Of a stretch of 64,000 bases of DNA, positions 1 to 64,000 are shown one piece after another. This DNA comes from Schlesneria sp. (GTDB lineage Bacteria > Planctomycetota > Planctomycetia > Planctomycetales > Planctomycetaceae). A program made the position numbers and the translations under genes. Numbering within the stretch: position 1 is the first letter of the stretch; the number at the start of each line of letters is the position of its first letter. Location of the stretch: positions 16,486-80,485 of the forward strand of contig JAQGHU010000093.1 in NCBI GenBank assembly GCA_028291515.1, written 5' to 3'. The notes below the pieces were generated by a model. The model saw nothing but the letters and a program-made list of their open reading frames with translations, ran no database searches and was not told the origin of the DNA.

Positions 1-1
1 A

Positions 2-1264
2 GAGCCCGTCGACGACACGCGGGTATTCGGCGTGGGGACTCGCATCGATATCAATGGAAAGACGCAGCCATCGCCGAAAGATCAGCCACTGGCACTCGTC
101 GCCTCGGCCGCGCTATCGTATCGGGAGCGTCGGCTTTTGGGACCGGGAACCGACGCCGAATCGTTCCGCTCTGTTCGCGACTACGAGCAAACGCTCACCG
201 AAATCGATGCCGGTGGTCAGAAGTCGAGTGTGCAGTTAGCCGACTCACTGAAGTTAATGGTCGCTCAAGGTCGCCCCGATGGCGTGGAACTCTATAGCCT
301 CGGTGGCGCATTAACCTCGAACGAACTCGATCTGCTTCGCTCACCAGCCGATAGTCTGGCGTTGATGGCTCTCCTGCCGACGAAAGAGGTTGAAATCGGT
401 GATAAGTGGCTTGTCCCCACTTGGGCATTTCAGATGCTGACCGCGATGGATGCGGTTGTGAAGGGCGAACTCGCTTGCACACTGATCTCCGTGGAAAAGC
501 AGATCGCCAAGATCAAGCTCGACGGCAAACTTGAAGGAGCGGCATTGTCCGCCGTCAGCGAGATCACCGTGAACGGATTCTTCGAATATGATTTGACTCA
601 AAAATGCATTTCGCAATGCGATTTCACGCAAGTGGAAAAGCGAGGGCTCGGCCCAGTCGTACCCGCGTTCGAGTTCACCGCGCGGGTCCGCTTGCTTCGC
701 AAGCCGGCTCAACTTCCCGGCCGGTTGTCGGAGAAGAAGAATATCGACCTGGCTGCCAACGAGCCGAAACCGTCGGTACGCTTTCTACGGTTCGAATCAC
801 CTTGGAATATTGGTTTCGACTACCCGCGCTACTGGCATCTCTGGAAGATCCACGACAGAGCGGCCATCTTCCGATTGATTGATGAAGGCAATTTCGTCGC
901 CCAATGCGATTTGGCACCGCTGAATCCGGCAAAACCGGGCGAACATCTGGCGGAAGCCGTGTTCGTACGAGACATCCAGACTGCGATGGGTGAGCGAATC
1001 AAGTCGATGGGAACTGGCGAAGTGATCTCCACAGCAGATCGTCGGTTCATTTATCGTATTTCGGCCACAGGCGCCGAAGGGGAGCGGCAGTTAACCTGGA
1101 TCTTCTACCTGATCGCCGATCACACGGGCCGCCAGGCGTCACTCTCGGTCACGGTCGATACAGCGCTCGTCGAAACACTGGCGAATCGCGAACGGGAATT
1201 CGTCAACAATCTTCGGTTCGGCCCAGCGCCAGTGACTCCAACGGCGCGGACGACCAGCCGATAA
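2..1264 (+). CDS. Hypothetical protein, 5' end runs off the window
   Basis: Frame is open from position 2 (EPVDDTRVFGVGTRIDING...) to TAA at 1264; >410 aa; no family recognised. Confidence 0.75.
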   Translation, partial: EPVDDTRVFGVGTRIDINGKTQPSPKDQPLALVASAALSYRERRLLGPGTDAESFRSVRDYEQTLTEIDAGGQKSSVQLADSLKLMVAQGRPDGVELYSLGGALTSNELDLLRSPADSLALMALLPTKEVEIGDKWLVPTWAFQMLTAMDAVVKGELACTLISVEKQIAKIKLDGKLEGAALSAVSEITVNGFFEYDLTQKCISQCDFTQVEKRGLGPVVPAFEFTARVRLLRKPAQLPGRLSEKKNIDLAANEPKPSVRFLRFESPWNIGFDYPRYWHLWKIHDRAAIFRLIDEGNFVAQCDLAPLNPAKPGEHLAEAVFVRDIQTAMGERIKSMGTGEVISTADRRFIYRISATGAEGERQLTWIFYLIADHTGRQASLSVTVDTALVETLANREREFVNNLRFGPAPVTPTARTTSR

Positions 1265-1541
1265 CTCATCAAGATTTCTCTATCACTACCGCCAATGGAT
1301 TCGTCTACCGCGATGACGACAACTCCATCTGACGCCGGGAAAGTCCGTTCGCAATTGCCGTCATTGATGAGTTTATAAGCTGCGTTCGCCCGAAATAAGC
1401 ACAGAAACGGTGCTTCGACCGTAACTTCCATTCCTTACAGTTCGCAAAACCCCTCTTGTCCGGCATTCAGTGCCGAACTAACATCCCGCCGCGCTTTCGT
1501 TTGGCGTAAGTCCAAGTTCTGGTAGCCCTTCAAGGCACGGT

Positions 1542-2819
1542 ATGATCCGGGCCAACCTCAGACGCATTCGTCATATCACATTCGCCGTGGTCCTCTTGGG
1601 ACTATCGTTGTGCGGAGCCGAAGTCGGTGTGCGCATATATGAGGTCACTCACGGCAAGTCGATCAGTGAGACGACGCAGTCCGAATGCCTCATTGACCCC
1701 ACGCAGCTAACGGTCCCGTCTTGGCAAACTAATTTCGAATTGAAGCCGCATGCGGTCGCCGAAGTGAAGTGCCGCGACTCGAAAAGTAAGATCGAAGTTC
1801 GGACGAACAGCCTGGGGCTGCGAGGTGCCGAAGTCGCCATTCCAAAGCCGCCTCAGACTTATCGCATCGTAGTGCTAGGTGATGAAACGATCTTTGCACC
1901 GGAGACATCAGAAGACGATCACTTCATCCGCCAAGTGGGGAACCTGTTGCACCAGAGGACTCGGCTAAACGTCGAAGTGATCAACGCCGGTATTCCTGGA
2001 GCATGTCCGCTCACAGAATTTTTGTTGCTGAAGCAGAAGTTGCTCGCCATTCAGCCGGATCTCGTCATTCTGCACTATGACTGGTCCGATGTGATGGATG
2101 ACAGACAGCTACGTCGACGGACGCGAAGCGATGCACAGGGGACGCCGGTTTCATGTGCACACGTCAGTCTTCAACCAGTGAATCGAAAGCCGCATCCGTT
2201 GGATCACTTGCGGCAGCAGTTTCGTCTGGTCGATTGGGGACTGGTCGCGGCGGGCGAGCAATGGAAGCAACAGATCAGCAAGCAGGCCGCAACCAGCCGC
2301 GATATGGGAACGAACGCGTACGCTTGGTTGCGCAAGGAACAACTTCAGAACGATGTCACGCTGGGTCAGTCGTTTCGACCGATCACGGACGTGGCTCGAC
2401 TGGCGCACGGGGCCAACTTCCAGTTGATGGTGGTGACATCTCCGAAACCATGGCAAGTTTCCACAAAATGCACGAACGCAGCGGGAGTCCGTTTGAAATG
2501 CGGGGTTTCACCGGACGCCGTTTATCCCAATCGAGCTCCCTTTGATGCTCTGAGCGCGTTCGCTGCCAACGCTAATTTGCCCTATTTAGACTTATCGCCG
2601 GCACTCACGGAAGCTGACCGACCCGAAGCGAATTACTTGAGATATGCCCCTCGCTGGTCTCTATCTGGTCATCACCGAGTTGCTGAGTACTTGGCGACGT
2701 TTTTGGTTGAGCGAATTCCCGGACCATGGAATAGTCGATATTTTGAACGTGAGAATCAACAACTGGGGCAAGAGCCGGAATCGCGAGACTCGGTTCGATG
2801 GGCGAGCGGTATTCGCTAG
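1542..2819 (+). CDS. Membrane-anchored SGNH/GDSL hydrolase-like protein with degenerate catalytic motifs
   Basis: N-terminal hydrophobic helix; block I IVVLGDE (normally GDS), block [10 protein letters not shown], block [11 protein letters not shown]; no DxxH. Confidence 0.7.
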
Positions 2820-2881
2820 CTTTTTGTCGACCATTCATCGCTGAATTGATCTACCACCTGCGACGTACTGCGGAGAACATC

Positions 2882-4117
2882 ATGAGTGAAGCGGCTTCAA
2901 AATCTGAACTATTCTTTCACAAGGCGGCAGATCACCTTGGCCTTTCCGCCCGGATGCGGACGCTGCTGCTGACCCCCGAACGTGACGTTAAAGTTCAGGT
3001 GGCGATTCGCCTCGACAACGGCGAGATCGAAACGTTCGTGGGTTATCGAGTCCAGCATGATAGTGCTCGCGGACCGATGAAAGGGGGCCTGCGCTATCAC
3101 CCGCAAGTTGACGACGCCGAAGTCCGCACGCTGGCTCAATTGATGACCTGGAAAACCGCAGTTGTCGATCTTCCTTATGGGGGAGCCAAAGGAGGAATCG
3201 CGATTGATCCTCGCACTCTCAGCAGGGCCGAACTGGAGCGGCTGACTCGTAAGTTCGTCGATCAGATCCACGACATGGTCGGCCCCGATACTGATATTCC
3301 AGCACCCGACATGGGAACCAACGCGCAGGTGATGGCCTGGTTCATGAACCAGTACCAGAAGCATCACGGCTTTCAGCCTGCCTGCGTCACGGGCAAGCCC
3401 TTGGAACTGCATGGCTGCGAAGGCCGCGAAGAAGCGACCGGCCGTGGAGTCGTGATCGTCACCGAGCGGATGTTCCATCGCCTCGGTCAGAAACTGGCAG
3501 GCAAGACAGTCGCACTACAAGGCTTCGGTAATGTCGGCAGCCATTGCGCGAATCTACTGTTTGAACGCGGTGCTCGAGTCGTCGCGATTACCGATCAGCA
3601 AGGTGGCGTCCAGAATCCGGCGGGTCTCGATATTCCGGCACTCATGCCCTATGTCAAAGAACACGACGGCGTCGCCGGATTTCCCGGAGGCAAACCACTC
3701 TCAAACGAGGAACTGTTTTCCGCTCCGGTCGATGTGCTGATCCCTGCGGCCCTGGGGGGGCAACTGACTGCCGAAACTGCCCCCACGGTTCAAGCCAAAT
3801 ACGTTGTCGAGGCGGCGAACGATCCTACCACTCCAGAAGCCGATGAGATCTTCCTCAAGAAGGGAATCACAGTCGTACCAGATATCCTCGCGAACGCAGG
3901 CGGTGTGTCAGTGAGCTATTTCGAATGGGTCCAGAACCGCTCCGTCGTTCATTGGCCTCTGGAGGAAATCCGCAATCGGCTGGAGACCCGAATGTCATCC
4001 GCTTTCGATGCCGTCTGGCAAATCGCGAACGAAAAACAAGTTCCTCTCCGCACGGCCGCCTACATTCTGGGAATTGGACGAGTTGCCCGAGCGACGGAGT
4101 TGGCTGGGGTCTCGTGA
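2882..4117 (+). CDS. gdhA: Glu/Leu/Phe/Val dehydrogenase (glutamate dehydrogenase)
   Basis: [52 protein letters not shown]; start moved to ATG 2882. Confidence 0.93.
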
Positions 4118-4257
4118 TGCCTCAGAGAGGGTTTGAATATTCAAATTCTTCCGTGCAGTCCGCACATCCGGTTTGACTCTCGTTCTGAGGTGGCCTACCA
4201 TCTGACGAAGATTGAAGTTCCGGGGTGTCGCCCCTGATGTAAGTTTGACTGAAACAG

Positions 4258-4344
4258 ATGCCTTCATTCACCACCTTCGCCTTCCAATCAGCCGATGCCA
4301 CGAGCATTCGGATTGAGATCGTGATTATTACCGGAGTTTGCTAG
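4258..4344 (+). CDS. Ile/Val-rich leader peptide of cimA (28 aa)
   Basis: Hand translation MPSFTTFAFQSADATSIRIEIVIITGVC*; 5 Ile and 2 Val in the last 13 codons; directly upstream of a terminator. Confidence 0.82.
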   Translation: MPSFTTFAFQSADATSIRIEIVIITGVC

Positions 4345-4375
4345 CGGCCGGGGTGGCGAAATTACGAATCGACAC

Positions 4376-4410
4376 AAGCCCTCAGGCCGCACCTGAGGGC
4401 TTCTTTTTTG
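4376..4410 (+). terminator. Intrinsic terminator of the cimA attenuator
   Basis: Perfect 11-bp stem AAGCCCTCAGG/CCTGAGGGCTT, loop CCGCA, then CTTTTTTG; ends 27 nt before the cimA ATG. Confidence 0.85.
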
Positions 4411-4436
4411 ACCTGCGAATGATTGAAAGTTCGAAC

Positions 4437-6008
4437 ATGTCCCGCATCCAGATCTACGATACGACCCTTCGCGATGGCAGCCAGGGTGAGGGGGTTAACT
4501 TCTCACTGCAGGACAAGTTGCTCATTACGCAGAAACTGGACGATCTGGGTGTGGACTTCGTCGAGGGAGGCTATCCACTATCGAACCCCAAAGATGCGGA
4601 ATATTTTGCGAAAGTGCTCGACCTGCCGCTCAAGCACGCGAAAATCTGCTCCTTCGGGATGACTCGTCGAAAGGGCTGCGCTCCCGAAGATGACATCGGT
4701 ATGTGTGCCTTGCGCGATGCCAAAACACCGATTGTCACGATCGTGGGTAAGACCTGGGATCTGCATGTCTTCGAGGTGCTGCATATCAGCGAAGAAGAAA
4801 ACCTGGCCATGATCCGCGATTCGGTGGGCTTTCTGCGAGCCGAAGGTCGCGAAGTCTTTTATGACGCAGAACACTTCTTCGACGGCTTCCGTGCCAATCC
4901 CGAGTTTGCACTGAAGACAGTTCTTGCGGCTCAGAACGCGGGAGCCAGCACCATTGTGCTCTGTGACACCAATGGTGGTCGTCTCCCCGAAGACATCGCT
5001 GCTGCCGTCGACGCTGTGCGCCGCGAATTGAAAGTCCCTGTCGGCATCCACGTTCATAACGACGGTGAGTTGGCCGTGGCCAACTCATTAATGGCCGTGG
5101 ATCACGGCGCGATCCAGGTCCAGGGAACGATCAACGGTATCGGCGAGCGATGCGGTAACGCGGACCTGATCAGTGTCATCGGGAATCTGGCCCTTAAGAA
5201 AGGCTATGAGGTGCTGAAGCCCGGTGGCATAGGACACCTGACCGAGCTCTCTCGCTACGTCTACGAAATTGCGAACATGAACTTTCGCAATGGGCAGGCC
5301 TTCGTTGGAGCCAGCGCGTTCGCTCACAAGGGCGGAATGCACGTGCACGCGGTCAATCGATTGTCGACCAGCTACGAACATATCCCACCGGAATCCGTTG
5401 GCAACCAGCGACGGATCCTGGTCAGCGAGCTTTCGGGCCGCTCGAACATCATCGCGAAAACGACGAAGTATCAGATCAATGACGACAACGCCTTGATGTC
5501 CAAGATCCTGGAACGAGTCCAGGACCTGGAGAATGAAGGCTACCAATTCGAAGCGGCAGAGGCGTCGTTCGATCTGCTGGTCCGTAAGGAGGCCGGCGCA
5601 TATACGCCCAAGTTCGAACGACTCCAGTATCGCGTGAACGTCGAAACCACGGCAGGGCAGGGGACAGTCACCGAAGCTACCATTAAGTTGAAGGTGAATG
5701 ACCAATCCGAGCACGTCGTGGCCGAAGGCGACGGTCCCGTGAATGCATTAGACAATGCTCTTCGTAAAGCATTGTCATCGGCGTATCCGAACCTGAGCGA
5801 GATGCAGCTTGTCGATTATAAGGTTCGCGTGATCAACTCGGCCGAAGGGACTGCCGCGCGAGTCCGCGTCGTGATCGAAAGCCGCGATCACATGGATGTG
5901 TGGAGTACTGTCGGCGTCAGCGAAAACGTTATCGAAGCGAGTTGGCTGGCCTTGGTCGATAGCGTGGAATACAAATTGTATAAAGACGCTGAGGCCGCCA
6001 ATACCTAG
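4437..6008 (+). CDS. cimA: Citramalate synthase
   Basis: YDTTLRDGSQGEG, YDAEHFFDG, AFAHKGGMH, SELSGRSN and LeuA-type regulatory C-terminus; start moved to ATG 4437. Confidence 0.9.
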   Translation: MSRIQIYDTTLRDGSQGEGVNFSLQDKLLITQKLDDLGVDFVEGGYPLSNPKDAEYFAKVLDLPLKHAKICSFGMTRRKGCAPEDDIGMCALRDAKTPIVTIVGKTWDLHVFEVLHISEEENLAMIRDSVGFLRAEGREVFYDAEHFFDGFRANPEFALKTVLAAQNAGASTIVLCDTNGGRLPEDIAAAVDAVRRELKVPVGIHVHNDGELAVANSLMAVDHGAIQVQGTINGIGERCGNADLISVIGNLALKKGYEVLKPGGIGHLTELSRYVYEIANMNFRNGQAFVGASAFAHKGGMHVHAVNRLSTSYEHIPPESVGNQRRILVSELSGRSNIIAKTTKYQINDDNALMSKILERVQDLENEGYQFEAAEASFDLLVRKEAGAYTPKFERLQYRVNVETTAGQGTVTEATIKLKVNDQSEHVVAEGDGPVNALDNALRKALSSAYPNLSEMQLVDYKVRVINSAEGTAARVRVVIESRDHMDVWSTVGVSENVIEASWLALVDSVEYKLYKDAEAANT

Positions 6009-6098
6009 TGTGTTTCGGATTTCCTGATCCGTCAGTGATGATTCGCGGCCCTGAAGCGACCCGCTTTTCCCTTAGCGATGTTGGATGAATACATTTCA

Positions 6099-9000
6099 AT
6101 GACCACCGAAATCCCGAAGCAATACGAACCCGCCGCTGCTGAAGCCAAATGGTTTCCCTACTGGGAATCTCACGGCTATTTCAATGCCGACCCCAATCCT
6201 GCCAAGCCGCCGCATGTCATCATGATCCCGCTGCCAAACGTGACCGGTGCCTTGCACATGGGTCATGCGCTGAACGGCACGCTGCAGGATCTGCTCACTC
6301 GCTGGCGACGGATGCAGGGTTATGAGGCGCTCTGGATGCCCGGCACCGACCACGCGGGGATCGCGACGCAGTCGATGGTCGAAAAGCGGATGCTCGAGCA
6401 AGAAGGGCTGACTCGCCACGATGTGGGTCGCGAAGCCTTAATCAAGCGGATCTGGGACTGGAAGGACGCCTATGAAAAACGAATCCTCAGCCAATTGAAG
6501 AGCCTCGGCGCCAGTTGCGACTGGCGACGCGTGCGTTTCACGCTCGATGAAGTCTGCTCGCGCGCCGTGCGACAGACGTTCTTCAAGATGTTTAAAGACG
6601 GCCTGATTTTCCGCGGCAAGCGGCTGGTCAACTGGGACACGTTCCTGCAGACCGCCGTCGCCGATGACGAAGTCTATGAAGAAGAGATCGACGGTCACTT
6701 CTGGACTTTCAACTACCCCGTGGTGAATGAGGCAGGAGAGCCAACCGGCGAACGGATCTCATTCAGCACGACTCGCCCCGAAACGATGCTCGGCGATACG
6801 GCGGTGTGCGTGCATCCGACCGACGAGCGTTACACGCATCTGATCGGCAAGCATGTTCGCATCCCCGTGAACGGCCGCACAATCCCGATCGTGGCCGATG
6901 CGCTGCTGGCAGATAAGACACTCGGCACGGGTTGCGTGAAAGTGACGCCCGCACACGATCCGAACGACTACGCTTGTTGGACTCGCAACAAAGAGAAGAT
7001 GGGCGAGCCGATCAATATTTTGAACCCAAATGGGACGCTGAACGAAAATGGCGGTCCGTGGCAGGGACAGGATCGCCTCGTGGCGCGTGATGCCGTCATC
7101 GCCGAGATGGAAAAGCTCGGCCACTTTGAAAAGGTGGAAGATCGCAAGATCCCACTCAAGCACAGCGATCGCTCGAAGACACCGGTGGAACCGTATCTGT
7201 CCGAGCAGTGGTTCGTGAAAATGGACACGCTCGCCCAAGCTGCCATCGACGCGGCGAATGACGGCCGAGTGACCTTTTATCCCGAACGCTACAAGCAATC
7301 GTATCTAAGCTGGCTCGGTGAAAAGCGAGACTGGTGTATCAGCCGGCAACTCTGGTGGGGACACAGGATTCCTGTGTGGACAATTGAGATTCCGCTGGAC
7401 GAGGAATCTCGCGCACATTTTTTAAATGAGTTCGCCAGCATGGAGAAGCTGATTAACCAGCTTGAGTCAGTTGGAGACTCGCAGAACCGAGTACCAGAAC
7501 TTCGGCAAAAATTAGCCGAATTAGGTCGCGATTCTTTTCCTGCCACCGTGACGTCGCTGGTGTCAGAATTTGGTAACGCAATCTCACTGCAATCACATTT
7601 TTCGAGAAGCACAGCTAAACTCTACGCTCTCGTTTGTGTGCAACCTGATGAATCTTCCATCGAAGATAAGCTGAATAAGCGCGGTCTGCGTCAAGACGAA
7701 GACGTCCTCGATACCTGGTTCAGTTCCGCGCTCTGGCCGCATGCGACATTGGGATGGCCTGATCGCGATCACAATCCACCATTGGCGTCGGCGAACGGAA
7801 GCAGTTCCTCCTCAGCCTTTAGTACTCAGCCCTCAACCACTTCAACCAACGAAGTTCTGAATTACTTCTACCCCGGCAGTGTGCTGGTGACGTCACGCGA
7901 CATCATCACTCTGTGGGTCGCGCGGATGGTGTTGACGGGCCTGTACAACATGGGCGACGTGCCATTCAAGCATGTCTGCATCCATCCGAAGATCCAAGAC
8001 GGCTTCGGTCAGGGGATGTCCAAGAGCAAAGGGAATGGCGTCGATCCGAATGAGTTGATCGCAAAATACGGCTGCGACGGGATGCGGTTCACGATCGCTT
8101 CGTTTGCAGGTGAAACGCAAGACGTGCGCCTGCCTGTCGGCTACGAATGTCCGCATTGCCAGGCGATTATTCCTCAGGAACAACATCATCTGAAGTTCAA
8201 GCCAGGCAAACCGAAGATCAAGTGTCCGAAGTGTAAGAAAGAATCTCAGTACGCGACTCCCAATTACACACCTGACGAAGGTGAGCCCGTTGCGAGGATC
8301 GTGATCGAGCGATTCGAATACGGTCGCAACTTCAGCAACAAGCTGTGGAATGCCGCTCGTTTCGCGATGCTCAATCTGGAAGGCTACACGCCCGCACCGG
8401 TGGCCGACGCGGAGTTGGCGATCGAGGACCGCTGGATACTGTCGCGTCTGGCAACGGTGAGGGACGAAGTTTGGTCGTGCTTGAACATTTATAAGTTTGA
8501 CGCGGCCACAAGGTCTCTGCGCGACTTCGTCTGGAACGAGTTCTGTGACTGGTACCTGGAAATGGTCAAGCCGCGGCTGCGCGATGAAACGCAGAAGCCG
8601 GCGGCTCAGCGCGTCCTTGTGACAGTGCTCGACACCATTTTGAGACTATTGCATCCATTCACCCCTTTCATCACCGAAGAACTTTGGCAGCGACTGAAAG
8701 AGATTGCTCCTTCGCGGGGATTGCCAAACCCGATAGCAGCGGAAGACGCAGTCATTGTAGCCCTCTGGCCCACGAAACTGGACAAGTGGCGAGATGCGGC
8801 CTTGGAAGCCCGGTTCCAGCGTTTGCAGGAGTTGATCGTCGCCGTGCGCAACGTGCGCGGGGCCTACAACATCAGTCCGGCTGTGACGGTACCTGTTTCC
8901 GTGAAATGCTCGGCCGAGGTTGCCGCGGATTTGAATGCGGTGCGAGTCCAATTCGAGATGCTTGCCAAGTCGACTCTGTCGGCAGCGGGACCAGAAGTCA

Positions 9001-9278
9001 CTCGCCCTGAGACAGTCAGCGCCAGCTTTTCGCTGGGTGACGCCGACGGATATCTGCCGTTGGAAGGACTCGTCGATCTGCAGGCCGAACTCGCTCGACA
9101 GCAAAAAGAGGTGGAGAAGGTACGCGGCTTCATCGCGGGGCATGAAAAGAAGCTGACCAACCAAAGCTTCGTCGATCGCGCTCCCCCCGAAGTCGTGGCG
9201 GAAGTTCGAGACACGCTGACTGGACTGCAGAAGCAATTGGCCAGTATCGAAGAGATTATCACGCAACTCGGTGGATGA
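6099..9278 (+). CDS. valS: Valine--tRNA ligase with several insertions
   Basis: PLPNVTGALHMGH (HIGH), PGTDHAGIATQ, DWCISRQLWWGH, DVLDTWFSS, GMSKS (KMSKS), C-terminal coiled arm. Confidence 0.97.
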   Translation: MTTEIPKQYEPAAAEAKWFPYWESHGYFNADPNPAKPPHVIMIPLPNVTGALHMGHALNGTLQDLLTRWRRMQGYEALWMPGTDHAGIATQSMVEKRMLEQEGLTRHDVGREALIKRIWDWKDAYEKRILSQLKSLGASCDWRRVRFTLDEVCSRAVRQTFFKMFKDGLIFRGKRLVNWDTFLQTAVADDEVYEEEIDGHFWTFNYPVVNEAGEPTGERISFSTTRPETMLGDTAVCVHPTDERYTHLIGKHVRIPVNGRTIPIVADALLADKTLGTGCVKVTPAHDPNDYACWTRNKEKMGEPINILNPNGTLNENGGPWQGQDRLVARDAVIAEMEKLGHFEKVEDRKIPLKHSDRSKTPVEPYLSEQWFVKMDTLAQAAIDAANDGRVTFYPERYKQSYLSWLGEKRDWCISRQLWWGHRIPVWTIEIPLDEESRAHFLNEFASMEKLINQLESVGDSQNRVPELRQKLAELGRDSFPATVTSLVSEFGNAISLQSHFSRSTAKLYALVCVQPDESSIEDKLNKRGLRQDEDVLDTWFSSALWPHATLGWPDRDHNPPLASANGSSSSSAFSTQPSTTSTNEVLNYFYPGSVLVTSRDIITLWVARMVLTGLYNMGDVPFKHVCIHPKIQDGFGQGMSKSKGNGVDPNELIAKYGCDGMRFTIASFAGETQDVRLPVGYECPHCQAIIPQEQHHLKFKPGKPKIKCPKCKKESQYATPNYTPDEGEPVARIVIERFEYGRNFSNKLWNAARFAMLNLEGYTPAPVADAELAIEDRWILSRLATVRDEVWSCLNIYKFDAATRSLRDFVWNEFCDWYLEMVKPRLRDETQKPAAQRVLVTVLDTILRLLHPFTPFITEELWQRLKEIAPSRGLPNPIAAEDAVIVALWPTKLDKWRDAALEARFQRLQELIVAVRNVRGAYNISPAVTVPVSVKCSAEVAADLNAVRVQFEMLAKSTLSAAGPEVTRPETVSASFSLGDADGYLPLEGLVDLQAELARQQKEVEKVRGFIAGHEKKLTNQSFVDRAPPEVVAEVRDTLTGLQKQLASIEEIITQLGG

Positions 9279-9329
9279 CATTGACCGGTCTCATTCCTAT
9301 CATGAATGACTGTCACTGGAGATCAAACC

Positions 9330-9590
9330 ATGAATGTGCCACAAGATCTGCAACAGTTCGTCGGTCAGCAGCTATTGCTGGGGAACTACGAATCGGTTGA
9401 CGACTTGATTGTCGAAGCCCTGACATTACTGCGAGACAAACGTCAGGTGGAATTGTTTGCTGAGATCGACATTGGTCGGCAGCAGATCGAAAGAGGCGAA
9501 TGTGTCAGCTTGGAGACAGAAGATGAGGTTCGCGAATTCTTCACGGAAATTAAGCGGGGCAGAACAGCACGCTCGGAACCAGCGGCATGA
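9330..9590 (+). CDS. ParD-like (RHH) antitoxin
   Basis: 86 aa, GNYESVDDLIVEALTLL and EIDIGRQQIERGE; ATGA overlap with the toxin gene. Confidence 0.8.
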   Translation: MNVPQDLQQFVGQQLLLGNYESVDDLIVEALTLLRDKRQVELFAEIDIGRQQIERGECVSLETEDEVREFFTEIKRGRTARSEPAA

Positions 9591-9877
9591 ATCGGCGTCT
9601 GATCGTGTCGTCTATCGCGAAGATTGACCTCGCCAATATCTTTGATGCTATCGCGGCTCACAATACTGCGGCTGCGGAGCGACTCCTGGCGAAAATCGAA
9701 ACGTCCTGCCTGATGCTCGTCGCTCAACCGTTTGCAGGTCCAGCATTCAGCGAGCGTTATCCGGGATTACGATTCCGAGTCGTCGGGAAATACGTCGTAT
9801 TTTATCGGGTCTTCGATGATTCCGTTTGGATTCAACGAGTCCTACACAGCGCTCGGGATGCGACGCGCCTTCTTTAG
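9587..9877 (+). CDS. parE: ParE/RelE family toxin
   Basis: AKIDLANIFDAIA, YVVFYRV, IQRVLHSARD. Confidence 0.85.
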   Translation: MNRRLIVSSIAKIDLANIFDAIAAHNTAAAERLLAKIETSCLMLVAQPFAGPAFSERYPGLRFRVVGKYVVFYRVFDDSVWIQRVLHSARDATRLL

Positions 9878-9889
9878 CTAAAGTCTTTC

Positions 9890-10594
9890 ATGAAATCCAC
9901 CGTCGAAGAAATCCGACAGCGGTTCGATGCGGATGTCGAGCGCTTTTCCAATCTCGAGACCGGCCAATCGGCGACGATCGACGCACCGCTTGCAATGGCG
10001 ATGGTCGCTGAAACGGCCGCTGTCGTGACGCCGCGTGCGACGGATCTGATTGATGTCGGCTGCGGGGCAGGGAACTACTCGCTGAAGGTGCTGCAGTCAG
10101 TTCCCAACTTGAACGTCACGCTGATCGACTTGAGCCAGAACATGCTCGACCGTGCGGCCGCTCGCGTGGGCGCTGCCACCAGTGGGTCGGTGAAGACGGT
10201 GCAGTCGGATATTCGCGAGATATCACTCGCTCCCCAATCGGCCGACATCATCGTCGCGGCGGCCGTGCTGCATCATCTACGTACAGACAACGAATGGCGA
10301 TCAATCTTCCGCCGTTTCTATGAAGCACTCCGCCCGGGGGGATCGATCTGGATCTTTGATCTCGTCGAACACAGCGTCCCTGAAGTTCAACGTCTGCAGT
10401 GGAAGATGTATGGTGACTACCTGTCGAACTTCAAGGACGATGCCTATCGCGATCACGTCTTCGCCTATGTGGAAAAGGAAGACACGCCGAAACCGTTAGT
10501 GTTTCAACTCGACCTGCTTCGTGAAGTGGGATTCCAGCAGGTTGATGTGTTGCACAAACATAGTTGCTTCGCCGCCTTTGGGGCCCTGAAGTAG
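9890..10594 (+). CDS. Class I SAM-dependent methyltransferase (CmoA-like)
   Basis: IDVGCGAG, IDLSQNML, LHHLR, LRPGG. Confidence 0.85.
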   Translation: MKSTVEEIRQRFDADVERFSNLETGQSATIDAPLAMAMVAETAAVVTPRATDLIDVGCGAGNYSLKVLQSVPNLNVTLIDLSQNMLDRAAARVGAATSGSVKTVQSDIREISLAPQSADIIVAAAVLHHLRTDNEWRSIFRRFYEALRPGGSIWIFDLVEHSVPEVQRLQWKMYGDYLSNFKDDAYRDHVFAYVEKEDTPKPLVFQLDLLREVGFQQVDVLHKHSCFAAFGALK

Positions 10595-10706
10595 CAGGTG
10601 ACACGGCAAAGGCTGCGGCAACCACTATCCCTCACGGGATTTCCAAACTTCTGTCGACTGTTATACTTCCGAGCAACAAACCTCAAACAACGCGGGAGTT
10701 TTCAAC

Positions 10707-11108
10707 GTGCTCGTTCAGATGGAATTGGCCCGGATCATCATCAGTGAAATCAACGAGCAATACGTGATCTTCCTGCGTGAAGTGGAAGGCGAGCGACTAT
10801 TTCCCATTGTGATTGGTTTATTTGAAGCCACGACAATTGATCGCCGCGTGAAAGGTGAAATCCCTCCGCGACCTCTCACTCATGATCTGATCCGGTCGAG
10901 CATCGAAGCTCTCGGGGGCGAGTTGCAGGATGTCGTCATTCACACGCTGGAAGACCACACCTATTTTGCGTCACTCCGCGTCAGCAAAGATGGTGAGTTG
11001 ATCGAAATCGATGCTCGTTCCAGCGATGCAGTCGCGATGGCTGTTCACTATTCCCCACACTTGCCAATCTACGTTTCGTCGGATGTGCTGGACGAAGCGG
11101 CAGGATGA
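10707..11108 (+). CDS. Bifunctional nuclease family protein (DUF151)
   Basis: FPIVIGLFEA, RPLTHDL, IDARSSDAVAMA. Confidence 0.9.
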   Translation: MLVQMELARIIISEINEQYVIFLREVEGERLFPIVIGLFEATTIDRRVKGEIPPRPLTHDLIRSSIEALGGELQDVVIHTLEDHTYFASLRVSKDGELIEIDARSSDAVAMAVHYSPHLPIYVSSDVLDEAAG

Positions 11109-11217
11109 TCTCGCAACCCCCAACACCATTGGCTGGAGGTCCGTTTGAGATCAATCGGCTTCAGACCTGTTCATCAGAGATTCGATCTTCAGTCGAAGGT
11201 GTGATTGAAACAGCGAA

Positions 11218-11706
11218 CTATCGCGGCACGCTCAAGAACTGCACCGAGTCTGCTTCAAGATCGACGATGGCAACAGAGAATTCACCGGCGCGATGAAGTG
11301 CGCCAGGATTGATCCGTCGGATGGCGCCAACCTGCGCATCATTGCGTTCGTGTGAGTGTCCGCTGAAGAGATAGTCAGGCTGTAAAGCGATGACACGCCG
11401 CAGGTCTGTCGTCAGATGGCCATGAACCAACCCCAGACGCTTGCCGCTCATTTCAACGATATCACCCCAGCCTAGACAGGTGACGCCAAAATCAGCGGCG
11501 GCCTTCTGCAATGCAGGAACGTCGTCAGCATCATGATTGCCGAAAGTGAAATAGCACGGACGGCAGGAGCAAGCTTCCACGATCGGCGGAGTGGCGAGAT
11601 CCCCGCAATGGAAGAGTACCTCGGCACCGCCATCACACAGTATCTGAACGGCAACTCGTGTTCGCTCAAGCTTGTCGTGAGTGTCGGAGAGAATGCCGAT
11701 CCGCAT
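11218..11706 (-). CDS. YfcE-type metallophosphoesterase
   Basis: ILSDTH, HCGD, GNHD, VHGH, SGHSH, INPG. Confidence 0.9.
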   Translation of the reverse strand: MRIGILSDTHDKLERTRVAVQILCDGGAEVLFHCGDLATPPIVEACSCRPCYFTFGNHDADDVPALQKAAADFGVTCLGWGDIVEMSGKRLGLVHGHLTTDLRRVIALQPDYLFSGHSHERNDAQVGAIRRINPGALHRAGEFSVAIVDLEADSVQFLSVPR

Positions 11707-11793
11707 TTGAATCCTCGTCTCTGCACGACAATATCACTTCGGCGAAGTCAGGAGGATCACTCCTGACTTCTTTTGCCGACTCAGATGCCGACG

Positions 11794-12576
11794 CTACTTA
11801 CCCAACTTTTCCTTGAACAGTTTCTTCATCGCATCCCAACTCTTTTCGTCAGCTTCTTTGTTGTACTTCATCCCGTCGATGCCGTGACTGTCGGCCTCGG
11901 GGACAGTGAAGCTATGAACGGCACCGGGGTAATTGACGAACTCATATTTCGTGCCACTCTTGTCGAGCGATTCCTTAAACGATTTGATCGATGCCTCGGG
12001 GATGAACTTATCGTCAGCACCGTTGCAGATCAGGAGTTCGGCCTTGGAGGCCTTGGCCTGCTCCGGTGTTGGCTGTACCAGGCCGCCGTGGAAACTGGCA
12101 ATCGCCTTCAGGTCAGCTCCAGAAAACGCCAGCAGTTGGCAAGTTGAGCCGCCGAAGCAATAGCCGATCGCGGCCAGCTTGGATTTATCGCATTGAGGTT
12201 GCGATTTGAGCACGTCCAGAGCAGCCATGCCGCGTTTGCGCCATTCATCGACATTCTTGCGAACGTTGCCGGCCATTTCTTTCGCATCCATCGGATGAGT
12301 CGTCGACTTCCCTTCGCCGTACATATCGGCGGCAAACGCGACATAGCCCAGCTTGGCAAGCATCTCGGCACGATGCTTCGCATAAGCGTCCAGCCCCCAC
12401 CACTCGTGAACGACCAATACTCCGGGCCTGGCCCCTTCGACGGCATCATCCCAGAACAAGACGCCACGGCATTCCAGATCGCCCACTTTGTAGTTGATCT
12501 GCTTCGTCTGAACAGCGGCCTGCGCAGATGCTGCCGCAACCAACATCACACTTCCGAACACCAACGATCGCCACAT
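11794..12576 (-). CDS. Dienelactone hydrolase family protein, secreted
   Basis: Signal peptide; VHEWWGL, GYCFGG, GADDKFI, YPGAVHSF. Confidence 0.9.
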   Translation of the reverse strand: MWRSLVFGSVMLVAAASAQAAVQTKQINYKVGDLECRGVLFWDDAVEGARPGVLVVHEWWGLDAYAKHRAEMLAKLGYVAFAADMYGEGKSTTHPMDAKEMAGNVRKNVDEWRKRGMAALDVLKSQPQCDKSKLAAIGYCFGGSTCQLLAFSGADLKAIASFHGGLVQPTPEQAKASKAELLICNGADDKFIPEASIKSFKESLDKSGTKYEFVNYPGAVHSFTVPEADSHGIDGMKYNKEADEKSWDAMKKLFKEKLGK

Positions 12577-12773
12577 GAAGTCACCTCCTGAAAGTTCAAG
12601 CCCGCAATGAATGCTCGTTCAAGATCGTAGCCATCAACCAGAGAGTTGCAATCGCAATGCATTCCCCGAGACCGCATCCTGTCGACAAGACGAGAACACA
12701 CAGACGGTGTACACTTGGCGAACAACTACAATTACCATTAGACCTCGCCGATGTGACCTCTCGGGATTGATTA

Positions 12774-14432
12774 ATGTCGTCACCTTATCTTGAACTTGTC
12801 GCCTCGTTGCGACAGGCGTTTCCCCAGCCCGTTTCAGATCGGGTCCACGATGCGTATTTTGTAATTGCGTTCATGCGAGCGCTCGATCAACTCGATTCGA
12901 TGAAATCGGCCTCGCCGCTGCTCGGGCAACCGGTGACCCTCGATTACGATTCTGCAAAGTTGGCAACGGTTGAAAAGGAGCCTCAGTCGCTTGAGCAAGT
13001 GACGCAGATGCTAGTCCAACAGTTGTCGGGACTATTCATCTGGGGTCATCCGCGTGCTCAGATTAATGTGGTGCCGCCGCCCACAATCGCAAGCGTGATC
13101 GGTGGTTTGCTCCCGTCGATCTATAATCCGAATCTCGTCAGCGAAGAGTCATCGAAGCAGGTGGCTGTTGCCGAAGTCGAAGTTTCATCGATGACGGCGG
13201 CACTGATTGGCTACGATCCCGCAAAGTCCGCCGGCCTATTCACCTTTGGTGGAACAGCAACCGTGCTGTATGGCGTCAAACTGGGACTAGAAAAGGCTTG
13301 TCCGGGTAGTGGCCGAAGCGGCTTGCGAGAACGAGCCGTGATCCTCTGCTCGGAGCGAGCTCACTATGCGTGCCTGACCGTAGCCAACTGGTTGGGCTTC
13401 GGACAGGACAATGTGATTCAGGTGCCGTGTTCTGCCGAAAACGAAATGCAGACGTGCTTGCTGGAAACGATGGCGCGCGACGTGTTGAAAAGTGGTGCCA
13501 AGATTGCCGCGATTGTGGCGACGATGGGAACGACCGATCACTTCGGGCTTGACGATCTGGCATCGATTCACGAGATCCGCGATCGACTGGTCGATGAATT
13601 CAAACTGGACTACACGCCACACATCCATGCCGACGCCGTGATTGGCTGGGCGTGGGCCGTCTTCAACGACTACGATTTCCAAAAGAATCCGCTCGATTTC
13701 CGTCACCGAACCGTTCGCGCGCTCGCAGGTGCCAAGCGGCGAATCCAGAAGCTTCCACTCGCAGATTCTCTCGGAATCGATTTTCACAAGACCGGCTTCT
13801 GTCCCTACGTCTCCACACTGTTTCTGGTGAAGGACGCGACGGATCTGGAAATGATTTCGAGGCAGCAGTCCGATACGCCGTACCTGTTCCACGACGGCCA
13901 CTATCATCCAGGCCGCTACACGCTGGAAACGTCGCGCAGCGGCAGTGGCCCTCTCGCCGCGCTGGCGAATTTGCGTTTGTTCGGCAAAGACGGATTGAGG
14001 TCTCTGTTGGGACATATCGTGGCGATGGCCGAAGAATTACGCGAGCATCTTGAAGGTCATGCCGCGACGACCGTCTGCAATCGCGGTAACTTTGGACCTG
14101 TCACTCTGTTCCGCGTCTATCCCGATGGAATCGATACGTTCGGCATCCTGGATCACGAATTGAAAGAAGCGAAGTATCGCGAAAAGCTGCTGGCTCACAA
14201 CGAGTACAATCGCCGGATCTTCCATCTGGTTCAAGCGGAAGCGGTCAAGGGAAATGGCGTCGTGATCTCGTTGACCGACTGTTATCGCGAAACCGATTAC
14301 GGCGAACCGATGGTGGCCCTCAAAAGCTATATCCTCAGCCCATTTGCTGAAGAGAAGTATGTGGACGCCGTTCTAGAATCGCTTTGGAAAGCCCGAGCAA
14401 TCATTGCACAAGAGGATGCAGCAACTCGGTAG
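12774..14432 (+). CDS. Group II PLP-dependent decarboxylase
   Basis: FTFGGT, ATMGTT, HIHADAVIG, DSLGIDFHK (PLP lysine), TLETSRSG. Confidence 0.85.
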   Translation: MSSPYLELVASLRQAFPQPVSDRVHDAYFVIAFMRALDQLDSMKSASPLLGQPVTLDYDSAKLATVEKEPQSLEQVTQMLVQQLSGLFIWGHPRAQINVVPPPTIASVIGGLLPSIYNPNLVSEESSKQVAVAEVEVSSMTAALIGYDPAKSAGLFTFGGTATVLYGVKLGLEKACPGSGRSGLRERAVILCSERAHYACLTVANWLGFGQDNVIQVPCSAENEMQTCLLETMARDVLKSGAKIAAIVATMGTTDHFGLDDLASIHEIRDRLVDEFKLDYTPHIHADAVIGWAWAVFNDYDFQKNPLDFRHRTVRALAGAKRRIQKLPLADSLGIDFHKTGFCPYVSTLFLVKDATDLEMISRQQSDTPYLFHDGHYHPGRYTLETSRSGSGPLAALANLRLFGKDGLRSLLGHIVAMAEELREHLEGHAATTVCNRGNFGPVTLFRVYPDGIDTFGILDHELKEAKYREKLLAHNEYNRRIFHLVQAEAVKGNGVVISLTDCYRETDYGEPMVALKSYILSPFAEEKYVDAVLESLWKARAIIAQEDAATR

Positions 14433-14453
14433 TCGCATGCACAGTTGCAGCAC

Positions 14454-14789
14454 TCACGCGATCGAATCACAGATATCGAACAGCGATCCCCGTTGAATCG
14501 TTTCGAGCGTCCTTCGAGCCGAGTCTGATGGGTTGTGGAGTTCGATTCGATCAACAAGTTTACGAATCGGGACCAACACTCCGAGTAACCCCGCCGGTGC
14601 CAGCATGACGCCGCTGAGATCGACAGCCAGCACTTTGCATTGATGCTTATTCACCAACTTCGTGAGCACGTCGCGGTAGGGAGCGAAATCAATTCGGGTC
14701 TCGACGCGCCGCCCACCGAATCCGACCACGGTCACTGGCCCCGCATGATAGATCTCAAGTTTACCTTCGCCGCGTTGCTGATCGCTCAT
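14454..14789 (-). CDS. STAS-domain (anti-sigma-factor antagonist-like) protein
   Basis: VTVVGF, LAVDLSGV, GLLGVL, IELHNPS; the upstream part of the listed ORF looks spurious, so start set at ATG 14789. Confidence 0.6.
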   Translation of the reverse strand: MSDQQRGEGKLEIYHAGPVTVVGFGGRRVETRIDFAPYRDVLTKLVNKHQCKVLAVDLSGVMLAPAGLLGVLVPIRKLVDRIELHNPSDSARRTLETIQRGSLFDICDSIA

Positions 14790-14931
14790 TGAATCCTGTT
14801 CCAAAAACAACTGTGACACTGAATGGGCGATAGCATCCAGAATCTTGTCATTTTCAGAGGAAGGCCTTGCGAGTTTTTCGAGAACCAACTCAATCGAAAT
14901 CACTGTTGTGACGGTCATTTCGACAATGAAA

Positions 14932-15554
14932 TCAGGATTGCTTGATCTGCTGGAACGCTTTAAGCGCTGCCGCGCGGGCTTCACTGTGATCGACGATCGG
15001 ATTGGGATAAGACTTCCCCAGTATGACACCCGCCTTCGCCAGGACATCTTCAGGAGCTGTCCAAGGAGCATGGAGCCATTTCGTGGGCAACTCTTTCAAT
15101 TCTGGGACCCACTGTCGCAGATAGTCACCTGCGGCATCAAACTTCTCCGACTGCAACACGGGATTGAAGACCCGAAAATACGGTGCGGCGTCAGCACCGC
15201 AGCCGGCGCCCCACTGCCACCCAAGCGTGTTGTTCGCGAGATCCGCATCGACGAGGGTATCCCAGAGACCGCTGCCGCTTTCGTCTCTTTTGCGAGTTCC
15301 AGCAATACACTCAGACTGTTGCCGGTCCGCAGGATCAGTTTTGAATGATGCTTATGCAACAACTTGTCCAACATGCCGAGTGATTGATGCAGCCACCAAT
15401 CACTGGCTTCTCCGGGGCGCCATGGTCCTTCTTCATCTGTGGCCCGTATGAAAACAGGAATGACGGGACCACCTGCGGCCGTCGCAGCGAGCAAAGCCGG
15501 GTTGTCCTCAAGGCGCAGATCTTGCCGAAACCAGACAATACTTGGTGAAGTCAT
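14932..15554 (-). pseudogene. phr: DNA photolyase/cryptochrome with a large internal deletion and frameshift
   Basis: N-terminal WFRQDLRLEDNPAL frame joins out of frame near 15266 to a frame reading [36 protein letters not shown]; ~206 codons in total. Confidence 0.85.
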
Positions 15555-15740
15555 TCTAAAGCTCATTCAGCGCCAACTCACCCACATATCGATGTCGTTA
15601 GACGCAAATGATCATATCAGAGAGGTTTGTGCGCAGCGCAACCGGGTGAGTTGATCTTGACCTTGACGCGAGAATCCAGATACATCCTGCGGAGCTCAGA
15701 CATTCAACTGTGTGAAGGTCTGGCTTGCGCAGGAGAGATC

Positions 15741-16547
15741 ATGGCGATTGTCAACGAACCGCAGAGTCGAAATCGAACCTCCAGTTCTTCGATTTCTGAA
15801 TCGACATCTCGACAGGCGCGGCCCGTTGAAATGGCCATGCCGGGCGTCCATTCCGGGGCACATCGCCTGTTGTCGCAGCTTCCGCGTGGAACGCTCGCCG
15901 ATTTGGGGGCAGGGCAGGGAGCCCTCAGCGTTTGGGCTCGAGATGCTGGCTTTCAGACGACCGCAGTCGATTTCAATGAAGGAAACTTCGTTGCCGATTC
16001 AATCAACTTCGTGCAGGCCGATCTCAACAAACCGCTGCCGATCAAAGACGACTCGTTCGACGTTGTCGCCGCACTCGAAGTCATCGAGCACCTGGAAAAC
16101 AGCTACGCATTATTGCGCGAGATCAGCAGAATTCTAAAGCCGGGCGGATACGCCGTCGTCTCGACTCCCAACGAGTCTTGTCTGGCCGCACGGCTGTCCT
16201 ATCTGACGAGTGGCTTCTATTCGGACGCCGCCTATGTCATGCGTGTTCCCGGCCCCGGCGACTTCTACAACCCACACGTCAATTGCCTGCCTTTGCCGAC
16301 ACTCGAATATGCGTGGCGTCGCGCGGGGCTGAAGATGGAGAAGTTCGAAGTCAGCCGCTATCGACCACTGGCCTGGATGTTGTGGCCACTACTAGCTCCG
16401 ATACAGTGGCTGAAACTCGCCTCGCGTCATCACAAGCAGAAGCACGCTGATCGGGACACCGAACAAGCAGTCTACCGACTCATGAATGACCCTCGCGTGC
16501 TGACCGGCCGCATTCTGGTCTTCTTGCTGCGCAAGCCATCCGCATGA
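15741..16547 (+). CDS. Class I SAM-dependent methyltransferase (type 11)
   Basis: DLGAGQG, FDVVAALEVIEHLEN, LKPGG..STPN; AGGAGAG before ATG 15741. Confidence 0.85.
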   Translation: MAIVNEPQSRNRTSSSSISESTSRQARPVEMAMPGVHSGAHRLLSQLPRGTLADLGAGQGALSVWARDAGFQTTAVDFNEGNFVADSINFVQADLNKPLPIKDDSFDVVAALEVIEHLENSYALLREISRILKPGGYAVVSTPNESCLAARLSYLTSGFYSDAAYVMRVPGPGDFYNPHVNCLPLPTLEYAWRRAGLKMEKFEVSRYRPLAWMLWPLLAPIQWLKLASRHHKQKHADRDTEQAVYRLMNDPRVLTGRILVFLLRKPSA

Positions 16548-16614
16548 ATTAAAGCAGGCAACAAGCCCAATTCTCCGAGCTATTGAATTGGCGAGAGAAC
16601 CAAGGTGTTCTCGA

Positions 16615-17436
16615 TCACTCGATATTCCTCGGGGGCTGATTTAGCAAACTCTCGATGTGATCGCCTGGTTTCAGCCCATTCGCCCCAGCGATCACGACCA
16701 GGTCTTCTTGACGAAGTCCTTCCTCAATGACTCGCATCTTACCGTCCAGCGCTCCTGTTCGCACTTTCCGCCGGTCCACGATATTGCCATCGCTGACCCA
16801 AAGGTAGGATTGGCCGTCCTCCAGATTGACTGCCTCCCCTGGAACTTCCAGCACGGAACGCGGCGGGCCAAAGTTCATTCGTACGCGAGCAAACATGCCC
16901 GGCAAAAGGAATTGGTCTGGATTCGGCAAGACGCCGTGGCCGCCGATCGTGCCAGTCTTCGTGTTGATCTCGTTATCAAAGTAATCCAATGTCCCCGCGC
17001 GGGGAAAGTCAATTTCGTCCGACAAACCCACAGACAGCACGTCGCCACGCTCTTTAACCTGCCCTGACCTCAGCATTCGCTGGTAGGACAAAAATGAACT
17101 TTCATCCATATCAAACAGGACCGCGATAGACATCTCCGGCAACGTTGCAGCGTGCGGATCACCAGGCTCAACGGCGACCAACCGGCCAATAAAATCCTGA
17201 AATGGGATGAAGTCGCGCCGCACAGGGTTGCTGATCGTGACCCGTGTCACGCTGGTCTCCGGAGTTTTGGGTTGGACATTGGCCGCCTGGCGCAGAGCCG
17301 ATTTCTCAGTATCAAGCACCTGCTGTGGCAGTGACTGGCCCTGCGAGCAGCCGAACAAGGTCACTAGAGCCACGCCGATTACCGCTACGATTCCTCGCAA
17401 CGACAACTTATGGGAAACGTGATTTGACAGGATCAT
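16615..17436 (-). CDS. RND membrane-fusion (periplasmic adaptor)-like lipoprotein lacking lipoyl/hairpin core
   Basis: Lipobox LFGC; FDMDE, GTLDYFDNEINTKTGTI, LLPGMFARV, VIEEGL; no RND pump gene nearby. Confidence 0.7.
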   Translation of the reverse strand: MILSNHVSHKLSLRGIVAVIGVALVTLFGCSQGQSLPQQVLDTEKSALRQAANVQPKTPETSVTRVTISNPVRRDFIPFQDFIGRLVAVEPGDPHAATLPEMSIAVLFDMDESSFLSYQRMLRSGQVKERGDVLSVGLSDEIDFPRAGTLDYFDNEINTKTGTIGGHGVLPNPDQFLLPGMFARVRMNFGPPRSVLEVPGEAVNLEDGQSYLWVSDGNIVDRRKVRTGALDGKMRVIEEGLRQEDLVVIAGANGLKPGDHIESLLNQPPRNIE

Positions 17437-17935
17437 AAACAGCCTCCGTTCAAGGGAAGAGAGGACCGCAGCACTGATGCCCATTGCCAGAACGGACTCT
17501 TGAACAAGCAAGACCTTGGCCACTCCAAGGTATTGGGAGAACGGCACAGCAATCCAGCATAGTGTCGGCAGCGATGAATTCAACAATTTTCTGGATCCTG
17601 CTGTATCCGGGACTTCTCACCCGCCATCAACGTCATTCGCGCGGTCTTCATCCGTTCTCCTGTCTGGCCATCCGTGCTACTCTTCAAAGGGTCCATGGCA
17701 CGGATGGTCCCGCTTTCCAAAGCGGGCTGGCGGGAAATCGAGTGGAGTCGATGTCGTTCGTTGATCCACCAGGATCCGTCATGAAGGCAACTGTTGTGGT
17801 GCCCGAATGGGACAACCGACAGTGAACCTTCGCTCTCCATTTGTGTCGCTATCATAGCGACGGCAGCACCGGGCTTGATGGTGGACCTCGGCCCGAAACA
17901 ATGGTGCGATTCGATTGAATAAAGGAAATGGATTG

Positions 17936-19174
17936 ATGGCGACTGTAGACGTAGCGGAAGTTGATGCGATCTCTGACCAGAATGTGACGCCGCATCAACA
18001 GAACTCTGTCCTTGCCGTCCTATTCGCACTCAGCCTGTCGCACATGTTGAATGACGTGATGCAGTCGCTGATACCCGCGGTTTATCCCATACTCAAAGAG
18101 CAGTATTCGCTATCGTACTGGGAAGTCGGACTGATCACTTTTACATTTCAATTAACGGCATCGCTGCTGCAACCGTTGGTTGGGATGGCGACAGATCGTC
18201 GACCGCAACCTTACTCACTTGCCATCGGCATGATTTTCACTTTCTGCGGTCTGATCCTGTTGGCGATGGCGAATAGCTTTCCGATGATCCTTGTCGCCGC
18301 GGCGATGGTTGGAATCGGATCATCGGTCTTTCATCCTGAGGCATCACGGATTGCCCGACTGGCATCAGGTGGAAAACATGGCTTTGCTCAGTCACTGTTC
18401 CAAGTCGGTGGGAACGCAGGGACCGCCGTCGGACCGTTGCTCGGCGCATTCGTCGTGGTTCCGTGGGGGCAGCCCAGCATTGCGTTATTCTCGGTCATCG
18501 CTTTGATAGCGATGGTCGTGCTGTATGCCGTCGGTCGCTGGTATCAGAATCATCTCGTCAGTCTGCGAGCAAAAGCGATTCGTGGACAGGCGGCCACTCA
18601 CAACCAGTTGCCAGCACTTCGGGTGGCAATTTCCATTGGCATCCTGCTGGTGCTGCTCTTCTCGAAATATTTCTACACGGTCAGCTTAAGCAACTACTAC
18701 ATCTTCTACTTGATCGACAAATTCAAAGTCTCACTTCCGGTCGCCCAAGTTTATCTCTCTATCTTTCTTGGAGCAGTAGCCGTCGGTACGCTCGCAGGCG
18801 GACCTGTCGGCGACAAGATTGGCTTCAAGAGAGTGATCTGGGGATCGATCCTCGGGGTTCTTCCGTTCACTCTCATCCTGCCCTACGCCAATCTGTTTTG
18901 GACGGTGTTGCTCACGGTCCCAATCGGCCTGATCCTGGCGTCGGCATTTTCCGCAATCATGGTGTACGCTCAGGAACTCGTCCCAAGTCGCGTCGGACTG
19001 ATTGCCGGACTATTTTTCGGGTTCGCATTTGGAATGGCCGGTGTCGCCGCCGCCGTCTTAGGCAAACTGGCGGATTGGACAAGCATCAGCTTCGTTTACC
19101 AAGTCTGTTCGTTCCTACCGGCAATTGGCCTGCTGGCAGGATTTCTGCCGGACTTGGATAAGGCGAAGCGCTGA
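17936..19174 (+). CDS. MFS transporter, Fsr (fosmidomycin resistance)-like
   Basis: SHMLNDVMQSLIPA, SLLQPLVG, FHPEASR, QSLFQVGGNAG; about 12 hydrophobic segments. Confidence 0.88.
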   Translation: MATVDVAEVDAISDQNVTPHQQNSVLAVLFALSLSHMLNDVMQSLIPAVYPILKEQYSLSYWEVGLITFTFQLTASLLQPLVGMATDRRPQPYSLAIGMIFTFCGLILLAMANSFPMILVAAAMVGIGSSVFHPEASRIARLASGGKHGFAQSLFQVGGNAGTAVGPLLGAFVVVPWGQPSIALFSVIALIAMVVLYAVGRWYQNHLVSLRAKAIRGQAATHNQLPALRVAISIGILLVLLFSKYFYTVSLSNYYIFYLIDKFKVSLPVAQVYLSIFLGAVAVGTLAGGPVGDKIGFKRVIWGSILGVLPFTLILPYANLFWTVLLTVPIGLILASAFSAIMVYAQELVPSRVGLIAGLFFGFAFGMAGVAAAVLGKLADWTSISFVYQVCSFLPAIGLLAGFLPDLDKAKR

Positions 19175-19188
19175 ACTCATGGGCGAAC

Positions 19189-19476
19189 TCAGCCAAACTG
19201 CTGCCGTACATCTTGAGCACCATGCAGCACCCGGACTATTGTTACTTCATCACCCTTGACCAGATAGTAAATGACATAGGGGCGAAGCGGAAAACTGCGC
19301 AGGTTACGCCGCAATTCAGGGCAAGCTTCGCCGATCAGTGGCTGCCGGGCAAGCATTTCAAATCGCTCGACCAACTCGAGAACCAGCTTATCTGCTGCCG
19401 CTAAATTGTCGGCTCCAATATATGACCAGATGCTATCGAGATCGAGTCGCGCAGGACTCGTCAGGTGCCAAGCCAT
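19189..19476 (-). CDS. parE: ParE/RelE family toxin
   Basis: ARLDLDSIWSYI, P.IG...PEL, YVIYY, IVRVLHGAQD. Confidence 0.88.
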   Translation of the reverse strand: MAWHLTSPARLDLDSIWSYIGADNLAAADKLVLELVERFEMLARQPLIGEACPELRRNLRSFPLRPYVIYYLVKGDEVTIVRVLHGAQDVRQQFG

Positions 19477-19757
19477 CAGGCATTTCCTTGAGTCATCTGT
19501 AGCCTTGCTCGGCCTTGCCGTTGGATGTCGTCAAGCAGTCGTTGGCGATCCTCGTCGGTACTAATTTCAGTGAGTTCGCCTCGATCAATGGCATCGATTC
19601 CGATTTGAATTTCACGTCGCAACGATGACAATTCAATTTCTCGTTCACGAAGAAGCCGTACAGCTTCAGAAATCGCTTCGTCAGCCGACGCGTACTTCCC
19701 ACTAGCTACTTCATCACGGATGAAGGCTTCCAATTCGGGAGGGATTACTGCAAGCAT
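19476..19757 (-). CDS. ParD-like (RHH) antitoxin
   Basis: SGKYASADEAISEAVRLL, EIQIGIDAIDRGE; coupled to the toxin gene. Confidence 0.85.
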   Translation of the reverse strand: MLAVIPPELEAFIRDEVASGKYASADEAISEAVRLLREREIELSSLRREIQIGIDAIDRGELTEISTDEDRQRLLDDIQRQGRARLQMTQGNA

Positions 19758-19829
19758 TTTTACTCTCCAATTAGTGCCGGAATGAGTATATCAAAGATTG
19801 CGGTGGGCGGCCAAAAGCGATTTCGAACC

Positions 19830-21218
19830 TCACAAACCAGCCGCAATCAACGCCGCGCCCACAGCCGCTTCCTCACGATGTTCGGTGAAAGAGATCGGCA
19901 ACCCGAAGGCCTCGGCAACGATTTCTGATAGCAGCGGATTCTCGCGTAGTCCGTTACCTGCTGCAACCAGTTTGGAATGCGACTGGCCCGTCACACGTTC
20001 AATCGCGGCGTAACCCTCACGCAGCGAACGAGCCATCCCTTCCAGCACGGCTCGAGCCAAATGTCGAGCCGTGAAATTCTGCGGTGACAATCCAGTGATC
20101 GCGCCGCGCACACCCGGATCGAGACGTGTACCGGCGAACGACGGATCGCATCTCAGCCCGTCAGCCCCTGCAGGAACGGATTCAGCCAGGCGATTCAGTT
20201 GTTCGTACAGAGCTGTGGTCCCAGGTTGCTGGAACATCGTTCGACCGACATCTCGAAAGAATTGCTCAAGAACCTGGTACGACCAGCCGCCAGACAGGCC
20301 TACGTTGGAGAGCAGGTTGCCACTGCGAGGAAACGGACGCAATTCGATGGGTGGGACGAAGTCGAGTCCCTCCGTAAAGACGGCGACTTGCGCTCCTGTT
20401 CCGACATTCACCAGCACACTGTTCGTTCGATCAGTGACACTCCCCAGAAAACTGGCTTGATGATCACCAATTGGCGCATTAATCGGAATGCCCGTCGGCA
20501 GCCCAGTTGCCGAAGCGACCTCCGGCGTCAGCGTTCCAATCTGTTCATTGGCTTCGCGAACCTCAGGAAACAATGAGTTGGACAATCCCAGTGCCGCGAT
20601 CGACTCCGGATCCCATTGACGGGTTCGCACATTGAAGACGCCGCTGCTTCCCGCGCACGAAGGTTCAGTCACGGCGGGCTGACCAGTCAGCACACTTCCG
20701 AACAAGTCCATGATGAACAGCGCTTTGGTATCTTTCGTTAGTCGATCATGAGCCTTCAGCCAACACAAGGTTCCTGCCATAAACCCAGGTTGCAGGCGGC
20801 AACCGGTCCGCTTCCAGGCATCCTCACCGAGAAGTGATCGGGTTTCCTCAAGCCACGTTCGATCACCCCCTTTGACTTGATCAAGAGCTCGTCGATCCTG
20901 CCAGTTGATGAGTGGCGAAATCGGCTCGCCTGTTCGGTCGACCAGCAACATTCCATGCTGCTGCCCCGCCACGCCAATCCCCTCGACCTGTGAGGCTCGT
21001 TCTCCCAGCCGTTCTGCAACAAGTTGCAGACACGCAATTCCTTGCGCCACGATTTGATCGGCGTCCCACTCGGACCTGCCACGATTGCGGTCGGCATCGC
21101 CAGTGATATTCGCATCATTGGCAACTGTTCCAACGGCCACGACCTCGCGTGCCGAAGTGTCCAGAGCGATGCTCGTGATTTTGGTTGTCCCCAGATCGAC
21201 ACCTAAAACAATCGACAT
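19830..21218 (-). CDS. FGGY-family carbohydrate kinase (sedoheptulokinase-like)
   Basis: GVDLGTTKI, GQQHG, NWQDRR, GDHQAS, NVGTG, EAAVGAA. Confidence 0.85.
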   Translation of the reverse strand: MSIVLGVDLGTTKITSIALDTSAREVVAVGTVANDANITGDADRNRGRSEWDADQIVAQGIACLQLVAERLGERASQVEGIGVAGQQHGMLLVDRTGEPISPLINWQDRRALDQVKGGDRTWLEETRSLLGEDAWKRTGCRLQPGFMAGTLCWLKAHDRLTKDTKALFIMDLFGSVLTGQPAVTEPSCAGSSGVFNVRTRQWDPESIAALGLSNSLFPEVREANEQIGTLTPEVASATGLPTGIPINAPIGDHQASFLGSVTDRTNSVLVNVGTGAQVAVFTEGLDFVPPIELRPFPRSGNLLSNVGLSGGWSYQVLEQFFRDVGRTMFQQPGTTALYEQLNRLAESVPAGADGLRCDPSFAGTRLDPGVRGAITGLSPQNFTARHLARAVLEGMARSLREGYAAIERVTGQSHSKLVAAGNGLRENPLLSEIVAEAFGLPISFTEHREEAAVGAALIAAGL

Positions 21219-21475
21219 CAGCAATTTCCAGTAGAGGACCACGGAGCGAAAGACACGATCAGAACGCAAAACCTACCAATCTGATGGCTCGTGCGAAATC
21301 TCCATCAATTTCTGGCGGAGAAACCTTCGCACAAGGCAGATTTTTGACTCCCGGACGGCAGTCACACATTTTCCATAACTTATGAACGTCAGCGGTGTTG
21401 ATTCCTGTCGCCAGATTACGAAAGCTATACTATACCCACTTCGGATTTTGCTCCGCTCATTCCGTGAGAATCGAC

Positions 21476-21748
21476 ATGTCTCAAGCTATCGTTGATCCCG
21501 CCGAATTGCGCCGTTTCGCCGGAATGCTGCGAGAATTCAATAATGACCTCCAGTCACGGCTGAGCACCGTGTCCGGGCAACTCAATTCGCTCAGCCAGAG
21601 TTGGCGAGATCAGGAACATCTGAAGTTCGCCGAAGAGTTTACTCAGCACCTGAAATTGCTCAGTCGATTTGTCGAAGCCAACGAAAACCATGTGCCGTAT
21701 CTGTTGCGGAAGGCCGAACGGATCGAAGAATACATGCAACAGCGCTGA
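21476..21748 (+). CDS. WXG100 family (ESAT-6-like) protein
   Basis: 90 aa helical hairpin, MSQAIVDPAELRRFA...SWRDQEHLKF (WxD variant). Confidence 0.85.
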   Translation: MSQAIVDPAELRRFAGMLREFNNDLQSRLSTVSGQLNSLSQSWRDQEHLKFAEEFTQHLKLLSRFVEANENHVPYLLRKAERIEEYMQQR

Positions 21749-21775
21749 TCTCGGTAACAGAGTAGGGAGGGGATC

Positions 21776-22408
21776 ATGCCTGGACCTGGAAATGCCAACG
21801 TTCACTCGCTGGACGCACTGCGTGATGTCCGTTTGGCGCTGATGTCCTTCGGCGAGCGAACCGGAACCGCTTTAAGCGAACTCCGGTCGAAGATTGATCG
21901 CACGCTGGCCTGGCTCGAACAGGATCGGCCCCTTTACTGGCGTGAGCAAGAGCGAGCAGCTTACGACGGAGTCTCCAGCACACGCATCGCCTACGAAACG
22001 TGCCGCATGCGAACGGTTGGTGGCAGACATTCAGAGTGCATCGAAGAAAAGATCGCCCACCAGCGAGCCAAAGTTCGTCTGCAGTTCTGCCAGCATAAGT
22101 GCGAAGTGGTCCGTCGATGGACGGCTGAAGCGGGACAGCAATCTGACGAATATCGCGGCCGTTCGGGACCGCTGCATCGTTGCCTGGAAGAGGAAGTTCC
22201 GAATCTGATCGCCGCACTCGGACGGATGATTGAATCGTTGGAAGCCTATGCGGATATCCATTCAGAAAACGAAGAGACAGCAGTTTCGCTCGGCGATGTC
22301 GAAGGCAAAGATGCGGAAGAAGAAGGCAAGTCCGCGGCGAAGTTGGCAACAGAAGAATCACCATCTGTAGCAGAGGCTCAAACAGACTCCTCACATCATA
22401 AAGTTTGA
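21776..22408 (+). CDS. Helical protein of the WXG100 operon with acidic tail
   Basis: 210 aa; N-terminus (ANVHSLDALRDVRLAL..F) and LGRMIESLEAY resemble the termini of the WXG100 protein. Confidence 0.7.
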   Translation: MPGPGNANVHSLDALRDVRLALMSFGERTGTALSELRSKIDRTLAWLEQDRPLYWREQERAAYDGVSSTRIAYETCRMRTVGGRHSECIEEKIAHQRAKVRLQFCQHKCEVVRRWTAEAGQQSDEYRGRSGPLHRCLEEEVPNLIAALGRMIESLEAYADIHSENEETAVSLGDVEGKDAEEEGKSAAKLATEESPSVAEAQTDSSHHKV

Positions 22409-22419
22409 CACGAGATATC

Positions 22420-22650
22420 ATGGCACTCGGTAGCTTGATCGACGGTGCGGGACAAATCAAAACGGCGGCGGACCGATTGGAAGAGGTCTGGGCCATCGCG
22501 CGATCGTCGTGGAACGATTCAGTCAGTCAGGCACTTGAAGAAGAACACATCGAACCGCTGCTGCTGCAAGTGCGAACAACGTTGGATGCCATAGCCCGAT
22601 TGAACGGTGTGCTGATACGGGCATGCCGCGAATGCGAGGATCGCGAGTGA
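22420..22650 (+). CDS. Second small WXG100-like protein
   Basis: 76 aa, two helices joined by SWND; overlaps the next start codon. Confidence 0.65.
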   Translation: MALGSLIDGAGQIKTAADRLEEVWAIARSSWNDSVSQALEEEHIEPLLLQVRTTLDAIARLNGVLIRACRECEDRE

Positions 22651-25600
22651 ATACAAGTACGGAATTGACGGTCGAACGCGAACGACAACTGGTCAAGCAA
22701 CTGCTGGATCTGGTCGCGGAGCGTTCACGTCGCGAGCAAGAAATCGAATCTCGACATGCCTCAGAGATTTCCGCGGAAGAAAAGCAATATCAGCAAGTCT
22801 TCCAAATGCTGACGGAGAACTACGAGTCTGAATTCGCATCTCGCCAGCAGTCTTACAGTGCCGAACAGATGGCCATTGAGGAATACTGGAACGCCGAATC
22901 GGCAACGGTTCAGGAGCAGTTTGAACGTACAACTCAACAGATCGGTGAGCAGTGGCAGACAGAGAAAGATGCTGCTCAGAAGGAGTATGACGATGCTGGC
23001 TGGTTGTTGGCGTCGTTACTCGACGGAGACACAACCGATAGCCCGCTGTCACGACTGCAAGCGATCACGTCTGGCATGGCGGCCAGTCGAACTGAGTTAG
23101 AAACGTCGCTGACAACTCTCGACGGCTGGTATCGCACGGCAACAGTTTTCTTGCAGCGAGGTCGTCTGCTGGGTGAGGCGACGATGCCGCCGCCCTCGGT
23201 GTTGCCGCTCGACCTGACGGGCTTGCATCAGTCATGCGTGGACGCAACGCGAGAGGCCGAACCGATCCAGCGACGACTGATGAGCCGGTTCCTGCCGCAT
23301 GTCTTTCGCGGATTCTCGCCACTGGTCGCGTTCGTGATCTGTTGCGGAGTATTTTCCTCGCTGGTCTGGCTGATCCCCCCCTCGTTAATCGGCCTGAAGA
23401 TCGATCCTACGGCGCGAGATTGGGTCTGGATTGCCAGTGGTGCCGGATCAGCGATCGCTTTGATCGTCATGTTTCTGCTGCATCTGTACGCAGGCCATCA
23501 AACATTGCCCGACTATGACAAATTGCTGCAACTGGCCACAGACGCTGACACGGCATTTCATCGCTGGACTGCTGCCGCTGAACGAGATTGCGAAACTCAG
23601 AAGGCCGAACTACTGCAACTGGATGAGTCTCGAGAAAAGAAACGAGTGGCGGCGGTCGCACATTCGGATGCCAAACTCCGTTCGCGACTCAAGGCAGCCG
23701 CGGGGCAACGGGATGCGGAGCTGGATGCGGCACAGGCCACTTTCCCCACACGGTTGGCCGAGATCGAAACGATCTCGGCTCGACAGCTTCAGGAATCTGA
23801 GACAAGGTACACCACGGAACGCCAGGATTTGCTTCTGCAGCGCGAGCGAGACTTCCGCAACCTGCAGGCGGAATTCGATCAACGGGTTGGTGAAAGTCGC
23901 CTCCAGTACCAGCAGAGCTGGAATCAACTGGTTCGAGACTGGCACGGTGGACTGCGTGAAACAGGTGCCGCCGCCGATGCCATGTGTGATGCGCTGCGAC
24001 GGAATTGTCCTAAATGGTCGACGGTCCTCGGCGGGTGGTTGGAATCACGGATCCCCCAGGATCATGGTCCCGCCGCCAGTGACAACATCTTGACCATGGG
24101 TCGCATCGTCGCCGATTTGGCCACCATTCCCGAAGGACTATCGAGTGATCCTCGTTTAACCGCAGAAAGAAGCCAGTTCGAGTTTCCGCTGCTGCTGTCG
24201 CTGGCGGACAAGCCATCGCTGGTTGTTCGTTCCAAAGGAGAGAATCGAGCGGAAGCCATGCAGGTGCTGCAGACGGCGATGCTGCGGTACCTGACGACAC
24301 TTCCACCAGGCAAGATTCGCTTCACGATTCTTGATCCCGTCGGCCTGGGTGCCAACTTCGCTTCGTTCATGCATCTGACTGACATCGACGAGTTGATGAT
24401 CACCAGCCGCATCTGGACCGAGCCTGCACAGATCGAGAAGCGCCTGGCGGATTTGACCGAGCACATGGAAAACGTGCTGCAGACATATCTGCGAAATGAA
24501 TACGCAACACTCGACGATTACAACCGTGAAGCGGGCGAAGTCGCCGAACCCTACCGCATCCTGGTCGTCGCCAACTTTCCCACCAACATCACCGAGATCG
24601 CATTGCGGCGACTGGTCAGCATCGCCGAGGGTGGCGTCAAATGCGGTGTCTTTCTGCTGATGAGCGTCGATGAATCCCAACAACTTCCTCGCGGCTTTTC
24701 GCTCGCGGATATCGAACGCCATGCCACGGTCTTGCGTCTGGCATCACCGACAAAGGTCAACCAGCAGGGGGCGTCACTAAAAGACCTCTCGCTTGTCCCG
24801 TCTGCGCATGCAGAACTCGCCCAATCAATTCCCACTCGCAATGGAACGACGCTTCCAACACGGTCCTTGACTTCAACATTCCGTCTGGCGGATCCGGCCC
24901 TCGGCGATTGGCCTCTTGTGCTAGACGAGCCGCCTGGGGCGGATGAATTCGGCCAGATTGTTCGCCGCGCCGGGCAATTAGCTCGGTCAGTTCGCCGAGT
25001 GGAAGTTCCGTTCGAACGAGTGATGCCGCCCGCCAACGAATTCTGGACATCCAGCACTCGAACAGGATTGGATGTTCCCATCGGACGCGCGGGGGCCACC
25101 AAATTGCAGTATCTGCGATTGGGAAAAGGAACGTCCCAGCATGTGCTGATCGCTGGTAAGACCGGTTCAGGAAAGTCATCCCTGCTGCACGCGTTGATCA
25201 CCAATGCTGCGTTACATTACAGCCCGGATGAAGTCGAGTTCTACCTGATTGACTTCAAGAAGGGGGTCGAGTTCAAGACCTACGCCACGCACCGCCTGCC
25301 ACACGCCCGTGTGATCGCCATCGAAAGCGATCGCGAGTTTGGCGTCAGCGTCCTGCAGCGGTTGGACAATCTGCTCAAAGATCGCGGCGAAATGTTCAGA
25401 CGAGTCGGCGTGCAGGACTTGCAGGGCTATCGGGATGCACGACCGAACGAACCGTTGCCGCGAGTTCTCCTGGTAATCGATGAATTCCAGGAATTCTTCA
25501 TCGAAGACGATTCTCTGTCACAGTCTGCCGCCTTGTTATTTGATCGGCTGATCCGGCAAGGGCGCGCGTTTGGAATACACGTGCTGCTGGGCAGTCAGAC

Positions 25601-26948
25601 TCTGGCCGGGGCGTATTCGCTGGCCCGCAGCACGCTGGGACAGATCGCCGTTCGTATCGCGCTGCAGTGCAGCGATACCGATGCCCACTTGATTCTGAGC
25701 GAAGAGAACACCGCCGCGCGTCTGCTGACACGGCCTGGTGAAGCAATCTACAATGATGCGAACGGCCTTGTGGAAGGGAACCATCCATTTCAAGTTGTCT
25801 GGCTGGATGATTCACAGCGAGAGACGTATCTCGATTGGATGCGACCCTGGGCAGAAGAGTTTCATAAGCGTCTGAATGGAACGCCTTCATCGACCGACGA
25901 ATCCCGCTGGCCCGAGCCTGTCGTGTTCGAAGGCAATACGGCGGCCGATCCGCTCTTGAATCCGAATGTGCTGGATGCCGTGCAGCAATTGACGGCCCCA
26001 TCGAACAGAACGGTCACATCTTCGAGTGCCCGTTCTTGCTGGCTTGGTGAGGCAGTCGCACTCACGGGCCCCACAGAATTGCAATTCGGTCCTCGCGATG
26101 GAGGTCCGTTCCTGGTCATTGGTCGAGACGAAGACGCCGCGTTGGGTATCTTGTCGAACAGCATCCTGGCGCTGGCCGGGCAGGGAACTGAACCACCCCG
26201 CTTCGTCATCCTCGATGGCAGTCTGCCCAACAGCCTGGCGGCCAAAACATGGCGCTCGCTGGCGTCATTGATTCCATCATTGAACGTCGTCAATCCGCGC
26301 GATTCCGCAGCGGCGTTGCGGCAGGTTGTCGACAACATGCATGCTCGGCAAGACGACACAACGACGCCGACGTTCGTGATCGCATTCGATCTATCGCGGT
26401 TTCGTGACCTTCGCAAATCCGACGACGAATTCGGCGGGTTTGGCGGCTTCGAGAAGGAGAAGACTGTCAGTCCGTCGGCCCTGTTCAGCGAAATCGTTAA
26501 AGATGGTCCGGCAGCAGAGGTCTTCACCTTCACGTGGTGCGACGGTTATCAGACCGCTCAGCGCTGGCTCGGGCGCGAGTTGCTGGGGCGATTCGAAATC
26601 CGCGTCCTGTTTGCCATGAACGCGAATGATTCAAGCAATCTGATCGACAGCCCGGTTGCGGGACGATTGGGCCCGAACCGCGCGCTTCTGTACCGCGGTG
26701 ATCTCGGAACGATCGATAAGTTTCGGCCGTACAAGTCGCTCTCTCCGGGCTGGTTCGAAGAACTTCGGCATCAGTCCTTAACGACGGAATCAAGTGAATC
26801 CGTCGAAGAGATCGCGGAAGATGTGGAGGCAGTTCCTCTCGACATCGAACAACCTGCGATGATTGAGTCCGATTCACCAGAACCAGCGCATCAAGACTCC
26901 GATGGCAGTGATACCTGGACGGACCTTGATCAGCTAAACGTCAGCTAA
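22647..26948 (+). CDS. Membrane-anchored FtsK/SpoIIIE-family ATPase (EssC/EccC-like)
   Basis: Coiled coil, 2 TM segments, coiled coil; one intact ATPase domain (GKTGSGKS, LIDFKKG, VIDEFQ, RQGRAFGIH) between degenerate ones; GTG start in GTGA overlap. Confidence 0.88.
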   Translation: MNTSTELTVERERQLVKQLLDLVAERSRREQEIESRHASEISAEEKQYQQVFQMLTENYESEFASRQQSYSAEQMAIEEYWNAESATVQEQFERTTQQIGEQWQTEKDAAQKEYDDAGWLLASLLDGDTTDSPLSRLQAITSGMAASRTELETSLTTLDGWYRTATVFLQRGRLLGEATMPPPSVLPLDLTGLHQSCVDATREAEPIQRRLMSRFLPHVFRGFSPLVAFVICCGVFSSLVWLIPPSLIGLKIDPTARDWVWIASGAGSAIALIVMFLLHLYAGHQTLPDYDKLLQLATDADTAFHRWTAAAERDCETQKAELLQLDESREKKRVAAVAHSDAKLRSRLKAAAGQRDAELDAAQATFPTRLAEIETISARQLQESETRYTTERQDLLLQRERDFRNLQAEFDQRVGESRLQYQQSWNQLVRDWHGGLRETGAAADAMCDALRRNCPKWSTVLGGWLESRIPQDHGPAASDNILTMGRIVADLATIPEGLSSDPRLTAERSQFEFPLLLSLADKPSLVVRSKGENRAEAMQVLQTAMLRYLTTLPPGKIRFTILDPVGLGANFASFMHLTDIDELMITSRIWTEPAQIEKRLADLTEHMENVLQTYLRNEYATLDDYNREAGEVAEPYRILVVANFPTNITEIALRRLVSIAEGGVKCGVFLLMSVDESQQLPRGFSLADIERHATVLRLASPTKVNQQGASLKDLSLVPSAHAELAQSIPTRNGTTLPTRSLTSTFRLADPALGDWPLVLDEPPGADEFGQIVRRAGQLARSVRRVEVPFERVMPPANEFWTSSTRTGLDVPIGRAGATKLQYLRLGKGTSQHVLIAGKTGSGKSSLLHALITNAALHYSPDEVEFYLIDFKKGVEFKTYATHRLPHARVIAIESDREFGVSVLQRLDNLLKDRGEMFRRVGVQDLQGYRDARPNEPLPRVLLVIDEFQEFFIEDDSLSQSAALLFDRLIRQGRAFGIHVLLGSQTLAGAYSLARSTLGQIAVRIALQCSDTDAHLILSEENTAARLLTRPGEAIYNDANGLVEGNHPFQVVWLDDSQRETYLDWMRPWAEEFHKRLNGTPSSTDESRWPEPVVFEGNTAADPLLNPNVLDAVQQLTAPSNRTVTSSSARSCWLGEAVALTGPTELQFGPRDGGPFLVIGRDEDAALGILSNSILALAGQGTEPPRFVILDGSLPNSLAAKTWRSLASLIPSLNVVNPRDSAAALRQVVDNMHARQDDTTTPTFVIAFDLSRFRDLRKSDDEFGGFGGFEKEKTVSPSALFSEIVKDGPAAEVFTFTWCDGYQTAQRWLGRELLGRFEIRVLFAMNANDSSNLIDSPVAGRLGPNRALLYRGDLGTIDKFRPYKSLSPGWFEELRHQSLTTESSESVEEIAEDVEAVPLDIEQPAMIESDSPEPAHQDSDGSDTWTDLDQLNVS

Positions 26949-26968
26949 CCAAACCTTCGTCACAGAGG

Positions 26969-28936
26969 CTACTTCGCCCCGGCAGTCGTTAGCTTCGTTG
27001 ACCCGACCGTCGGAACGCGGACCGGGGGTGCGCCCGGAGCTTGCGCCTGCAGTTGCGTCGGCTTCTGCAACAGCTTCGGCAGGTCGACTTTGCCAAACCA
27101 GTCAAAATTGAACTTCTCCGACTTGCGTAGGTGCTGCTCCATGGTTTCGTTCTGTCCGAGTCGCACAAATCCACCGGGACCGCTTCCTATCATTGTCTGC
27201 CAGACTTCTTGACCTTTGTAGAGGAATTTCACCCGGCTGTAGTAGTCGCGTACGGTGTACGTTTCCGAACTGCGTCCTGGTCCAATAGTTCGATACGTGA
27301 TCTGTCGCGGTTGACCGATCTCCGTCTGAGCGATCAGATCAATAGTTCCTGAAGGTCCCGCATCGAAGCCCGCTTCTTTCAGTCGAGCAGCGAGCGCCTT
27401 TTCCACAAACTCTTTCCCGGCAGCATCCACGCCAGAGACGTCGATCTTGACCGTCGTCCCTGGCTTCAACACGAAGAAATCTGGTTGCGACATCGCCTTC
27501 GCGAGCGCATCTTTCACCGCAGGCGGAGGAAGCTGCGCCCCCAGAAGCGCTCCCGGCTTCTGTCCATCCGAGACCACAAACCAAGTCATCCCACCAATCT
27601 GCTGTGCGAAATCACCGCCGTCATAATCCCACAGCTTCACCTGGTTTTCGAGATCGATCAGATATCGATTTCCAAGCAGCACGTGCTCTTCGCTGGGCCA
27701 GGTGATGTTTCCCATCACGTGTAATCCGTTATAAGGCATTTCTCGGTACAGTTCTCCGGTCGCGAAATCCCAGACCAGCAGTCGATCGTGCGCTGCCATA
27801 CCCAGCTTGGATTGGCCGGGGCTGAATGCGAGATTGGGCCAGGGCGCGTAAGAAATCGGTTGCAGCGCGACAACCTCACCTTGAGCCAGATCTAGAATCC
27901 CGAGGTTTTTGTCGTCCGCGAAGGCCAACCATTTTTGATCGGGACTGATGGCCGGCTTGCAGCCTCCCTTGATTTCCATTTGATAGACGGGCTTCATTTC
28001 TTCCACTTCCCACACGACCAGCTTCCCTTTGCTGCTGACCGTGACCAATCGTTCGTTTCCGATGAACGCCCCCCAGGCGACATCGCGGTCACCACCCGAA
28101 GACTCGTCATGGGGAACCCACTGGATCCCTTTGGATGCGGACTTCGCGGACATGTCCCAGATTTCCAGACGATCCTGGCTGCCATGTCCGAACTCATCCC
28201 GTCTGAGCAGGACCTGCTTTCCATCTTCGCTGACGGCCAGCAAAACCTGCTTACTGGGCAAGCTCCCCTCTGCCGACACTTTCGAAGACTCCAGATTGCA
28301 CACGACAACTCGCGTTGTCGCGGGTTGGTTGACGCCAGGCTTTTGCAATTGGTAGCCAATCGCGGCGAATTTGCCACCTGGACTGCCGGCCAAGCTCTTC
28401 GCTCCTTCGAAGAAGTCGGTCTTTTTGGGTGTGGCGATCGTCTTCGGTTTCGGTTTAGCGGCGGCGGACTGGGCTTCCGGGATCTCGAATTTCCACGGTT
28501 CGTTTGATTGAGTCACCGTGACAACTCTGACATCGGAATAGTCGGGAACGATCAACCTGGTCGACGATGATTTGCGCGTCTCCGGATCCTTCTCAGGAGT
28601 TGGCTTGCCCTTGGTCGTCGGCTTCGATTTGAACGGATCATCCGACTTCGTTTTAAAGGGGCTGTCGGCGTTCTTTTCCTGATCCGCCACATATTTCTGG
28701 TCTGCAGTACTGAGCTTCTTAAGTTCAATTTCCATCTCGGTGCCGTCAGGCTTTTCGAGCGTAATTTTACCCTTTTCGTTCGAGACGAATTTGCCCTGGA
28801 TCTTGAACTTGCCGCTGGCGTCAGACCAGGTCCTCATGTCCGCGGCGATCGCCGTGCCAAGACTCATCGCGCTCAAGATCGACAAAAATACTGTCGCGCA
28901 AATGAGCAACCGAAGGATTGGCAGACGAGGGAACAT
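26969..28936 (-). CDS. Secreted SHD1-domain protein with beta-propeller-like region
   Basis: Signal peptide; MRTWSDASGKFKIQGKF...LSTADQKYV (SHD1); WD-like strands (LLVWDF, VKLWDY). Confidence 0.8.
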   Translation of the reverse strand: MFPRLPILRLLICATVFLSILSAMSLGTAIAADMRTWSDASGKFKIQGKFVSNEKGKITLEKPDGTEMEIELKKLSTADQKYVADQEKNADSPFKTKSDDPFKSKPTTKGKPTPEKDPETRKSSSTRLIVPDYSDVRVVTVTQSNEPWKFEIPEAQSAAAKPKPKTIATPKKTDFFEGAKSLAGSPGGKFAAIGYQLQKPGVNQPATTRVVVCNLESSKVSAEGSLPSKQVLLAVSEDGKQVLLRRDEFGHGSQDRLEIWDMSAKSASKGIQWVPHDESSGGDRDVAWGAFIGNERLVTVSSKGKLVVWEVEEMKPVYQMEIKGGCKPAISPDQKWLAFADDKNLGILDLAQGEVVALQPISYAPWPNLAFSPGQSKLGMAAHDRLLVWDFATGELYREMPYNGLHVMGNITWPSEEHVLLGNRYLIDLENQVKLWDYDGGDFAQQIGGMTWFVVSDGQKPGALLGAQLPPPAVKDALAKAMSQPDFFVLKPGTTVKIDVSGVDAAGKEFVEKALAARLKEAGFDAGPSGTIDLIAQTEIGQPRQITYRTIGPGRSSETYTVRDYYSRVKFLYKGQEVWQTMIGSGPGGFVRLGQNETMEQHLRKSEKFNFDWFGKVDLPKLLQKPTQLQAQAPGAPPVRVPTVGSTKLTTAGAK

Positions 28937-29129
28937 GGGTTTCTCCGCGGCAACTGGAATCAGTGAAGAGATCGAAGATTGGAGAATGATTTGACTAGGA
29001 TTAAATCATCGCAACTGATGCGTTGCAAGAATGCATGCGAGAACAGAAATATGAATGTTTTTTTGCCTCGTGTCCACGAGAAAATTCAAAATATGAGGTA
29101 CCCGAGATTTCCGAGTTCCGATCAGCCCT

Positions 29130-29552
29130 TCAAACGACGTTGGGAACCTCGAACGCCGTAGAAATTTGCTGCGGAACACGTTTGGGAACTCCGGTCGCGT
29201 AGTCAATAAACGCCCAATTCGTTTCGGCTTTGGCCAGCACAACCTCGCTAAGCTCGCGCGGCGTCAAAATCAGGAATCGCCGCAGTGACGTGACCTTCTT
29301 CATCTCGGCGACCCACGTCCGCACGACGATCTTGTCGCCCAGCAAGGCCGACGACAGGTACTCAATAAAATGAGACCGAACGACCCAGCCGCATCCCAAC
29401 GCTGCATACGCCTCGGCCGGCCAACCCTGCGCCGCGGAATGCGCGAGCGCCGCTGACTGCATCCATTTCAAGTAGGAAATATTGTTCGCGTGCCCCAGAT
29501 CGTCCAAGTCGGCCGTCGCAACGGTGTGAGTCCATTCCAGAATCGCAGGCAT
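29130..29552 (-). CDS. Acyl-CoA thioesterase (4HBT/YbgC family)
   Basis: DLDDLGHANNISYLKW, VVRSHFIEY. Confidence 0.88.
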   Translation of the reverse strand: MPAILEWTHTVATADLDDLGHANNISYLKWMQSAALAHSAAQGWPAEAYAALGCGWVVRSHFIEYLSSALLGDKIVVRTWVAEMKKVTSLRRFLILTPRELSEVVLAKAETNWAFIDYATGVPKRVPQQISTAFEVPNVV

Positions 29553-29596
29553 CAGAATCCTATTTCGTCAGGTCAAAACTCGTGAGATCAATACGG

Positions 29597-31051
29597 CTAC
29601 GCCACGACACCCTGAACGACGTTTCCAAACACATCGGTCAGCCGTTCGTCTCGACCTTGATGGAAGTAGCTCAGGCGTTCGTGATCGATCCCCAACAGAT
29701 GCAAAATTGTGGCGTGCAGATCGTGCAGGTGGACCTTGTCTTTGACCGCCTCAAATCCGAACTCGTCGGTTTCGCCGTAGGAAGTTCCTCCCTTCGCACC
29801 ACCACCCACCAGCCACATGCTGAAGCCATACGGATTGTGATTGCGGCCCGGTTCGCCTTTTCCTTCGCTGAATGGCATTCGGCCGAATTCGCCTCCCCAG
29901 ACAACCAGCGTTTCATCGAGCAACCCGCGACGCTCCAAGTCCGTCAACAGACCAGCAATCGGCAGATCGACCTCACCCGCATGTTGTCCATGATTCGTTT
30001 CAATGCTCTTGTGAGCATCCCAAGTCTCTTCCAGGTGTCCGCCGCCCGAATAAAGCTGCACAAACCGGACGCCCCGTTCGACCAGTCGCCGCGCGACCAG
30101 ACAATTGCGGCCAAACTCATCGGTCGGCTGCTTGCCAATCCCATACATGTCCTGAGTCGCTTTCGACTCCTTCGACAGATCGACTGCCTCGGGCGCTTCG
30201 GCCTGCATGCGAAACGCGAGTTCATACGAGTTGATGCGCGATGCCAGATCGCTTCCCCCCGGCCGAGCAGCCATGTGGGCATCGTTGAGTCTCGCCAGCA
30301 AATCAAGTTGCGAGCGTTGGGCGGCGCGATCGAGAAAGTCGGGGCCACGCAGATCAAGAATCGGATCGCCAACAGGTCGGAACAGCGTTCCCTGGTAGGT
30401 GGATGGCATGAAGCCGCTGGACCAGTTGGGCTGGCCGCTGATCGGCCCGCCGCGCTTGTCGAGAATCACAACATAACCGGGCAGACTTTCGTTTTCCGTC
30501 CCCAATCCATAAACCGCCCAACTCCCCAGTGACGGCCGACCGATAAAAGTCTTGCCCGTATTCATCGCCACCAGCGCGGACCCGTGAGCGTGGCTGTCCG
30601 TATGACAGGATTTGATCACCGCCAGTTTGTCGGCATGTTGCCGCACGTTTTCAAAGAAATCGGAAATCATCAGCCCTGATTGCCCGCCCGGTCGGAAGGG
30701 GCGAAATGACGGCGTTAGAAACCCAACCTTTCGGCCACCCGAGTTCGTAAACTTCTTGCCCTCCGGCAACGGTTGACCAGCCAGCTTTTCCAACAGCGGT
30801 TTGTGATCGAACGTGTCCACCTGACTCGGCGCACCATTCATCATCAGGAAAATGACGCTCTTCGCGCGACCAAACGTCGGCGACGGCTTCGCCATCAGCG
30901 GATTGACTGCCGCCTGCTCGCTTCCATAACCAACGCGTTCGAAGAATCCGTCTCGAGAAAGCAACCCCGTGAGTGCCAGCCCAGTAAAACCGGCTCCCAT
31001 GTCCCACACGAATTCGCGGCGAGTTTGACGGCAGGGAAATTGGGATGTCAT
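29597..31051 (-). CDS. DUF1501 domain protein (Tat-type leader)
   Basis: TRREF leader; AKSVIFLMMNGAPSQVDTFD, ARRLVERGVRFVQL, GEFGRMP, DLHATILHLLG. Confidence 0.92.
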   Translation of the reverse strand: MTSQFPCRQTRREFVWDMGAGFTGLALTGLLSRDGFFERVGYGSEQAAVNPLMAKPSPTFGRAKSVIFLMMNGAPSQVDTFDHKPLLEKLAGQPLPEGKKFTNSGGRKVGFLTPSFRPFRPGGQSGLMISDFFENVRQHADKLAVIKSCHTDSHAHGSALVAMNTGKTFIGRPSLGSWAVYGLGTENESLPGYVVILDKRGGPISGQPNWSSGFMPSTYQGTLFRPVGDPILDLRGPDFLDRAAQRSQLDLLARLNDAHMAARPGGSDLASRINSYELAFRMQAEAPEAVDLSKESKATQDMYGIGKQPTDEFGRNCLVARRLVERGVRFVQLYSGGGHLEETWDAHKSIETNHGQHAGEVDLPIAGLLTDLERRGLLDETLVVWGGEFGRMPFSEGKGEPGRNHNPYGFSMWLVGGGAKGGTSYGETDEFGFEAVKDKVHLHDLHATILHLLGIDHERLSYFHQGRDERLTDVFGNVVQGVVA

Positions 31052-31098
31052 GACTTAGTCCTTGTTCGATGCAATTCGCTGAATAGTTTCGGCATTTT

Positions 31099-32055
31099 TC
31101 AGTTCCCGTCGCTTTGCCCCCAGCGATATCCCAGCCCGGTGATCTTGTTGATCACACTGCTCACCGACGAATCATCTCGCAAAAGTTGGTTGAGGCGAGT
31201 CCGACCTTCATCGAAAGCAGGTTGTTCGCCAATGCTGCCGAGATGAAAGACAAGTTGGTCGACTTGCGCCAACTGAGCTGCCAGCAACTGCAGAAGCACC
31301 ATCAATGGCCGATTCCCGCCAAAAGCGCCACAACCCCAGAAGCCGGTATGGATCTCGACGGCAGACGTGGGTGACGACAAGACCGCTGCGCGGAATCCAC
31401 AGTAGGCTGCCTGCATGATTGATGTGACCTGAGCCAGCGTGTATCGCCCCTGGCCCACCGGAGCAGCGATAGCAATCAGATTCGTCAATGCTGGCGCAGG
31501 AAGGATTCGCAGCGCTTCGCGAATGGCTTCCGGCGATGCACTCTGGAAGCGGTTGCCGTAAAGTCCACGCGGTGCCGAATCGCTTGGAGCAGTGTCGATG
31601 AAGCAAACACGCTCCGCATTCTGTATCAAGACTGGCGTCGCTCCATCGCCATCGACAGTCATCGGATCGCGACCAGCGGCCGCCAGCGCTTCTCGTAAGC
31701 AGCTTAGAATTGGATGTTCCAAGACCTGCATTTCATCTTGTGCAAACAGACCGGAGCCATACGCAAAAAAGAGGCGCGGATCGGCAAAATTCAAATGCCA
31801 GGCCGAGTTCGTAGAAGGTGCGTAGTCAAAATAGCCCTGCTGAACGATGACTTCGCTGGCTCGAGATGGAATCGATTCCGGCAAGCCGCGCGGCTTCCAT
31901 TGTGAGTACTTCAAATGCCCGTGCGCTCGATAGCCTGCGGCCAGACACAAATCATAAACCAAGCGTTTGTGAGGATGCCGCAACACAGGTGGATACTGCT
32001 GCTGCTGCATCGCACTGTCGTAGTCTCGTGATTCCAGACAAATCGGATCGAACAT
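31099..32055 (-). CDS. PARG-like (poly-ADP-ribose glycohydrolase) macrodomain protein
   Basis: LNFAD...AQDEMQ resembles VDFAN...VQEE; IHTGFWGCGAFGGN resembles TGNWGCGAFGG. Confidence 0.7.
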   Translation of the reverse strand: MFDPICLESRDYDSAMQQQQYPPVLRHPHKRLVYDLCLAAGYRAHGHLKYSQWKPRGLPESIPSRASEVIVQQGYFDYAPSTNSAWHLNFADPRLFFAYGSGLFAQDEMQVLEHPILSCLREALAAAGRDPMTVDGDGATPVLIQNAERVCFIDTAPSDSAPRGLYGNRFQSASPEAIREALRILPAPALTNLIAIAAPVGQGRYTLAQVTSIMQAAYCGFRAAVLSSPTSAVEIHTGFWGCGAFGGNRPLMVLLQLLAAQLAQVDQLVFHLGSIGEQPAFDEGRTRLNQLLRDDSSVSSVINKITGLGYRWGQSDGN

Positions 32056-32057
32056 CT

Positions 32058-35000
32058 TCAGTCCACGTAGATGAATTCGTTGGTGTTCAACAGCACGTGA
32101 CACAACGAAGCCAGCGCCAGGAAGCGCGGGTCGCGCAACTGCTCGATCGATGATTGCAGACCGTAACGTTTCATCAGGTAACGATTGACGGCATCGCGTT
32201 CGTCGGTTTTCAGTTCCCGGTCATAGACAATCAACTCGGTAATGTCACCATGCCAGTACTCCCCATCAATATTTCCCTGCTGTCCGATAACATAAGGCCC
32301 CTTCAAATTGCGAGTACTCAACGGCGAACTGCGCGAGGCGAGATCGGTGCCGTTCTGTTGCACCACGGTCCCCGTTGCACCGCTTAGACCGGACAACAAG
32401 AACAGTTCCGAACGATGAGAGATCTGACCGACTCCGGAGAAGTCGTCGCTCAATCTCGCACCTTTCGTCCCGGTCATGCCAAAGAACAGACTGCTCCCCA
32501 CATTTCCAACTTCATTCCAGTTCGAAAAGATTTCGCGGTGCGCGATCGTTTCCGACTGATCACTCACGACGGCAAAGATCGCGAAAGCTTGCGATGTGAT
32601 TACTTGACCGGCCAGATGCAGAAACCTCTTCTGGCCGTCAAACTGCACTGACCAGCGTAGGGGCGGCCCATTTCTCACGTGCCGCGGTCGTTGCGATGCA
32701 ACTGGCTGACTCGCATGGTGATTCCGCCCCGACTGGTCTTTCCAACTGACAACGAGATCATCCTCATCACGAGTCACGCCCTTATCTGCTGAAAGGTGCA
32801 GTGCCATCCCTGCACGAGGCAATATGGAGTCTTGGGTGGATAATTGGGTTCGGCCGAAATGCGCCACCTGCCATTCGAAGTGCTGCCTGGCGTCGGCCAT
32901 CTCCTGATTCGACGGATCGCGGCCCAGAGCATACTGCCATGCCAGTCGGATCCGGCGATCGTCTTCGATGTCCGCACGTCCCTTTACCGAATAACCCTTG
33001 TTCATGATGGCTCCTGCAAGCAGCCCCACCTCTGGTTCCATGGCGCGTCGCGCCAAAGCCTGGCTTCGTTCGTGCGCGAACGCGTTATTCAGTAATGCCA
33101 AAGCTTGAGGTGCCACGGTCGATACCGGCCGCTGCACACAGGGCAGGGTGGTATCAGAGGAATCGAATGTTGTCATCAGCGGCGGCAACAGACTTCGCTG
33201 GGAAAACATATAGATCGCTCGCCGGCGCTGTTCCTCGGTGGGCGATGGCTTCCAAGCTCCCTCTTTTCGCGACAACCCCTCTAGTGCTTCGGCCTGGATC
33301 GTTGGCTTAAACCCCGGACCTGTCATTCGCGTATCCAAATCATCGCCCACAAACAGCAGCCGATCGCGCAGCGGTTCCGCTTCCAGCCGTCGCCGTTCGG
33401 CGCGCCACCACAACTGATTGCCGGAATCGCGTTGCGCGTACTCGTCCTGTTTCGGATGCAGCGACGATTGTCGGTACGTGGCACTCGTCACCAGCATTCG
33501 ATGCAGCCTCTTCAACGATGAGTAATGACTTGATGCAGCCGAAGCACCCGCTGTCGCTTCAGAAGCGAGCCAGTCCAGCAGTTCGGGATGAGTCGGCTTG
33601 TCGCCCGTAAACCCAAGGTTGTCCGCCGACCGGACCAACCCCATCCCGAAGTGATTCATCCACAGCCGATTAACCAGCACTCGCGGCGTTAACGGGTTCT
33701 TGCTGGCGGCAATCCATTCGGCCAGTTGTCGGCGGCGATGAGTCGTGCTGGCCCCCAATGGAGCTGGCTCTAACGGCTGGTTTAGAGTCGGAACGATCGA
33801 TAAGTGCGCCGGCTCGACCACTTCCTGTGGTTGCTTCGGCTCACCCTTGCGAAGCAATCGCAGAGGAGGGAGCTGTCGAATGTCTGTCCAACCCATCACA
33901 TCGAAACCCAGTTCATCCTTCGTGGGTCCACCGAGTAACTCGCGGCCACGGGGTTCGATGGCACCCGGCCAGAATGCGGCCGCCATCCGGTAGTAATCGG
34001 TTTGGGGAATCGGATCGAACTTGTGATCGTGACACCGCGCACACTTCACTGTCAGACTGAGGAACGCCGTCGATGTCACGTGAACCATGTCTTCCAGACG
34101 TTCGTGCTTGTACTCATCAGCATCGTTAGGTTCATCGTTCCAGGTTCCCAATCGAAGGAAGCCTGTCGCGATCACAGATGCTTCACTACGATCCGAGACC
34201 TCATCGCCTGCCAGTTGTTGCTCGATAAATCGATCGTAAGGCAAATCCTCATTGATCGCCTGCACAACCCAATCGCGATACTTCCACGCGAACGGCTTCT
34301 CCTGATCGCGTTCATAGCCACACGTGTCGGCATACCGGACAACATCCAGCCAATAGCGTCCCCAGCGTTCCCCGAAATGCGGCGACGCGAGCAGGCGATC
34401 GACGAGTCGTTCATAAGCGTCTGGACTCGAGTCACGTTCGAATTCTTGGATCTCTTCGTAGGTCGGGGGCAGTCCCAACAAATCGAACGCGATCCGTTTG
34501 ATCAGCGTCGCACGGCTAGCTGCGGGTGATGGCTGCATTTGAACAGCGTCTAACTTCGCTCGGATAAAGGCATCGATCGGCGACTTCGTATCCAACATGG
34601 CATTCGCCGGTATCGAAGGACGCCGCACTGGTTGTAATGACCACCAATCACGCCCGCCGCGGACTTCGGTCGTGGCTTCGTAAAGATCCAGCTTTCGCCC
34701 CTCCGGCCAGACCGCTCCCTCGGCGATCCACCCCTTCAGAGCATCGATTTCTGCGACAGTCAGCTTCTGCGACACACCTCGTTTCGGAGGGGGCATTTCC
34801 CCAGAAACGACTCGTTCCAGCAAATTACTGTGCTCGGGATCTTTCGCGATCACGGCGGGACCGCTTTCACCGCCCGCGGCGAGTGACGCTTTGTCGACAA
34901 GAACCAATTTGCCTGACGCATCTCGTTCGTTGTGACATTCCAGGCAGCGTTTGACGAAGATCATCGCCACGTCACGCGAGAACCGATCACCTGCACCAGC

Positions 35001-35072
35001 GTCGGCAAAGGCGCTGCCAGCCACGAGTTCGATCGCGATCAGTGACGCGAGAAAATGGAATCGCCCCAGCAT
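32058..35072 (-). CDS. Planctomycete cytochrome c / DUF1549 / DUF1553 protein with LamG-like insert
   Basis: CLECH and CARCHDHKFDPI; ERWGRYWLD; HPELLDWLA; PQALALLN; WKDQSGRNHH..GDITELIVYDREL insert. Confidence 0.92.
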   Translation of the reverse strand: MLGRFHFLASLIAIELVAGSAFADAGAGDRFSRDVAMIFVKRCLECHNERDASGKLVLVDKASLAAGGESGPAVIAKDPEHSNLLERVVSGEMPPPKRGVSQKLTVAEIDALKGWIAEGAVWPEGRKLDLYEATTEVRGGRDWWSLQPVRRPSIPANAMLDTKSPIDAFIRAKLDAVQMQPSPAASRATLIKRIAFDLLGLPPTYEEIQEFERDSSPDAYERLVDRLLASPHFGERWGRYWLDVVRYADTCGYERDQEKPFAWKYRDWVVQAINEDLPYDRFIEQQLAGDEVSDRSEASVIATGFLRLGTWNDEPNDADEYKHERLEDMVHVTSTAFLSLTVKCARCHDHKFDPIPQTDYYRMAAAFWPGAIEPRGRELLGGPTKDELGFDVMGWTDIRQLPPLRLLRKGEPKQPQEVVEPAHLSIVPTLNQPLEPAPLGASTTHRRRQLAEWIAASKNPLTPRVLVNRLWMNHFGMGLVRSADNLGFTGDKPTHPELLDWLASEATAGASAASSHYSSLKRLHRMLVTSATYRQSSLHPKQDEYAQRDSGNQLWWRAERRRLEAEPLRDRLLFVGDDLDTRMTGPGFKPTIQAEALEGLSRKEGAWKPSPTEEQRRRAIYMFSQRSLLPPLMTTFDSSDTTLPCVQRPVSTVAPQALALLNNAFAHERSQALARRAMEPEVGLLAGAIMNKGYSVKGRADIEDDRRIRLAWQYALGRDPSNQEMADARQHFEWQVAHFGRTQLSTQDSILPRAGMALHLSADKGVTRDEDDLVVSWKDQSGRNHHASQPVASQRPRHVRNGPPLRWSVQFDGQKRFLHLAGQVITSQAFAIFAVVSDQSETIAHREIFSNWNEVGNVGSSLFFGMTGTKGARLSDDFSGVGQISHRSELFLLSGLSGATGTVVQQNGTDLASRSSPLSTRNLKGPYVIGQQGNIDGEYWHGDITELIVYDRELKTDERDAVNRYLMKRYGLQSSIEQLRDPRFLALASLCHVLLNTNEFIYVD

Positions 35073-35378
35073 CGTGGCTCCAGTTGATTTAGCGCGTTGC
35101 GGATCCAGTTGCAGTTCTCAATATGATAGCGAAGCACGATTGCAGACCACCATCGACAATGGTCACAAGGATTCTATTGAGTGCAGCCGTTTGGTGGTCG
35201 TCAATTGAGGCCAGAAGCGGAGGTGTGCAGGCATCATCGGATTCAGTTTCCTTACGATTTGGCAGAATTTGTCAGTCCATGGCAGGGTTTTGGGGGTATT
35301 GGAAGATTTGCCCCTTGAATACAAGGGAAATCGCGAAAGGTACTGACAAATGCGAGCCTTCCTGACGTCGGACTCCCA

Positions 35379-35519
35379 GTTCGGCGCGGGTCTCTGACCC
35401 CGCCGAAACGTGTGACCGGAGGTCTCCTTTTCCCTGGCGCAGAAACAGCGCCTGAAAGTGCCCGGGACTGGAGACCTTCGGTCGGCGGTTTCGGCGGGGT
35501 CGGGAGACCCGCGCCGAAC
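35379..35519. repeat. REP/MITE-like long palindrome
   Basis: Arms GTTCGGCGCGGGTCTC..GACCCCGCCGAAAC..GACCGGAGGTCTCC and their near-perfect complement. Confidence 0.85.
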
Positions 35520-35820
35520 AAGAAGGGGCGCCGAACGAGGGCGATTGAGTTGTCATGCGAACCCATATGATAAGTGGGGTTGTGTGTTGTTGGGCCAAGG
35601 GGTTAGGCCGCCCCGCTCAGGTAGGAGGTGGGTGGCGTGAAATTTCTTCGTTGTCAACTGCGGAACAGGGACCTCTGATCTTCCGCTAAGAGAGCGGCCC
35701 AGAGGCGTGCCCGTTGGCTACGGTGCACCTGCGACTATCGTCGTGACCCTGATTGTCCGTTTTGTGGTGACCTGATCAAGACGATGTTTGGCAAACTTGG
35801 GAACTATCTTTGAAATTGTC

Positions 35821-35870
35821 ACTGACAAATTTTGACACCCCAGGACAGATTTGGACAATGGGGGACAAAA
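35821..35870 (+). promoter_or_regulatory. Five GACA boxes at exact 10-bp spacing
   Basis: GACA at 35824, 35834, 35844, 35854, 35864; function is inferred. Confidence 0.6.
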
Positions 35871-36066
35871 CAGCCCTGTTTTCGGCAGTTTTCCTCAAAA
35901 AAGTGCGTGTCTACTGACAGTTGATTTAGCGACTGCAAAGGTAGGCCTGAAAAGTGCAGGTAGGAGGTGCTGGCTCAGTGCGAAAGCACGGATGCACTTC
36001 CGACGTTGCTCGCTTACTGATAAAACACACAGTCAGTAACCACGGTGATTTGGGGGGAGGGCAGGG

Positions 36067-36840
36067 ATGCCGGATTCACAGAAATCTCGACGATTGGCAG
36101 TATCGCGCAGTCGGCGACTGACGATCGACGTCCTGCATTACAACCGCCGTGTCCCGACTTGTGCCCATGATCGGCGTTCTGACCTGAGCCGACTCGCAGA
36201 ATTTCGCACTCGATTACCCCGGCGTATTTCGTGGTCGTTACTCTTCATCAAAGCATTCGCACTGGTCGCACAGAAGTATCCGGTCCTCAGGCAGTCCTAC
36301 ATTAACTGGCTGTGGCCGCACGTGCTGGAACATCCCTACAGCGTCGCAATGCTCGCCACGCAGCGAGACCATCGTGGCGAACCGTGGCTATTCTGGTCGC
36401 GGTTTGTTCAGCCCGAGCAGCGATCGTTGGAGGAAATGCAGCACGCGCTGAATCAGTATCAGTCCGAGCCTGTCGAGAAGATCTTCCTGCAGCAGTGGCG
36501 GCTGAGCGGTCTGCCGACATTGCTTCGTCGCTGCTTCTGGGGCTGGACCCTGAATTTTGCTGGCTCGAAACGTGCCAAACGAGTCGGAACATTCTTTCTG
36601 TCGACGTTGGCGAGCAAGGGGGTCGAAATCCAAGATCCTCCCGCGTTTCTGACCAGCAATCTGACTTATGGTCCATTGGACGCCAATGGCTGCTGTCGTG
36701 TCACGCTCTCCTACGATCACCGCCTGATGGACGGTTCCACCGTTGCGGATTGCCTGATCGAACTGGAAGCGACCTTGAATGGTGCCATCGCCGACGAATT
36801 GGCAGAGATCATCGCAAAATCAGAACGAGCCGCGGCTTGA
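36067..36840 (+). CDS. Stand-alone 2-oxoacid dehydrogenase E2 / CAT-like acyltransferase catalytic domain
   Basis: GTFFLSTL, LTYGPL, VTLSYDHRLMDG (HxxxDG); no lipoyl domain. Confidence 0.75.
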   Translation: MPDSQKSRRLAVSRSRRLTIDVLHYNRRVPTCAHDRRSDLSRLAEFRTRLPRRISWSLLFIKAFALVAQKYPVLRQSYINWLWPHVLEHPYSVAMLATQRDHRGEPWLFWSRFVQPEQRSLEEMQHALNQYQSEPVEKIFLQQWRLSGLPTLLRRCFWGWTLNFAGSKRAKRVGTFFLSTLASKGVEIQDPPAFLTSNLTYGPLDANGCCRVTLSYDHRLMDGSTVADCLIELEATLNGAIADELAEIIAKSERAAA

Positions 36841-36891
36841 TCACATCAGGCGACTTCCGCAACCACCTCACGTTGAAGAAATGCTGACGCC

Positions 36892-37716
36892 ATGAAGGAT
36901 CTCAAGGGACGGACCGCGGTGATCACGGGTGCATCCGCGGGGTTGGGCGTGCGAGTCGCACGAGCCCTCGCGCGTGAAGGGATGAACCTCGTGCTGGCAG
37001 CTCGTTCCGCCGACGCATTAGATTCGGTCGCGACCGAGATGCGCGGGCTCGGCGTAAAAGCCCTCGTGGTCCCAACCGATGTCTCGGACGAAAGCCAATT
37101 GGTTCGATTGGTCGAGCGCACGATGACCGAGTTCGGCGCTATCGACGTGCTGGTCAACAACGCAGGGATCGAAGCATTTCGGTCGTACCACGAACTGGAC
37201 CCCAACGACATTCGCCGCACGATCGAAGTCAACCTGACCGCCACACTATTGCTGACTCGTTTCGTTCTGCCGCACATGATCCAGGCCCGGCGTGGCCACA
37301 TCGTCAACATGGCGTCGATCGCGGGCAAGCAGGGGCCAGCCTATGGAGCGGCCTACGGAGCTTCCAAGGCGGGAATGATTGCCTTCACGCAAGCACTGCG
37401 GGGCGAGTACCGCAGCAGAGGAATCAGTTCCTCGGCAATCTGCCCCGGCTTCGCCAATGATGGCGGCATTTACGAAGTGATGAAGCAACGGATCGGTCGA
37501 GGCGTCCCCTGGTACCTCGGATCCACAACGGCCGAAGCGGTCGCCCGCGCGGTCGTCAAATCGATCAAAGGGGACCGCCCCGACTTGATCGTAAACGTCC
37601 CGGCCCTGCGTCCAATCTTCACCTTCTGCCAAGCCTTCCCCAGACTCGGCGAATGGATCGTCCACAAGGTGACGCTGCGATTCCTGAAGCAAGCCGGCAC
37701 CAGCCACCGCGAATAG
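36892..37716 (+). CDS. Short-chain dehydrogenase/reductase
   Basis: TGASAGLG, VNNAG, YGASK. Confidence 0.92.
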   Translation: MKDLKGRTAVITGASAGLGVRVARALAREGMNLVLAARSADALDSVATEMRGLGVKALVVPTDVSDESQLVRLVERTMTEFGAIDVLVNNAGIEAFRSYHELDPNDIRRTIEVNLTATLLLTRFVLPHMIQARRGHIVNMASIAGKQGPAYGAAYGASKAGMIAFTQALRGEYRSRGISSSAICPGFANDGGIYEVMKQRIGRGVPWYLGSTTAEAVARAVVKSIKGDRPDLIVNVPALRPIFTFCQAFPRLGEWIVHKVTLRFLKQAGTSHRE

Positions 37717-37728
37717 CATCGCAAGAAC

Positions 37729-37820
37729 GTAGGTTATGCTTCAGCATAACTTTTCAGACTCACAGTCGACGCCATCAAATACCGCCGAAGACAAAGAAGT
37801 TATGCTGAAGCATAACCTAC
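37729..37820. repeat. GTAG-type REP doublet (REPIN-like)
   Basis: Perfect 24-bp inverted repeat GTAGGTTATGCTTCAGCATAACTT, each arm self-palindromic, between convergent genes. Confidence 0.85.
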
Positions 37821-37856
37821 ACAGAGCGGTGTCAGTCCGTGGCCAACTCTTCTTCG

Positions 37857-38696
37857 TCAAGCCGCGCGTCGTGCTTCGGCCTCACCGGCAACCGCCACCT
37901 TCTTACGTTTGCGACTGGCACGGTTGAGTAGATCCAGAACTCCCGGAGCCAGCCATTTCGACCAGGCCAGCAGATGGGCCAGTGGCCCGACAAGCTTCAT
38001 CCGCTTGTTGCGATAGATGCACCGAATCGCCGCTTTCGAAACAGCTTCGATCGAACAGCACAGCCAACGCGGCGGATGCGGCACCGACTTGTCGCTCTTC
38101 GCCGATGCACACGACTTGTAGAGGTTCGTGAGCACCGGCCCAGGACAGAGAGCACTCACACCTAATCCACGGCGGCCGTATTCAGCTCGAATCGCTTCTG
38201 TGAAACCAATCAAGCCAAACTTGCTCGTGTGATAGGCTGCAAAGCGGCCTCCGGCCACCAGTCCGCTGATGCTGCATACATTCAAGATATGAGCGTCTGG
38301 TCGTTCGAGCAGGATCGGCAATAGCTCACGGGTGATCTGGATCGGTGCGAGCAGATTGATCTTCATCAACCAGTCCCACTGAGCCGCCGTCATCGAATGC
38401 GTCGGACCGTAGTAAGCGACGCCGGCATTGTTGACGAGGATGTCGACGTGTCCCCATTGCTGCAGCATCTGGCTCAAGACTCGACTGATCTCGGCCGGCT
38501 GACTGAGGTCGCACCGCTCGCCAATCGCGCTCACACCAATCTGTTTTGCTTCGGCGACAACGCTCGACAGCCCAGCCTCATCGATATCCAGCAGATAGAG
38601 ATCGGCTCCTTCGCGTGCGAGTGCCAGCGCAATGCTGCGGCCAATCCCAGCAGCGGCACCTGTCACCAAAGCCTGCTTGTGCCGAATCGACTTCAT
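37857..38696 (-). CDS. Short-chain dehydrogenase/reductase
   Basis: TGAAAGIG, VNNAG, YHTSK; start moved to MKSIRHK. Confidence 0.92.
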   Translation of the reverse strand: MKSIRHKQALVTGAAAGIGRSIALALAREGADLYLLDIDEAGLSSVVAEAKQIGVSAIGERCDLSQPAEISRVLSQMLQQWGHVDILVNNAGVAYYGPTHSMTAAQWDWLMKINLLAPIQITRELLPILLERPDAHILNVCSISGLVAGGRFAAYHTSKFGLIGFTEAIRAEYGRRGLGVSALCPGPVLTNLYKSCASAKSDKSVPHPPRWLCCSIEAVSKAAIRCIYRNKRMKLVGPLAHLLAWSKWLAPGVLDLLNRASRKRKKVAVAGEAEARRAA

Positions 38697-38773
38697 TGTA
38701 CGCAGAACTCTCTTTCCACCAGGCGACATGGCAGTGCACGATTCTGATCGCGAAAAAGTTGAATGCTCGTAAA

Positions 38774-38857
38774 TGGGAGGGCGAGGCTCCTGCCGAGCCG
38801 CGCGTGTTATTGTGAGACCATCGACATGCGCGGCTCGGCAGGAGCCTCGCCCTCCCA
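38774..38857. repeat. GGAG-type REP doublet
   Basis: Perfect 30-bp inverted repeat TGGGAGGGCGAGGCTCCTGCCGAGCCGCGC. Confidence 0.9.
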
Positions 38858-38944
38858 AATACAAAATCACAGCCTTGCCGCGGACATCGAGCGATTGCCA
38901 CGTATTCAGCATGCAGAATCACGCACCATCGTTTGGTGTGATGA

Positions 38945-40396
38945 CTACCGCGAATTCGCCAATCGGACAATGGCCTTCTTCACGAAGTCTTCCAGGTGAT
39001 TCCAAGAAGAAACCAAGTTCGCCAGATCAGGATCCGATGTCACGGGTGGATTGTTGGTCGGCGGATTATTGACAGGTGGATTTGTTACCGGCGGTTTCGT
39101 CCCTGGTGGCGGTTCCATCCCATGCGGATAGGGAATCGGACCTTCGGGACCATGCACGGCATTCGAATACTGCAACTGGATCGGCACGTATCCGCTGCCG
39201 TCCGCGAGCGGGATTTCCATGAAGACGGAACTCAACTGCTTGGCTTCCGCGATCGGATAGTCGCCCACTTCATTTCCGCTGTCAGATGTCCAACCGAGGT
39301 ATCGTGATGGATCTGGCCCCATCCCGGCGGCCGCATCGCCGACATCGGGGTCGGTTCGAGCTTCTTGTAGTTCATGATAGAACGTGCCGACGACGTTCTT
39401 CCAGTTTTGATCGAAGACGGGAATCCCGTTCGTCGCGCCAGTCGATGAGTTGCGTTCCGAATAGACACCCACCGCGTAGTAAACGGTAACGTTGCCGACA
39501 TGGACTGACCCGTGATAGCCACCTAGCCCTCCGGTCGAATCTTCGGCTTCTTCATGAGGGACAGCCTTGTTCGACACCGGTGCTTGTGCCATCCCGGCGT
39601 TAGGGTCACCCAGGACCGATCCCTTGGGAAGCATGAAACAGAAGACCGTATTGGGCAGATCGTAACCAGCGAATGCGCCACTGCTATACAAGCCGCTAAC
39701 CTGGCGCTCCAAATCGGTTTTCGGAACGAACGTCGGCTTCCAACCCGACAGGAAGAACGATCCCTTGAAAGTGTTCTTGAGCGGCTGATTGTTGAAGTAC
39801 TGGCAGATGACATTATTCAAGTTCGCGTCAGTCATCGCCCCGGCCAGCGCCTTATCGATATTGCGCCAATCATCATTGAGCCAAGCGGCCTGGCCGCCGA
39901 CATACACATTGGCCCAGGTCAAATTTTGAATTGTCCGTCCACCCCGATACCGCAGGTCTTCGTTCGGTGACGGAGGCAGGCCATTCGCCAGGGCTCCGTT
40001 TTGCGAGGAATCCGCCGATGACGCTGAGGTATTGATCGTGAGTTTGCGAGGTTTCGCTCCGCCGGTCGACGGCAACTGAGCTTGTCGAGTCAGAAACGGC
40101 ATAGATCGACCGTCAATCATCTGATCGTTAGACGCCAGCATCGCCAACGGACGCACGCCACCATTCTGCGCCTGCATCGACGCATGCGGCGGCAACGTGG
40201 CAAACGGCAGGACTCGCACAGATGTCGTCGTCGGCGACATCATCGGTTGAGTTGCAATCGGAGCTTGCGATTGCGGTGCCCCAGTACGAGTCGGCGGAAC
40301 GTTGTACGAAGACGGTCCACCCATCGGACCGCTGCTACAACCCATGGTGAGCAACGCCAGCATGAAGCTCAACCGCATAGTAAACGTCCCTGTCAT
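38945..40396 (-). CDS. Lipoprotein, PHI-1/EXORDIUM-like domain with HExxE motif
   Basis: Lipobox TMGC; YRGG, GYHGS, HELQEARTDP, EVGD, IQLQYSN; Pro/Asn-rich linkers. Confidence 0.55.
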   Translation of the reverse strand: MTGTFTMRLSFMLALLTMGCSSGPMGGPSSYNVPPTRTGAPQSQAPIATQPMMSPTTTSVRVLPFATLPPHASMQAQNGGVRPLAMLASNDQMIDGRSMPFLTRQAQLPSTGGAKPRKLTINTSASSADSSQNGALANGLPPSPNEDLRYRGGRTIQNLTWANVYVGGQAAWLNDDWRNIDKALAGAMTDANLNNVICQYFNNQPLKNTFKGSFFLSGWKPTFVPKTDLERQVSGLYSSGAFAGYDLPNTVFCFMLPKGSVLGDPNAGMAQAPVSNKAVPHEEAEDSTGGLGGYHGSVHVGNVTVYYAVGVYSERNSSTGATNGIPVFDQNWKNVVGTFYHELQEARTDPDVGDAAAGMGPDPSRYLGWTSDSGNEVGDYPIAEAKQLSSVFMEIPLADGSGYVPIQLQYSNAVHGPEGPIPYPHGMEPPPGTKPPVTNPPVNNPPTNNPPVTSDPDLANLVSSWNHLEDFVKKAIVRLANSR

Positions 40397-40704
40397 GGCG
40401 AATATCCTGCGCAATCCATTGCGCGTGAAGACACGATCGCACTCACGCCGCCGCGTAAACGGCAGATTCTGCCGGTTGATAACAGATGCTCCAAACCCTG
40501 ACTAGCCCTTGTTGGAGCAGCCTGTTCAAACTTTTAAGGTAAGCAACTGCGATCCGACATAAATTCTTTCCAGCAAGGAACTTCGTCGTTACGCTGACCG
40601 CGTGCATATCGAGTCCAAACGAACTCAACACAGCAGCTCTGGTCGAGTGGTTATCCGATTCCGTCTTAAGCTTTCCGGTGATCGGACATTCAAAGTCTCG
40701 ACCG

Positions 40705-41751
40705 TCACGGAAAGAAATCCGCGATGACATCGCCAATCAATTTACTGGGCGAGACGGGAATACCACGCTGCTCGATCGATTTGATCGTCTCTTTGTACTT
40801 GAGGTTGTCTCCCTCCTTCATCTTCAGCGGTTCCTCCAGCGTCCCCTTGGCAGTCCTATTCCAGGCTTTGGCGAGTTCAGAGAACTGGACGGTCATTTCC
40901 AGGCCAGTCCCACCCACGGCTTTCATCGATATTGCTTCTGCCCCCGCCAACACCTCTCCCATCGGTCTTCCGTCCTTCACCAATTGGGCAAGCTTCGCTC
41001 GATACATATCAAAAGTCGTCACCGCCTCCTTGCTGTCCTCGGACGACAGCGGCACGACGATCACAAATTGATCGCGAATGCGAGTCAATTGAATCGATCG
41101 CTCGGTACTCGCTGTCTGCAACATCTTGAGCGAGGTCGCATCGAAGGGCAGAGTGCCGTCACTACGCTTTGGCTTGGGAGACTCGGTCACCCCAGCCATC
41201 AAATCGAGCGCATGAGATGTAGACTCCCGAAACTCGTCCCACGTCACCATTGGCTTCTTGGCGACCTTCGACTTGTCCAGTTGGCCCTCAATCGCGCCGG
41301 CTAGAGCCGAAAGCGATGCGACCGCAATTGCATTCATCGTCTCACCGGGAATCACCTCGGTGTGGTGATAACCCAGTCGACCATGTTCGTCCTGATAGAA
41401 TTCGCCGGGGATGATTCGAATCGAGTCGAAATCAATCGCCGCATCGGTCGTTATCGGATTAGAACGGGAAGAATCGAGATCAATCCATCGATACGAGTGG
41501 CCACCTGTTCGTTCGATGGCAGGCACGGTCAGGAACTCAATCGGCGCGATGATGATCGATTCCCGCCGTTTCCAGATCAACTGGACGTGGTCCAGATCAC
41601 TGGGCTTCGCACAATGGATGTTCGTCCACGAGTGCAGGTGAACAAACGAATCCTCTTTCGCCTCATAACGAACGAAGTCCGTATGCGTCCCGCGAACTCC
41701 ACACCCCGCGCAAACCAGAATGGGCAGCCAGAACCAGGATCGAAGTTTCAT
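40705..41751 (-). CDS. Hypothetical lipoprotein
   Basis: MKLRSWFWLPILVCAGC lipobox; 348 aa. Confidence 0.7.
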   Translation of the reverse strand: MKLRSWFWLPILVCAGCGVRGTHTDFVRYEAKEDSFVHLHSWTNIHCAKPSDLDHVQLIWKRRESIIIAPIEFLTVPAIERTGGHSYRWIDLDSSRSNPITTDAAIDFDSIRIIPGEFYQDEHGRLGYHHTEVIPGETMNAIAVASLSALAGAIEGQLDKSKVAKKPMVTWDEFRESTSHALDLMAGVTESPKPKRSDGTLPFDATSLKMLQTASTERSIQLTRIRDQFVIVVPLSSEDSKEAVTTFDMYRAKLAQLVKDGRPMGEVLAGAEAISMKAVGGTGLEMTVQFSELAKAWNRTAKGTLEEPLKMKEGDNLKYKETIKSIEQRGIPVSPSKLIGDVIADFFP

Positions 41752-41784
41752 CAAATTTCTCCAACAGATTGATGCCTGTTTCCA

Positions 41785-42479
41785 GCACTTTTCAGGCCTA
41801 CCTTTGCAGTCGCTCAAACACTGTCAGTAAACATGCACTTTTTTGAGGAAAACTGCCAAAAATAGGGTTGTTTTGTCCCCCATTGTCAAAAGTTGTCCTC
41901 CAGTGTCAAAATTTGTCAGTGATAATTTCGAACAAAGATCCGAAGTTTGCCAAACATCGTCTTGATCAGCACACCACAAACGGGACAATCGTCTTCACGA
42001 CGATCGTCGCAGGTGCACCGTAACCAACGGGCACGCCTCTGGGCCGCTCTCTTAGCGGAAGGTCAGAGGTTCCTGTTCCTCTGTTGATAACGAAGAAGAG
42101 CGCGCTACCCACCCTCTTTCCTGAGCGGGGCGGTGTCAGCCCCTGACCCAAACACACACAACCCCACTCGCCATGCGGCAGTCGCGCTGGCCCGTCCAGT
42201 TCGGAACTGACAGCACGAGCAAAGGAGAATATGACCCCATGACAACCCATCATCACACCACAGATCAAGTCCTGATCGCCAACTTGGCCTCGAACCTCAC
42301 ACAGGCAATCTCAAGCTTTCCACTCTCCGCGACTTCGCGTCTTCGCGTGAGAAAATCTTCCACCCCCTCAAAACCCTGCCATGGACTGACAAACTCTGCC
42401 AAATCGTAAGGAAACAGAGCCCAGTGATGCCTGCATCCCTTCTCTTCTGCCCTCAATTAACCACCACGAAACGACTGCA
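41785..42479 (-). repeat. Copy 2 (inverted) of the long intergenic element
   Basis: Block B 41785-42168 and block A 42353-42479 match copy 1; the spacer between blocks differs. Confidence 0.9.
41871..41920 (-). promoter_or_regulatory. Five TGTC boxes at exact 10-bp spacing
   Basis: TGTC at 41874, 41884, 41894, 41904, 41914; function is inferred. Confidence 0.6.
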
Positions 42480-42584
42480 ACCACGTTCGGCTTCCGCCAA
42501 TCGACTAATTGCGGCCGAGCGAAGAGCAGGGTACAAGACATTCACTGCTGAATTAGTCTCACCTTTAAATCCCCAGGCCTCCAC

Positions 42585-45560
42585 ATGTTTGATCCGTACC
42601 GTAAGTGGTTGGGAATTCCGCCGAAGGATCAACCCCCAAACCATTATCGCTTGCTGGGGGTTGAGCTTTTCGAGAGTGATCTGGATGTGATCGAGGGAGC
42701 CGCCGAACGGCAGATGAATTTCGTCCGGCAGTATCAATCGGGTGAGTATGCGACCGCCGCAGCCAAGATCTTGAACGAGTTGGCAATTGCCCGTTTGTGC
42801 CTGTTGAAACCAGCGACAAAAACGGCCTACGACAAAAAACTGCGATCGGACCAAGCTCGACTCTCCGCTGCTGAGCAGCAGTTTTCTGATGTCGCGTTTG
42901 ACGATCTGCAGCCAGCCCCCAGAAAGAGAACTCGCAAGCCAAAGCCCGTATCCGCAAACCAATCGCTGCTCATCGGCGGTGGGATCGCAGCACTAATCAT
43001 CGTGCTGGCGGTCGTCATGCTTCCCCGTGGACGACGAAATCCGTCAGTCGACCAATCGAGCACGATCACTGCTGCGACTCCGGCCCCGAGCATCGAAAAA
43101 CCAACGCCGCCAGCCAAAATCGATCCGCCGTCACCAGATTCATTGTTGTGGACAGAGCCAAAGCTTGTTGCCGAACGAGCAGGGAATCCGATCGATCTGA
43201 TGAAATCAGTGGACATCGCTCGCGATGTCGCGCTGGGTGAATGGAAGCAAACGGCAACGGCGTTGATTGCCGCCCCGCATAGCCGTTTGTATGTGCCAGG
43301 AAAACTTCCAGACGACTATCAGATTAACCTTGTCGCACGCCGACTCGACGGAACCCAAGGATTGTTCGTGGGATTCATGATGGCCGGCCGTCAAGGAGTG
43401 GCGATCGTCGATGCATGGGGTTCAACAGTCAGCGGCCTGTATGTCGACGGCCGTGAAGTCAACGACAACTCAACAACCTTTCGAAGCAAGCCTCTGGCAG
43501 ATCATACGATTCAAATCGCGATTACCATTCATCCGGGCCATTTTCACATGGCCGTGGACGGGAAGACGATCACCAACTGGCACGGAAATCCAGAGCAACT
43601 GTCACTGTTTTTTGGTCTGGGCAGCCGCGAGTCTCTCTTTTTCGCCACTGCCGATTCCGGCTTCGTCATCGAATCGGCAACGCTGGTTCCCATCAAACCC
43701 GAGCCGCCCTATCCACGGCCCGACCGTCTAACAGATTCAGTTGATGTTCAGTCGCTGATCGATCTGGATCGTGATACGCAACGTGGGATCTGGGGCGCTA
43801 ACAAGGGAAAGATCTCCAGTCCCGAAGGACTGGGACAGGTCTGCCTGCCAGTGATGGTCCCCGAGGAATACACACTGTCGACGAAGGTCTTACGTCCGGA
43901 ATCCGCCGGCGGTGAACCGACAGTCATGTTCGGACTGATTGCCGGTCAATCGCGATGCCGCATTACCTTGAAGAGCGACGAAGGAGTGGCACTGGACATG
44001 ATCGATGGGCGTCGCTGGAATGAAAACGGGACGCGATTGGAGGTCCCATTCTGCCGTCCCGGTGTTCCTGCTCAGGTCGATTTCACAGTGACAAAGCAGG
44101 GCGTACGAATGGAAGTCGATGGAAAAACGTTCATTGATTGGCAAGGGGATTTTTGGCGGCTGTCGTCGCCTGATGAGTGGGCCACAGCAGATCATCGCAA
44201 GCTTTTTATCGCGACGAAGAGTCATTTCCAGTTCAGCGACATCAAGTTAGGTCCACCGAAGCCAGCGAGACCGTTTCCTCGACACGACAAAATTACGACA
44301 GACAGACCTCTTGATCTGCTTTCGATCATCGACCCCGTCCGTGATGCGAATCAGGGAACCTGGACGTCCGAAGGCCACGTGCTGCGGACAATGGCCGATC
44401 CAGCATTTGAATACTCAAAACTTGCGATTCCAGTCGATGTCCCGGAGGAATATCTCCTCACGATGCAAGTCGCCAGGGAAGCAGGCGGGCCTCACAACGA
44501 CGAGGCACTGTGTTTATTGCTACCTTTTGGGAATTCCCGAGCAGGGCTTGTGATCGATGGCCATCACTCGCAATTTACCGGCTTCGACCTCAGCAAATCC
44601 GACTTCGCCTCCAATCCGACAACTTTCAAAGGAACGGTCATTTCTCCGGACGCGGCCACCGAGATTGAAATTCAGGTGAGAAAAAATGGGGTCAAAATCA
44701 GCAGTGCCGGACGACAGATTGTCGATTGGAGCGGGAATCCAGCAAACTTCACCGTACAACCCCGTCACGCAGGTCCCGGCCGCGGAATCAGTCTGGGAGC
44801 ATGGAAGCAACGGTTTCGATTCGAGAAGTTGGAAATCCGCGCGCTCCCTCCCACAAGTCTCGCGGCCATTCCTGCGTTGCCTGCCGATGGGAATCTTTTG
44901 CCAGTCATTGACATCGCTCGTGATGTTCGAGAAGGGACATGGACAATCGGCGCCGAGGGGCTCCAATCGCCTGACCAGTACATGATCTCAAGATTGCGGA
45001 TTCCATTCACTCCACCGAGCAAGTACGCTCTGGAACTGATGGTCGAGCGTCGTGGGGGTGTCAGCGATCTGCTAATCGGACTGCCAATCGATGGACGTCC
45101 CTGCCTGGTCGCTTTCGATGGGTCTTTTGGGAAACGGGCGGGTCTGGAACTGGTAGATGGTCACTGGATCTACGACGCCGCCAATTTCACTGCGCGAGGA
45201 ACGGATTCTCACCTGCTGCCACAAGGTCAGCGTGTCAACGTAACCTGCTTCGTGCTTCCCGACACGCTGGTCGTGAACTGTGGCGATCGAGAGATCGTTC
45301 GTTGGCACGGAGATGCTCGGCGACTTTCACTCGCCCATCGCTATTTGCCGCCAAACTATTCAGACGAGGATCAAAAACTATTGTGGTTGGGAAGTTGGGC
45401 AACCAACTTTCGAATCACAAACCTGATTTTACGGCCGCTAACCACCGACGAGATCACAGAGCTCTCAACAAGCTTCACTGGCGTCTCCCCCACCACATCA
45501 CAATCGGCAGTCCCGCTGACGACGCGGGCTAAAATGACTGAGAGTTCCAATCGCAATTAA
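42585..45560 (+). CDS. Bitopic membrane protein: J-domain-like N-terminus and repeated beta-rich domains
   Basis: DPYRKWLG..ARLCLLKPATKTAYD (no HPD); one TM; four repeats starting DL...D..RD...G.W. Confidence 0.8.
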   Translation: MFDPYRKWLGIPPKDQPPNHYRLLGVELFESDLDVIEGAAERQMNFVRQYQSGEYATAAAKILNELAIARLCLLKPATKTAYDKKLRSDQARLSAAEQQFSDVAFDDLQPAPRKRTRKPKPVSANQSLLIGGGIAALIIVLAVVMLPRGRRNPSVDQSSTITAATPAPSIEKPTPPAKIDPPSPDSLLWTEPKLVAERAGNPIDLMKSVDIARDVALGEWKQTATALIAAPHSRLYVPGKLPDDYQINLVARRLDGTQGLFVGFMMAGRQGVAIVDAWGSTVSGLYVDGREVNDNSTTFRSKPLADHTIQIAITIHPGHFHMAVDGKTITNWHGNPEQLSLFFGLGSRESLFFATADSGFVIESATLVPIKPEPPYPRPDRLTDSVDVQSLIDLDRDTQRGIWGANKGKISSPEGLGQVCLPVMVPEEYTLSTKVLRPESAGGEPTVMFGLIAGQSRCRITLKSDEGVALDMIDGRRWNENGTRLEVPFCRPGVPAQVDFTVTKQGVRMEVDGKTFIDWQGDFWRLSSPDEWATADHRKLFIATKSHFQFSDIKLGPPKPARPFPRHDKITTDRPLDLLSIIDPVRDANQGTWTSEGHVLRTMADPAFEYSKLAIPVDVPEEYLLTMQVAREAGGPHNDEALCLLLPFGNSRAGLVIDGHHSQFTGFDLSKSDFASNPTTFKGTVISPDAATEIEIQVRKNGVKISSAGRQIVDWSGNPANFTVQPRHAGPGRGISLGAWKQRFRFEKLEIRALPPTSLAAIPALPADGNLLPVIDIARDVREGTWTIGAEGLQSPDQYMISRLRIPFTPPSKYALELMVERRGGVSDLLIGLPIDGRPCLVAFDGSFGKRAGLELVDGHWIYDAANFTARGTDSHLLPQGQRVNVTCFVLPDTLVVNCGDREIVRWHGDARRLSLAHRYLPPNYSDEDQKLLWLGSWATNFRITNLILRPLTTDEITELSTSFTGVSPTTSQSAVPLTTRAKMTESSNRN

Positions 45561-45578
45561 GACTCAAGCCCAGACTGG

Positions 45579-45761
45579 TCAGCCCCGAGGGAACTCGTCG
45601 TTGAGAATTTCAATGACCATCGCACTCCCTGAGATACCCGACCTTGGTTCGGTCGATTTGAGGCGATCTCGAATTGCGGTCCAAATCCGATGCACTTCGG
45701 CGAATCCCACAGGGCTGTGATTCATCGCTTCAAGCTGCTTTTCTCGGTCGCTACGAGTCAC
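45579..45761 (-). CDS. Small hypothetical protein
   Basis: 60 aa ORF in an otherwise empty gap, globular-looking composition. Confidence 0.45.
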   Translation of the reverse strand: MTRSDREKQLEAMNHSPVGFAEVHRIWTAIRDRLKSTEPRSGISGSAMVIEILNDEFPRG

Positions 45762-45973
45762 TAATTCTCCTCAATCACGGGATGTTTTCACGCTCGACAT
45801 TTGCCATATCTTATGACGAACGAAAGTGTACCCGATTCTTCGACTTCGCACTGACATCTTTAGCTTCAGATGCCAACAAAACTTACCTTTGACCAGCAGA
45901 AACGAGATGGCGATGCGGCATAGCGAGGCCTCGCCTCGGCGAATCCAAAGCGAGACGAATTCAATTTTGCGAA

Positions 45974-47341
45974 TCAGCGAGTACGGCGGATTTCACTGAG
46001 GGGATCCGCATCTTCGTCTGTGTTTTCCAATCTGTATTTGCTTGCCGAAGTCTTGTTTCCAGAGTCTCTCCAATCAATGTAGTTCTGCAGGCTTATGGAA
46101 AGCTGTAGACTGAAGTCTGTGGGTGAGGTTGTATTGTCATTGTCGAACCGATCCCCGCAGTTCAGGTTTTGGAACCATCGCATCCAGTCTTTTGATCCGA
46201 CATCGGGTATTTTTTCCGGCGCGACCAGAAACAGCGGACTGCTCGGCGACCTTGCCGGGGCCTGCGCAGTCATGTGACAACTCATGCAAGAACTCAGGTA
46301 GTTGTCGGCGGGACCGTTCAGCCGACCATTCCAACCCAGATGCGTCGGGGGCAATTCCGCGTCATCGGGGTTGATGATCGTTTGCTTGAGGTGCGGGTTT
46401 CGGCGAGTCACGACGGGAACAGGGTTCGAGTACTCGCCCCAGGTTCCGTCGTTCACCTCGGGATCGTTCCCCCATTGAATACCAACGGGAACGAGGTTCT
46501 TCCATTTGTTCTTGTTGTTCATCTTTCCGTTGTATTGGTAGTTTCCGAAAACCCAACCATGAGGGGCACGGTCGTCTCGGACCATCAGATCCATCTGAAT
46601 TAATGTCATGTCATTGAACACACGGTTCGTCGAGTCGTAATTCTCCGTGACATAGGCATTCCACTTCAACGGGTTCGTCAATGACGGCACCTGCTCTGAT
46701 GGCACATCCGTAAACAAGACTTTCATGACCACGGTTCCCACTGGAAAGTGGATGTCCTTCATCTTCGGGTGTTGCTTGTCCGCCCAGACCTTGCCAATCG
46801 TGTAACCGCCGAAGATGTTGTAGAGGCCGACCGCGTACATTTGCCCCCCTTTGTACGTCTGACTGATCGCCAGTTGCTGCGGTTGAACGGGTGCCTCTTT
46901 CGTCAGCCCATGCACACCTTCGCGACCATTCGGCCCATAATGCTGCCACGGCACATGAAACCATGTCGGCTGTGTACGCTTCGCCGCGTCGAAGTCATCC
47001 GCGAAATCACCTCCCAGCACATTCTCTTGAAAGCAGTATTCCTGAGCGCCTAGTAAGTACTCGCGCCATTTTTTCTGGAAATCAATTTCGAGGAATGACG
47101 GCTTTAAAGATTTGTCGGGCTCAACTTTTGGATACTTCTGACTCAGCGTGAACACCGGACCTTTGTACTGCTTTGAGGGCGGCAGGAAACCAAAGTCCGG
47201 GTACTGCTGATCGACATACGGCTTGTCATCATCGGCCGCAGACGCATCTCCGCAAAAAGCAGCCGCGCAGATGACAACCAAAAGAGCCAACCAAAGCACA
47301 CTTGTTGGGCGACGATCTCGACAGAATTTCATCTGTTTCAT
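45974..47341 (-). CDS. Secreted monoheme c-type cytochrome-like protein (P460-like motifs)
   Basis: Signal peptide; SCMSCH; FPVGTVVMK; MVRDDRAPHGWVFG. Confidence 0.6.
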   Translation of the reverse strand: MKQMKFCRDRRPTSVLWLALLVVICAAAFCGDASAADDDKPYVDQQYPDFGFLPPSKQYKGPVFTLSQKYPKVEPDKSLKPSFLEIDFQKKWREYLLGAQEYCFQENVLGGDFADDFDAAKRTQPTWFHVPWQHYGPNGREGVHGLTKEAPVQPQQLAISQTYKGGQMYAVGLYNIFGGYTIGKVWADKQHPKMKDIHFPVGTVVMKVLFTDVPSEQVPSLTNPLKWNAYVTENYDSTNRVFNDMTLIQMDLMVRDDRAPHGWVFGNYQYNGKMNNKNKWKNLVPVGIQWGNDPEVNDGTWGEYSNPVPVVTRRNPHLKQTIINPDDAELPPTHLGWNGRLNGPADNYLSSCMSCHMTAQAPARSPSSPLFLVAPEKIPDVGSKDWMRWFQNLNCGDRFDNDNTTSPTDFSLQLSISLQNYIDWRDSGNKTSASKYRLENTDEDADPLSEIRRTR

Positions 47342-47836
47342 TCTATAATCCTGCGGAATACGGAATCTTAAGAACAACTATTTGTTGTCCGAGACCGGGC
47401 GATACTAGCAGGACATGAGCAAAATTGTGTAACGCCGAGCAACGCAGATCGGAACCCGCAGCCGAATTTCGTAACGAATATGCCGCGCGTAACGCTCCCC
47501 TCCGTCGTTGACCAACTTTTGTTACCGAGGGCAGGGGGCATCGGTCGCGATGCATGCGAACTGAAATCACAAACTCGCCTGGTCTCCCGGCGATTGAGCA
47601 TCGAACGATGCGTTATCGCTACAACGAAGTGCCATCGGTTTGCCGCTTTTGGAGAACGGGTTCAGTTGCCCACGAAGAGTTGCTTGATTGAGTGTCGCGT
47701 CATCGTGATTACGACGGAGTGCTCGATGAGGCCCCAGACTGTAATTCCAGTTGGCATTGGTAGTCCGAAGCGGTCCACCTAATACCACCACTTTACGACA
47801 GCGATCGCTTGACCTGTGACGAGGAAGTTCAATCTT

Positions 47837-48151
47837 TCAATCGCCCTTATCTGGACCATCCCGCTCGGTCGACATTGCGTGGACTGTCGGCGGGCGGCTT
47901 CGCAGTAATAGATCCCAACTGACGAGCACCAGCAACGCCGTCAAGAGAGCCAGAGTGCCAACGACGATCGGCGATTTTACGGCCTCTAGTAGATCGGAGA
48001 ACCACGACCCACTCCACGAATGAAGGACCGAAATCCGATCTTCAGAGAGGTCCTGACTTCGCGAATCATGACCGAGTGAGTACGACGTGGCCGTTGAGAC
48101 GTGATTGTGTGACATTGAAAAGCGTTCCTCGCATTTCGAAGTTCGCATCAC
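47837..48151 (-). CDS. Small single-TM hypothetical protein
   Basis: PIVVGTLALLTALLVLVSW segment; co-oriented with the upstream operon. Confidence 0.5.
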   Translation of the reverse strand: MMRTSKCEERFSMSHNHVSTATSYSLGHDSRSQDLSEDRISVLHSWSGSWFSDLLEAVKSPIVVGTLALLTALLVLVSWDLLLRSRPPTVHAMSTERDGPDKGD

Positions 48152-48187
48152 GTTTGGCCTGACGCTGATGCGTGAAAGGGCTCCGTC

Positions 48188-48703
48188 TCACTCTGGAGGA
48201 GAGCCATTTGATTCGACACCACTTCGTTTGAGCAGATCGAGCGAACCCGCGATCGAGTTCTGATCTGCCGATCCCTCTACCTCGATGACGACCTCGTTGG
48301 GTTCGCGGCGTACAGTTGCCCGTAACGTCGATTTCCTGCTGTCAAAGTAAAGCCCGCGAAGGCGATCGTGCTTGATGAGTTCGTCGCCAGCACAGGCGTC
48401 GAATGGAACGGACTCGTCTCGCCAGAAGATCGTCACGACGTACTCCCCCGGTGCAGCTCCGTCGTCGATTGCATGGGTCATTAATCGGAAGGATCCATCC
48501 GGGTCCGTGAAACCGACAGGCCGCGCGATGACGCGTTGATCAACCGCATGGAACACCAGATTCGCTCTTCCGGCCGGCTTGCCCCCGACCAGCAACGTCC
48601 CTTTCACGGGAAACGTCTCGGCTTTCTGACAGCCGCTGCAACCTGCGGCACAGGTCAGCACGGCTACCAACAGCCATCCAGGAAACGCATTCCCGCGATG
48701 CAT
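48188..48703 (-). CDS. DUF1559-associated lipoprotein (carboxypeptidase-regulatory-like fold)
   Basis: AGCSGC; PVKGTL..GKPA; TDPDGSF; DDGAAPGEYVVTI. Confidence 0.8.
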   Translation of the reverse strand: MHRGNAFPGWLLVAVLTCAAGCSGCQKAETFPVKGTLLVGGKPAGRANLVFHAVDQRVIARPVGFTDPDGSFRLMTHAIDDGAAPGEYVVTIFWRDESVPFDACAGDELIKHDRLRGLYFDSRKSTLRATVRREPNEVVIEVEGSADQNSIAGSLDLLKRSGVESNGSPPE

Positions 48704-48787
48704 ATCTGGAGTTCCTTTACGAGGCCGCTTGTACAGAGAAACGAGACCAACCAATCCAGTGACAGATTCGCTTTGCGATGCCCCATA

Positions 48788-49222
48788 TCAATTCAACTGA
48801 AACGGCTCCAATACATTTGTCCCATCTCTGACAATCACTTTCCAATCGCTCTTGGCGGGGTCACTGTACTTACCTTCGAATTCATCGATTTCTATTTCAA
48901 TGCCATACTTTGGATCGGTGCCGACGCCGGGCTTCGTTAAGGTAACGACATACGCGCCGTGAGGTGCCCCATTGCCGGGCGCGCCAGTCCCGACGATGAA
49001 CGTGCCATTCGGTCCCGTGTCACCCACAACGCCCCACTTGATCGGCCCCATGTCGAATTCCGGATGCATCGTCACCCGGATCCCCGGCACCCCTTTGCCG
49101 TTCAGCATCACCCTGCCCGAAACAGGTACCGTCTTCGGCGGCGAGACCTGCTGACTGCAGCCGATCAAGACGCCGACAGCCAGAACCAAAGCAGAACCAA
49201 GCAAACAAACTCGCGAACACAT
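48788..49222 (-). CDS. DUF1559-associated lipoprotein (carboxypeptidase-regulatory-like fold)
   Basis: LIGC; PVSGRV..GKGV; GAPHGAYVVTL; GKYSDP. Confidence 0.8.
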   Translation of the reverse strand: MCSRVCLLGSALVLAVGVLIGCSQQVSPPKTVPVSGRVMLNGKGVPGIRVTMHPEFDMGPIKWGVVGDTGPNGTFIVGTGAPGNGAPHGAYVVTLTKPGVGTDPKYGIEIEIDEFEGKYSDPAKSDWKVIVRDGTNVLEPFQLN

Positions 49223-49338
49223 GTTCCAAATTCTTTCGAAAAGCGCAAGAATTATCTGATCAGCAGGGTACCACGGTTTTGGAATCCTCGACAAAGCCGT
49301 GTCTTCTCCGCGCTTTGACCGAAGCTTTACTCTCCAAC

Positions 49339-50475
49339 TTAGAAATCGCCCACTACTTCGCCCCCAGCACGGCTGCCCAGCGCCTTGTAGACTCCCATAT
49401 CAATGGACTGGCTGACGAATCGCACGGTGCCGTCACAGAACAGAAAATGACCTCCGCCGGTGTGAGTGCTGCGGAACGAGTACATCGGGCTGTTGATGAC
49501 CGCGTCCTTAAGCGCAGTCACATCACCAACGATGGTCCGAGTGTAATAGGGGCCGCTCACGACATTCATCTTGACGTTCATCGTCCCTTCATCAAAGTAG
49601 TCACCGTCGTCAGCCGCCCAGGATGTCAATCCAGACGACGGAACCGGTGGCGTCACCGGGGACTTGTTGACCATTGATGTCGAGAACCCCTGCAAGTTGT
49701 GGTGCGACTCGCCGACAGCAATCGTGCTGGAGAGTCCGTCGGTGAGGTTCTTAAACTGAAGTTTGCATTCCTTCTCGTCGTTCCACCACAGCGGATCGGC
49801 CGTGTGTCGCGCGATCAGTGCGTCAGCAATCCCCTGATTGAACCCACAATCCCACGCGGTCACAAAGACCCCATCGCTATGGCTGTAGGTATAACTCGGG
49901 CTCGACTTCGTACCGATGATATCAGTCGGTTGAGGAGGTGAATGGAGTTCGTAACTACCTCGACTCCACCCATAGCTGGAATAGCAAGGAAAATATGGAT
50001 TGAGCGGCGTCGGCATCGACGGACACAAAAAGACGGGAAGCGGTCGGTTCGCCATCTGCGCATTCGTCGGCCCGCCAACCACAGCCGGAGTCGCGTTGTC
50101 GCCTCCGCTGACATGGAGATTCCACTGAGAATAGATATTACCCTGGTCCAAAAATGGAAGCAGAAAGATTGATGGTGGCGTGTGACGGTAGTTGTACCAG
50201 ATCTTGTCCATACCGGGATTCAGGTCTTCCACGCCAGCTCCGCAGATCGCGAGGCCCGGAATGTAACCCCGTGAATCATGAAAGTTGTGGATCGCCAAGC
50301 CGATCTGTTTGAGATTGTTCTTGCACTGGGCCCGCCGAGCCGCCTCGCGCGCCTGTTGGACGGCGGGCAGCAGCAGGGAAATCAGGACCGCGATAATGGC
50401 GATGACGACGAGCAATTCGATCAATGTGAAACCGGAGCGTCGCCCCGAAGCTGTTCTGGCCCGCTTGGCTTTCAT
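49339..50475 (-). CDS. DUF1559 prepilin-like protein
   Basis: [34 protein letters not shown]; H-x9-DG (HTGGGHFLFCDG). Confidence 0.95.
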   Translation of the reverse strand: MKAKRARTASGRRSGFTLIELLVVIAIIAVLISLLLPAVQQAREAARRAQCKNNLKQIGLAIHNFHDSRGYIPGLAICGAGVEDLNPGMDKIWYNYRHTPPSIFLLPFLDQGNIYSQWNLHVSGGDNATPAVVGGPTNAQMANRPLPVFLCPSMPTPLNPYFPCYSSYGWSRGSYELHSPPQPTDIIGTKSSPSYTYSHSDGVFVTAWDCGFNQGIADALIARHTADPLWWNDEKECKLQFKNLTDGLSSTIAVGESHHNLQGFSTSMVNKSPVTPPVPSSGLTSWAADDGDYFDEGTMNVKMNVVSGPYYTRTIVGDVTALKDAVINSPMYSFRSTHTGGGHFLFCDGTVRFVSQSIDMGVYKALGSRAGGEVVGDF

Positions 50476-50576
50476 GAGTTAAATCCTTGAACAAAGATCA
50501 TCGAACTAAAGGAAAATGTCGTCTCACAACCAAGTGAGTGTGCAAGTTCGCAGAGCGACTTCGGGGCAATTGAGTT

Positions 50577-50801
50577 TCAGTGCGGACATTGGGCTTGAAC
50601 GCTGAAGTACATCGCGTGATATCGCAGCATTTGAACCGCCTCCTCTCGCGTCACGTTTTCAGACTGAATGCGTTCCGCATCGGTGGTGAATGCCGCGGCA
50701 GCGTGCTGCAGAAGTCGCCGATCCGGTAAACCACCCGACGGACGAGAAACAAATACACACACACCGATCATTGCTGCCGTAATCAATAACAGGTAGCGCA
50801 T
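50577..50801 (-). CDS. Small hypothetical membrane/secreted protein
   Basis: MRYLLLITAAMIGVCVFVS hydrophobic leader. Confidence 0.5.
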   Translation of the reverse strand: MRYLLLITAAMIGVCVFVSRPSGGLPDRRLLQHAAAAFTTDAERIQSENVTREEAVQMLRYHAMYFSVQAQCPH

Positions 50802-50894
50802 GATGGTGACCCCCTCAACATGAAAAACGTTCGCGTCGGATCGTCTGTGTCGAAAAGGAGGTTCCCTTGAACCGATCACGCTTGTGGCATCCGG

Positions 50895-52025
50895 CTATCT
50901 CGCTTTCGCTGCTTTTGGTTCACAGTACTTCAGTGAGATCAGGACGTAGGCGGTCCCCAAGTCTGGGTTACTCTCGTACCAGCGTTCGACCTTGTTCAGC
51001 CAAGCCCCGTTTTCTTGTTGCGTCTTGAAGAGTTGCTCGGCCAATTCCTTGCGCCAATCGTGCGACTTTCCCTGGCCGTCCTTGAGGATGTCGATATCCA
51101 TCGTCGACAGGACTTTCGAGAACATCTGGTAGTAATACAGCACTCCTTGCTGACCCATCCCAGGATTCTCTTCAACCGTGTAATACTTCGTAACCCATTC
51201 CACCGCCGTTTTGACTCGCTGATCGTCAGGAGTCAGGCCAGCATAGATCATCCCCTTCAGCCCCGCGTAGGTGATGGAGCCGTAGGAGCGTAATCCTCCA
51301 TTCGGTGCTGTTCCGGCCGGAGAACTGCCGCCTGCCGCGATCGTGTAATAGAAGCCGCCGTCATTAATCAACGACGAGAACTTCGTGGTGTTATGGCTGG
51401 TCTCAAGATTCTGGCATCGCGACAGGAAGACAAGCGCCTTCTGCAACGCAGGGTCATCCGACTTGGCTCCCGCCGATTTCAAGGCATCCATGAAGAAAAT
51501 GGTGTTCGACATATCGGGGCGATCGCCATTCCGCCCATATCCTGCTCCTCCGTATTTGATGTCGGAACCGTCGATCGATTCAGATTCATCCCACTGCAGT
51601 TTGCGCAGGAATTCCGCTCCCTTCGCAATCGCATCGGTGTACTTGCCCTCCTTGTTCGCAGCTTGCAGGGCCATCATGCAAATCGAAGTCTCATAGTTCT
51701 TCTGCGTCCCCTTCGGCGCATAAATGCCACCATCGGGCCGAATGTGTTTATTGAGGTAGGTGAGCGCCTTCTCCATCACGGGATCAGTCGCTGGAACCCC
51801 ACTGATCAGTAGTGAATAGGTAACCAGTCCCGAGACTCCCAAGGCATCTTCTGAAGTCCAGAAACCATCGGTCGCCTGGCTGGACTTCAAAAAATTGACC
51901 GCTTTTTCACGGGACTTGGACAGTGCTTCGGCATTCGGCCCGATCGCCTGTGCATTCAGTTGCCCTGCGCTGAGCACCATCAAAACACCTGCCAGAATCC
52001 TAAATCGTGATCGAATGCAATTCAT
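50895..52025 (-). CDS. Secreted prenyltransferase/squalene-cyclase-repeat protein
   Basis: Signal peptide; FLKSSQATDGFW, FLRKLQW, FLSRCQ, DGGFYY, QQENGAW repeats. Confidence 0.8.
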   Translation of the reverse strand: MNCIRSRFRILAGVLMVLSAGQLNAQAIGPNAEALSKSREKAVNFLKSSQATDGFWTSEDALGVSGLVTYSLLISGVPATDPVMEKALTYLNKHIRPDGGIYAPKGTQKNYETSICMMALQAANKEGKYTDAIAKGAEFLRKLQWDESESIDGSDIKYGGAGYGRNGDRPDMSNTIFFMDALKSAGAKSDDPALQKALVFLSRCQNLETSHNTTKFSSLINDGGFYYTIAAGGSSPAGTAPNGGLRSYGSITYAGLKGMIYAGLTPDDQRVKTAVEWVTKYYTVEENPGMGQQGVLYYYQMFSKVLSTMDIDILKDGQGKSHDWRKELAEQLFKTQQENGAWLNKVERWYESNPDLGTAYVLISLKYCEPKAAKAR

Positions 52026-52391
52026 AGCAGCCCCTAGTTCGAGTGAAATCAAAAGACAGGCGGACCTTGATCGGCAACATGATCGAAATGGCCGACCCGT
52101 GTCGGGATCTACGACTTTGCCAGACTCGAAGCAGCAAAGCATTTTCCGCGCCGCTGTTCATCCCTGCGCCTCAATGGCATTTCCCCATCTGTTACAGGGA
52201 GAATCGGCCGATCACGATGTCCGTTTATCCGACATCACTGTCGATGGAATCGACACCGCGATCCAAATCGCCTTCATGCCAAAGGACGTGTGATGGAAGA
52301 GTAGAGTGCTGGCTGTCACAAGCAGCTGTGCCAAAATAGTTGCCACCGCAATTGCTTACTTAAAAAAATGTAGTGAGAGAGCTCCTCACCA

Positions 52392-52447
52392 TTGCATGAC
52401 GGTGTGATGAAAGTAGAATACGGACTGAGCTTGAGACTCAGTCTCAA
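52392..52447 (+). promoter_or_regulatory. Sigma70-like promoter and palindromic operator
   Basis: TTGCAT (52392), 16 nt, TAGAAT (52414); perfect palindrome TTGAGACTCAGTCTCAA at 52431-52447. Confidence 0.6.
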
Positions 52448-52593
52448 CTCTTTGATCTTGGTCTCGCCAGCACTTCATCACGCGGCCAGCCATGACCTGA
52501 TCGCCATCACTCCTGATGAGCAGAATCGGTTTCTTACACTTGGGCTACGTCTTCGTAGCGTCTTGGCCTTGCCTCTCAGCGTTTGGAGTCCAA

Positions 52594-53553
52594 ATGCAGT
52601 CGATGCGTCTTCGAAAACACGGCTTTACGTTAATTGAGTTACTGGTAGTCATTGCCATCATTGCTGTCTTGGTGGCTCTACTTTTACCTGCGGTCCAGCA
52701 GGCTCGCGAGGCGGCTCGACGGACGCAGTGCAAAAACAACATGCGCCAGCTTGGCTTGGCGGCCCATAACTATCACGACACCTATAACATCGTTCCACCG
52801 GGATGTGTGGCCTATATTTCTCCACCCGCATACGGCACATATGCCGCGCATGGAACTGGGGTCTTCATATTGCCGTTTATCGAACAAGGCAATCTCTATA
52901 GCCGCTACGATTTCAACAAGGGTTTTGATCACAACGACAATCAGTTTGTGGTCAACACCCAGATCCCTGCTTATCAATGCCCGTCGACTCCTGGAGGCGG
53001 ACGCACGATGGCTTCGAATAATGCGTTCGCGTCCTCATTCGGAGGTTTACCTGCCCAGAATGGCAGCAACACGGTGGCAACATCCGATTACAACGGGATG
53101 CGATGGGTTTATGATGTCAATGCGACAAAAAACACGGGATTGATGTCCCATATCTGGGTCTTGCCTTATTCGATCTCAGAAACCTCTCGGTTCGCTGATT
53201 GTACGGATGGACTGTCGAATACGATTCTCTATCACGAGATGGCCGGGCGACCCACCGCCTACCGCAATGGCAAACCAGCGGGCACCTCGACCTGGGTTCA
53301 AGCACTGTGGTCTGCCCCCTGGTCATTCTCGACCGGCATCGACATCTATACCAGTTCACCTGACGGAACGACTCAAGGGGGGCCTTGCATCATCAACTGC
53401 ACCAATGAATGGCAACCCTACAGTTTTCATACAGGTGGCGTGCAAATCACGCTCGCAGACGGTTCCGGCCGTTTTCTGAGCCAGAACATCAGTGGCAAGG
53501 TTTTCTGGGCTCTCTGTGGTCGCGCGGATGGCCAGGTCGTCGGCGAATTCTAG
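52594..53553 (+). CDS. DUF1559 prepilin-like protein
   Basis: [14 protein letters not shown]; HTGGVQITLADG; GGAG before ATG 52594. Confidence 0.95.
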   Translation: MQSMRLRKHGFTLIELLVVIAIIAVLVALLLPAVQQAREAARRTQCKNNMRQLGLAAHNYHDTYNIVPPGCVAYISPPAYGTYAAHGTGVFILPFIEQGNLYSRYDFNKGFDHNDNQFVVNTQIPAYQCPSTPGGGRTMASNNAFASSFGGLPAQNGSNTVATSDYNGMRWVYDVNATKNTGLMSHIWVLPYSISETSRFADCTDGLSNTILYHEMAGRPTAYRNGKPAGTSTWVQALWSAPWSFSTGIDIYTSSPDGTTQGGPCIINCTNEWQPYSFHTGGVQITLADGSGRFLSQNISGKVFWALCGRADGQVVGEF

Positions 53554-53646
53554 CCTCCACATTCGTGATCGTGCGAAGATTTTAACGCGTTGACCATACG
53601 CATTTCCAATGCCCCAAGTTGGCCGTTCGACTGAACGATATCTCGA

Positions 53647-54102
53647 ATGCCTGCAACAATTCTCCGTCTGCTTTCCGCGACATCGGCCTTCAGCCTGCTG
53701 CTTGTGCTTGGATGCGGCTCAGCGGACCGAACTCATCTGCCAGTTTACCCCACCTCCGGCCGATTGAGCGTGGGCGGCAAGCCCGCTCAAGGGGTCTCCG
53801 TCGTCTTGAATCCGATTGAAGGCAGTTCCGCCGCCAAGAAGGGAATAGCTCCCTCGGGAACGTCAGATGAATCGGGCAGCTTCGTCATCTCGACCTATGC
53901 GCAGGACGACGGCGCACCGGCCGGAGATTACAAAGTGACTCTTCAATGGATGCGAACTGAGCCGGAAGCAAACGGTCCTCCAGCAGGCTTTAGCGCCCCG
54001 CGAGACAAGTTCGAGGGACGCTTCCGCAATCCAACCGTATCAACATGGTCGACCAAGATCGAAGAAGGAAACAATGTCCTCGAGCACCTCACCATTGATT
54101 GA
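53647..54102 (+). CDS. DUF1559-associated lipoprotein
   Basis: VLGC lipobox; PTSGRL..GKPA; DDGAPAGDYKVT. Confidence 0.8.
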   Translation: MPATILRLLSATSAFSLLLVLGCGSADRTHLPVYPTSGRLSVGGKPAQGVSVVLNPIEGSSAAKKGIAPSGTSDESGSFVISTYAQDDGAPAGDYKVTLQWMRTEPEANGPPAGFSAPRDKFEGRFRNPTVSTWSTKIEEGNNVLEHLTID

Positions 54103-55474
54103 TGCGTCCGCGGAGCCGGAAGACAACGTCGATAGCACCGCTGCGACGAACGATTCAACTCCTGGTCCACAGAACGCACCCCGCCAGGCCAGCCTCTATC
54201 GAGCGATCTGGCGTTGGCACTTCTACGCCGGCTTGATCGTGGCCCCGTTTTTCTTCTTCGCATCCGCCACGGGAGCGTTATACGTCTTTAGCATTGAACT
54301 ATCGAATCTGTTCTATGCGGACAAGTACTTCGTGACGCCGACGGAACAAATGCTTTCGTACGATGAGCAGCTCGCAAAACTGAAGGAGCAGGCCGCCGAC
54401 TTCACGGAGTTAGACGGGATGCGTGTCTGGAATGACCGCACTCGAACGACCCATTTCATCGCTCACGCGTTTCCGGGCGGGCATACCGCCAAAGGTCAAA
54501 TGCATCGCATTTACTATGTGAATCCCTACACAGGAAGCCTGCTGGGTTCGCAACTGATGGAGCATGAATTCTTCCACATCGTGCTCGATCTGCACCGGTC
54601 CGTCTGTGCTGGTACGTTCGGACGACTGCTTGTGGAACTGGCAACGAGTTGGGGAATCGTCCTCGTCATCACGGGTGTCTACTTGTGGTGGCCTCGCAAA
54701 GGGGAATGGCGCAGCGGCGGCATCTTCTGGCCTCGCTTGTCGGCGGCGTTCTATGTTGCCCTGCGGGATCTCCATTCGATCGCGGGCATCTTCTTCGCCC
54801 CGCTGGCGGTCATTGTGCTGTTCACGGGCCTGTTTGTCTCATTGATTTGGGGCACTGGTTTCAATTGGGTTTCCATGAAAATGGAGCAATCCTTGATGGA
54901 ATTCTTCACCCACGCGAACTCTCCGCCAGCATCCGATACCGTGGCAAGGCTGCAACCCGTCGTGACCGCGGCGCTGCAGCACAGCCAGCCAGGAGATGAT
55001 CTCTATTTCCAATTGGCAGAAAAGCCCGAGCACGCTCACAAGATCTATGTGATGTACAAAGGGGACACCAATACAGTACGAGGGCTCGACATCGACCAAT
55101 ACACTGGAAACGTCATGTCGACGACGACAACCGAACAGCTGGAGCCGATGGTTCGACTGCTCGCGATCGCAGTGTCGCTCCACCAGGGGAAGACATTCGG
55201 CCTCACGTCAAAGGTGATCGCATTTGTGACGTGCCTCGTTTTGATGGGCCTGTCGGTCACCGGCATCTGGATGTGGTGGGTCCGTCGACCAAAGGGGCAA
55301 ACCGGTTTTCCCTCACGCTTGCCGACCAGAATTCCGGGATGGCTCTGGTGTGTGATCGCAGGCATCAGCGTCGCGTTCCCTGCAGTCGGAGCTTCGCTGG
55401 TCGTGATCATCAGCGTTGAAGTGATTCTAAGCTCAATCCGCCGCACCCGGTCAACGGGAATTCGAAAAGCATAA
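54074..55474 (+). CDS. PepSY-associated TM helix protein (PiuB-like)
   Basis: WRWHFYAGL, YVNPYTG, LDLH, ITGVYLWWPR, RDLH, IDQYTG, LHQG..FG. Confidence 0.9.
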   Translation: MSSSTSPLIDASAEPEDNVDSTAATNDSTPGPQNAPRQASLYRAIWRWHFYAGLIVAPFFFFASATGALYVFSIELSNLFYADKYFVTPTEQMLSYDEQLAKLKEQAADFTELDGMRVWNDRTRTTHFIAHAFPGGHTAKGQMHRIYYVNPYTGSLLGSQLMEHEFFHIVLDLHRSVCAGTFGRLLVELATSWGIVLVITGVYLWWPRKGEWRSGGIFWPRLSAAFYVALRDLHSIAGIFFAPLAVIVLFTGLFVSLIWGTGFNWVSMKMEQSLMEFFTHANSPPASDTVARLQPVVTAALQHSQPGDDLYFQLAEKPEHAHKIYVMYKGDTNTVRGLDIDQYTGNVMSTTTTEQLEPMVRLLAIAVSLHQGKTFGLTSKVIAFVTCLVLMGLSVTGIWMWWVRRPKGQTGFPSRLPTRIPGWLWCVIAGISVAFPAVGASLVVIISVEVILSSIRRTRSTGIRKA

Positions 55475-55521
55475 GGATCCAGGGTGCGTCTGTGACGAAC
55501 TGCTCGCATCTGACGCACAGA

Positions 55522-55962
55522 CTATTTCCCTTCCGGCCCCATAAACCGGTGTGGTCGTGAATCATCGCTCGAAACATGCCAAATCGGATCGACTCCCACA
55601 GGCAGAGGGTCCGCTCGCACGAAAAGGCGGGTTGGCGCAGACGGAAAAAAACAGAACAGCGCCGGACATAACCAGCCTTCCATCTGCTGCCCCGCAATCA
55701 GACCCGAATACCAGTTCCCACCGAGCGGGGATTCCGCGTCCGCTGCTCGGAGCCAATTCAATTCGATGTCATGGCCGCTAAAAGGCACGTCGCTGAACTG
55801 CATCGCGAATCCACGCGACGCGTTTGGAATTCTTTTCTCTTCAACCATCCGAGAGATCATCTCGGACATCCCGCACACAAATGCCTCTTCCTTCAAATAG
55901 GTCTTTTCGTCGTCAAAGACCCAATTGAGGCCCATCAAATAGGGATAGATCATCATTGTCAT
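55522..55962 (-). CDS. Conserved hypothetical protein (DUF6717-like)
   Basis: WVFDD..EAFV.G, FSD.PF, GGNWY, MEGWLCPAL. Confidence 0.6.
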   Translation of the reverse strand: MTMMIYPYLMGLNWVFDDEKTYLKEEAFVCGMSEMISRMVEEKRIPNASRGFAMQFSDVPFSGHDIELNWLRAADAESPLGGNWYSGLIAGQQMEGWLCPALFCFFPSAPTRLFVRADPLPVGVDPIWHVSSDDSRPHRFMGPEGK

Positions 55963-56175
55963 CGCGAGTCCTCAAGAGGAAATTTCAAACACATTGGCAA
56001 GCCGATTTTGACTCAATCCCGCGCCACAACGCGTGGAACGCAATGCTGTGCCACTTGCACCAGCTTCGGACATCAAGCGATCTTGAGCACTGCAATTTTC
56101 TCACCAACCGTCGCCGCTGGATAACTTCACCGAATCAGTGGGCATTCTCGCCGACATCTTAACGAGACTGCCCGG

Positions 56176-56640
56176 CTATTCAGCAATCTGCAGTTGGAGC
56201 ATCGTCTCGATATCGTCGCAAAGTCTGCGGATCTCACGTGCTTGAATCATCACGCCTTGACTGTCTATCGCGTGCTCGTCCTCTTGTCGAGTTCTCTGCT
56301 CTTTGATCACAATCGGTGCGGTCATCGCTCGAGTGTAGATGGCAATTATTTTGTTGTGGAGAACCTCATCATTACTGGAAGCTTGCTCCGCAGTTGGCTG
56401 CGGTATTTTGAGGCGAATTGCTGCGACCCTCGCCTCCTCTGCTGTCGGCTTTGCCTCCAGTTTGTCGGCGATCGATCGTGCTTGTTTCAGATAATCAACT
56501 ACGGTCGCCTTGAACTCTTCCAGTGTTGGCTGGGATTCAGGATCCACCGTAATCGTCGTCTCTGCAATGGGAAGCGGGGGCGCGGGTAATCCGCAGCCGA
56601 TGACCGCGACGCCAAGAGTCAACATGTAACTACGGTACAT
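56176..56640 (-). CDS. Hypothetical lipoprotein
   Basis: VAVIGC lipobox; helical body. Confidence 0.6.
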   Translation of the reverse strand: MYRSYMLTLGVAVIGCGLPAPPLPIAETTITVDPESQPTLEEFKATVVDYLKQARSIADKLEAKPTAEEARVAAIRLKIPQPTAEQASSNDEVLHNKIIAIYTRAMTAPIVIKEQRTRQEDEHAIDSQGVMIQAREIRRLCDDIETMLQLQIAE

Positions 56641-56718
56641 CTCGTTTTTCCATTTTCATTGAGATCGAAAGACGTATGGTAATGGTGCGTACCGAAGACT
56701 CCACACACCTACTTGCTC

Positions 56719-56733
56719 GAATTATCATTCTCA
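56719..56733. promoter_or_regulatory. Candidate Fur-family box
   Basis: GAATTATCATTCTCA (reverse complement TGAGAATGATAATTC) in a divergent promoter region. Confidence 0.4.
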
Positions 56734-56915
56734 CGCTGATGCACGAAATGAGGAAAAATGGTTGTTGACACGGCCCTCTCACCATCGCCAGATTGAATCC
56801 GCGAGCATTGATGGTAAGATCGTTACGACCTGTAGACTCCTTACCAAGTCCCCAAATCATGATGGCACGACGTTCATTGATGACGCTGCGACACCAGACT
56901 GATCTGGTTCGTGGA

Positions 56916-57428
56916 ATGTTCGTCGACGTGCGTCGCGGGATGACTCGACGAAGCCTTTGCCGGGCCTTTGTGTTGGTGATGTATATCGTGATGAACCTGG
57001 GACTGCCAACGGGCTTTGGACCACAGGCGAAAGCGAGTTCGGCGAAAGAGGCTTGTCGTTGTTCGCCGGAATCTCGTGCGGCCGGCCGCTGCTGTTGTGC
57101 GAAAGGTGCTACAACAGGTGCAAAGACGGGCTGCTGTGCGACTCGCGTTGTTGTCGCGACAAAAAGCTGTTGCGCGAAGAAGGGGATCGAAGCCGCTGTG
57201 AAGAAGGTGCAGCCGATCCATGACGATTCAATCGCGTGGAGCGGTGCTTGTCCTTGTGGCCCCACTGACGCGCCGATCATGCTGTTCTGTCCGCACCCTC
57301 GAATTCTGGCCGAGGCGAACTCGCTTGAATTTCAATTCCCGACTGGCGAGCGTGCTCCCACCCTGACCGATGCCCCGTGCGGCTTGCGGACTCGTCCGTC
57401 TGTTCCTCCCCCCGAGTTGGCCGTCTGA
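56916..57428 (+). CDS. Cys-rich membrane/secreted protein with C-terminal PSVPPP
   Basis: Hydrophobic N-terminal segment; 14 Cys (CRC, CCC, CC, CC, CPC); start uncertain. Confidence 0.65.
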   Translation: MFVDVRRGMTRRSLCRAFVLVMYIVMNLGLPTGFGPQAKASSAKEACRCSPESRAAGRCCCAKGATTGAKTGCCATRVVVATKSCCAKKGIEAAVKKVQPIHDDSIAWSGACPCGPTDAPIMLFCPHPRILAEANSLEFQFPTGERAPTLTDAPCGLRTRPSVPPPELAV

Positions 57429-57567
57429 CGAATGCCTGCTGCGCGGAACTCGCGCAGCGATTGACGACTTCGTCGATCTGTGACGGCTTGTGGCCCCGGT
57501 TCAACACCGAGGCCGCCGTCTGCGATTCGTCATGCCCGGTTTCCACGTTTGTTTCTGAGGGGGAACA

Positions 57568-58557
57568 ATGTTCAAATTCAGCCGCCGTCCGCGCGGATTT
57601 ACGTTGATTGAGTTACTGGTGGTGATCGCCATCATCGCGATACTGATCGCGCTATTGCTTCCAGCCGTCCAACAAGCTCGCGAAGCTGCTCGTCGAGCCC
57701 AATGCAAGAACAACCTGAAGCAACTCGGGTTGGCGTTACACAATTATGAATCGAGTCACTCGGCGATCCCATTGGGTCGAGTCGGCTTTCCTAAGGTCTT
57801 TTCAGCACATGCCCAGTTGCTGCCGTATCTGGACGGCAGCAACCTGTACAACCTGATCGACTTCAACACGGCTCCCAACTTTGGAGCGCCATCAGCACCG
57901 ATGACACAGAACGAGATCGCCGCCCGAGCGGTCATTCCAGGGTATCTGTGCCCGAGTGATTTTGGACGTATGGCCGGTTCCGATTTCGGGCCGCTCAACT
58001 ATCCCGCCTGCGTCGGCAGTGGAGTGAACCGCTTGGCGACCGGCGGCGTCGACAGCAGTTCGATCAAGACGGGTGACGGCGTCATGTATTCGGGCTCAGC
58101 GACTAAATTTCGCGATGTGAGCGACGGCCTGTCGAACACAGCCGCCTTCAGCGAAAGCACGCTGGGACCGGGTAACAATCCATCCTCGCCAAGTGGCTCC
58201 GCGCCACAGAAGCCGGATAGCGAAGTGCTCGAACTGACCGGGGCGACCGTGACCACGGCCGCATCGTGTGGTTCAAGCAGCGGTGGCAACTGGTCCGGCC
58301 TGCGGGGTGCTAAGTGGCTGAACGGCCACTATGGCGACACGCTGTACAATCACTTCTACAATCCGAATTCGCGACAATACGATTGCGGGAACGCCAGCCA
58401 CAACTACGGGCTGACTGCCGCTCGCAGCCGACACGTCGGAGGCGTCCACGTCTGCCTGTGCGACGGCAGCGTCCGGTTCGTCAGCGAGAACGTCGACATC
58501 ACGATCTGGCAGGCGGTCGCCTCTCGGCAGGGGAGTGAGATCCTGGGCGAGTTTTAA
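57568..58557 (+). CDS. DUF1559 prepilin-like protein
   Basis: [14 protein letters not shown]; [12 protein letters not shown]. Confidence 0.95.
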
Positions 58558-58867
58558 TCGAGATAAAGGTGGGCGTGCCACTGGTTGGCCGCTTCGGACA
58601 ACCAGTGCGATTGCGATCAATCCGCCGAATGTGGACACGGGTTCTTTCTCATTTCTGACGGAGAATAAGGATTGACCCTCTAGACCGACTGAAGAACGAT
58701 CGGGATAATCGGTCGCTGGTGAAAAACCAATCTGAGTGGACCACAACTATCGGTCACACCAATCGACCGCTTCTCAAAGGTCGATCCGTGTGACCATTTT
58801 TTGTTGCGGATAAAAGAAGTCCTGGAGTCGTAGTGACTCACCATGCTTACAGAACTTGAAGACAGTA

Positions 58868-59701
58868 ATGGATTCGAACAACCTGGCGACTGAGCCGTCA
58901 CCGCCGAAAGTGCCCGAGCGCCGGTTGGGACGCCACATCTTCCTGGGGTTTCTTGGCAGCGTGGCTCTCGTCTACGGCAGCATTGTGTCATACAGCCTGC
59001 TCTTCCCACGACGAAACATCGACGCTGGCGAGATGAGCCTGCTGGAGCGGTGCCGCGAGATGTGCCTGGCCTACGGCTTGGTACCAACGGGGCATCTCGC
59101 CAACGACGCCAGGGCTTACCTACGATCGGAGAAACCGAAGCCGCTGGTACACCCGCTGCATGAGATTCTGTCGGACGAAAAGTTTGTCGTCCAGGAATCG
59201 CAGCCGCATCCGCTACTAGGGAGGCAAGCACCTGATTTCGAACTACCGGACGATCAGGGTAAGAAAGTCTCATTGCGAGGGACCTTGAAGGACGCGCCGG
59301 TCGTTGTCGTCTTCTATTACGGCTATCACTGCAATCATTGCGTTGGCCAACTGTTCGGATTGAACGAAGATTTGCGCCGCTTTACCGAGTTGGGAACCGA
59401 AGTCGTCGCGATCAGTGCCGACTCGCCGGAAATGACCACCAAGCGATTTGACGAGTACGGTCGATTCGACTTCCCTGTTCTGTCGGATGTGGACAGCAGC
59501 GTCGCCCAGGCGTATGGGGTGTATCAACCGGAAGCGAACGGCAAACCCGAAATCAAGCTGCACGGCACGTTCGTCATCGATGCCGATGGAACCGTGCTGT
59601 GGTGCAATTCGGGCAACAAACCATTTTTGGATAACCAGACACTGCTAACGGTGATCGCCAAGCAACATGGCTTGCTGACGACCGAAAAATCGGCTGAGTA
59701 A
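58868..59701 (+). CDS. Membrane-anchored AhpC/TSA (redoxin) protein
   Basis: One TM; APDFELPD, YYGYHCNHC, GTFVID. Confidence 0.85.
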   Translation: MDSNNLATEPSPPKVPERRLGRHIFLGFLGSVALVYGSIVSYSLLFPRRNIDAGEMSLLERCREMCLAYGLVPTGHLANDARAYLRSEKPKPLVHPLHEILSDEKFVVQESQPHPLLGRQAPDFELPDDQGKKVSLRGTLKDAPVVVVFYYGYHCNHCVGQLFGLNEDLRRFTELGTEVVAISADSPEMTTKRFDEYGRFDFPVLSDVDSSVAQAYGVYQPEANGKPEIKLHGTFVIDADGTVLWCNSGNKPFLDNQTLLTVIAKQHGLLTTEKSAE

Positions 59702-59724
59702 CCATTCGTACGAAGGTTCGAGTT

Positions 59725-60522
59725 ATGAATAAGCTTGTGATCGGGGTGATGGCTGTTGTCGGTATCGTCGGGCGCCTGCAGGCTCACGATACGTGGGTCC
59801 AGACGAACACGAACGTGATCCGAACGGGCGACGCGATCTACGTCGATCTGATGCTTGGCAATCACGGCAACGAGCATCGTGACTTCAAGCTCGCGAGCAA
59901 GACGACGCTCGACAGAGTGATCCTGAAGGTAAACGCGCCGAACGGAAAGAGCTTCGATCTGAAGGATCGCCTCAGTGATGTTGGCTATACGCCGAAGGAA
60001 GGATTCTGGAGCGGCCGGTTCGCCGCGACAGATCCCGGGCTGTACATGGTGGAACACTCGCGCGATTCGATCGTGAATCATGGCAGTCCGGCGAGATCGA
60101 TCCGCAGCGGCAAGACGTTCTTCGTCGTCAGCAAGTCGCTCGACAAAGTCGCCGATGACAATCCAGGATTCGACAAAGTGCTCGGGCATCCGCTGGAGAT
60201 CGTACCCGAAGCCAGCACGGTGACGCCGATGGGTCCCGACGTGCCGATCCGAGTCAAAGTGCTGTTTCGAGGGGAACCACTGAAGGACGCTCGCGTCTCA
60301 TTCATTCCACGAGGCGCGACGTTATCCGAGGGATTCGACGCGAACTTCGAACGAAAGACCAACGAAAACGGCCGTTGCTTCTTCATCCCCAAAGAGGGGA
60401 ACTACTATCTGGTGGTTGTGCATCACAAGACGGACGAAAAAGGAACTGACTACGAATCGACGGCGTATTCGGCGACATTGACGGTGTTTGTCCCCGAGGT
60501 CTGCCCGTGCTGCGGCGAGTAA
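59725..60522 (+). CDS. DUF4198 family protein
   Basis: Signal peptide then AHDTWV, GNHG, LEIVP, V.F.GEPL; ends CPCC. Confidence 0.75.
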   Translation: MNKLVIGVMAVVGIVGRLQAHDTWVQTNTNVIRTGDAIYVDLMLGNHGNEHRDFKLASKTTLDRVILKVNAPNGKSFDLKDRLSDVGYTPKEGFWSGRFAATDPGLYMVEHSRDSIVNHGSPARSIRSGKTFFVVSKSLDKVADDNPGFDKVLGHPLEIVPEASTVTPMGPDVPIRVKVLFRGEPLKDARVSFIPRGATLSEGFDANFERKTNENGRCFFIPKEGNYYLVVVHHKTDEKGTDYESTAYSATLTVFVPEVCPCCGE

Positions 60523-60684
60523 ACGGTGTCGGGAATGGCCATTTTCTCATTTCGGAGAATCCCATTCCGACACGATCGCGCAGAAGACTCGACAGCGAGG
60601 CGTATTCCGTTCAGAATATGCTCGCTTGCGAGCAGGTGTGACTGACGACTTGGTTTGCTTAATTCGATGGGAGAGTTTTGTTTC

Positions 60685-60960
60685 ATGGATACTCACGGTA
60701 GCGCGGCAGTGGTGGAAGGTGATCACGGACACGCAGTTCCCGAGAGTGGCGAACGTTTCGAGAAGGCGGAACTCGAGTACTTCGTCGACGCCGATCGAGA
60801 AGCGGGCAAGAACATCGGGAAACTGCTGGCTTTGGTGTTCCTGATCTCGTTCGTCCTGATGACCGGCGTCTGCACATGGATGATCACGCACAACAACCGC
60901 GGCCATGATCCTCAAGCCGGTGTTGGCGAAGACCCCAGTGCAACAGCCGAGCATCACTGA
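60685..60960 (+). CDS. Small single-TM protein with His-containing termini
   Basis: DHGH near the N-terminus, TM LLALVFLISFVLMTGVCTW, ends EHH. Confidence 0.6.
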   Translation: MDTHGSAAVVEGDHGHAVPESGERFEKAELEYFVDADREAGKNIGKLLALVFLISFVLMTGVCTWMITHNNRGHDPQAGVGEDPSATAEHH

Positions 60961-60996
60961 CATCCGCGAAGCCAGTCTTGCCTGCCTCTTAAAGTA

Positions 60997-61044
60997 GTAG
61001 GCACACTCCGTGTGCCGCGTCAGCACACAGAGTGTGCTGCCTAC
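60997..61044. repeat. GTAG-type REP pair
   Basis: GTAGGCACACTCCGTGTGCC followed by inverted GCACACAGAGTGTGCTGCCTAC. Confidence 0.65.
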
Positions 61045-61155
61045 CTTCAAGAGTCGAGTTCCTCGGCAGACGATTCAACCAGAAGCACGATCGAGCGGGT
61101 GACGCTGTCCCCGCTCTCGTCATTTTCAGGATCATGTCGTTCGCGTGCCATCAAC

Positions 61156-61289
61156 GTCATTCCCGCGGAGGCGGGAATCCATCTGTTCCGCAGTGGACCT
61201 TCATTAGCCGTCACCGCAGGACAAGATCCGTATCTCCTTCATCGCCTTCGTTCCACGACTCACTGGATTCCCGCCTACGCGGGAATGAC
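61156..61289. repeat. ATTCCC-N8-GGGAAT (dRS3-like) REP doublet
   Basis: GTCATTCCCGCGGAGGCGGGAATCCA and inverted TGGATTCCCGCCTACGCGGGAATGAC. Confidence 0.85.
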
Positions 61290-61614
61290 GGCTAGCGACT
61301 GAAAGCTGCTCACTTCACCTCGATTGCAACTCTCGTCCCGTTTGCAGTCTGGAGTTGTAACTTCTTCCTTCTCTGCAAGGTCAATTTCTGCCGGAAAGCT
61401 GTCGCAGGCGGCAGAATTCGCCGAAGCAGGCCGCTTTGGAGACTCTTCCAAGGCGATTTCGCAATTCGGAGTGCCGGCATTGCGGTTTGGCATCGCGCTT
61501 GCTTTTACGTCTCACATCACCAGGCCAACCGCAAACGACAACAAGGATGAACGGCCCGGTGATACACAAACGGATTCACGAACTTAGCTGGCAACTCGGA
61601 AAGGGCAGATTCAA

Positions 61615-61878
61615 ATGTTGGTGCTCACTCGCAAGCGAACTGAAATGATCAAGATCGGCGACGACATTGTCATCACCGTGATTCATACTTCGCGTGGATC
61701 AGTGAAGCTGGGGATTCAAGCACCATCGGATGTCCGCGTGTTGCGAGGCGAATTGCATGACCGTGCCGATGACGTTCAGCATGGCCCGGTCTATTCGGCC
61801 GATCGCGTCTCGAAACAGTTCGGTGCTGAATACGTCGCTGAGCTGGAAGACCAGATTCTGGTCAGTCTGGCAAAGTGA
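61615..61878 (+). CDS. csrA: Carbon storage regulator CsrA family
   Basis: MLVLTRK...IKIGDDIVITV...VKLGIQAP..V.VLRGEL. Confidence 0.93.
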   Translation: MLVLTRKRTEMIKIGDDIVITVIHTSRGSVKLGIQAPSDVRVLRGELHDRADDVQHGPVYSADRVSKQFGAEYVAELEDQILVSLAK

Positions 61879-61994
61879 ACAGACGGTGCCCCAAGGGGGC
61901 GGGGCATCGTTTCTAAACAACCGGGATTTTCGCGGCCAATCCCGGTTGTCTGGTTCTGGATCGGATTTCCACACCATTCCAAGGAAGGGTCGTC

Positions 61995-62186
61995 ATGAAG
62001 ACCAGTCAACATGCAATCGGGAACGTTTGGGACGATGCATCATTCCGCGAAGAATTCGCCGAACCCGCCATGGTCATTGACACCGTTCGCGATGCCGAAC
62101 GCCGTGCCACCATGGTCTTTGATCTCTTGCTCACCTATTTGAGCGATGCCGAGATGGCTGTGACTCGGCATCGCCCCGCGGCTTAG
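61995..62186 (+). CDS. Small hypothetical protein
   Basis: 63 aa; AAGGAAGGG upstream; follows csrA. Confidence 0.5.
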   Translation: MKTSQHAIGNVWDDASFREEFAEPAMVIDTVRDAERRATMVFDLLLTYLSDAEMAVTRHRPAA

Positions 62187-62266
62187 CCTGCGCTCGAAGC
62201 GGCTCGCACCTGACAACACACCGGGGCGATCGAAACGAGCCGCTTCGTCGCAGGTCAGCAGAGGTT

Positions 62267-62414
62267 TTAGCCACGGATTGAACACGGATGAAACACGGAT
62301 AAGGCAGGAATGTTTGAGGAGCGGAAGACATCAGGGCATCGATCAATCTGTCGATTAATCTACCTCTACTCTTCTTCCTAATCCGTGTTTCATCCGTGTT
62401 CAATCCGTGGCTAA
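62267..62414. repeat. Palindrome with tandem CACGGAT units
   Basis: Perfect 34-bp inverted repeat TTAGCCACGGATTGAACACGGATGAAACACGGAT. Confidence 0.9.
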
Positions 62415-62427
62415 ACCTCTTCCGTCG

Positions 62428-63681
62428 TCACTCATCCGGCAACGTTGTGGTGCCTGGTAGAAGATGCCCCATCTTGTCTCGCTTGGTCGCCAGATACTTG
62501 TCTCGCTGGCTCTCGTGAGGCGCGATGATCGGAACCTGACCTTCCAGCACCAGATCGAATCCTGGAAACGCATTCACTTTTTGCGGGTTATTCGTCAACA
62601 GCCGCACCGCGGACAAACCCAGGTCTTTCAAGATCTGCAGGCCCACGCCATAGTCTCGGGTATCCGCCTTGAAGCCGAGTTTGTGATTCGCTTCCACCGT
62701 GTCATAACCCTGGTCCTGCAGTTGATACGCTTTCAACTTCGCCAGCAGCCCGATTCCGCGTCCTTCTTGCGGCAGATAGACGACGGCACCGGTCCCTTCA
62801 GTGTGAATCATTTTCATCGCCATATGCAATTGGTCGCCGCAATCACATCGCAGCGAATCCAGAACATCTCCCGTAAAACACGAAGAATGGACTCGGACCA
62901 GTGGGGCAGGGACCGACGACAGATCGCCCCAGACGATGGCCAGCGGTTGCTGATCTTCGTGCTGAACTGAATAGGCGATCACTTTGAAATTGCCGTAATG
63001 CCGCGTCTCGAAGGGGACTTCGACTTCGCGTTTCACCAACTGTTCGCGCTGTCGGCGATAGCGAATGATCTGTTCGATCGAGATGAGAGGGATTTTATGT
63101 TTGAGCGAAAGTTCGCGCAGCTCGGCCATATCGGCCATGCCGGTTCCCTGATCACTGCAGATTTCGATCAAGGCACCGACAGGTGTCAGCCCGGCCATGC
63201 GCAGCAGGTCGACAGTGGCTTCCGTATGGCCAGCTCGGCGCAAGACGCCGCCGTCTTTGGCGAGCAACGGGTTAATGTGTCCTGGACGAACAAACTCGAC
63301 CGCCCGACTGTTCGGCTGTGCCATCGCCAGCAAGGTTCGGGTCCGATTCAGGGCGCTCACGCCGCTGCCCGCTTCACGGTGATCGATCGGAGTCAAAAAG
63401 TGAGTCTGGTTTGGAGCGTTGTTCCGATAGCTATCGACAATGGGAGACAATCCCAGGCGATCGGCGACTTCGCTTAACAACGGGGCGCATAGTACACCGG
63501 CTCCGCGGCGTAGCATGAAGTCGACCAGTTCCGGCGTCACCTTTTCGGCCGCGCAGATAAAGTCTCCCTCATTTTCGCGTTCTTCCGCATCCACCACGAT
63601 GACCAATTGTCCCGCCTTCAGCGCGGCCAAAGCATCTTCAAGTGAATCAAACGCATCGGAGGTCGAGTCGACAGGGATCAT
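62428..63681 (-). CDS. ribBA: Bifunctional DHBP synthase / GTP cyclohydrolase II
   Basis: RENEGD, PGHINPL, RAGHTEA, VRVHSSCFTGD..SLRCDCG, QEGRGIGL, LLTNNP. Confidence 0.96.
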   Translation of the reverse strand: MIPVDSTSDAFDSLEDALAALKAGQLVIVVDAEERENEGDFICAAEKVTPELVDFMLRRGAGVLCAPLLSEVADRLGLSPIVDSYRNNAPNQTHFLTPIDHREAGSGVSALNRTRTLLAMAQPNSRAVEFVRPGHINPLLAKDGGVLRRAGHTEATVDLLRMAGLTPVGALIEICSDQGTGMADMAELRELSLKHKIPLISIEQIIRYRRQREQLVKREVEVPFETRHYGNFKVIAYSVQHEDQQPLAIVWGDLSSVPAPLVRVHSSCFTGDVLDSLRCDCGDQLHMAMKMIHTEGTGAVVYLPQEGRGIGLLAKLKAYQLQDQGYDTVEANHKLGFKADTRDYGVGLQILKDLGLSAVRLLTNNPQKVNAFPGFDLVLEGQVPIIAPHESQRDKYLATKRDKMGHLLPGTTTLPDE

Positions 63682-64000
63682 GGTTCGAAGGAATCTTTGC
63701 AGGGAGACAAACGGGACGATTTCGCGATGCCGCTATTGTATGCGCTTTGTCTACTCATCGCCCGACCTGGCAGAAAATCCCACATGACTCAGGGCGAAAT
63801 GGATAGAATTCCTCAATCGCCGTCCGACAGACGCCATTCGCAATTGGAGCTGTTTCTCCCCTTTAAACCCGACAAATGGCACGATTGCACTACTTACCCC
63901 GACTCCACCTTCGACGAAAAGTCGTCGCCCCCGATACGACAGAGTTGATCGCAACAGCTTGACAAAGCAGCAGATGCCGATATGTTGGTGGTTGCGACTG

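Follow-up and report, generated by a model that had tools for sequence, protein, structure and literature searches.

Genes and features of the cimA locus

The window analysed here, by which we mean the whole stretch of 64,000 nucleotides from Schlesneria sp., contains a short intergenic region in which several features precede the gene for citramalate synthase. Upstream, gdh ends at 4117 on the forward strand, and the features of this region lie on that same strand. A consensus scan places a sigma-70-like promoter (TTGACT-17 nt-TACCAT) at 4173-4201, from which transcription would start near 4208. The motif TTGAC-N17-TAnnAT recurs at 23 of the 24 loci tested (all but one of these being Schlesneria), where it precedes the leader start codon by 49-59 nt. 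The 5' untranslated region contains a small G+C-rich hairpin (GGGGU/GCCCC, 4220-4236) before the leader start codon; folds of the relatives place a hairpin of other sequence at the same position in about half of the Schlesneria loci, and it may serve as a stabiliser of the 5' end or as a pause site. There follow a leader open reading frame of 28 codons plus a TAG stop codon (4258-4344), an intrinsic terminator (4376-4409) and then cimA (4437-6008), whose start had originally been placed at about 4439 and is in fact an ATG at 4437. The 523-residue product matches the citramalate synthase equivalog TIGR00977 with 687 bits against a cut-off of 450, and models for 2-isopropylmalate synthase (leuA) score far below their own cut-offs.

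The next gene is valS, for valyl-tRNA synthetase (6078-9278, with a likely start at 6078 or 6099). The interval that separates it from cimA yielded no terminator-like site, and valS stands downstream of cimA on the same strand at 80 of 167 loci across the phylum, so that the two genes are possibly co-transcribed. Within Schlesneria, their spacing varies, from slightly overlapping genes to a gap of about 1.3 kb, and co-regulation is therefore not assured. IlvA, a biosynthetic threonine deaminase of the long form, is also present in the genome (contig C91, 175832-177328; TIGR01124, 830 bits), on which ground we rejected the idea that citramalate is the only route to isoleucine here. Judged by its gene content, the organism has two predicted routes to 2-ketobutyrate and isoleucine, one threonine-dependent and one via citramalate. 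No leaders were found upstream of ilvA or ilvB in this genome.

The leader open reading frame translates as MPSFTTFAFQSADATSIRIEIVIITGVC. The original prediction had described an unannotated 28-codon frame rich in isoleucine and valine codons, and this description holds: the frame is present at 4258-4344, and the peptide is absent from a collection of 15 billion proteins. Eight consecutive codons at 4306-4329, ATT CGG ATT GAG ATC GTG ATT ATT (I R I E I V I I), comprise five for isoleucine and one for valine. Isoleucine makes up 4.8% of the codons in long open reading frames of this genome, and a binomial estimate for five among eight codons gives P of about 1e-5 per eight-codon interval. Four of the five isoleucine codons in this block are ATT, which is the minor isoleucine codon of the genome (30%, versus 67% for ATC). 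There is no clear Shine-Dalgarno sequence before the leader ATG; a similar GAAAG motif is all that precedes cimA.

Terminator, antiterminator and competing folds

The terminator has the sequence AAGCCCTCAGG-CCGCA-CCTGAGGGCTT followed by CTTTTTT. Its stem (4376-4386 paired with 4392-4402) is 11 bp long with 7 G-C pairs and encloses a loop at 4387-4391, and the T-rich tail occupies 4403-4409, which bears out the earlier report of an 11-bp terminator with a U-tract just before cimA. With a folding energy of about -20 kcal/mol, this is the sole strong terminator-like site within 3500-6500. The distance from the T-tract to the cimA start is 28-34 nt.

Immediately after the leader lies a strand that is complementary to this hairpin. 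Segment 2, the 5' strand of the predicted antiterminator, has the sequence GCGGCC-G-GGG-U-GGC (4344-4357), and its first base is the last base of the leader stop codon. Segment 3, the 3' strand, occupies 4378-4390 and comprises most of the 5' arm of the terminator together with four bases of its loop. When the RNA from the stop codon to the loop is folded with RNAfold, before the 3' arm of the terminator is present, the two form a helix of 12 bp at -21.7 kcal/mol in which 4344-4349 pair with 4385-4390, 4351-4353 with 4381-4383 and 4355-4357 with 4378-4380. The pairing that had been proposed between 4344-4353 and 4379-4390 thus stands, but its extent has to be revised, with RNAfold adding three pairs to reach the 12 bp. 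Paired with the terminator 5' arm, segment 2 forms a duplex of -23.9 kcal/mol, compared with -13.6 kcal/mol for shuffles of the same 22 nt (z = -3.6). An antiterminator is predicted for each of the Schlesneria sequences, with energies from -14.7 to -23.9 kcal/mol, and for most of the other lineages that carry a leader.

A third helix would sequester segment 2 itself. In minimum free energy (MFE) folds of the RNA that precedes the terminator, a candidate anti-antiterminator strand within the leader (segment 1, 4267-4275) pairs through UUC-CCACC with GGUGG-GAA at 4352-4360, and CCGG at 4331-4334 is also able to pair with 4348-4351. Segment 2 is paired in the equivalent folds of most relatives, with partners and registers that differ, as for example in the CCCCGAG:CUCGGGG helix of loci L009 and L012; across Schlesneria, no conserved register was found for the pairing of segments 1 and 2. 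Because the partner of segment 2 differs in this way between lineages, segment 1 is the least certain part of the model.

To mimic the presence of a ribosome, we folded the RNA with its upstream part masked, using footprint sizes assumed from general knowledge. Masking up to about 4354, as for a ribosome with the stop codon in its A site, abolishes the antiterminator and leaves merely a structure of -3.7 kcal/mol. If the RNA is instead masked up to about 4339, as for a ribosome with the last isoleucine codon (Ile24) in its A site, then the antiterminator remains intact at -21.7 kcal/mol. The MFE structure of the full-length transcript is the terminator state under every mask, and the switch must therefore be kinetic, being decided co-transcriptionally. 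For nascent RNA that extends to 4391 and carries no ribosome, the MFE structure already contains the antiterminator, and so termination by default when the leader is not translated is not assured. The MFE of the whole leader has a z-score of -1.83, which is uninformative because alternative structures compete.

Conservation and covariation within Schlesneria

The whole unit, consisting of promoter, leader, antiterminator, terminator and cimA, is found in each of the 24 Schlesneria genomes whose cimA is intact, the promoter motif itself being present at 23 of the 24 loci tested as noted above. The search for isoleucine-rich upstream frames in relatives, which had been suggested as a check at the outset, thus found them in 24 of 24 Schlesneria genomes and, beyond the genus, in many other Planctomycetota. 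Leaders within the genus are of two types, one ending in SIRIE[IV]VII[TS]GV, one further residue and the stop, and the other ending in ARIIVISIIGD[VL] and the stop. The N-terminal halves vary across the genus in both length and sequence. Changes in the isoleucine block, by comparison, are either synonymous (ATT/ATC, GTG/GTC/GTA) or replace isoleucine with valine. Retention of this block while the N-terminus varies fits the pattern expected of a codon sensor that is translated. The geometry is also retained: in both leader types, 15-17 nt separate the last isoleucine codon from segment 2, and the distance from the stop codon to the hairpin is 31-44 nt in Schlesneria.

Two further observations on the leaders of the genus may be recorded here. 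The first concerns GGAG at 4333-4336 (the glycine codon GGA plus a G), which is invariant across Schlesneria leaders even though GGA accounts for only 22% of the glycine codons of the genome. One possibility is a small hairpin around the stop codon, in which GGAG would be paired with part of segment 2; another is that it acts as an internal Shine-Dalgarno-like pause site. The second concerns one Schlesneria locus, L011, in which an insertion of about 500 nt with a small open reading frame (L011:968-1500) separates the terminator of the attenuator from cimA. The displaced leader was found by the covariance model described below at 87 bits, and its translation ends in SIRIEVVIISGVD followed by the stop. 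The inserted frame ends in IYSYRRSLLE and may encode a four-helix-bundle protein of a kind often seen as an inserted gene.

Base pairs were counted in an alignment of the region from stop codon to terminator in 17 Schlesneria sequences (alignment A2). For the antiterminator, 96.4% of cells are paired, compared with 24-60% when the partner strand is slid by 1-3 columns. Three of its pairs are changed on both sides, a number reached by 2 of 500 shuffles, and its covariation score is 0.194 compared with 0.154, a level reached by none of the 500. The compensatory changes are two of G-C to A-U and one of U-A to C-G, and two of the three pairs concerned include bases of the terminator loop. Since a terminator loop would otherwise have no reason to covary with bases that follow the stop codon, this argues that the two strands do pair. 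For the terminator, 100% of cells are paired, compared with 15-72% for a partner strand shifted by 1-3 columns. No terminator double changes were seen in the genus and the covariation score (0.067) is no different from that of shuffles, because the hairpin is too conserved at this level; support for it comes from its conservation and from other families, in which a hairpin and T-run of different sequence are predicted at this place. On a wider alignment (A1), in which MAFFT misaligned the bases after the stop codon, RNAalifold reported the terminator and a 5-bp CAUUC:GGGUG helix and found no compensatory pairs. A covariance model built from A2 (R1) gives one full-length match in the genome, at 82.8 bits. 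Across the family, most of its matches at 30-40 bits are generic terminators, and the model is of no use for mapping distribution.

Distribution across Planctomycetota

We examined about 165 cimA loci, drawn from an even sample of the phylum (60), relatives (30) and named records (80). A strict terminator detector missed many loci, and a relaxed, RNAfold-based version raised the number of positives to 76, such that an Ile/Val leader with a terminator is found at about 45% of the loci. Seven of eight other Planctomycetaceae genera have an isoleucine-rich leader and terminator (for example MTSHSVVQIDIIVGIILPLDAARL and MMPVSNIVCVSSIIIICEITGSL), and Gimesia and Planctomyces are among the positives. 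Gemmataceae are also positive, with leaders that are richer in valine, as in Gemmata sp. IIL30 (ending in TVAIIATVVVITTG) and Fimbriiglobus. So too are some Isosphaeraceae (Singulisphaera-like), several Pirellulales (for example MFFATSIIAISIIIGTGKA) and two genomes of the Phycisphaerae type, namely a Tepidisphaeraceae MAG and strain ZRK32 (MTTANASIIAIAIIITYPM). With the detectors used, no such leader was found at roughly one half of the planctomycete cimA loci sampled; lineages f34, f18, f39, f53 and f60 as well as many Pirellulales were negative even with the relaxed version. The device would thus appear to be widespread in the phylum and not universal. What is kept across families is the reading frame, the Ile/Val codons and the distance to the hairpin (28-47 nt); the RNA sequence is not.

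A variation on the design is seen in other Planctomycetaceae (loci L037, L038, L097, L103, L106, L107, L110, L125, L128 and L162), where the stop codon itself takes part in the switch. There, UGAGG, which is the stop codon plus GG, complements CCUCA in the terminator 5' arm CCCUCAGG, and a terminating ribosome would consequently sit directly on the antiterminator strand.

These comparisons bear on two other accounts of the locus. According to the first, gdh transcription simply ends at the hairpin, as at any terminator or insulator, and the isoleucine-rich frame arose by chance, which would suit the local arrangement, in that gdh and the hairpin share a strand and the stretch from the end of gdh (4117) to 4376 contains no other terminator. 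Synteny largely refutes it: gdh is the upstream neighbour at only 4 of 170 cimA loci and the leader and terminator stay with cimA, so that the element is to be assigned to cimA and not read as the terminator of gdh. A conserved promoter separates gdh from the leader, and neither the retention across families of the isoleucine block, the frame and the stop-to-hairpin spacing of 28-47 nt nor the covariation of the terminator loop with the bases after the stop codon would be expected of a gdh terminator. We consider this account very improbable. The second, to which we give an equally small chance, is that the short frame encodes a functional hydrophobic micropeptide or else acts on the translation of cimA by re-initiation or coupling. 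The C-terminal peptide motif is indeed conserved in the genus, and one study proposes leader genes acting by re-initiation in several phyla, Planctomycetes among them (PMC4833913). Across families, however, the peptide sequence is not kept and only its richness in isoleucine and valine persists, and the peptide is missing from the protein collection. The leader stop codon (TAG, 4342-4344) is followed by the cimA ATG 92 nt further on with a terminator in between, and such a distance is deemed typical of attenuation, as opposed to re-initiation, by the same study (PMC4833913).

A parallel leucine leader at leuA

A second leader was found in the same genome upstream of leuA (contig C91, 42467-43957, reverse strand). 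It comprises 15 codons (MIRSLPQLLSLLLTF and a stop) that are rich in leucine and lies 95 nt before the leuA ATG. A terminator follows, ACCCTGAGG-TCTCGG-CCTCAGGGTTTTT, whose 5' arm and loop form pairs with the segment after the leader stop codon (GAGGUCCGGGG). Leucine-rich leuA leaders are present in 10 of 11 Schlesneria genomes (for example MKHESLLLLGLLLTR and MTFESFLLLGLLTR), with predicted antiterminators of -15 to -25 kcal/mol, and also occur in three other families. The design is the same as that of the cimA leader, with segment 2 in this case a few bases past the stop codon. A CACAAG box precedes the leuA terminator, just as the spacer at cimA reaches CACAAG, and the leuA terminator stem (CCCUGAGG/CCUCAGGG) resembles that of cimA (CCCUCAGG/CCUGAGGG). 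The leuA leader differs in having leucine codons, a shorter leader and a longer spacer (45-47 nt). When the 8.6 Mb genome was scanned for short open reading frames just before a terminator, the cimA leader was the only one with five isoleucine codons among eight, and the leuA leader the only one with five leucine codons among eight. The scan also drew attention to a mini-frame with a run of threonine codons (MTAITTTTSSIRDLPGQSV; contig C110, 60855-60914, reverse strand), which ends 6 nt before a 14-bp terminator. It was rejected as a matching attenuator, because the next gene on that strand is pheT, 624 nt downstream, to which a threonine run does not correspond.

Since the paralogues cimA and leuA share this architecture and the codons in each leader match the respective end product, the comparison points to a ribosome that reads codons. 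The match of isoleucine codons to one gene and leucine codons to the other also provides independent confirmation that the TIGR00977 enzyme serves isoleucine synthesis. It further helps to judge the possibility that the switch is real but is set by an RNA-binding protein, uncharged tRNA or a small ligand, with the open reading frame being incidental or having a role in ribosome loading or as an anti-Rho device. A binding site might be sought in the nucleotides conserved after the stop codon (GGGGTG and the spacer to CACAAG) and in the invariant GGAG, and the poor conservation of the 1:2 pairing, which the classical model includes, also speaks for such a trigger. Against this, a codon-reading sensor predicts that leuA should exchange isoleucine for leucine codons within the same architecture and a ligand aptamer does not; families share the frame, the Ile/Val codons and the hairpin distance rather than RNA sequence; and there is no match to an Rfam family, the T-box and known riboswitches included. 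We therefore regard a trigger other than the ribosome as unlikely, if somewhat less so than the two accounts discussed above.

Proposed mechanism and its implications

We conclude that the element is most probably a classical ribosome-mediated (leader-peptide) transcription attenuator controlling cimA, a reading to which we assign a probability of roughly 0.85. It is based upon the open reading frame and its codon bias, three alternative helices, their conservation, covariation and geometry, and the parallel leucine leader of leuA. At the level of sequence, the predictions of an Ile/Val attenuator as to leader, terminator, antiterminator and geometry are supported, and cimA would very probably be switched on when charged isoleucine tRNA is low.

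According to this model, transcription would begin at the element's own promoter near 4208, and a ribosome would translate the 28-codon leader behind the moving RNA polymerase. With isoleucyl-tRNA (and valyl-tRNA) well charged, the ribosome would reach the TAG codon at 4342-4344 and its footprint would extend over segment 2 (4344-4357). Segment 3 would then be free to pair with 4392-4402 to form the terminator, and transcription would stop at the T-tract. If charged isoleucyl-tRNA were scarce, the ribosome would be expected to stall within 4306-4329 with its leading edge at or before about 4339, leaving segment 2 uncovered. Segment 2 could then capture segment 3 as soon as it was made, and the antiterminator, forming ahead of the terminator 3' arm, would permit read-through into cimA and perhaps valS. 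When the leader is not translated at all, segment 2 would probably be held by upstream partners (segment 1), with termination as the default. Within this scheme, we infer the response to isoleucine starvation, the kinetic order of folding, the sizes of the ribosome footprints and the coupling of transcription to translation in this organism.

A more speculative extension, which we consider possible but rather doubtful, is that the leader is a two-signal sensor for a conserved cimA-valS unit, in which the isoleucine codons would report the demand for the citramalate route and the valine codons an insufficiency of valyl-tRNA synthetase or valyl-tRNA. As part of the same idea, the cimA and leuA leaders would perhaps share one ancestor, an attenuator duplicated together with the leuA/cimA pair early in Planctomycetota.

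Leader-peptide attenuation works only when the ribosome translating the nascent leader follows RNA polymerase at a distance of no more than about 100 nt. The conservation of such attenuators in both Planctomycetaceae and Gemmataceae consequently argues for transcription-translation coupling in these bacteria. Complete attenuators of the cimA type are present in Gemmataceae (Gemmata sp. IIL30), and it is for Gemmata that coupling has been questioned (for the debate, see PMC5394234 and PMC5287468). In our view, the main wider value of the element is as evidence and as a test system for coupling in Planctomycetota, one that is amenable to reporter assays. For a phylum that has been little studied, it also offers a first means of access to the cis-regulation of amino-acid biosynthesis. 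In practical terms, it could provide a new family for Rfam and annotation pipelines, and an isoleucine-responsive expression switch for planctomycete genetics.

Relation to known attenuators

The best-known counterparts are the branched-chain leaders of enterobacteria, namely ilvL (ilvGMEDA), ivbL (ilvBN) and leuL (leu operon). As in those textbook systems, codons for the end product lie in a short open reading frame, a terminator precedes the first structural gene, an antiterminator forms on the terminator 5' arm such that the two are mutually exclusive, and the stop codon is placed to mask the antiterminator strand. The mixture of isoleucine and valine codons (plus threonine in Gemmataceae) recalls multivalent control of the ilv genes. 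The planctomycete element differs in belonging to another phylum, with no similarity in sequence or to the Rfam models, and in having as its target not the ilv genes but cimA, with which the pyruvate/citramalate route begins. Its isoleucine codons are interspersed (I-R-I-E-I-V-I-I) instead of forming a long unbroken run, its 1:2 element is weak and variable, and a tRNA synthetase gene, valS, often follows. The only leader family to score on this stretch was the threonine leader (Thr_leader, RF00506), which matches 4298-4409 with 16.7 bits against a gathering threshold of 55 (E = 2.4), and the element is not a member of that family; threonine leaders likewise mix threonine and isoleucine codons. 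Otherwise, a search of 3900-4700 against Rfam at E <= 10 returned two unrelated weak matches and no T-box.

The original prediction had also held that such control was not described for planctomycete cimA, with which our Rfam and literature searches agree: we found no literature linking either cimA or Planctomycetota to leader-peptide attenuation, and the survey of Lopatovskaya et al. (2010) may contain such a prediction. There are parallels to this kind of discovery in Gram-positive bacteria. The upstream frame of Corynebacterium ilvBNC (the ilvB-II motif) is reported to be a leader-peptide attenuator (PMC10272879), and Staphylococcus aureus is reported to have a leucine-rich ilv attenuator peptide (PMC5794164). 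Both are likewise lineage-specific and act on genes for branched-chain amino acids, and both reportedly came first from comparative genomics and were then validated, which suggests that predictions of this type usually hold. The sequences are unrelated to the element described here, and the target genes and amino-acid specificity are different. The mechanism that we propose is thus a textbook one, and its novelty lies in the gene and the phylum in which it is found, where it fills a gap in the known range of attenuators rather than presenting a conceptual surprise.

Follow-up and report, generated by a model that had tools for sequence, protein, structure and literature searches.

The window, a 64,000-nt stretch of a Schlesneria genome (G000), contains two diverged copies of a non-coding repeat, A and B, in inverted orientation around a 5.8-kb block of genes. 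This arrangement raises the question of whether the pair goes back to a duplication or an inversion, or whether the two copies are members of a mobile element that may act on the adjacent genes.

The inverted repeat pair and its surroundings

The inverted pair named in the original prediction was recovered by a repeat search of the window, which returned arms of 278 nt (35644-35921/41820-42097, 88% identity) and 115 nt (35182-35296/42365-42479, 86% identity) and further arms at 35573-35628/42113-42168 and 35922-35967/41775-41820. Pairwise alignment of copies A and B showed two conserved blocks with 86-88% identity and non-homologous spacers of 263 and 184 nt. REP-like palindromes are nested in the spacer of copy A, where the palindrome is unrelated to the element, and in that of a copy on contig C21, in line with the predicted repeat remnants. 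Both copies occupy divergent intergenic gaps, also as predicted, and their four ends lie 31-110 nt from start codons (110 nt at 35072, ~100 nt at 36067, 31 nt at 41751 and ~105 nt at 42585). The 5' terminal inverted repeat (TIR) of copy A falls inside a 33-nt gap of the orthologous copy in the sister species (G044). The 3' terminal repeat is absent from copies A and B, both of which stop ~20 nt past the internal TIR-like motif. The features of the locus are listed in Table 1.

Table 1. Features of the two repeat copies and their neighbouring genes, in window coordinates.
Feature	Position	Strand	Remarks
PSCyt1/DUF1549/DUF1553 gene	32058..35072	-	start faces b1 end of copy A, 110 nt off
Copy A	35179..35960	+	long subfamily; 3' end truncated or of an alternative type; ortholog in sister species G044
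5' TIR, copy A	35179..35202	+	GAGTGCAGCCGTTTGGTGGTCGTC; family consensus GGGTGCAGTCGTTTCGTGGTGGTC
Block b1, copy A	35240..35300	+	most conserved block; three G(G/T)CAG boxes, 10 bp apart
Unrelated REP-like palindrome in copy A spacer	35396..35501	.	missing from G044 ortholog; common genus-wide
Long-subfamily core, copy A	35670..35743	+	nearly invariant; nested hairpin, then CCGTTGGYTACGG hairpin, then small CGAC/GTCG hairpin
Block b2, copy A	35821..35920	+	GACA boxes at 35824, 35834, 35844, 35854 and 35864, plus 35916
Predicted sigma70-like promoter, copy A	35832..35859	+	TTGACA-16-GACAAT, 10/12 matches; toward gene at 36067
Internal TIR-like motif, copy A	35928..35941	+	AGCGACTGCAAAGG; 3' terminus of some family members
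257-aa gene	36067..36840	+	downstream of b2 end of copy A
348-aa gene	40705..41751	-	no Pfam match; start 31 nt from 3' end of copy B
Copy B	41782..42481	-	long subfamily; no counterpart in sister species G044
Block b2, copy B	41822..41921	-	contains phased GACA array
Predicted sigma70-like promoter, copy B	41882..41909	-	TTGACA-16-GACAAT; toward ATG at 41751
Core hairpins, copy B	42011..42069	-	conserved
Block b1, copy B	42361..42420	-	
5' TIR, copy B	42458..42481	-	GGTTGCAGTCGTTTCGTGGTGGTT
991-aa gene	42585..45560	+	start faces b1 end of copy B, ~105 nt off

A Pfam search of the neighbouring genes in the window revealed no transposase, in agreement with the original prediction, and no recombinase gene was present near copies A and B. 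The flanks of copy A are unrelated to those of copy B. An origin of the repeat from paralogous flanking genes was rejected, since the 1004-aa and 991-aa genes are unrelated. Paralogous DUF1553 genes make up only 5 of 38 b1-side genes, and the neighbours of the elements are functionally unrelated (recA, groEL, aspartokinase, DUF1553 genes, kinases, sulfatase). Across 26 copies there was no codon periodicity and no third-position excess of variation, and frame-breaking indels were present in 6 of the 26, so that a hidden peptide in the core was rejected. Rfam 15 gave no match at gathering thresholds in the whole window and just two chance-level matches (E = 0.5) in the region 35000-36100; a known RNA family was rejected on this ground.

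A dispersed repeat family and its probable mobility

A genome-wide blastn search of G000 returned 53 b1 blocks, 51 b2 blocks and 46 complete b1..b2 units, the others being split at contig ends. The family thus comprises about 55 dispersed, intergenic copies in this genome, and the pair is no two-copy feature. It is present in 4 of 46 genomes of the genus, with at least 40 copies in the sister species. Each unit is built from two blocks, b1 (48 nt) on the 5' side and b2 (100 nt) on the 3' side, the latter with five GACA boxes at an exact spacing of 10 bp. The order and orientation of b1 and b2 are constant across copies, with a gap of 256-590 nt between them, and the b1..b2 units span 400-750 nt. 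Two subfamilies could be distinguished, a short one of ~440 nt and a long one of ~700-950 nt; the CCGTTGGYTACGG hairpin of the long-subfamily core is common to the short subfamily. A minimal member of ~250 nt keeps b1-like and b2-like blocks only. At the other extreme, the inter-block region accommodates insertions of 100-800 nt, and one 1.5-kb copy contains an inserted, unrelated small ORF.

The phased array is specific to the family: its 4-box form occurs 87 times, every time within a family member, and five control 4-mers gave no occurrence. The b1-like sequences and 3-box GACA arrays found outside the family were at chance level or proved to be family members. In metagenomes, a scan with the exact b1 pattern gave no match and a degenerate phased-GACA pattern hit only unrelated GACAA-type microsatellites. 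A scan of viral contigs for the terminal repeat gave no match.

Full-length long copies are bounded by an imperfect 24-bp TIR, GGGTGCAGTCGTT...AACGACTGCACCC, in which 13 of 13 positions match perfectly and 20 of 24 match overall. The same TIR also borders unrelated elements of ~610 bp in the assembly G016, and one of these sister elements (L189) is flanked by a perfect 7-bp duplication, GCAAACC. Within the family, a perfect candidate 7-bp target duplication was found at C5:185579 (CTTCATT/CTTCATT). The flanks of L044 (GCAGATC/GCAGGTT) match at 5 of 7 positions and its empty site has a single GCAGGTT; the flanking repeat of C46 also matches at 5 of 7 positions. At most copies the target duplications are decayed or unrecognisable.

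Comparison with relatives provided the empty sites that had been proposed as a test. The sister species has an ortholog of copy A at the same site and lacks copy B, whose site is taken up by an unrelated 78-nt sequence. Another Schlesneria assembly carries elements at L044 and L048, two sites that are empty in G000. Two of these three filled-versus-empty sites are not clean: copy B shows a replacement of 78 nt, and L048 one of 14 nt. Gene order and orientation in the sister species are collinear with the window. Because this species is collinear and simply lacks copy B, no inversion was involved, and the inverted pair therefore arose from two independent insertions. The proposal of an invertible block or a past inversion thus finds no support, and no recombinase gene lies nearby. 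At orthologous sites, b1 is conserved at 94.9% and b2 at 91.9%, versus 85.1% for the remainder of the element (z of about -5.4 and -4.7, calculated from the orthologous-site counts). This higher conservation of the two blocks could reflect gene conversion among copies instead of function.

No autonomous parent or transposase was found beside the TIRs or GACA arrays, or enclosed by them, in G000, G012, G016 and G043, draft assemblies that may hide one. In G043 the terminal repeat occurs at 8 contig ends; there was no DDE_Tnp_1 match in this assembly, and its two rve genes do not adjoin the terminal repeat. Partnerless terminal-repeat matches in G016 and G012 were rejected as autonomous elements, since they adjoin ordinary host genes or are solo 29-mers. 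A search for an autonomous partner through pairs of terminal repeats gave chance-level matches or family members only.

The part of the original prediction that proposed a non-autonomous mobile element is supported by the ~55 dispersed copies, the TIRs, the candidate 7-bp duplications, the absence of an ORF, the presence/absence difference between sister species and the occurrence in 4 of 46 genomes. The family is a new, MITE-like family with an unusual size, a modular build and an orientation rule. It has the copy number, insertion polymorphism and TIRs of MITEs, it encodes no transposase and no conserved ORF, and no parent insertion sequence was found. In size, the short subfamily (~440 nt) lies within the usual MITE limit of ~500 bp and the long one (700-950 nt) above it.

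Orientation and predicted regulatory signals

About 90% of copies have their b1 end toward a gene start. Between co-directional genes, b1 points toward the downstream start codon in 16-18 cases versus 0-2 in the opposite orientation (p = 3e-5 to 1e-3), and all four non-orthologous copies in other assemblies obey the same rule. Among the gene contexts of the copies, divergent pairs are enriched and convergent pairs are depleted.

Consensus scanning identified an outward-pointing TTGACA-16-GACAAT in copies A and B, and essentially all 46 copies have it at this position of b2. From this motif we infer a near-consensus sigma70 promoter in b2 that fires out of the 3' end of the element. The gene beyond this end of copy B, encoding 348 aa, is intact, with a dN/dS of 0.34 relative to the sister species and an identical ATG in both species. 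As only 31 nt separate copy B from this conserved ATG, the gene is presumably transcribed from inside the element, and the copy B promoter most likely replaced its native promoter. At the b1 end, the same scanning revealed no consistent outward promoter. A sigma54 or ECF promoter in b1, considered by eye, was rejected because spacing and key dinucleotides do not fit. Thus, of the bidirectional promoter cassette that had been proposed, a promoter is supported at the b2 end only, with its conserved sigma70-like site, and consensus scanning gives no support for bidirectionality.

The core of the short subfamily consists of an A-run, a GC hairpin of 18-20 bp with compensatory variants, and then TTGGTTACGG. 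Read on the opposite strand, the hairpin is followed by U5-8, which by consensus prediction is terminator-like.

Origin of the pair and relation to known elements

The explanation that we consider probable is that copies A and B were inserted independently and belong to a non-autonomous, MITE-like family of large modular repeats derived from a DNA transposon. A full-length long element would consist of the 24-bp imperfect TIR, block b1 some 60 nt in from the 5' end, a variable spacer able to host other repeats, the conserved hairpin core, b2 with its 10-bp phased GACA array and a copy-variable 3' part, which in complete copies would end in an inverted copy of the terminal repeat. A putative transposase acting in trans would have moved the elements and made the 7-bp target duplications, and the family would have spread in this way to about 55 intergenic sites in G000 and at least 40 in the sister species. 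Survival of insertions, or their targeting, would be nearly restricted to sites with a start codon facing the b1 end at a distance of about 20-130 nt. Where the element lies between co-directional genes, transcripts of the upstream one would therefore come in through b2, and in the short subfamily they would run into the hairpin and U-tract terminator ahead of b1 and the following gene. The inverted layout of A and B would then be a by-product of both copies occupying divergent promoter regions and no record of an inversion.

Alternatively, although we hold this only tentatively, the element could be a host-domesticated regulatory or architectural module, with b1 (three G(G/T)CAG boxes) and b2 (five or six GACA boxes in opposite orientation) serving as binding-site arrays for one DNA-binding protein, for example a winged-helix response regulator or a nucleoid-associated protein. 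Such a module would place about 50 unrelated genes under one common control or shield adjacent transcription units from one another. Mobility would only account for how it spread in the past, and the reading is compatible with the insertion of mobile elements. The preferential conservation of b1 and b2 at orthologous sites, the exact and family-specific phasing, the placement of b1 next to gene starts and the retention of just these two blocks in the minimal member argue for it. However, no protein is known to bind the boxes, the neighbouring genes share no function, and either gene conversion or selection at the level of the element, for binding of a transposase, can account for the conservation; subterminal box arrays in opposite orientation at the two ends also resemble transposase-binding sites. 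It appears rather unlikely that the family is a domesticated, orientation-locked insulator-plus-promoter cassette in which one protein binds the phased arrays and couples or insulates ~50 unrelated genes, including recA, groEL and aspartokinase.

We regard as unlikely that each copy is a small-RNA gene, expressing a structured non-coding RNA that ends at the core hairpin, with b1 or b2 as its promoter. In its favour, some 60 nt of the core hardly vary among 26 long copies, without a codon signal; the short subfamily and the divergent copies C63 and C106 keep the hairpin architecture with different stems; and the short-subfamily hairpin lies between an A-run and U-rich sequence like a two-way terminator. 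Against this, no Rfam family was matched even at E<=10, the sole consensus promoter is directed away from the core, and the inter-block region takes large insertions. The motifs shared by b1 and b2 are non-nested and therefore form no simple long-range helix; pairing between the blocks was rejected on this basis, and the minimal copy is without compensatory changes. A simple inverted segmental duplication, or flipping of the 5.8-kb block between arms of about 0.7 kb whose 86-88% identity would in principle be enough for homologous recombination, is highly improbable given the many copies elsewhere, the unrelated flanks, the absence of a nearby recombinase and the same gene order and orientation in a sister species that has only copy A.

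As a MITE-like family, the Schlesneria repeats can be compared with bacterial MITEs with regulatory cargo, namely the Correia elements of Neisseria, MITEAba12 of Acinetobacter and the QMITEs of Coxiella (PMC10969869, PMC6382973). Like these, they are non-coding, multi-copy and intergenic, have TIRs and short target duplications (candidate ones here), and vary in presence between relatives. Outward-facing promoters, which are predicted here, are likewise found in those MITEs, sometimes with protein-binding sites or terminator-like hairpins, and those MITEs are mobilised in trans. At 440-950 nt, the Schlesneria family is much larger than such elements, which measure about 100-300 nt. It further differs in its two conserved subterminal blocks, which are not inverted copies of each other, its variable middle, its 10-bp phased GACA array, the near-absolute rule that one particular end faces the start codon, and the lack of a known parent insertion sequence.

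Mosaic intergenic repeats include the BIMEs of E. coli and the pneumococcal BOX, RUP and SPRITE elements (PMC10969869). These share with the Schlesneria family the modular combination of conserved blocks and the clustering and nesting of different repeat families, and SPRITE shares its terminator-like hairpins. BIMEs and BOX have no TIRs or target duplications, whereas the Schlesneria family has a clear 13/24-bp terminal repeat, one that is common to other small elements in the genus. A third comparison concerns Tn7, Mu, Tn402/Tn5053 and the IS21 family, whose ends combine short TIRs with multiple subterminal transposase-binding sites. As in those ends, the arrays of repeated motifs are opposite at the two ends and differ between left and right in site number and spacing. 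The binding sites of these transposons are about 19-22 bp long and their duplications 5 bp (4-8 bp in IS21), whereas the Schlesneria family has boxes of 4-5 bp every 10 bp, and no matching transposase or ATPase genes were found.

The promoters, terminators and mobile repeats of planctomycetes are, to our knowledge, hardly described. In practical terms, the family causes breaks in assemblies, at contig ends, and could lead searches for inversions or duplications astray. It also offers about 100 natural test cases in two sister species, in which a predicted, portable near-consensus sigma70 promoter is joined, in the short form, by what is predicted to be a textbook intrinsic terminator. The insertion of copy B, at least, is recent and appears to have supplanted the native promoter of a gene. 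For bacterial MITEs it is unusual that b1 faces the start codon so strictly; this rule suggests either that insertion is promoter-targeted and orientation-specific or that there is strong selection on the effect of each end on its neighbours, and both possibilities are testable. If the insulator-plus-promoter cassette were real, its insertion would be directed to promoter regions with a fixed orientation, or selection would keep it there, and in both cases it would amount to mobile promoter rewiring in Planctomycetes.

An inverted pair within a dispersed family

The inverted pair was recovered by a repeat search as four collinear inverted arm pairs (82-88% identity) joining 35182-35967 to 41775-42479. 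Pairwise alignment of copy A and copy B gave two conserved blocks, the 5' block b1 and the 3' block b2, separated by non-homologous spacers. Each copy was found in a divergent intergenic gap with start codons 31-110 nt from all four ends, and on these points the original prediction was borne out. The flanking genes were defined from an ORF listing, Pfam and a dicodon gene caller trained on the window's own genome, which reproduced the expected window genes. The two large outer genes showed no relationship to each other. Inside the pair, the gap separating the convergent SDR genes contains two perfectly matched 24-nt inverted arms (GTAGGTTATGCTTCAGCATAACTT / AAGTTATGCTGAAGCATAACCTAC) around a 44-nt loop, which may act as a terminator in both directions or as a palindromic site for protein binding.

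Features of the inverted pair and its surroundings (window positions)
Feature	Coordinates	Strand	Remark
Segment absent from the sister species	31073-32059		
PARG-like ORF	31099-32103		
PSCyt1/DUF1549/DUF1553 gene	32058-35072	-	flanks copy A
Copy A	35179-35960	+	long subfamily
b1 search block	35240-35300		in copy A
REP-like repeat	35396-35501		
b2 search block	35815-35925		in copy A
257-aa gene	36067-36840	+	flanks copy A
SDR gene	36892-37716	+	
24-nt inverted repeat	37729-37820		between SDR genes
SDR gene	37857-38912	-	
REP-like repeat	38769-38862		
348-aa gene	40705-41751	-	flanks copy B
Copy B	42481-41782	-	long subfamily
991-aa gene	42585-45560	+	flanks copy B

Genome-wide blastn of the assembly (8.59 Mb in 119 contigs; the window is C64:16486-80485) returned 53 b1 and 51 b2 matches, extending the duplication well beyond a pair. 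These formed 46 b1/b2 pairs of constant order and orientation; the gap measured 256-590 nt in all but a single pair, where it reached 1382 nt. Blocks lacking a partner were mostly at contig ends, evidence that the assembly breaks at the family repeat. Two subfamilies were distinguished: a short one of ~440 nt, conserved over most of its length, and a long one that includes copies A and B. Block b2 carries five GACA boxes spaced exactly 10 bp apart. Four-box GACA arrays number 87 genome-wide, every one of them inside the family, and five control tetramers matched for base composition gave 0 such arrays. Block b1 has three G(G/T)CAG boxes, also at 10-bp spacing, and within them the b2 core motif appears as its reverse complement. 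A diverged minimal member of ~250 nt (C25:112400-112660) has kept only b1-like and b2-like blocks.

The short-subfamily core consists of an A5-8 run, an 18-20 bp GC-rich hairpin and TTGGTTACGG. The distal stem varies among copies with compensating changes, and the divergent copies on C63 and C106 have other stem sequences in an unchanged architecture. Read on the opposite strand, the hairpin is followed by U5-8 and has, by its sequence, the form of a canonical intrinsic terminator. The long-subfamily core forms ~60-nt nested hairpins that are almost invariant in 26 copies, and a small CCGT-TGGYT-ACGG hairpin is common to both subfamilies. No Rfam family matched. A hidden peptide in the long core is unlikely, as the variation among the 26 copies showed no codon periodicity and 6 of them carry frame-breaking indels.

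Other repeats share these intergenic regions. At least two further families of palindromic REP-like repeats (GACCCCGCCGAAAC.../...GTTTCGGCGGGGTC, and GGGAGGGCGAGGCTCCTGCCGAGCCGCGC with its inverted copy) are scattered in this genome and the genus; besides the window, they were seen at L190 and at C21:102100-102200. They insert into element spacers and beside elements, giving repeat-rich intergenic regions that are most evident around short copies. Upstream of many short copies are further modules common to several loci (e.g., C80:181946, C104:12775 and C109:159935), namely CCAAGGTCGCCAAGACCTTGGGCG...CACATCGACTTCGCCCAATCTCTTGGCGAGATTGGCTACG, repeated GCATGACACAAC motifs and a segment with GTGCAGTCGGA that resembles the terminal repeat. 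One member (C21:100806-102329; ortholog L055) has a spacer insert of ~0.8 kb, also kept in the sister assembly, in which a REP palindrome is accompanied by a small ORF on the reverse strand whose product, judged by eye, looks like a helix-turn-helix protein.

Termini and insertion history

Twenty long copies were aligned together with their flanks. Conservation begins at GGGTGCAGTCGTTTCGTGGTGGTC, ~60 nt upstream of b1, and about seven copies retain a 3' terminal module ending in ...CCACCAATGAACGACTGCACCC; the two ends form a terminal inverted repeat (TIR) that is perfect over 13 bp and imperfect over 20/24. The remaining long copies, A and B included, stop before this module, either at a TIR-like motif inside the element (AGCGACTGCAAAGG) or ~20 nt beyond it. 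Candidate 7-bp target duplications were found at C5:185579 (CTTCATT/CTTCATT), on C46 (CAGGCGA/CAGGTCA) and at L044, a copy in another Schlesneria assembly (GCAGATC/GCAGGTT), where the empty site in the window's genome has one GCAGGTT.

The family's terminal repeat (GGGTGCAGTCGTTnnnTGGTGG) is also found elsewhere in the genus. In G016 it forms the ends of unrelated ~610-bp elements that have neither b1 nor b2, one of which has a perfect 7-bp duplication (GCAAACC), and in G012 it is present as solo 29-mers. The terminal repeat therefore seems to mark a transposition system at work in Schlesneria, with the b1/b2 family as one of its putative non-autonomous passengers. No transposase was found adjoining terminal-repeat copies in the assemblies searched, all of which are drafts and may hide one. 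In G043, an assembly of 100 contigs from which the b1/b2 family is absent, a 22-nt terminal repeat (GGGTGCAGTCGTTAATTGGTGG) was located exactly at eight contig ends (C1, C27, C47, C53, C55, C56, C73 and C76). This pattern indicates a multi-copy element of high identity with its interior unassembled beside its ends, possibly the autonomous IS.

An exact-pattern scan for b1 with one genome per species found it only in three Schlesneria assemblies, and among 46 genus genomes the only family carriers were the window's own, G044, G011 and G016. G044 represents a sister species (~88% nucleotide identity, dS ~0.33-0.64) with at least 40 copies, and there the whole interval from the DUF1553 gene through the 991-aa gene is collinear with the window. 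The copy A site is occupied there, by a copy without 33 nt spanning the 5' terminal repeat and without the 98-nt REP-like spacer palindrome. Copy B is missing, with 78 nt of unrelated sequence in place of 41782-42479. Conversely, the sites of L044 and L048, both in another Schlesneria assembly, are empty in the window's genome, one being a clean empty site and the other having 14 nt of replaced sequence. Copies A and B are therefore best read as independent insertions of different ages. The suggestion that the enclosed block could flip or had once inverted gained no support, the collinear sister locus lacking copy B and giving no sign of inversion; more distant relatives retain synteny of the two central genes only and are uninformative on this point.

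The same comparison revealed that the PARG-like gene, flanked by the DUF1553 gene and that gene's downstream partner, is absent from G044 exactly to the nucleotide. Homology jumps from 30000-31072 directly to 32060 onward (L031 2046 to 2048), and hence either a lineage-specific insertion in the window's genome or a precise loss in G044 is implied.

Orientation toward genes and a promoter-like site

On the b1 side, 38 of 43 copies have a neighboring gene whose start faces the element. Divergent contexts meet this rule automatically and the proper test lies in co-directional ones, where b2 pointed toward the upstream stop and b1 toward the downstream start in 16-18 cases versus 0-2, the counts varying with the shortest gene admitted (binomial p = 3e-5 to 1e-3). 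Of all copies, ~45% lay in divergent regions, which make up 28% of intergenic bases, and 7-12% in convergent regions, which make up 18%. Four copies in other assemblies without an ortholog in the window's genome, two of them demonstrably recent, follow the same rule. Long copies typically have their 5' end at a distance of 16-127 nt from the start codon. The bias is restricted to the b1 end, the b2 end being split 22 to 21, and reflects either promoter-targeted oriented insertion or selection on each end's effects. It is too strong for replication-strand effects, and segmental duplication was rejected because the neighboring genes cover diverse functions (recA, groEL, aspartokinase, kinases, a sulfatase) and include only five paralogous DUF1553 genes.

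A promoter-like site, TTGACA-16-GACAAT (10/12 matches), lies within b2 of copies A and B and faces out of the 3' end; in a scan of 46 copies it held an equal relative position in essentially all. The same scan revealed no consistent outward promoter at the b1 end. The original prediction, which offered a mobile promoter cassette or a non-autonomous element, was largely right, but its "bidirectional" part was not upheld.

The 348-aa gene is intact, with an ATG shared by both species and a dN/dS of 0.34. Only 31 nt separate this ATG from the end of copy B, which leaves space for a ribosome-binding site and not for a promoter, and transcription should therefore begin inside the element or traverse it. 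The -10 hexamer of the copy B site ends at 41882, ~130 nt upstream of the ATG and in the correct direction. From this anatomy, the b2 site is the obvious candidate to drive the gene, and the native promoter probably lay in the 78 nt seen in G044.

Conservation after insertion and relation to known elements

Eight orthologous copy pairs were compared between the two species, with gap positions excluded. Identity was 94.9% for b1 (468 aligned positions), 91.9% for b2 (864) and 85.1% for the rest of the element (3585), with ~83% in the immediately adjacent element ends and 90-92% in the mostly coding flanks. From the identity counts, z against the rest of the element was approximately -5.4 for b1 and -4.7 for b2. 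This excess conservation fits an in-place function of both blocks; it could also stem from gene conversion among the ~55 similar copies.

Correia elements, MITEAba12 and SPRITE/BOX mosaics (PMC10969869, PMC6382973) come nearest to the Schlesneria family, which differs from them in size, in its two non-symmetrical conserved subterminal blocks, in the exact 10-bp phasing of its boxes and in its strict orientation toward start codons. The kind of element (non-autonomous, TIR-bounded and intergenic, with putative regulatory cargo) is known; the family itself is new.

Follow-up and report, generated by a model that had tools for sequence, protein, structure and literature searches.

OmpR/PhoB-type regulators usually act at one or two dimer sites per promoter, which have evolved in place. 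Plasmid R1 carries at a single locus the 11-bp iterons of parC, to which ParR, a small ribbon-helix-helix protein with a partner ATPase, binds cooperatively; ParR represses its own synthesis and builds a higher-order nucleoprotein complex. At the right end of Tn7 the TnsB sites, which have a period of about 22 bp, overlap the tnsAB promoter; the element has inverted 5'-TGT...ACA-3' termini and a 5-bp duplication. The Correia elements of Neisseria are MITE-like interspersed repeats that contain promoters and protein sites. For planctomycetes, gene regulation and mobile DNA are, to our knowledge, almost unexplored.

Two further systems are of importance here. The pac region of the Bacillus phages SPP1/SF6, the target of the small terminase G1P, is direct-repeat, bent DNA that spans the promoter of G1P itself and is contacted by a ring with many weak helix-turn-helix (HTH) contacts, and a regulatory role has been proposed (PMC4737164). 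It should be noted that the DNA-binding domains of the SF6 small terminase have little sequence specificity (PMC4737164). Mobile promoters are highly similar upstream regions that are found, in a defined orientation, before non-homologous genes of one genome (Nijveen, Matus-Garcia and van Passel 2012, PMC3575422).

In the following we describe an array of GACA boxes from Schlesneria sp. (Planctomycetaceae; genome of 8.59 Mb in 119 contigs, designated G000), which lies in a stretch of 64 kb that was analysed as a whole and is called the window. They belong to a 102-bp module at the head of a dispersed, directional cassette restricted to this lineage, and no other part of the module is as strongly constrained. 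Judged by sequence comparison, the array is probably, though by no means certainly, a docking platform on one face of the helix that overlaps a promoter and most likely serves an oligomer of ORF1, a small protein encoded in the longest copy of the cassette.

Phased boxes in a dispersed cassette

It had been predicted from the sequence of the window that five GACA boxes lie exactly 10 bp apart in each of two copies, with a sixth box 52 bp further out in both. The coordinates bear this out. In copy 1 the boxes start at positions 35824, 35834, 35844, 35854 and 35864 and the sixth at 35916, 52 bp from the fifth; in copy 2, where they read TGTC, the five start at 41874, 41884, 41894, 41904 and 41914 and the sixth at 41822. 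Copies 1 and 2 are the arms of an inverted repeat of 0.7–0.8 kb (35182–35967, minus strand, and 41775–42484, plus strand) with 82–88% identity. Copy 1 reads on the minus strand toward the gene for a 1004-aa protein of the PSD1/DUF1553 type (start at 35072), and copy 2 on the plus strand toward the gene for a 991-aa DnaJ-like protein, which starts at 42585. There is no homology between these two large ORFs flanking the arms; the repeated stretch is therefore non-coding upstream DNA and not a duplicated gene, and gene duplication, which was considered as the source of the repeat, is thus ruled out.

The array is contained in a core module of 102 bp, which extends from 35821 to 35922 in copy 1 (minus strand) and from 41820 to 41921 in copy 2 (plus strand). 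In copy 1 it is composed of the five phased boxes (35824–35867, TGTC on the sense strand), an A/T-tract spacer (35868–35915) and the sixth box (35916–35919), the latter being the outermost position conserved in all families of the cassette (CTGTCA). The module was found in 51 copies by blastn and in two diverged ones, and is thus present at least 53 times in the genome, which corresponds to about one array per 150 kb. The two copies in the window are consequently not independent, since both belong to one genome-wide repeat family, and the original prediction that the array is conserved in both was correct but an understatement.

A genome scan for phased GACA words had been suggested as a check. 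When the entire 8.6-Mb genome was scanned for at least four boxes at 10-bp spacing, for which the chance expectation is 0.004, there were 85 overlapping matches within the repeat family and two outside, both of which proved to be diverged copies. Across the copies only 8 of 995 bases at box positions deviate from the consensus (0.8%), whereas in the spacers 180 of 1188 do so (15.2%; Fisher p = 5e-40), and the divergence of the intervening bases noted for the two copies in the window is thus true for the family as a whole. The distance from box to box is 10 bp in 181 cases and 20 bp in 5 (one box being mutated), and out-of-phase boxes were found in none; two further distances, of 52 bp (the gap between the fifth and the sixth box) and of 34 bp (a flanking GACA in a copy that has lost 20 bp), are artefacts of the scan window and were excluded from this count. 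Copies with a reduced number of boxes are shorter by exactly 10 or 20 bp, i.e., by whole 10-bp units. Loss of the phasing in other copies had been named as an observation that would speak against a functional array; the phasing is retained throughout the approximately 50 copies, and the prediction has therefore withstood this test.

The sixth box is retained in 49–50 of the 51 copies. The spacer between it and the array holds a near-invariant sequence, GTTTTCCTCAAAAAAGTG (35888–35905; 2.9% non-consensus across copies), and an imperfect palindrome of the form CAAAACAG..CTGTTTT. The inner boundary of the module, at 35821, is sharp, conservation ending at the predicted position +2 of a transcript (see below). 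Among the longest copies of three species (G000, G044 and G011) the core is 98.1% identical. One element of the original prediction did not survive the comparison: the palindrome TTGTCA-C-TGACAA with which copy 1 begins is confined to this copy and one or two others, the base position left of the first box differing by family and being unconserved.

A second conserved module, here called the end (L) module (...CCCTGCCATGGACTGACAAATTCTGCCAWWTCGTAAGG), accompanies each core on its own strand; the genome has 52 copies of it. The end module is about 50 bp long and has three boxes at 10 bp, CTGCCA-N4-CTGACA-N4-CTGCCA, which are inverted relative to the array. In copy 1 it is located at 35250–35297 on the minus strand (TGGCAG at 35260, TGTCAG at 35270 and TGGCAG at 35280) and in copy 2 at 42369–42411 on the plus strand (CTGCCA at 42376, CTGACA at 42386 and CTGCCA at 42396). 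The distance from core to end module is generally 256–594 bp and 1.4 kb in the longest copy, referred to below as the master copy. The paired units comprise 45 gene-less ones of 0.4–0.75 kb, to which both copies in the window belong, and one of 1.54 kb. All share the ends CTGTCA... and ...CTGCCAWWTCGTAAGG, the outer boundaries varying between families. The families are set by the interior of the cassette: family A has about 17 copies of 0.6–0.75 kb, including both in the window, and family B about 19–21 copies of 0.45 kb, and there are a few other forms.

The cassette is directional. In 40 of 46 copies transcription of the gene beside the end module leads away from the unit; on the side of the array the genes are split 25:23. 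The genes downstream are mutually unrelated and include groEL, recA and genes for an aspartokinase, a sulfatase, a PSD1-type protein and a giant DnaJ-like protein. For example, copies lie about 150 bp upstream of recA (contig C101) and about 290 bp upstream of groEL (C5:186053), pointing into both genes. Near-identical upstream sequence before non-homologous genes and oriented toward them is what characterizes putative mobile promoters, and many short non-coding copies sharing their ends with a longer gene-bearing copy is what characterizes MITEs; both are found here.

The intergenic DNA of G000 is unusually rich in repeats of other kinds, and the flanks of 12 further copies of the cassette are full of them. 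Nested in copy 1 there is a palindrome (35396–35501; arms of 32 nt, loop of 42 nt) outside the cassette consensus, about 74 bp of which are absent from the orthologous copy in G044, which suggests a small insertion independent of the cassette. The sequence of a near-perfect palindrome at 38769–38862 (GGGAGGGCGAGGCTCCTGCCGAGCCGCGC...; arms of 39 nt) is also present inside the master copy, around 102130–102210 of contig C21, and therefore appears to represent a separate REP-like repeat family. A perfect inverted repeat of 24 nt (GTAGGTTATGCTTCAGCATAACTT) at 37729–37820 lies between the convergent ends of two ORFs (36892–37716, plus strand, and 37857–38912, minus strand), and a related word, GCTGAAGCATAACCTAC, flanks a cassette copy on contig C66. 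The flanks of family-B copies (e.g., C80:301840, plus strand, and C114:31029, minus strand) have more repeat modules before the downstream genes, e.g., GTAGCCAAGGTCGCCAAGACCTTGGGCG...CGCCCAATCTCTTGGCGAGATTGGCTAC and GCGCATGACACAAC.

Distribution and putative transcription signals

At least 40 copies of the core are present in G044, at least 21 in G011 and at least 11 in G016, and each of these carriers, like G000, possesses a single intact ORF1, which follows a core copy. In the other approximately 37 relatives searched (21 congeneric and 16 from other genera) and in G043 the core is absent, except for one weak partial match in G010; neither ORF1 nor the core was found in G043, G005, G013 and G023. 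The locus of the master copy is common to G000 and G044, and the masters of G011 and G016 are found in unrelated flanks. Of the two copies in the window, copy 1 has an orthologue in G044; at the site of copy 2 there are 93 bp of unrelated DNA in that genome. From the presence and absence among sister species and from the differing flanks of the masters it follows that the unit has moved or has been gained and lost recently. The five-gene block of 5.8 kb between the two copies (35968–41774) has the same order and orientation in G044 (L055), where it is accompanied by one cassette copy, and an inversion between the two repeats was not seen when the window was compared with G044.

The array with its 5+1 boxes and the end module with its three inverted ones could be subterminal transposase sites, as in Tn7 and Mu, in which case the approximately 50 short units would be non-autonomous deletion derivatives and the overlap with a promoter would be incidental or autoregulatory. 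We regard this as unlikely. It is true that phased boxes are found at both ends in inverse orientation, that both ends are more conserved than the family-specific interior, that there are one long and many short copies per genome, and that the units are distributed patchily within the genus, with the differences between sister species and between the flanks of the masters just described. However, terminal inverted repeats and target-site duplications were not found in 41–42 aligned ends, outer boundaries differ by family, and neither the 5'-TG...CA-3' termini with a fixed duplication nor the DDE gene in an autonomous copy that define Tn7 and Mu are present. The master copy encodes only ORF1 and ORF2 and no recombinase of the DDE, HUH, serine or tyrosine type; no array of at least four boxes exists outside the family, e.g., flanking a larger element; and the single empty site examined, that of copy 2 in G044, is a replacement of 93 bp rather than a clean insertion. 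A search of the genome for PF09299 (Tn7/Mu transposase) gave no match, but the controls were silent, too. Two candidates were rejected in this connection: a TTCGAG direct repeat in one sub-group of family B, tried as target duplication, is part of the element itself, and G043 could not serve as empty site for copy 1, its intergenic DNA being too diverged for the breakpoints to be placed.

As to transcription, a promoter-like site is found within the array of copy 2 (41883–41912, plus strand) with TTGTCA, an 18-nt spacer and (TG)CAAAAT, which amounts to 9 of 12 matches plus a TG extension. Transferred by alignment to copy 1, this predicts at the level of consensus a leftward sigma-70-type promoter at 35829–35858 (minus strand), with a −35 element at 35853–35858 (TTGTCC, where most copies have TTGTCA) and TG-n-CAAAAT at 35829–35837. 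The start would fall near 35822, on the border of the conserved core, and in copy 2 near 41919 (plus strand). We thus infer that the array overlaps the promoter of the cassette, with the qualification that the −10 element is weak in the masters (CAAAAA), that the −35 element of copy 1 is TTGTCC, and that a mirror promoter on the opposite strand scores equally. A sigma-54 promoter in the conserved GGCC-N-TTGCA right of the array was considered and rejected, the spacing from GG to GC being one base short.

The sense of transcription is from the array toward the end module, since ORF1, ORF2 and the terminator of family B are on that strand. This terminator is present in 19 of 19 family-B copies as a GC-rich hairpin (−27 to −44 kcal/mol) followed by U5–8, about 210 nt past the array; its loop is variable, and its stem has compensatory and G.U changes, which would be A.C mismatches if the other strand were transcribed. 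A canonical terminator at this distance places the array at the start of a transcription unit. In family A the leader has two nearly invariant hairpins, P1 and P2, at 35706–35729 and 35672–35705 in copy 1 (minus strand) and at 42012–42035 and 42036–42069 in copy 2 (plus strand). In P1 (GUGGACCGUAACCAACGGCCAC) a C-G pair has changed to U-A, with a U.G intermediate within family A. A P1-like hairpin occurs in family B as well, where the 5' arm of the terminator overlaps P1, an arrangement that looks like an attenuator. A coding leader, or an upstream ORF after the end module, was rejected owing to frameshifts and stops in several copies. Rfam gave no match at gathering score in the window, the two matches in 35050–36070 being at chance level (E about 0.5).

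Could the array be nothing but a mobile promoter, its 10-bp period reflecting overlapping −35/−10-like hexamers which, together with UP-like A/T tracts, are read by RNA polymerase alone and need no dedicated binder? The boxes TTGACA/TTGTCA do match sigma-70 hexamers on both strands, conservation stops where the transcript is predicted to start, and the units precede genes that are not related to one another and are directed into them, which is the pattern reported for promoter reuse (PMC3575422). Nevertheless, RNA polymerase needs two hexamers rather than five invariant boxes and another at a distance of five turns; inverted boxes of the same kind also occur in the end module, far from any promoter; and the strict co-occurrence with ORF1 would be left unexplained. 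We therefore consider this quite improbable.

ORF1 as candidate binder

The preferred reading of the array as a docking platform for an ORF1 oligomer starts from the master copy, which in G000 is located on contig C21 (100787–102330, about 1.55 kb) and consists of array, structured leader, ORF1, ORF2 and the 50-bp end module, the two ORFs overlapping between leader and end module. ORF1 (C21:101259–101633) has 124 amino acids and matches HTH_23 (5e-5) and, below the cut-off of Pfam, Sf6_terminase (1e-3), as well as PHROG 2538, a terminase small subunit (2e-7). In the AlphaFold model (pLDDT 92.6) an HTH (residues 2–40, with the recognition helix at 33–40) is followed by two long helices (43–78 and 84–123). 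The leading Foldseek matches, 2AO9 (probability 0.96, E 0.02) and 7JOQ, are small terminases; the TM score is only about 0.3, and N-terminal domains of the TetR type score nearly as well. 2AO9 is given as a small terminase in the literature (PMC4737164). In the model ORF1 thus has an N-terminal HTH and a putative helical oligomerization domain like those of a small terminase, the significance of the scores being modest.

ORF2 (about 101–127 aa) has no family match in profile searches. Between the masters of G000, G044 and G011 the leader is 95–96% identical, ORF1 95%, the end module 96–100% and ORF2 65–85%; it is indeed noticeable how fast ORF2 (C21:101609–101992 in G000) diverges among sisters at the nucleotide level. 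Only an N-terminal RLxKLE motif is common to the ORF2-type partners of distant ORF1 homologues (L150, L151).

The array with its A/T tracts is found 365–450 bp upstream of ORF1 in four of four masters and does not reach the start codon. Copy 2 has a probable remnant of the first approximately 20 codons of ORF1 at 42239–42300 on the plus strand (MTTHHHTTDQVLIANLAS, compared with MSAHRRDTDRILIASLAS in the master), a local match of 19 of 22 nt and 10 of 19 identical residues, which is weak; it fits the view that the short units are internal-deletion derivatives. Homologues of ORF1 with 46–76% identity were found without a TGTC array in the upstream DNA present (L138, L141, L146 and L147), so that the link between protein and array comes from one clade. 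These distant homologues adjoin Terminase_4, or MT-A70 plus an integrase. At L147 (313–340) a P1-like hairpin (GTGCACCGGAAGAACCGGGCA) lies 5' of an ORF1 homologue of 54% identity, again without a TGTC array, and the leader hairpin may predate the array.

The original prediction had seen in the array a cooperative protein-binding platform on one face of the helix, and this is still the best reading, the boxes being far more constrained than the spacers and the phase unbroken in about 50 copies, with the A/T tracts lying between the array and the in-phase sixth box. The binders it had named are not supported: the array has no linked gene for a response regulator, an excisionase or a DDE/TnsB-type transposase, and the sole gene that travels with it is ORF1. 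What the repeat duplicates is the control region of a gene for a phage-terminase-like DNA-binding protein, and it is therefore most likely that the boxes serve for the docking of a protein. An oligomer of ORF1 would be the most economical binder, because no other gene travels with the array, because ORF1 has an HTH fused to a putative oligomerization hairpin, and because small terminases recognize bent DNA with direct repeats across their own promoters. However, the strong sequence constraint of the boxes would fit a classical sequence-specific binder equally well.

With the predicted promoter, the boxes would lie near positions −45, −35, −25, −15 and −5 relative to the start of transcription and the sixth near −97. 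An oligomeric HTH protein, most likely ORF1, would touch a box at each turn of the helix, always from the same side of DNA bent by the A/T tracts, much as small terminases do at pac. Once bound, it would regulate, and probably repress or auto-regulate, the transcript that begins at the array's inner edge. In the master copy this transcript would pass through the leader and on into ORF1; in gene-less copies it would head for the neighbouring host gene.

The resemblance of ORF1 to small terminases raises the question whether the arrays are working pac-like sites, i.e., points on the chromosome from which ORF1 and a large terminase would initiate packaging or some other DNA transaction. In SPP1/SF6 the pac regions are direct-repeat, bent-DNA platforms spanning the terS promoter (PMC4737164), there is about one array per 150 kb, and the genome has one TerL-like gene, located in a phage-like cluster (C82:165000–192000; Terminase_6N type, 171206–172714). 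This cluster has a 174-aa ORF just upstream of TerL and large ORFs downstream. But in none of the four genomes are large terminase or virion genes beside ORF1, after which there are just ORF2 and the end module; the TerL cluster, with an upstream ORF of its own, has no array or cassette copy nearby; and the bias of the copies toward the 5' side of genes as well as the built-in leader and terminator indicate transcription and not packaging. Working pac-like sites are thus very improbable.

A more far-reaching proposal may be made, which is conceivable but doubtful. A small-terminase fold as known from phages, kept by this Schlesneria clade as a single-copy chromosomal gene, could form a ring that reads about 50 dispersed phased operators (one per approximately 150 kb, including those at recA and groEL) and would thus act as a DNA-wrapping global regulator, or as a marker for another DNA transaction such as the initiation of packaging, with docking sites that propagate themselves. 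By comparison, it is hardly credible that the arrays mark a regulon of about 50 co-regulated genes under a chromosomal regulator of the host, be it of the OmpR/PhoB type or another: there are TGTCA-like direct repeats at 10 bp upstream of genes, but the 102 bp and hundreds of bp around them are shared at 82–94% identity, which means common descent and not convergent sites, most members of the genus lack the family although they keep the same housekeeping genes, the target genes (recA, groEL and those for aspartokinase, sulfatase and PSD1-type protein) have no common theme, and no regulator gene except ORF1 tracks the array.

The locus offers a concrete pair: a single small protein with an HTH, and some 50 nearly identical sites in helical phase that precede diverse genes. 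If ORF1 binds the arrays, an HTH ring of the terminase type would have been reused for chromosomal regulation, and the control region of a gene would be seen multiplying and rewiring its neighbours. If it does not, there is still a clean directional interspersed repeat that carries a putative promoter. The repeat family also accounts for many breaks between contigs in these assemblies.

Comparison with described systems

The defining features of the families named at the outset were compared one by one, and none of these families is fully matched; a search of the available literature for a described equivalent of the cassette yielded only general precedents. With sites of the OmpR/PhoB type the array shares a TGTCA-like core and direct repeats about one helical turn apart, within the 10–11 bp typical of these regulators. 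It has, however, no linked winged-helix regulator, and the whole region has been transposed or duplicated as a unit of 0.45–1.55 kb. As in parC/ParR of plasmid R1, there are two sets of phased short iterons around a promoter, here a putative one, but the Schlesneria boxes are dispersed around the chromosome, and the fold of ParR is a ribbon-helix-helix.

The similarity to Tn7 lies in the asymmetric ends, with the sites more densely packed at one of them, in an inward promoter, here a predicted one, inside a multi-site end and in the GACAAA-type box, which resembles the cores of TnsB sites. The 5+1 boxes at one end and the three inverted ones at the other may or may not correspond to the several inverted transposase sites in each end of Tn7 and Mu, their period being 10 bp and not about 22. 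Unlike Tn7, the cassette has neither inverted 5'-TGT...ACA-3' termini nor a 5-bp duplication nor genes for TnsA, TnsB and TnsC. MITE-like repeats are similar in that there are tens of short, intergenic, non-coding copies which fall into sub-families, are restricted to a lineage and may affect the expression of neighbours; they differ from the cassette, which is without terminal inverted repeats and target duplications, is strictly oriented and has a long copy without recognizable transposase.

Mobile promoters have the same placement and orientation as the Schlesneria units. The difference is that here the unit is a whole cassette, which besides the array includes an end module and a leader with a putative attenuator or a terminator, with a gene-bearing master and a candidate binder, and that its promoter activity is predicted. 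By genomic behaviour, reused or mobile promoters (PMC3575422), together with promoter-bearing MITE-like repeats, would appear to be the closest analogues.

By mechanism, the closest known system would be pac of SPP1/SF6 with its G1P. Common to both is a small protein whose N-terminal HTH is followed by a helical hairpin for oligomerization, a putative function in the case of ORF1. The platform of direct repeats and A/T-tract DNA, which in the phages spans the promoter region of the gene for the binder, would in Schlesneria overlap the predicted promoter. In both, many weak HTHs are proposed to act on one face of the DNA and a double role including gene regulation has been put forward. The differences are that ORF1 of Schlesneria adjoins neither a large terminase nor head genes and that its membership in the small terminases is indicated by weak HMM and fold scores; that the array is 365–450 bp upstream of the gene and not over its start; that the boxes are strongly constrained in sequence; and that the Schlesneria array is present about 50-fold on the chromosome in the form of gene-less copies.

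Follow-up and report, generated by a model that had tools for sequence, protein, structure and literature searches.

The closest described counterparts of the locus considered here combine a PepSY_TM protein with a TonB-dependent receptor (TBDR). In Bordetella pertussis, the copper-regulated bp2923-bfrG-bp2921 operon encodes DUF2946 (CruR), a TonB-dependent transporter and a PepSY_TM protein, and DUF2946/CruR heads such copper-regulated operons in Proteobacteria, a PepSY_TM member being a siderophore reductase (PMC9426467). Reductases of the FoxB/PiuB type similarly lie beside TBDRs, as in FoxA-FoxB (PDB 7ABW). DUF4198 proteins, whose usual proteobacterial neighbour is a TBDR or NikR, bind Zn or Ni (PMC12663993, PMC12537917), and the characterised member, Zcp of Neisseria gonorrhoeae, acts as a periplasmic zinc buffer that is not required for uptake (PMC12663993). 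Additionally, Boedeker et al. 2017 described crateriform structures and fibre-mediated macromolecule capture in Planctomycetes (PMC5394234); as in the present case, pili-like fibres were proposed as capture devices with periplasmic uptake in the same bacterial class, but that proposal concerned dextran/polysaccharides and named no genes.

The stretch of DNA analysed here, a 64-kb window of a Schlesneria sp. genome (8.59 Mb, 100% complete), carries two neighbouring loci in which DUF1559 pilin-like genes stand where the systems above have a TBDR. We lean, if only slightly, towards reading them as a conserved envelope cluster for acquisition of metals or metallophores, with dedicated DUF1559 proteins and their beta-sandwich partners filling the receptor position. 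The presence of DUF1559 in the TBDR position of metal/siderophore operons would offer a first testable function for a huge unexplained family; no proposal tying DUF1559 to metals or to TBDR loss was found in the accessible literature. All genes that the first-pass annotation had named in the two loci were recovered, and the region is laid out as follows.

48188-48754 and 48788-49294, minus strand: tandem pair of genes paralogous to the DUF1559-partner lipoprotein, downstream of the third DUF1559 gene
49339-50475, minus strand: third DUF1559 pilin-like gene (PF07596 1e-50, N_methyl 7.7e-08)
52392-52419, plus strand: promoter-like TTGCAT-16 nt-TAGAAT, read from the sequence
52423-52447, plus strand: overlapping inverted repeats GACTGAG/CTCAGTC and TTGAGAC/GTCTCAA
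52516-53553 (ORF; likely start 52594), plus strand: DUF1559_A, prepilin-type pilin-like protein (Pfam and NCBIfam)
53647-54102, plus strand: small lipoprotein with lipobox VLGC, predicted transthyretin-like beta-sandwich
54074-55474, plus strand: PepSY_TM membrane protein, FoxB/PiuB type (PF03929 1.6e-60)
55522-55962, minus strand: DUF6717 gene (Pfam)
56176-56640, minus strand: unrelated lipoprotein gene, separating the loci together with DUF6717
56713-56915, plus strand: conserved non-coding leader of locus 2, from comparison with a sister Schlesneria MAG (L001)
about 56916-57428, plus strand: Cys-rich membrane-anchored protein (14 Cys), first gene of locus 2
57568-58557, plus strand: DUF1559_B, pilin-like protein (PF07596 8e-56; Pfam and NCBIfam)
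58856-59701, plus strand: AhpC-TSA/Redoxin protein, predicted from family matches to be a TlpA/ResA-like thiol:disulfide oxidoreductase
59725-60522, plus strand: DUF4198, putative periplasmic metal-binding protein (PF10670 3.5e-24)
60667/60685-60960, plus strand: small membrane protein with His-rich N-terminus DTHGSAAVVEGDHGH and HH at the C-terminus

In locus 1, the PepSY_TM protein, the sole copy in the genome, covers PF03929 over its full length and aligns to FoxB (7ABW) such that the histidines of WHFY, DLHRS, DLHSI and SLHQG match the four TM-helix His positions; overall sequence similarity is weak (E 1.3e-4), and haem binding here is putative. As in FoxA-FoxB, a same-strand gene immediately upstream is the presumed uptake component, but the upstream neighbours here are DUF1559 and a lipoprotein. 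From its likely start DUF1559_A (PF07596 2e-54, with N_methyl and H-X9-DG) has the leader MQSMRLRKHG ahead of FTLIELLVV. The candidate 'operator' of the first-pass annotation corresponds to the inverted repeats placed just 3' of the promoter-like element, where a hairpin scan also reports a hairpin; no DNA-level counterpart of the region upstream of DUF1559_A was found in 20 other Schlesneria genomes.

With the pseudopilins of type II secretion systems (T2SS) and the type IV minor pilins (GspG-K, PilA), the DUF1559 proteins share a class III leader ending in G, the FTLIELLVV segment with Glu5, an N_methyl domain and a long N-terminal helix matching pilin structures, and the genome encodes a PilD-like prepilin peptidase and secretins (12 secretin-domain matches, roughly ten secretins). 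They differ from them in the head, which spans about 270 aa, carries H-X9-DG and has no structural match in the PDB, and in their number and setting: some 120 paralogues are scattered, as a rule accompanied by a lipoprotein and not placed in a gsp/pil operon; fibre assembly by DUF1559 is only putative. In the AF2 model of DUF1559_B the N-terminal helix alone matches type IV pilins, the head past it matching no solved structure, and therefore no binding site can be named.

The intact pilin-type N-terminus, the many secretins with their prepilin peptidase and the way in which each DUF1559 is matched by one lipoprotein downstream (in this genome, 40 of the 59 paralogues directly follow a DUF1559) would also fit an export role, in which DUF1559 proteins would be pseudopilin-type adaptors serving machinery akin to type II secretion. 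The lipoprotein or DUF4198 encoded next to them would be the cargo, pushed or displayed at the surface, placing a metal-binding protein outside, much as the T2SS delivers the lipoprotein PulA to the surface. We consider this quite unlikely: we know of no individual pseudopilin of the DUF1559 kind that recognises cargo, the 121 paralogues with their diverse heads suit receptors more than pistons, and the proposal leaves unexplained the replacement of a TBDR by DUF1559 beside CruR leaders without a downstream lipoprotein (see below).

Neither a TBDR nor TonB nor ExbBD is present in the window, as had been noted from its sequence, and the inventory holds genome-wide: profile searches returned no TonB_dep_Rec barrel and no TonB_C (TonB C-terminal) domain, and a purpose-built TBDR HMM likewise gave no match, while four ExbB-like and two ExbD-like ORFs lie on other contigs. 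Seven of eight genomes of the family Planctomycetaceae are free of TBDRs, which are present in 112 of 151 genomes of the phylum Planctomycetota. The claim that DUF1559 takes the slot usually held by TBDRs is borne out by comparison of PepSY_TM loci. Among non-planctomycete diderms, 15 of 37 PepSY_TM loci have a TBDR no more than 800 bp away, almost always on the same strand and directly upstream, and among Planctomycetota lineages devoid of DUF1559 the same neighbour is found at 3/5 loci; three planctomycetotal genomes without a strong DUF1559 (G088, G129, G011) have the order TBDR–PepSY_TM–ExbBD(–TonB). At PepSY_TM loci of the Planctomycetia type, DUF1559 occupies the receptor position in 7/18, the present locus included, and 8 to 9 of the 18 have no DUF1559 nearby. 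The statement that PepSY_TM and DUF4198 typically flank TBDRs stands for PepSY_TM in this sample, its DUF4198 half coming from the literature (PMC12537917). At approximately 33 DUF4198 loci outside Planctomycetaceae no DUF1559 was found, which counts against the acquisition reading. Most planctomycete genomes carry DUF1559 plus a few TBDRs, and hence the two are not strictly exclusive.

The abundance of the family raises the question of whether its numerous mobile cassettes might have come to lie near metal genes by chance or by shared-promoter hitch-hiking, with no functional link. The genome holds 121 scattered copies, most of its DUF1559 and lipoprotein cassettes adjoin unrelated genes (DUF1501, sulfatase, FG-GAP, TPR), and roughly one in two planctomycete PepSY_TM loci lacks a DUF1559. 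As the cassettes mostly neighbour unrelated genes, the family overall is not metal-specific. However, sequence no further than 600 bp from a DUF1559 makes up only 1.6% of the genome (3.1% for 1200 bp), as against the 7/18 loci, an enrichment over background; the redoxin, PepSY_TM and DUF4198 genes lie 299, 521 and 1168 bp from one.

Further, both window copies fall in exclusive orthologue clades which retain the same partners in other genera and another order. DUF1559_A groups with L112 and with the Allorhodopirellula copy of L018 in sub1 (support 0.958; own copy, G141 and Allorhodopirellula), uniformly DUF1559–lipoprotein–PepSY_TM, and DUF1559_B with L123 and L125 in sub2a (0.998; own copy, G141 and G125), always with the Cys-rich protein, DUF4198 and redoxin. 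A third clade, sub3 (0.999; Gimesia, Blastopirellula, G042 and G141), lies throughout in enterochelin-esterase/PepSY clusters which also carry ABC transporters. The reciprocal test in metagenomes was concordant: the two closest DUF1559_A relatives with enough flank (70-79% identity) are followed by PepSY_TM, whereas in a third (68%) the lipoprotein comes next, after which the contig ends. The background, the exclusive clades and the metagenome relatives together argue that the adjacency is not due to chance. Purifying selection on all locus-2 genes, as judged by mismatches with L001 at the three codon positions (DUF1559_B 9/9/78, DUF4198 6/1/55, small protein 5/4/17), and the placement of both CruR-type ORFs ahead of a DUF1559 also count against a fortuitous association, which was already disfavoured and is very improbable; functional coupling of DUF1559 with its metal-gene partners is well supported.

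Locus 2 resembles the Bordetella CruR operon in that the first gene encodes a protein with Cys motifs, exported or anchored by a TM segment, whose proline-rich, arrest-like motif lies two to six residues before the stop; a long intergenic gap and the 'receptor' gene follow, with PepSY_TM next in such operons. A G141 locus (L111) has the order Cys-rich–DUF1559–PepSY_TM. The Cys-rich protein has a CruR-like layout, and its orthologues precede DUF1559 at three other loci with Cys columns and PPP invariant in the alignment. Yet it bears CxC, CCC, CC and CPC with PPP four residues before the stop in place of CxxC and RAPP, has no Pfam match even at E 10 and is not a Pfam DUF2946 member. Moreover, in contrast to Bordetella, the receptor-position gene is a DUF1559 pilin-like one and not a 22-stranded TBDR, the Schlesneria system is without TonB, and copper regulation here is only a candidate. 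CxxC occurs together with a C-terminal R[AG]PP in just two ORFs of the genome. Each is found 202-231 bp upstream of a DUF1559, on the same strand, and has no lipoprotein downstream; one passes the Pfam cut-off for DUF2946, and a FUR-family gene precedes the other. In these two DUF2946-type genes CxxC, 43 residues, RGPP and two residues compare with 45±2 residues, RAPP and three residues in Bordetella. The metal link proposed earlier is corroborated by enterochelin-esterase-like, DUF2271 and DUF2946/CruR partners and by a FUR-family regulator adjoining another DUF1559. Less can be said for the supposed 'Fur-like box': GAATTATCATTC (56719-56730), which overlaps a -10-like TATCAT, is kept in L001 with one substitution and shows no sign of a regulon, making that reading weak. 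The surrounding leader, with TTGACA at 56765-56770, is 87-93% identical to L001 between 56760 and 56880, compared with 67-77% for the coding sequence next to it, and has no codon-position bias in its mismatches (8/13/5), a fold z-score of -0.97 and no Rfam match.

Downstream, the redoxin (AhpC-TSA 6.9e-30, Redoxin 1.1e-19; ResA subfamily 3.7e-15, below cut-off) has an N-terminal TM segment, a CNHC motif and a thioredoxin fold, and its orthologues adjoin DUF4198 in L123 and L125. Like Zcp and the Ni-binding IsDUF4198, the DUF4198 protein combines Pfam membership, a signal peptide predicted to leave an N-terminal His (LQA ahead of HDTW), a C-terminal beta-sandwich and genomic association with metal uptake genes. 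It differs in its additional CPCCGE tail and in its neighbours, DUF1559 and a TlpA-like redoxin; the match to Zcp (9MHI) across the beta-sandwich is weak, and no alignment of the Zcp His triad was obtained. The usual DUF1559-partner lipoprotein, of which the locus-1 copy has no Pfam match, is by profile comparison homologous to the DUF4198 beta-sandwich: hhalign against the DUF4198 C-terminal domain gave 96.5% probability (E 8.6e-10), and Foldseek matches of the AF2 model (pLDDT 87.8) are transthyretin-like.

Since Zcp is a zinc buffer dispensable for uptake, the cluster might instead serve envelope buffering, delivery or detoxification of Cu, Zn or Ni (e.g., to cuproenzymes) and not import. 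DUF4198 would then be the buffer, the TM-anchored CNHC redoxin and the Cys-rich protein, with many Cys motifs, would provide thiol chemistry, and DUF1559 would be an inner-membrane-anchored scaffold or chaperone, consistent with DUF1559 proteins in membrane fractions of a related planctomycete (PMC8567305), the outer membrane being crossed through diffusion pores. We regard this as unlikely: the sub3 clusters, with enterochelin-esterase-like proteins, ABC transporters and PepSY_TM, have import and processing functions, CruR/DUF2946 leaders and PepSY_TM belong to proteobacterial acquisition operons, and the positional equivalence of DUF1559 and TBDR is specific.

For acquisition, the first-pass annotation had proposed a TonB-independent, pseudopilus-based route in which DUF1559 proteins would supply specificity, a reading that is supported in part: the slot, the enrichment, the TBDR absence and the metal link stand, whereas specificity and carriage across the outer membrane by DUF1559 are putative, and for the import mechanism, the metal and the regulation we infer the following. 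The Schlesneria lineage (Planctomycetaceae) would have lost TBDRs and the TonB C-terminal domain. The DUF1559 leader would be cut by the PilD-like peptidase, leaving the protein anchored in the inner membrane through its N-terminal helix or in a short pseudopilus under one secretin, and the variable head may capture a metal ion or chelate in the envelope and hand it to a beta-sandwich partner, either the lipoprotein or the N-terminal-His DUF4198. PepSY_TM, as a haem reductase, could reduce Fe(III) or Cu(II), the many Cys ligands might stay reduced through the membrane-anchored redoxin, and the Cys-rich PPP-tailed first gene could be a CruR-like metal-sensing leader; candidate metals are Cu, Fe, Ni and Zn.

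The third DUF1559 forms, with its lipoproteins, a cassette just upstream of and divergent from locus 1; the tandem paralogues have no Pfam match, and phmmer with the 151-aa lipoprotein as query retrieves them at 4e-11 and 6e-16. The small His-rich membrane protein matches no family and is conserved in L001 (1.6e-60). DUF6717 and the unrelated lipoprotein are absent from L001, the 1.27-kb stretch being reduced to about 450 nt, and therefore lie outside the module; both sub-operons there form one contiguous same-strand cluster.

The Schlesneria sp. genome that carries the window on contig C64 at 16486-80485 (8.59 Mb in 119 contigs, 100% complete) belongs to the Planctomycetaceae, in the order Planctomycetales. 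ORF listing of the window, together with Pfam and NCBIfam scans, bore out the gene content that the first-pass annotation had given for locus 1 (DUF1559_A, a lipoprotein and PepSY_TM) and locus 2 (a Cys-rich protein, DUF1559_B, a redoxin, DUF4198 and a small His-rich membrane protein):

49339-50475, minus strand: third DUF1559 gene, with two lipoprotein paralogues, just upstream of locus 1
52516-53553: ORF of DUF1559_A, likely start at 52594
53647-54102: lipobox protein of 151 aa, without Pfam match
54074-55474: PepSY_TM
55522-56640, minus strand: DUF6717 gene and an unrelated 154-aa lipoprotein gene, between the two sub-operons
about 56916-57428: Cys-rich protein
57568-58557: DUF1559_B
58856-59701: TM-anchored AhpC-TSA/Redoxin protein with a CNHC motif
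59725-60522: DUF4198
end at 60960: small His-rich membrane protein
62428-63681, minus strand: RibBA (bifunctional DHBP synthase / GTP cyclohydrolase II), just downstream of the cluster

The start of DUF1559_A is placed at 52594 because of the class III leader MQSMRLRKHG/FTLIELLVV.

Comparison with the corresponding locus of a Schlesneria sp. MAG (L001; 85-87% DNA identity to the window region) indicates that the two loci are one predicted cluster. In L001 the DUF6717 and 154-aa lipoprotein genes are absent, and about 450 nt stand there instead, after which the Cys-rich, DUF1559_B, redoxin, DUF4198 and small-protein genes continue on the same strand as PepSY_TM; the minus-strand pair at 55522-56640 is either an insertion in the window genome or a loss in L001. 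Mismatches between the two genomes concentrate at third codon positions in every locus-2 gene (first/second/third positions: DUF1559_B 9/9/78, redoxin 12/6/66, DUF4198 6/1/55, small protein 5/4/17), with the Cys-rich gene under looser constraint (33/25/74) and the 200 nt ahead of its ATG free of codon bias (8/13/5). The non-coding leader at 56760-56880 retains 87-93% identity to L001, as against 67-77% in the downstream Cys-rich coding region. No Rfam family matched this leader in a scan of 48000-64000, and its predicted fold is not significant (z = -0.97); hence, RNA structure is unsupported here. The only Rfam match in the scanned region, a plant microRNA family at 62269-62412 (plus strand; 39.8 bits versus a gathering threshold of 96), was dismissed as chance. 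By eye, the L001 spacer that follows PepSY_TM and precedes the Cys-rich gene seems to contain a fragment (at 860-945), ...RCCCAKGTTT..., resembling the CCC region of the Cys-rich protein, which may be a partial duplication of that region.

Given 121 DUF1559 ORFs in the window genome, one per 71 kb, the proximity of these genes has to be weighed against chance. The fraction of genome bases near any DUF1559 is 1.6% within 600 bp, 3.1% within 1200 bp and 5.3% within 2100 bp; the single PepSY_TM gene of the genome lies 521 bp from DUF1559_A, and the redoxin and DUF4198 genes lie 299 bp and 1168 bp from DUF1559_B. Across genomes, DUF1559 was found within 800 bp in seven of the 18 full-length Planctomycetia-type PepSY_TM loci sampled. 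It is upstream and on the same strand in six of these, i.e., the window, Allorhodopirellula, Gimesia, two loci of G141 (a genome of the same family as the window's) and one locus of G108, and immediately downstream of PepSY_TM in Blastopirellula. The proposed enrichment of DUF1559 beside PepSY_TM over its own background therefore held, as 7/18 against about 2% is far beyond expectation, with the proviso that orthologous loci are not independent.

The strongest test of non-chance adjacency comes from orthology. In a maximum-likelihood tree of 113 full-length DUF1559 proteins (95 paralogues of the window genome and 18 from fetched loci), the metal-linked copies form exclusive clades. The first, sub1 (support 0.958), unites DUF1559_A with copies from G141 and from Allorhodopirellula, a member of another order, the Pirellulales, and all three loci share the gene order DUF1559–lipoprotein–PepSY_TM. 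The second, sub2a (support 0.998), comprises DUF1559_B and copies from G141 and G125, all with the Cys-rich gene in front and orthologues of DUF4198 and the redoxin, the order of the latter two being reversed in the other loci relative to the window. The third, sub3 (support 0.999), contains copies from Gimesia, Blastopirellula, G042 and G141, in clusters that hold Enterochelin_N/Esterase proteins, PepSY_TM or half-size PepSY, DUF2271, DUF4198 or ABC transporters. Two loci from genomes of the window's family (L121:7923-13868 and L122:4596-8753) show an enterochelin-esterase-like gene, half-size PepSY, DUF2271 and DUF4198 clustered with a sub3 DUF1559; these correspond to the proteobacterial PepSY/DUF2271/DUF4198 set but differ from it in the added pilin-like gene.

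A reciprocal search of metagenomes with the DUF1559_A head gave matching neighborhoods: both matches with enough flank (79% and 70% identity) are followed by PepSY_TM (5.5e-134 and 3.1e-130), and at a match of 68% identity the lipoprotein comes next, after which the contig stops. A more distant metagenomic relative (33% identity; L189:4308-9551 and L190:5710-10953) heads a same-strand run of a CobW/COG0523 GTPase, a 227-aa protein, a prepilin-peptidase N-domain protein and a MoxR AAA ATPase.

In other diderm bacteria the position beside PepSY_TM is often that of the TonB-dependent outer-membrane receptor (TBDR). Among the fetched loci, a TBDR lies within 800 bp of PepSY_TM in 15 of 37 non-planctomycete, non-Firmicutes cases, nearly always on the same strand and 0-15 bp ahead of it, and in none of 30 Firmicutes cases. 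Three Planctomycetota genomes of other families (G088, G129 and G011) likewise carry TBDR–PepSY_TM, accompanied by ExbB–ExbD in G088 and G011 and by a TonB_C protein in G088; their Plug domains were confirmed by Pfam, as were the barrels in two of the three. At E <= 1e-40 these three genomes have no DUF1559, as compared with about 90 in the window genome. The latter, complete and with positive controls behaving as expected, has no match to PF00593, PF03544 (TonB_C) or the TBDR HMM, which extends to the whole genome the earlier statement that the window contains no TonB receptor. ExbB/D-like ORFs occur elsewhere in it, so that of the three parts of a TonB-dependent uptake system (TBDR, TonB C-terminal domain and ExbB/ExbD) only the last has candidates. 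At least one TBDR is present in 112 of 151 Planctomycetota genomes, and none in seven of the eight genomes of the window's family.

The placement of DUF1559 in the TBDR slot by the first-pass annotation was upheld, with DUF1559 there in the seven of 18 Planctomycetia-type loci and a TBDR in the 15 of 37 others; its observation as a whole stands and is extended. Comparative genomics lends good support to a functional coupling of specific DUF1559 orthologues to metal- and siderophore-handling genes, with these orthologues in the TBDR slot of a lineage that has no TBDRs.

At the protein level, DUF1559_A and DUF1559_B are members of the H-X9-DG prepilin-type DUF1559/SBP_bac_10 family (PF07596 at 185.9 and 190.4 bits, N_methyl at 34.5 and 36.6, TIGR04294 at 29.1 and 40.6, respectively), with H289, D299 and G300 of the motif invariant among 26 paralogues. 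Their class III signal peptides, RKHG/FTLIE and RPRG/FTLIE, are of the type IV pilin / T2SS pseudopilin kind, as is the extended N-terminal helix modelled for DUF1559_B. An AF2 model of DUF1559_B built from the 26 paralogues (pLDDT 75, pTM 0.76) shows an N-terminal helix of about 50 residues (13-64), a C-terminal sheet and two disordered loops. The top Foldseek matches (1AY2, 8TJ2, 5VXX and 6XXD) are type IV pilins aligned over the helix only, about 58 residues, and the head gave no PDB match (all E > 0.7). A solute-binding-protein reading of SBP_bac_10 was rejected: unlike the two-lobed alpha/beta binding-protein fold, which is absent from the model and the Foldseek matches, the model shows one long helix and a C-terminal beta-sheet. 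The window genome encodes a PilD-like peptidase; it also has 12 secretin-domain matches, unusually many, mostly above cut-off and up to 1603 aa.

The 151-aa lipoprotein has 59 paralogues in the window genome by iterated HMM searches, 40 of them directly downstream of a DUF1559, and is the sole systematic DUF1559 neighbor in a genome-wide survey. Other recurrent neighbors (DUF1501, sulfatase, FG-GAP/ASPIC, EF-hand/PD40, XylR-AraC and TPR proteins) were discounted as expanded families themselves. The AF2 model of the lipoprotein (pLDDT 87.8) is a beta-sandwich with best PDB matches to transthyretin-like domains, and in profile-profile comparison its core aligns to the C-terminal beta-sandwich of DUF4198 (96.5% probability, E 8.6e-10). 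On the strength of this likeness, DUF1559–(redoxin)–DUF4198 is a specialized form of the generic DUF1559–lipoprotein pair. The window DUF4198 is a clear family member (PF10670, 86.5 bits versus a cut-off of 34), and cleavage of its signal peptide as predicted by eye (...GRLQA/HDTWV) leaves an N-terminal His; the AHDTW motif recurs in the DUF4198 proteins of L001 and three further loci (L123, L124 and L125). Such a signal peptide is found in 79% of the family (PMC12537917), and DUF4198 proteins bind Zn (Zcp) or Ni via the N-terminal His (PMC12663993, PMC12537917). The alignment of the window protein with Zcp, made to map the zinc ligands, covers the beta-sandwich only. PepSY_TM (PF03929, 205.9 bits, model positions 1-295) is predicted to be a FoxB-like reductase, and its His residues in WHFY, DLHRS, DLHSI and SLHQG align with those of 7ABW.

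The copper-sensing upstream ORF DUF2946 (CruR) of Proteobacteria heads TBDT and/or PepSY_TM operons; its CxxC is followed 45±2 residues on by a RAPP, three residues short of the stop (PMC9426467). A screen of the roughly 42,000 six-frame ORFs of 60-300 aa in the window genome for CxxC together with a C-terminal R[AG]PP leaves exactly two. Each reads CxxC-43-RGPP-2, and each has a DUF1559 downstream on the same strand, 202 bp away in one case and 231 bp in the other. Based on Pfam match, motif spacing and position as first operon gene, both were counted as CruR-type, the ORF on contig C80 (3630-4031) scoring 25.1 bits for DUF2946 (PF11162; cut-off 23.7) and that on contig C9 (45977-46414), preceded by a FUR-family regulator (5.9e-15), falling under the cut-off at 18.9 bits. 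The C9 region (44769-48342, minus strand), with a Zn-ribbon/Peptidase_Mx protein, the FUR-family regulator, the DUF2946-like Cys/His protein and DUF1559 all on one strand, is a third metal-linked DUF1559 locus of this genome. On C80 (1243-4031, minus strand), DUF2946 is followed after a 202-nt gap by DUF1559 and then by a beta-lactamase-like serine hydrolase. DUF2946 occurs in seven of 151 genomes elsewhere in the phylum, where the next gene is not DUF1559 but an unrelated exported protein of 400-460 aa.

The Cys-rich protein of the window was considered as a CruR and rejected (no Pfam match at E <= 10, no CxxC, PPP four residues before the stop); it resembles CruR only in layout, i.e., an N-terminal TM, Cys clusters and position as first operon gene. 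Its own small family stands in front of sub2-type DUF1559 genes, in one G141 locus in the order Cys-rich–DUF1559–PepSY_TM; within this family the CxC, CCC, CC and C columns do not vary, and neither does a PPP 3-6 residues short of the C-terminus. Behind the closest paralogue of the sub2 clade within the window genome (C85:46095-47159, in the region 44605-50137) comes a His-rich exported protein of 461 aa, facing a BlaI/CopY-like repressor and a BlaR1-like membrane protein, as identified by eye from sequence.

DUF1559 is the largest paralogous family of planctomycete genomes and, to our knowledge, has had no assigned function ever since the first genome sequence. The literature describes it simply as a family that is strongly expanded and functionally uncharacterized, with genes [quoted passage not shown], and no accessible paper was found tying it to metal uptake or TBDR loss; neither TonB nor siderophores come up in a 2025 review of the phylum. 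Members have been detected in membrane fractions (PMC8567305), and Planctopirus has 68 copies, two of them essential (PMC10632474), versus the 121 of the window genome. With three orthologue groups now tied to known metal or siderophore genes, in the position of the missing receptor class, DUF1559 function can now be approached in tractable relatives by gene knock-out and by uptake and binding assays. The proteins could import through a pseudopilus, capture substrates in the periplasm and hand them on, serve as buffers or act in surface display. A much more sweeping reading, which we think unlikely, is that the expanded DUF1559 proteins, with their transthyretin-like lipoprotein partners, might be combinatorial pseudopilin-type substrate receptors, in effect those of a type II secretion-like machine run for uptake. 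Secretin or crateriform pores would then be the TonB-independent route by which metals, siderophores and, probably, numerous further substrates enter through the outer membrane, and in the Planctomycetaceae this system would have fully replaced TBDRs. A role in uptake, if true, would explain how a diderm lineage without TonB-dependent transport takes up chelated metals, and would offer a genetic handle on the fibre-mediated uptake proposed for dextran in Planctomycetes (PMC5394234).

With respect to regulation, the locus-1 "operator" is a candidate pair of inverted repeats that overlap each other, placed directly behind a good promoter-like site. For the 370 nt upstream of locus 1, 20 other Schlesneria genomes gave no match at the DNA level; what matched was confined to the part of the query coding for the pilin helix, a paralogue signal. 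The "Fur-like box" GAATTATCATTC, a 12-nt palindrome-like site, shares bases with a -10-like hexamer and is almost unchanged in L001; its pattern occurs eight times in the window genome versus about 3.6 expected. No sign of a Fur-box regulon was seen, the other GAATNATNATTC sites lying mostly inside or beside unrelated genes and not at metal genes. An approximate query sequence recovered four Fur-family genes in the genome. CobW/COG0523 proteins are a family of zinc metallochaperones, and on contig C48 (2212-4308, plus strand) a weak DUF4198-like ORF is directly followed by one such GTPase (7e-157 to the metagenome copy), the contig also carrying two Fur-family genes and a secretin.
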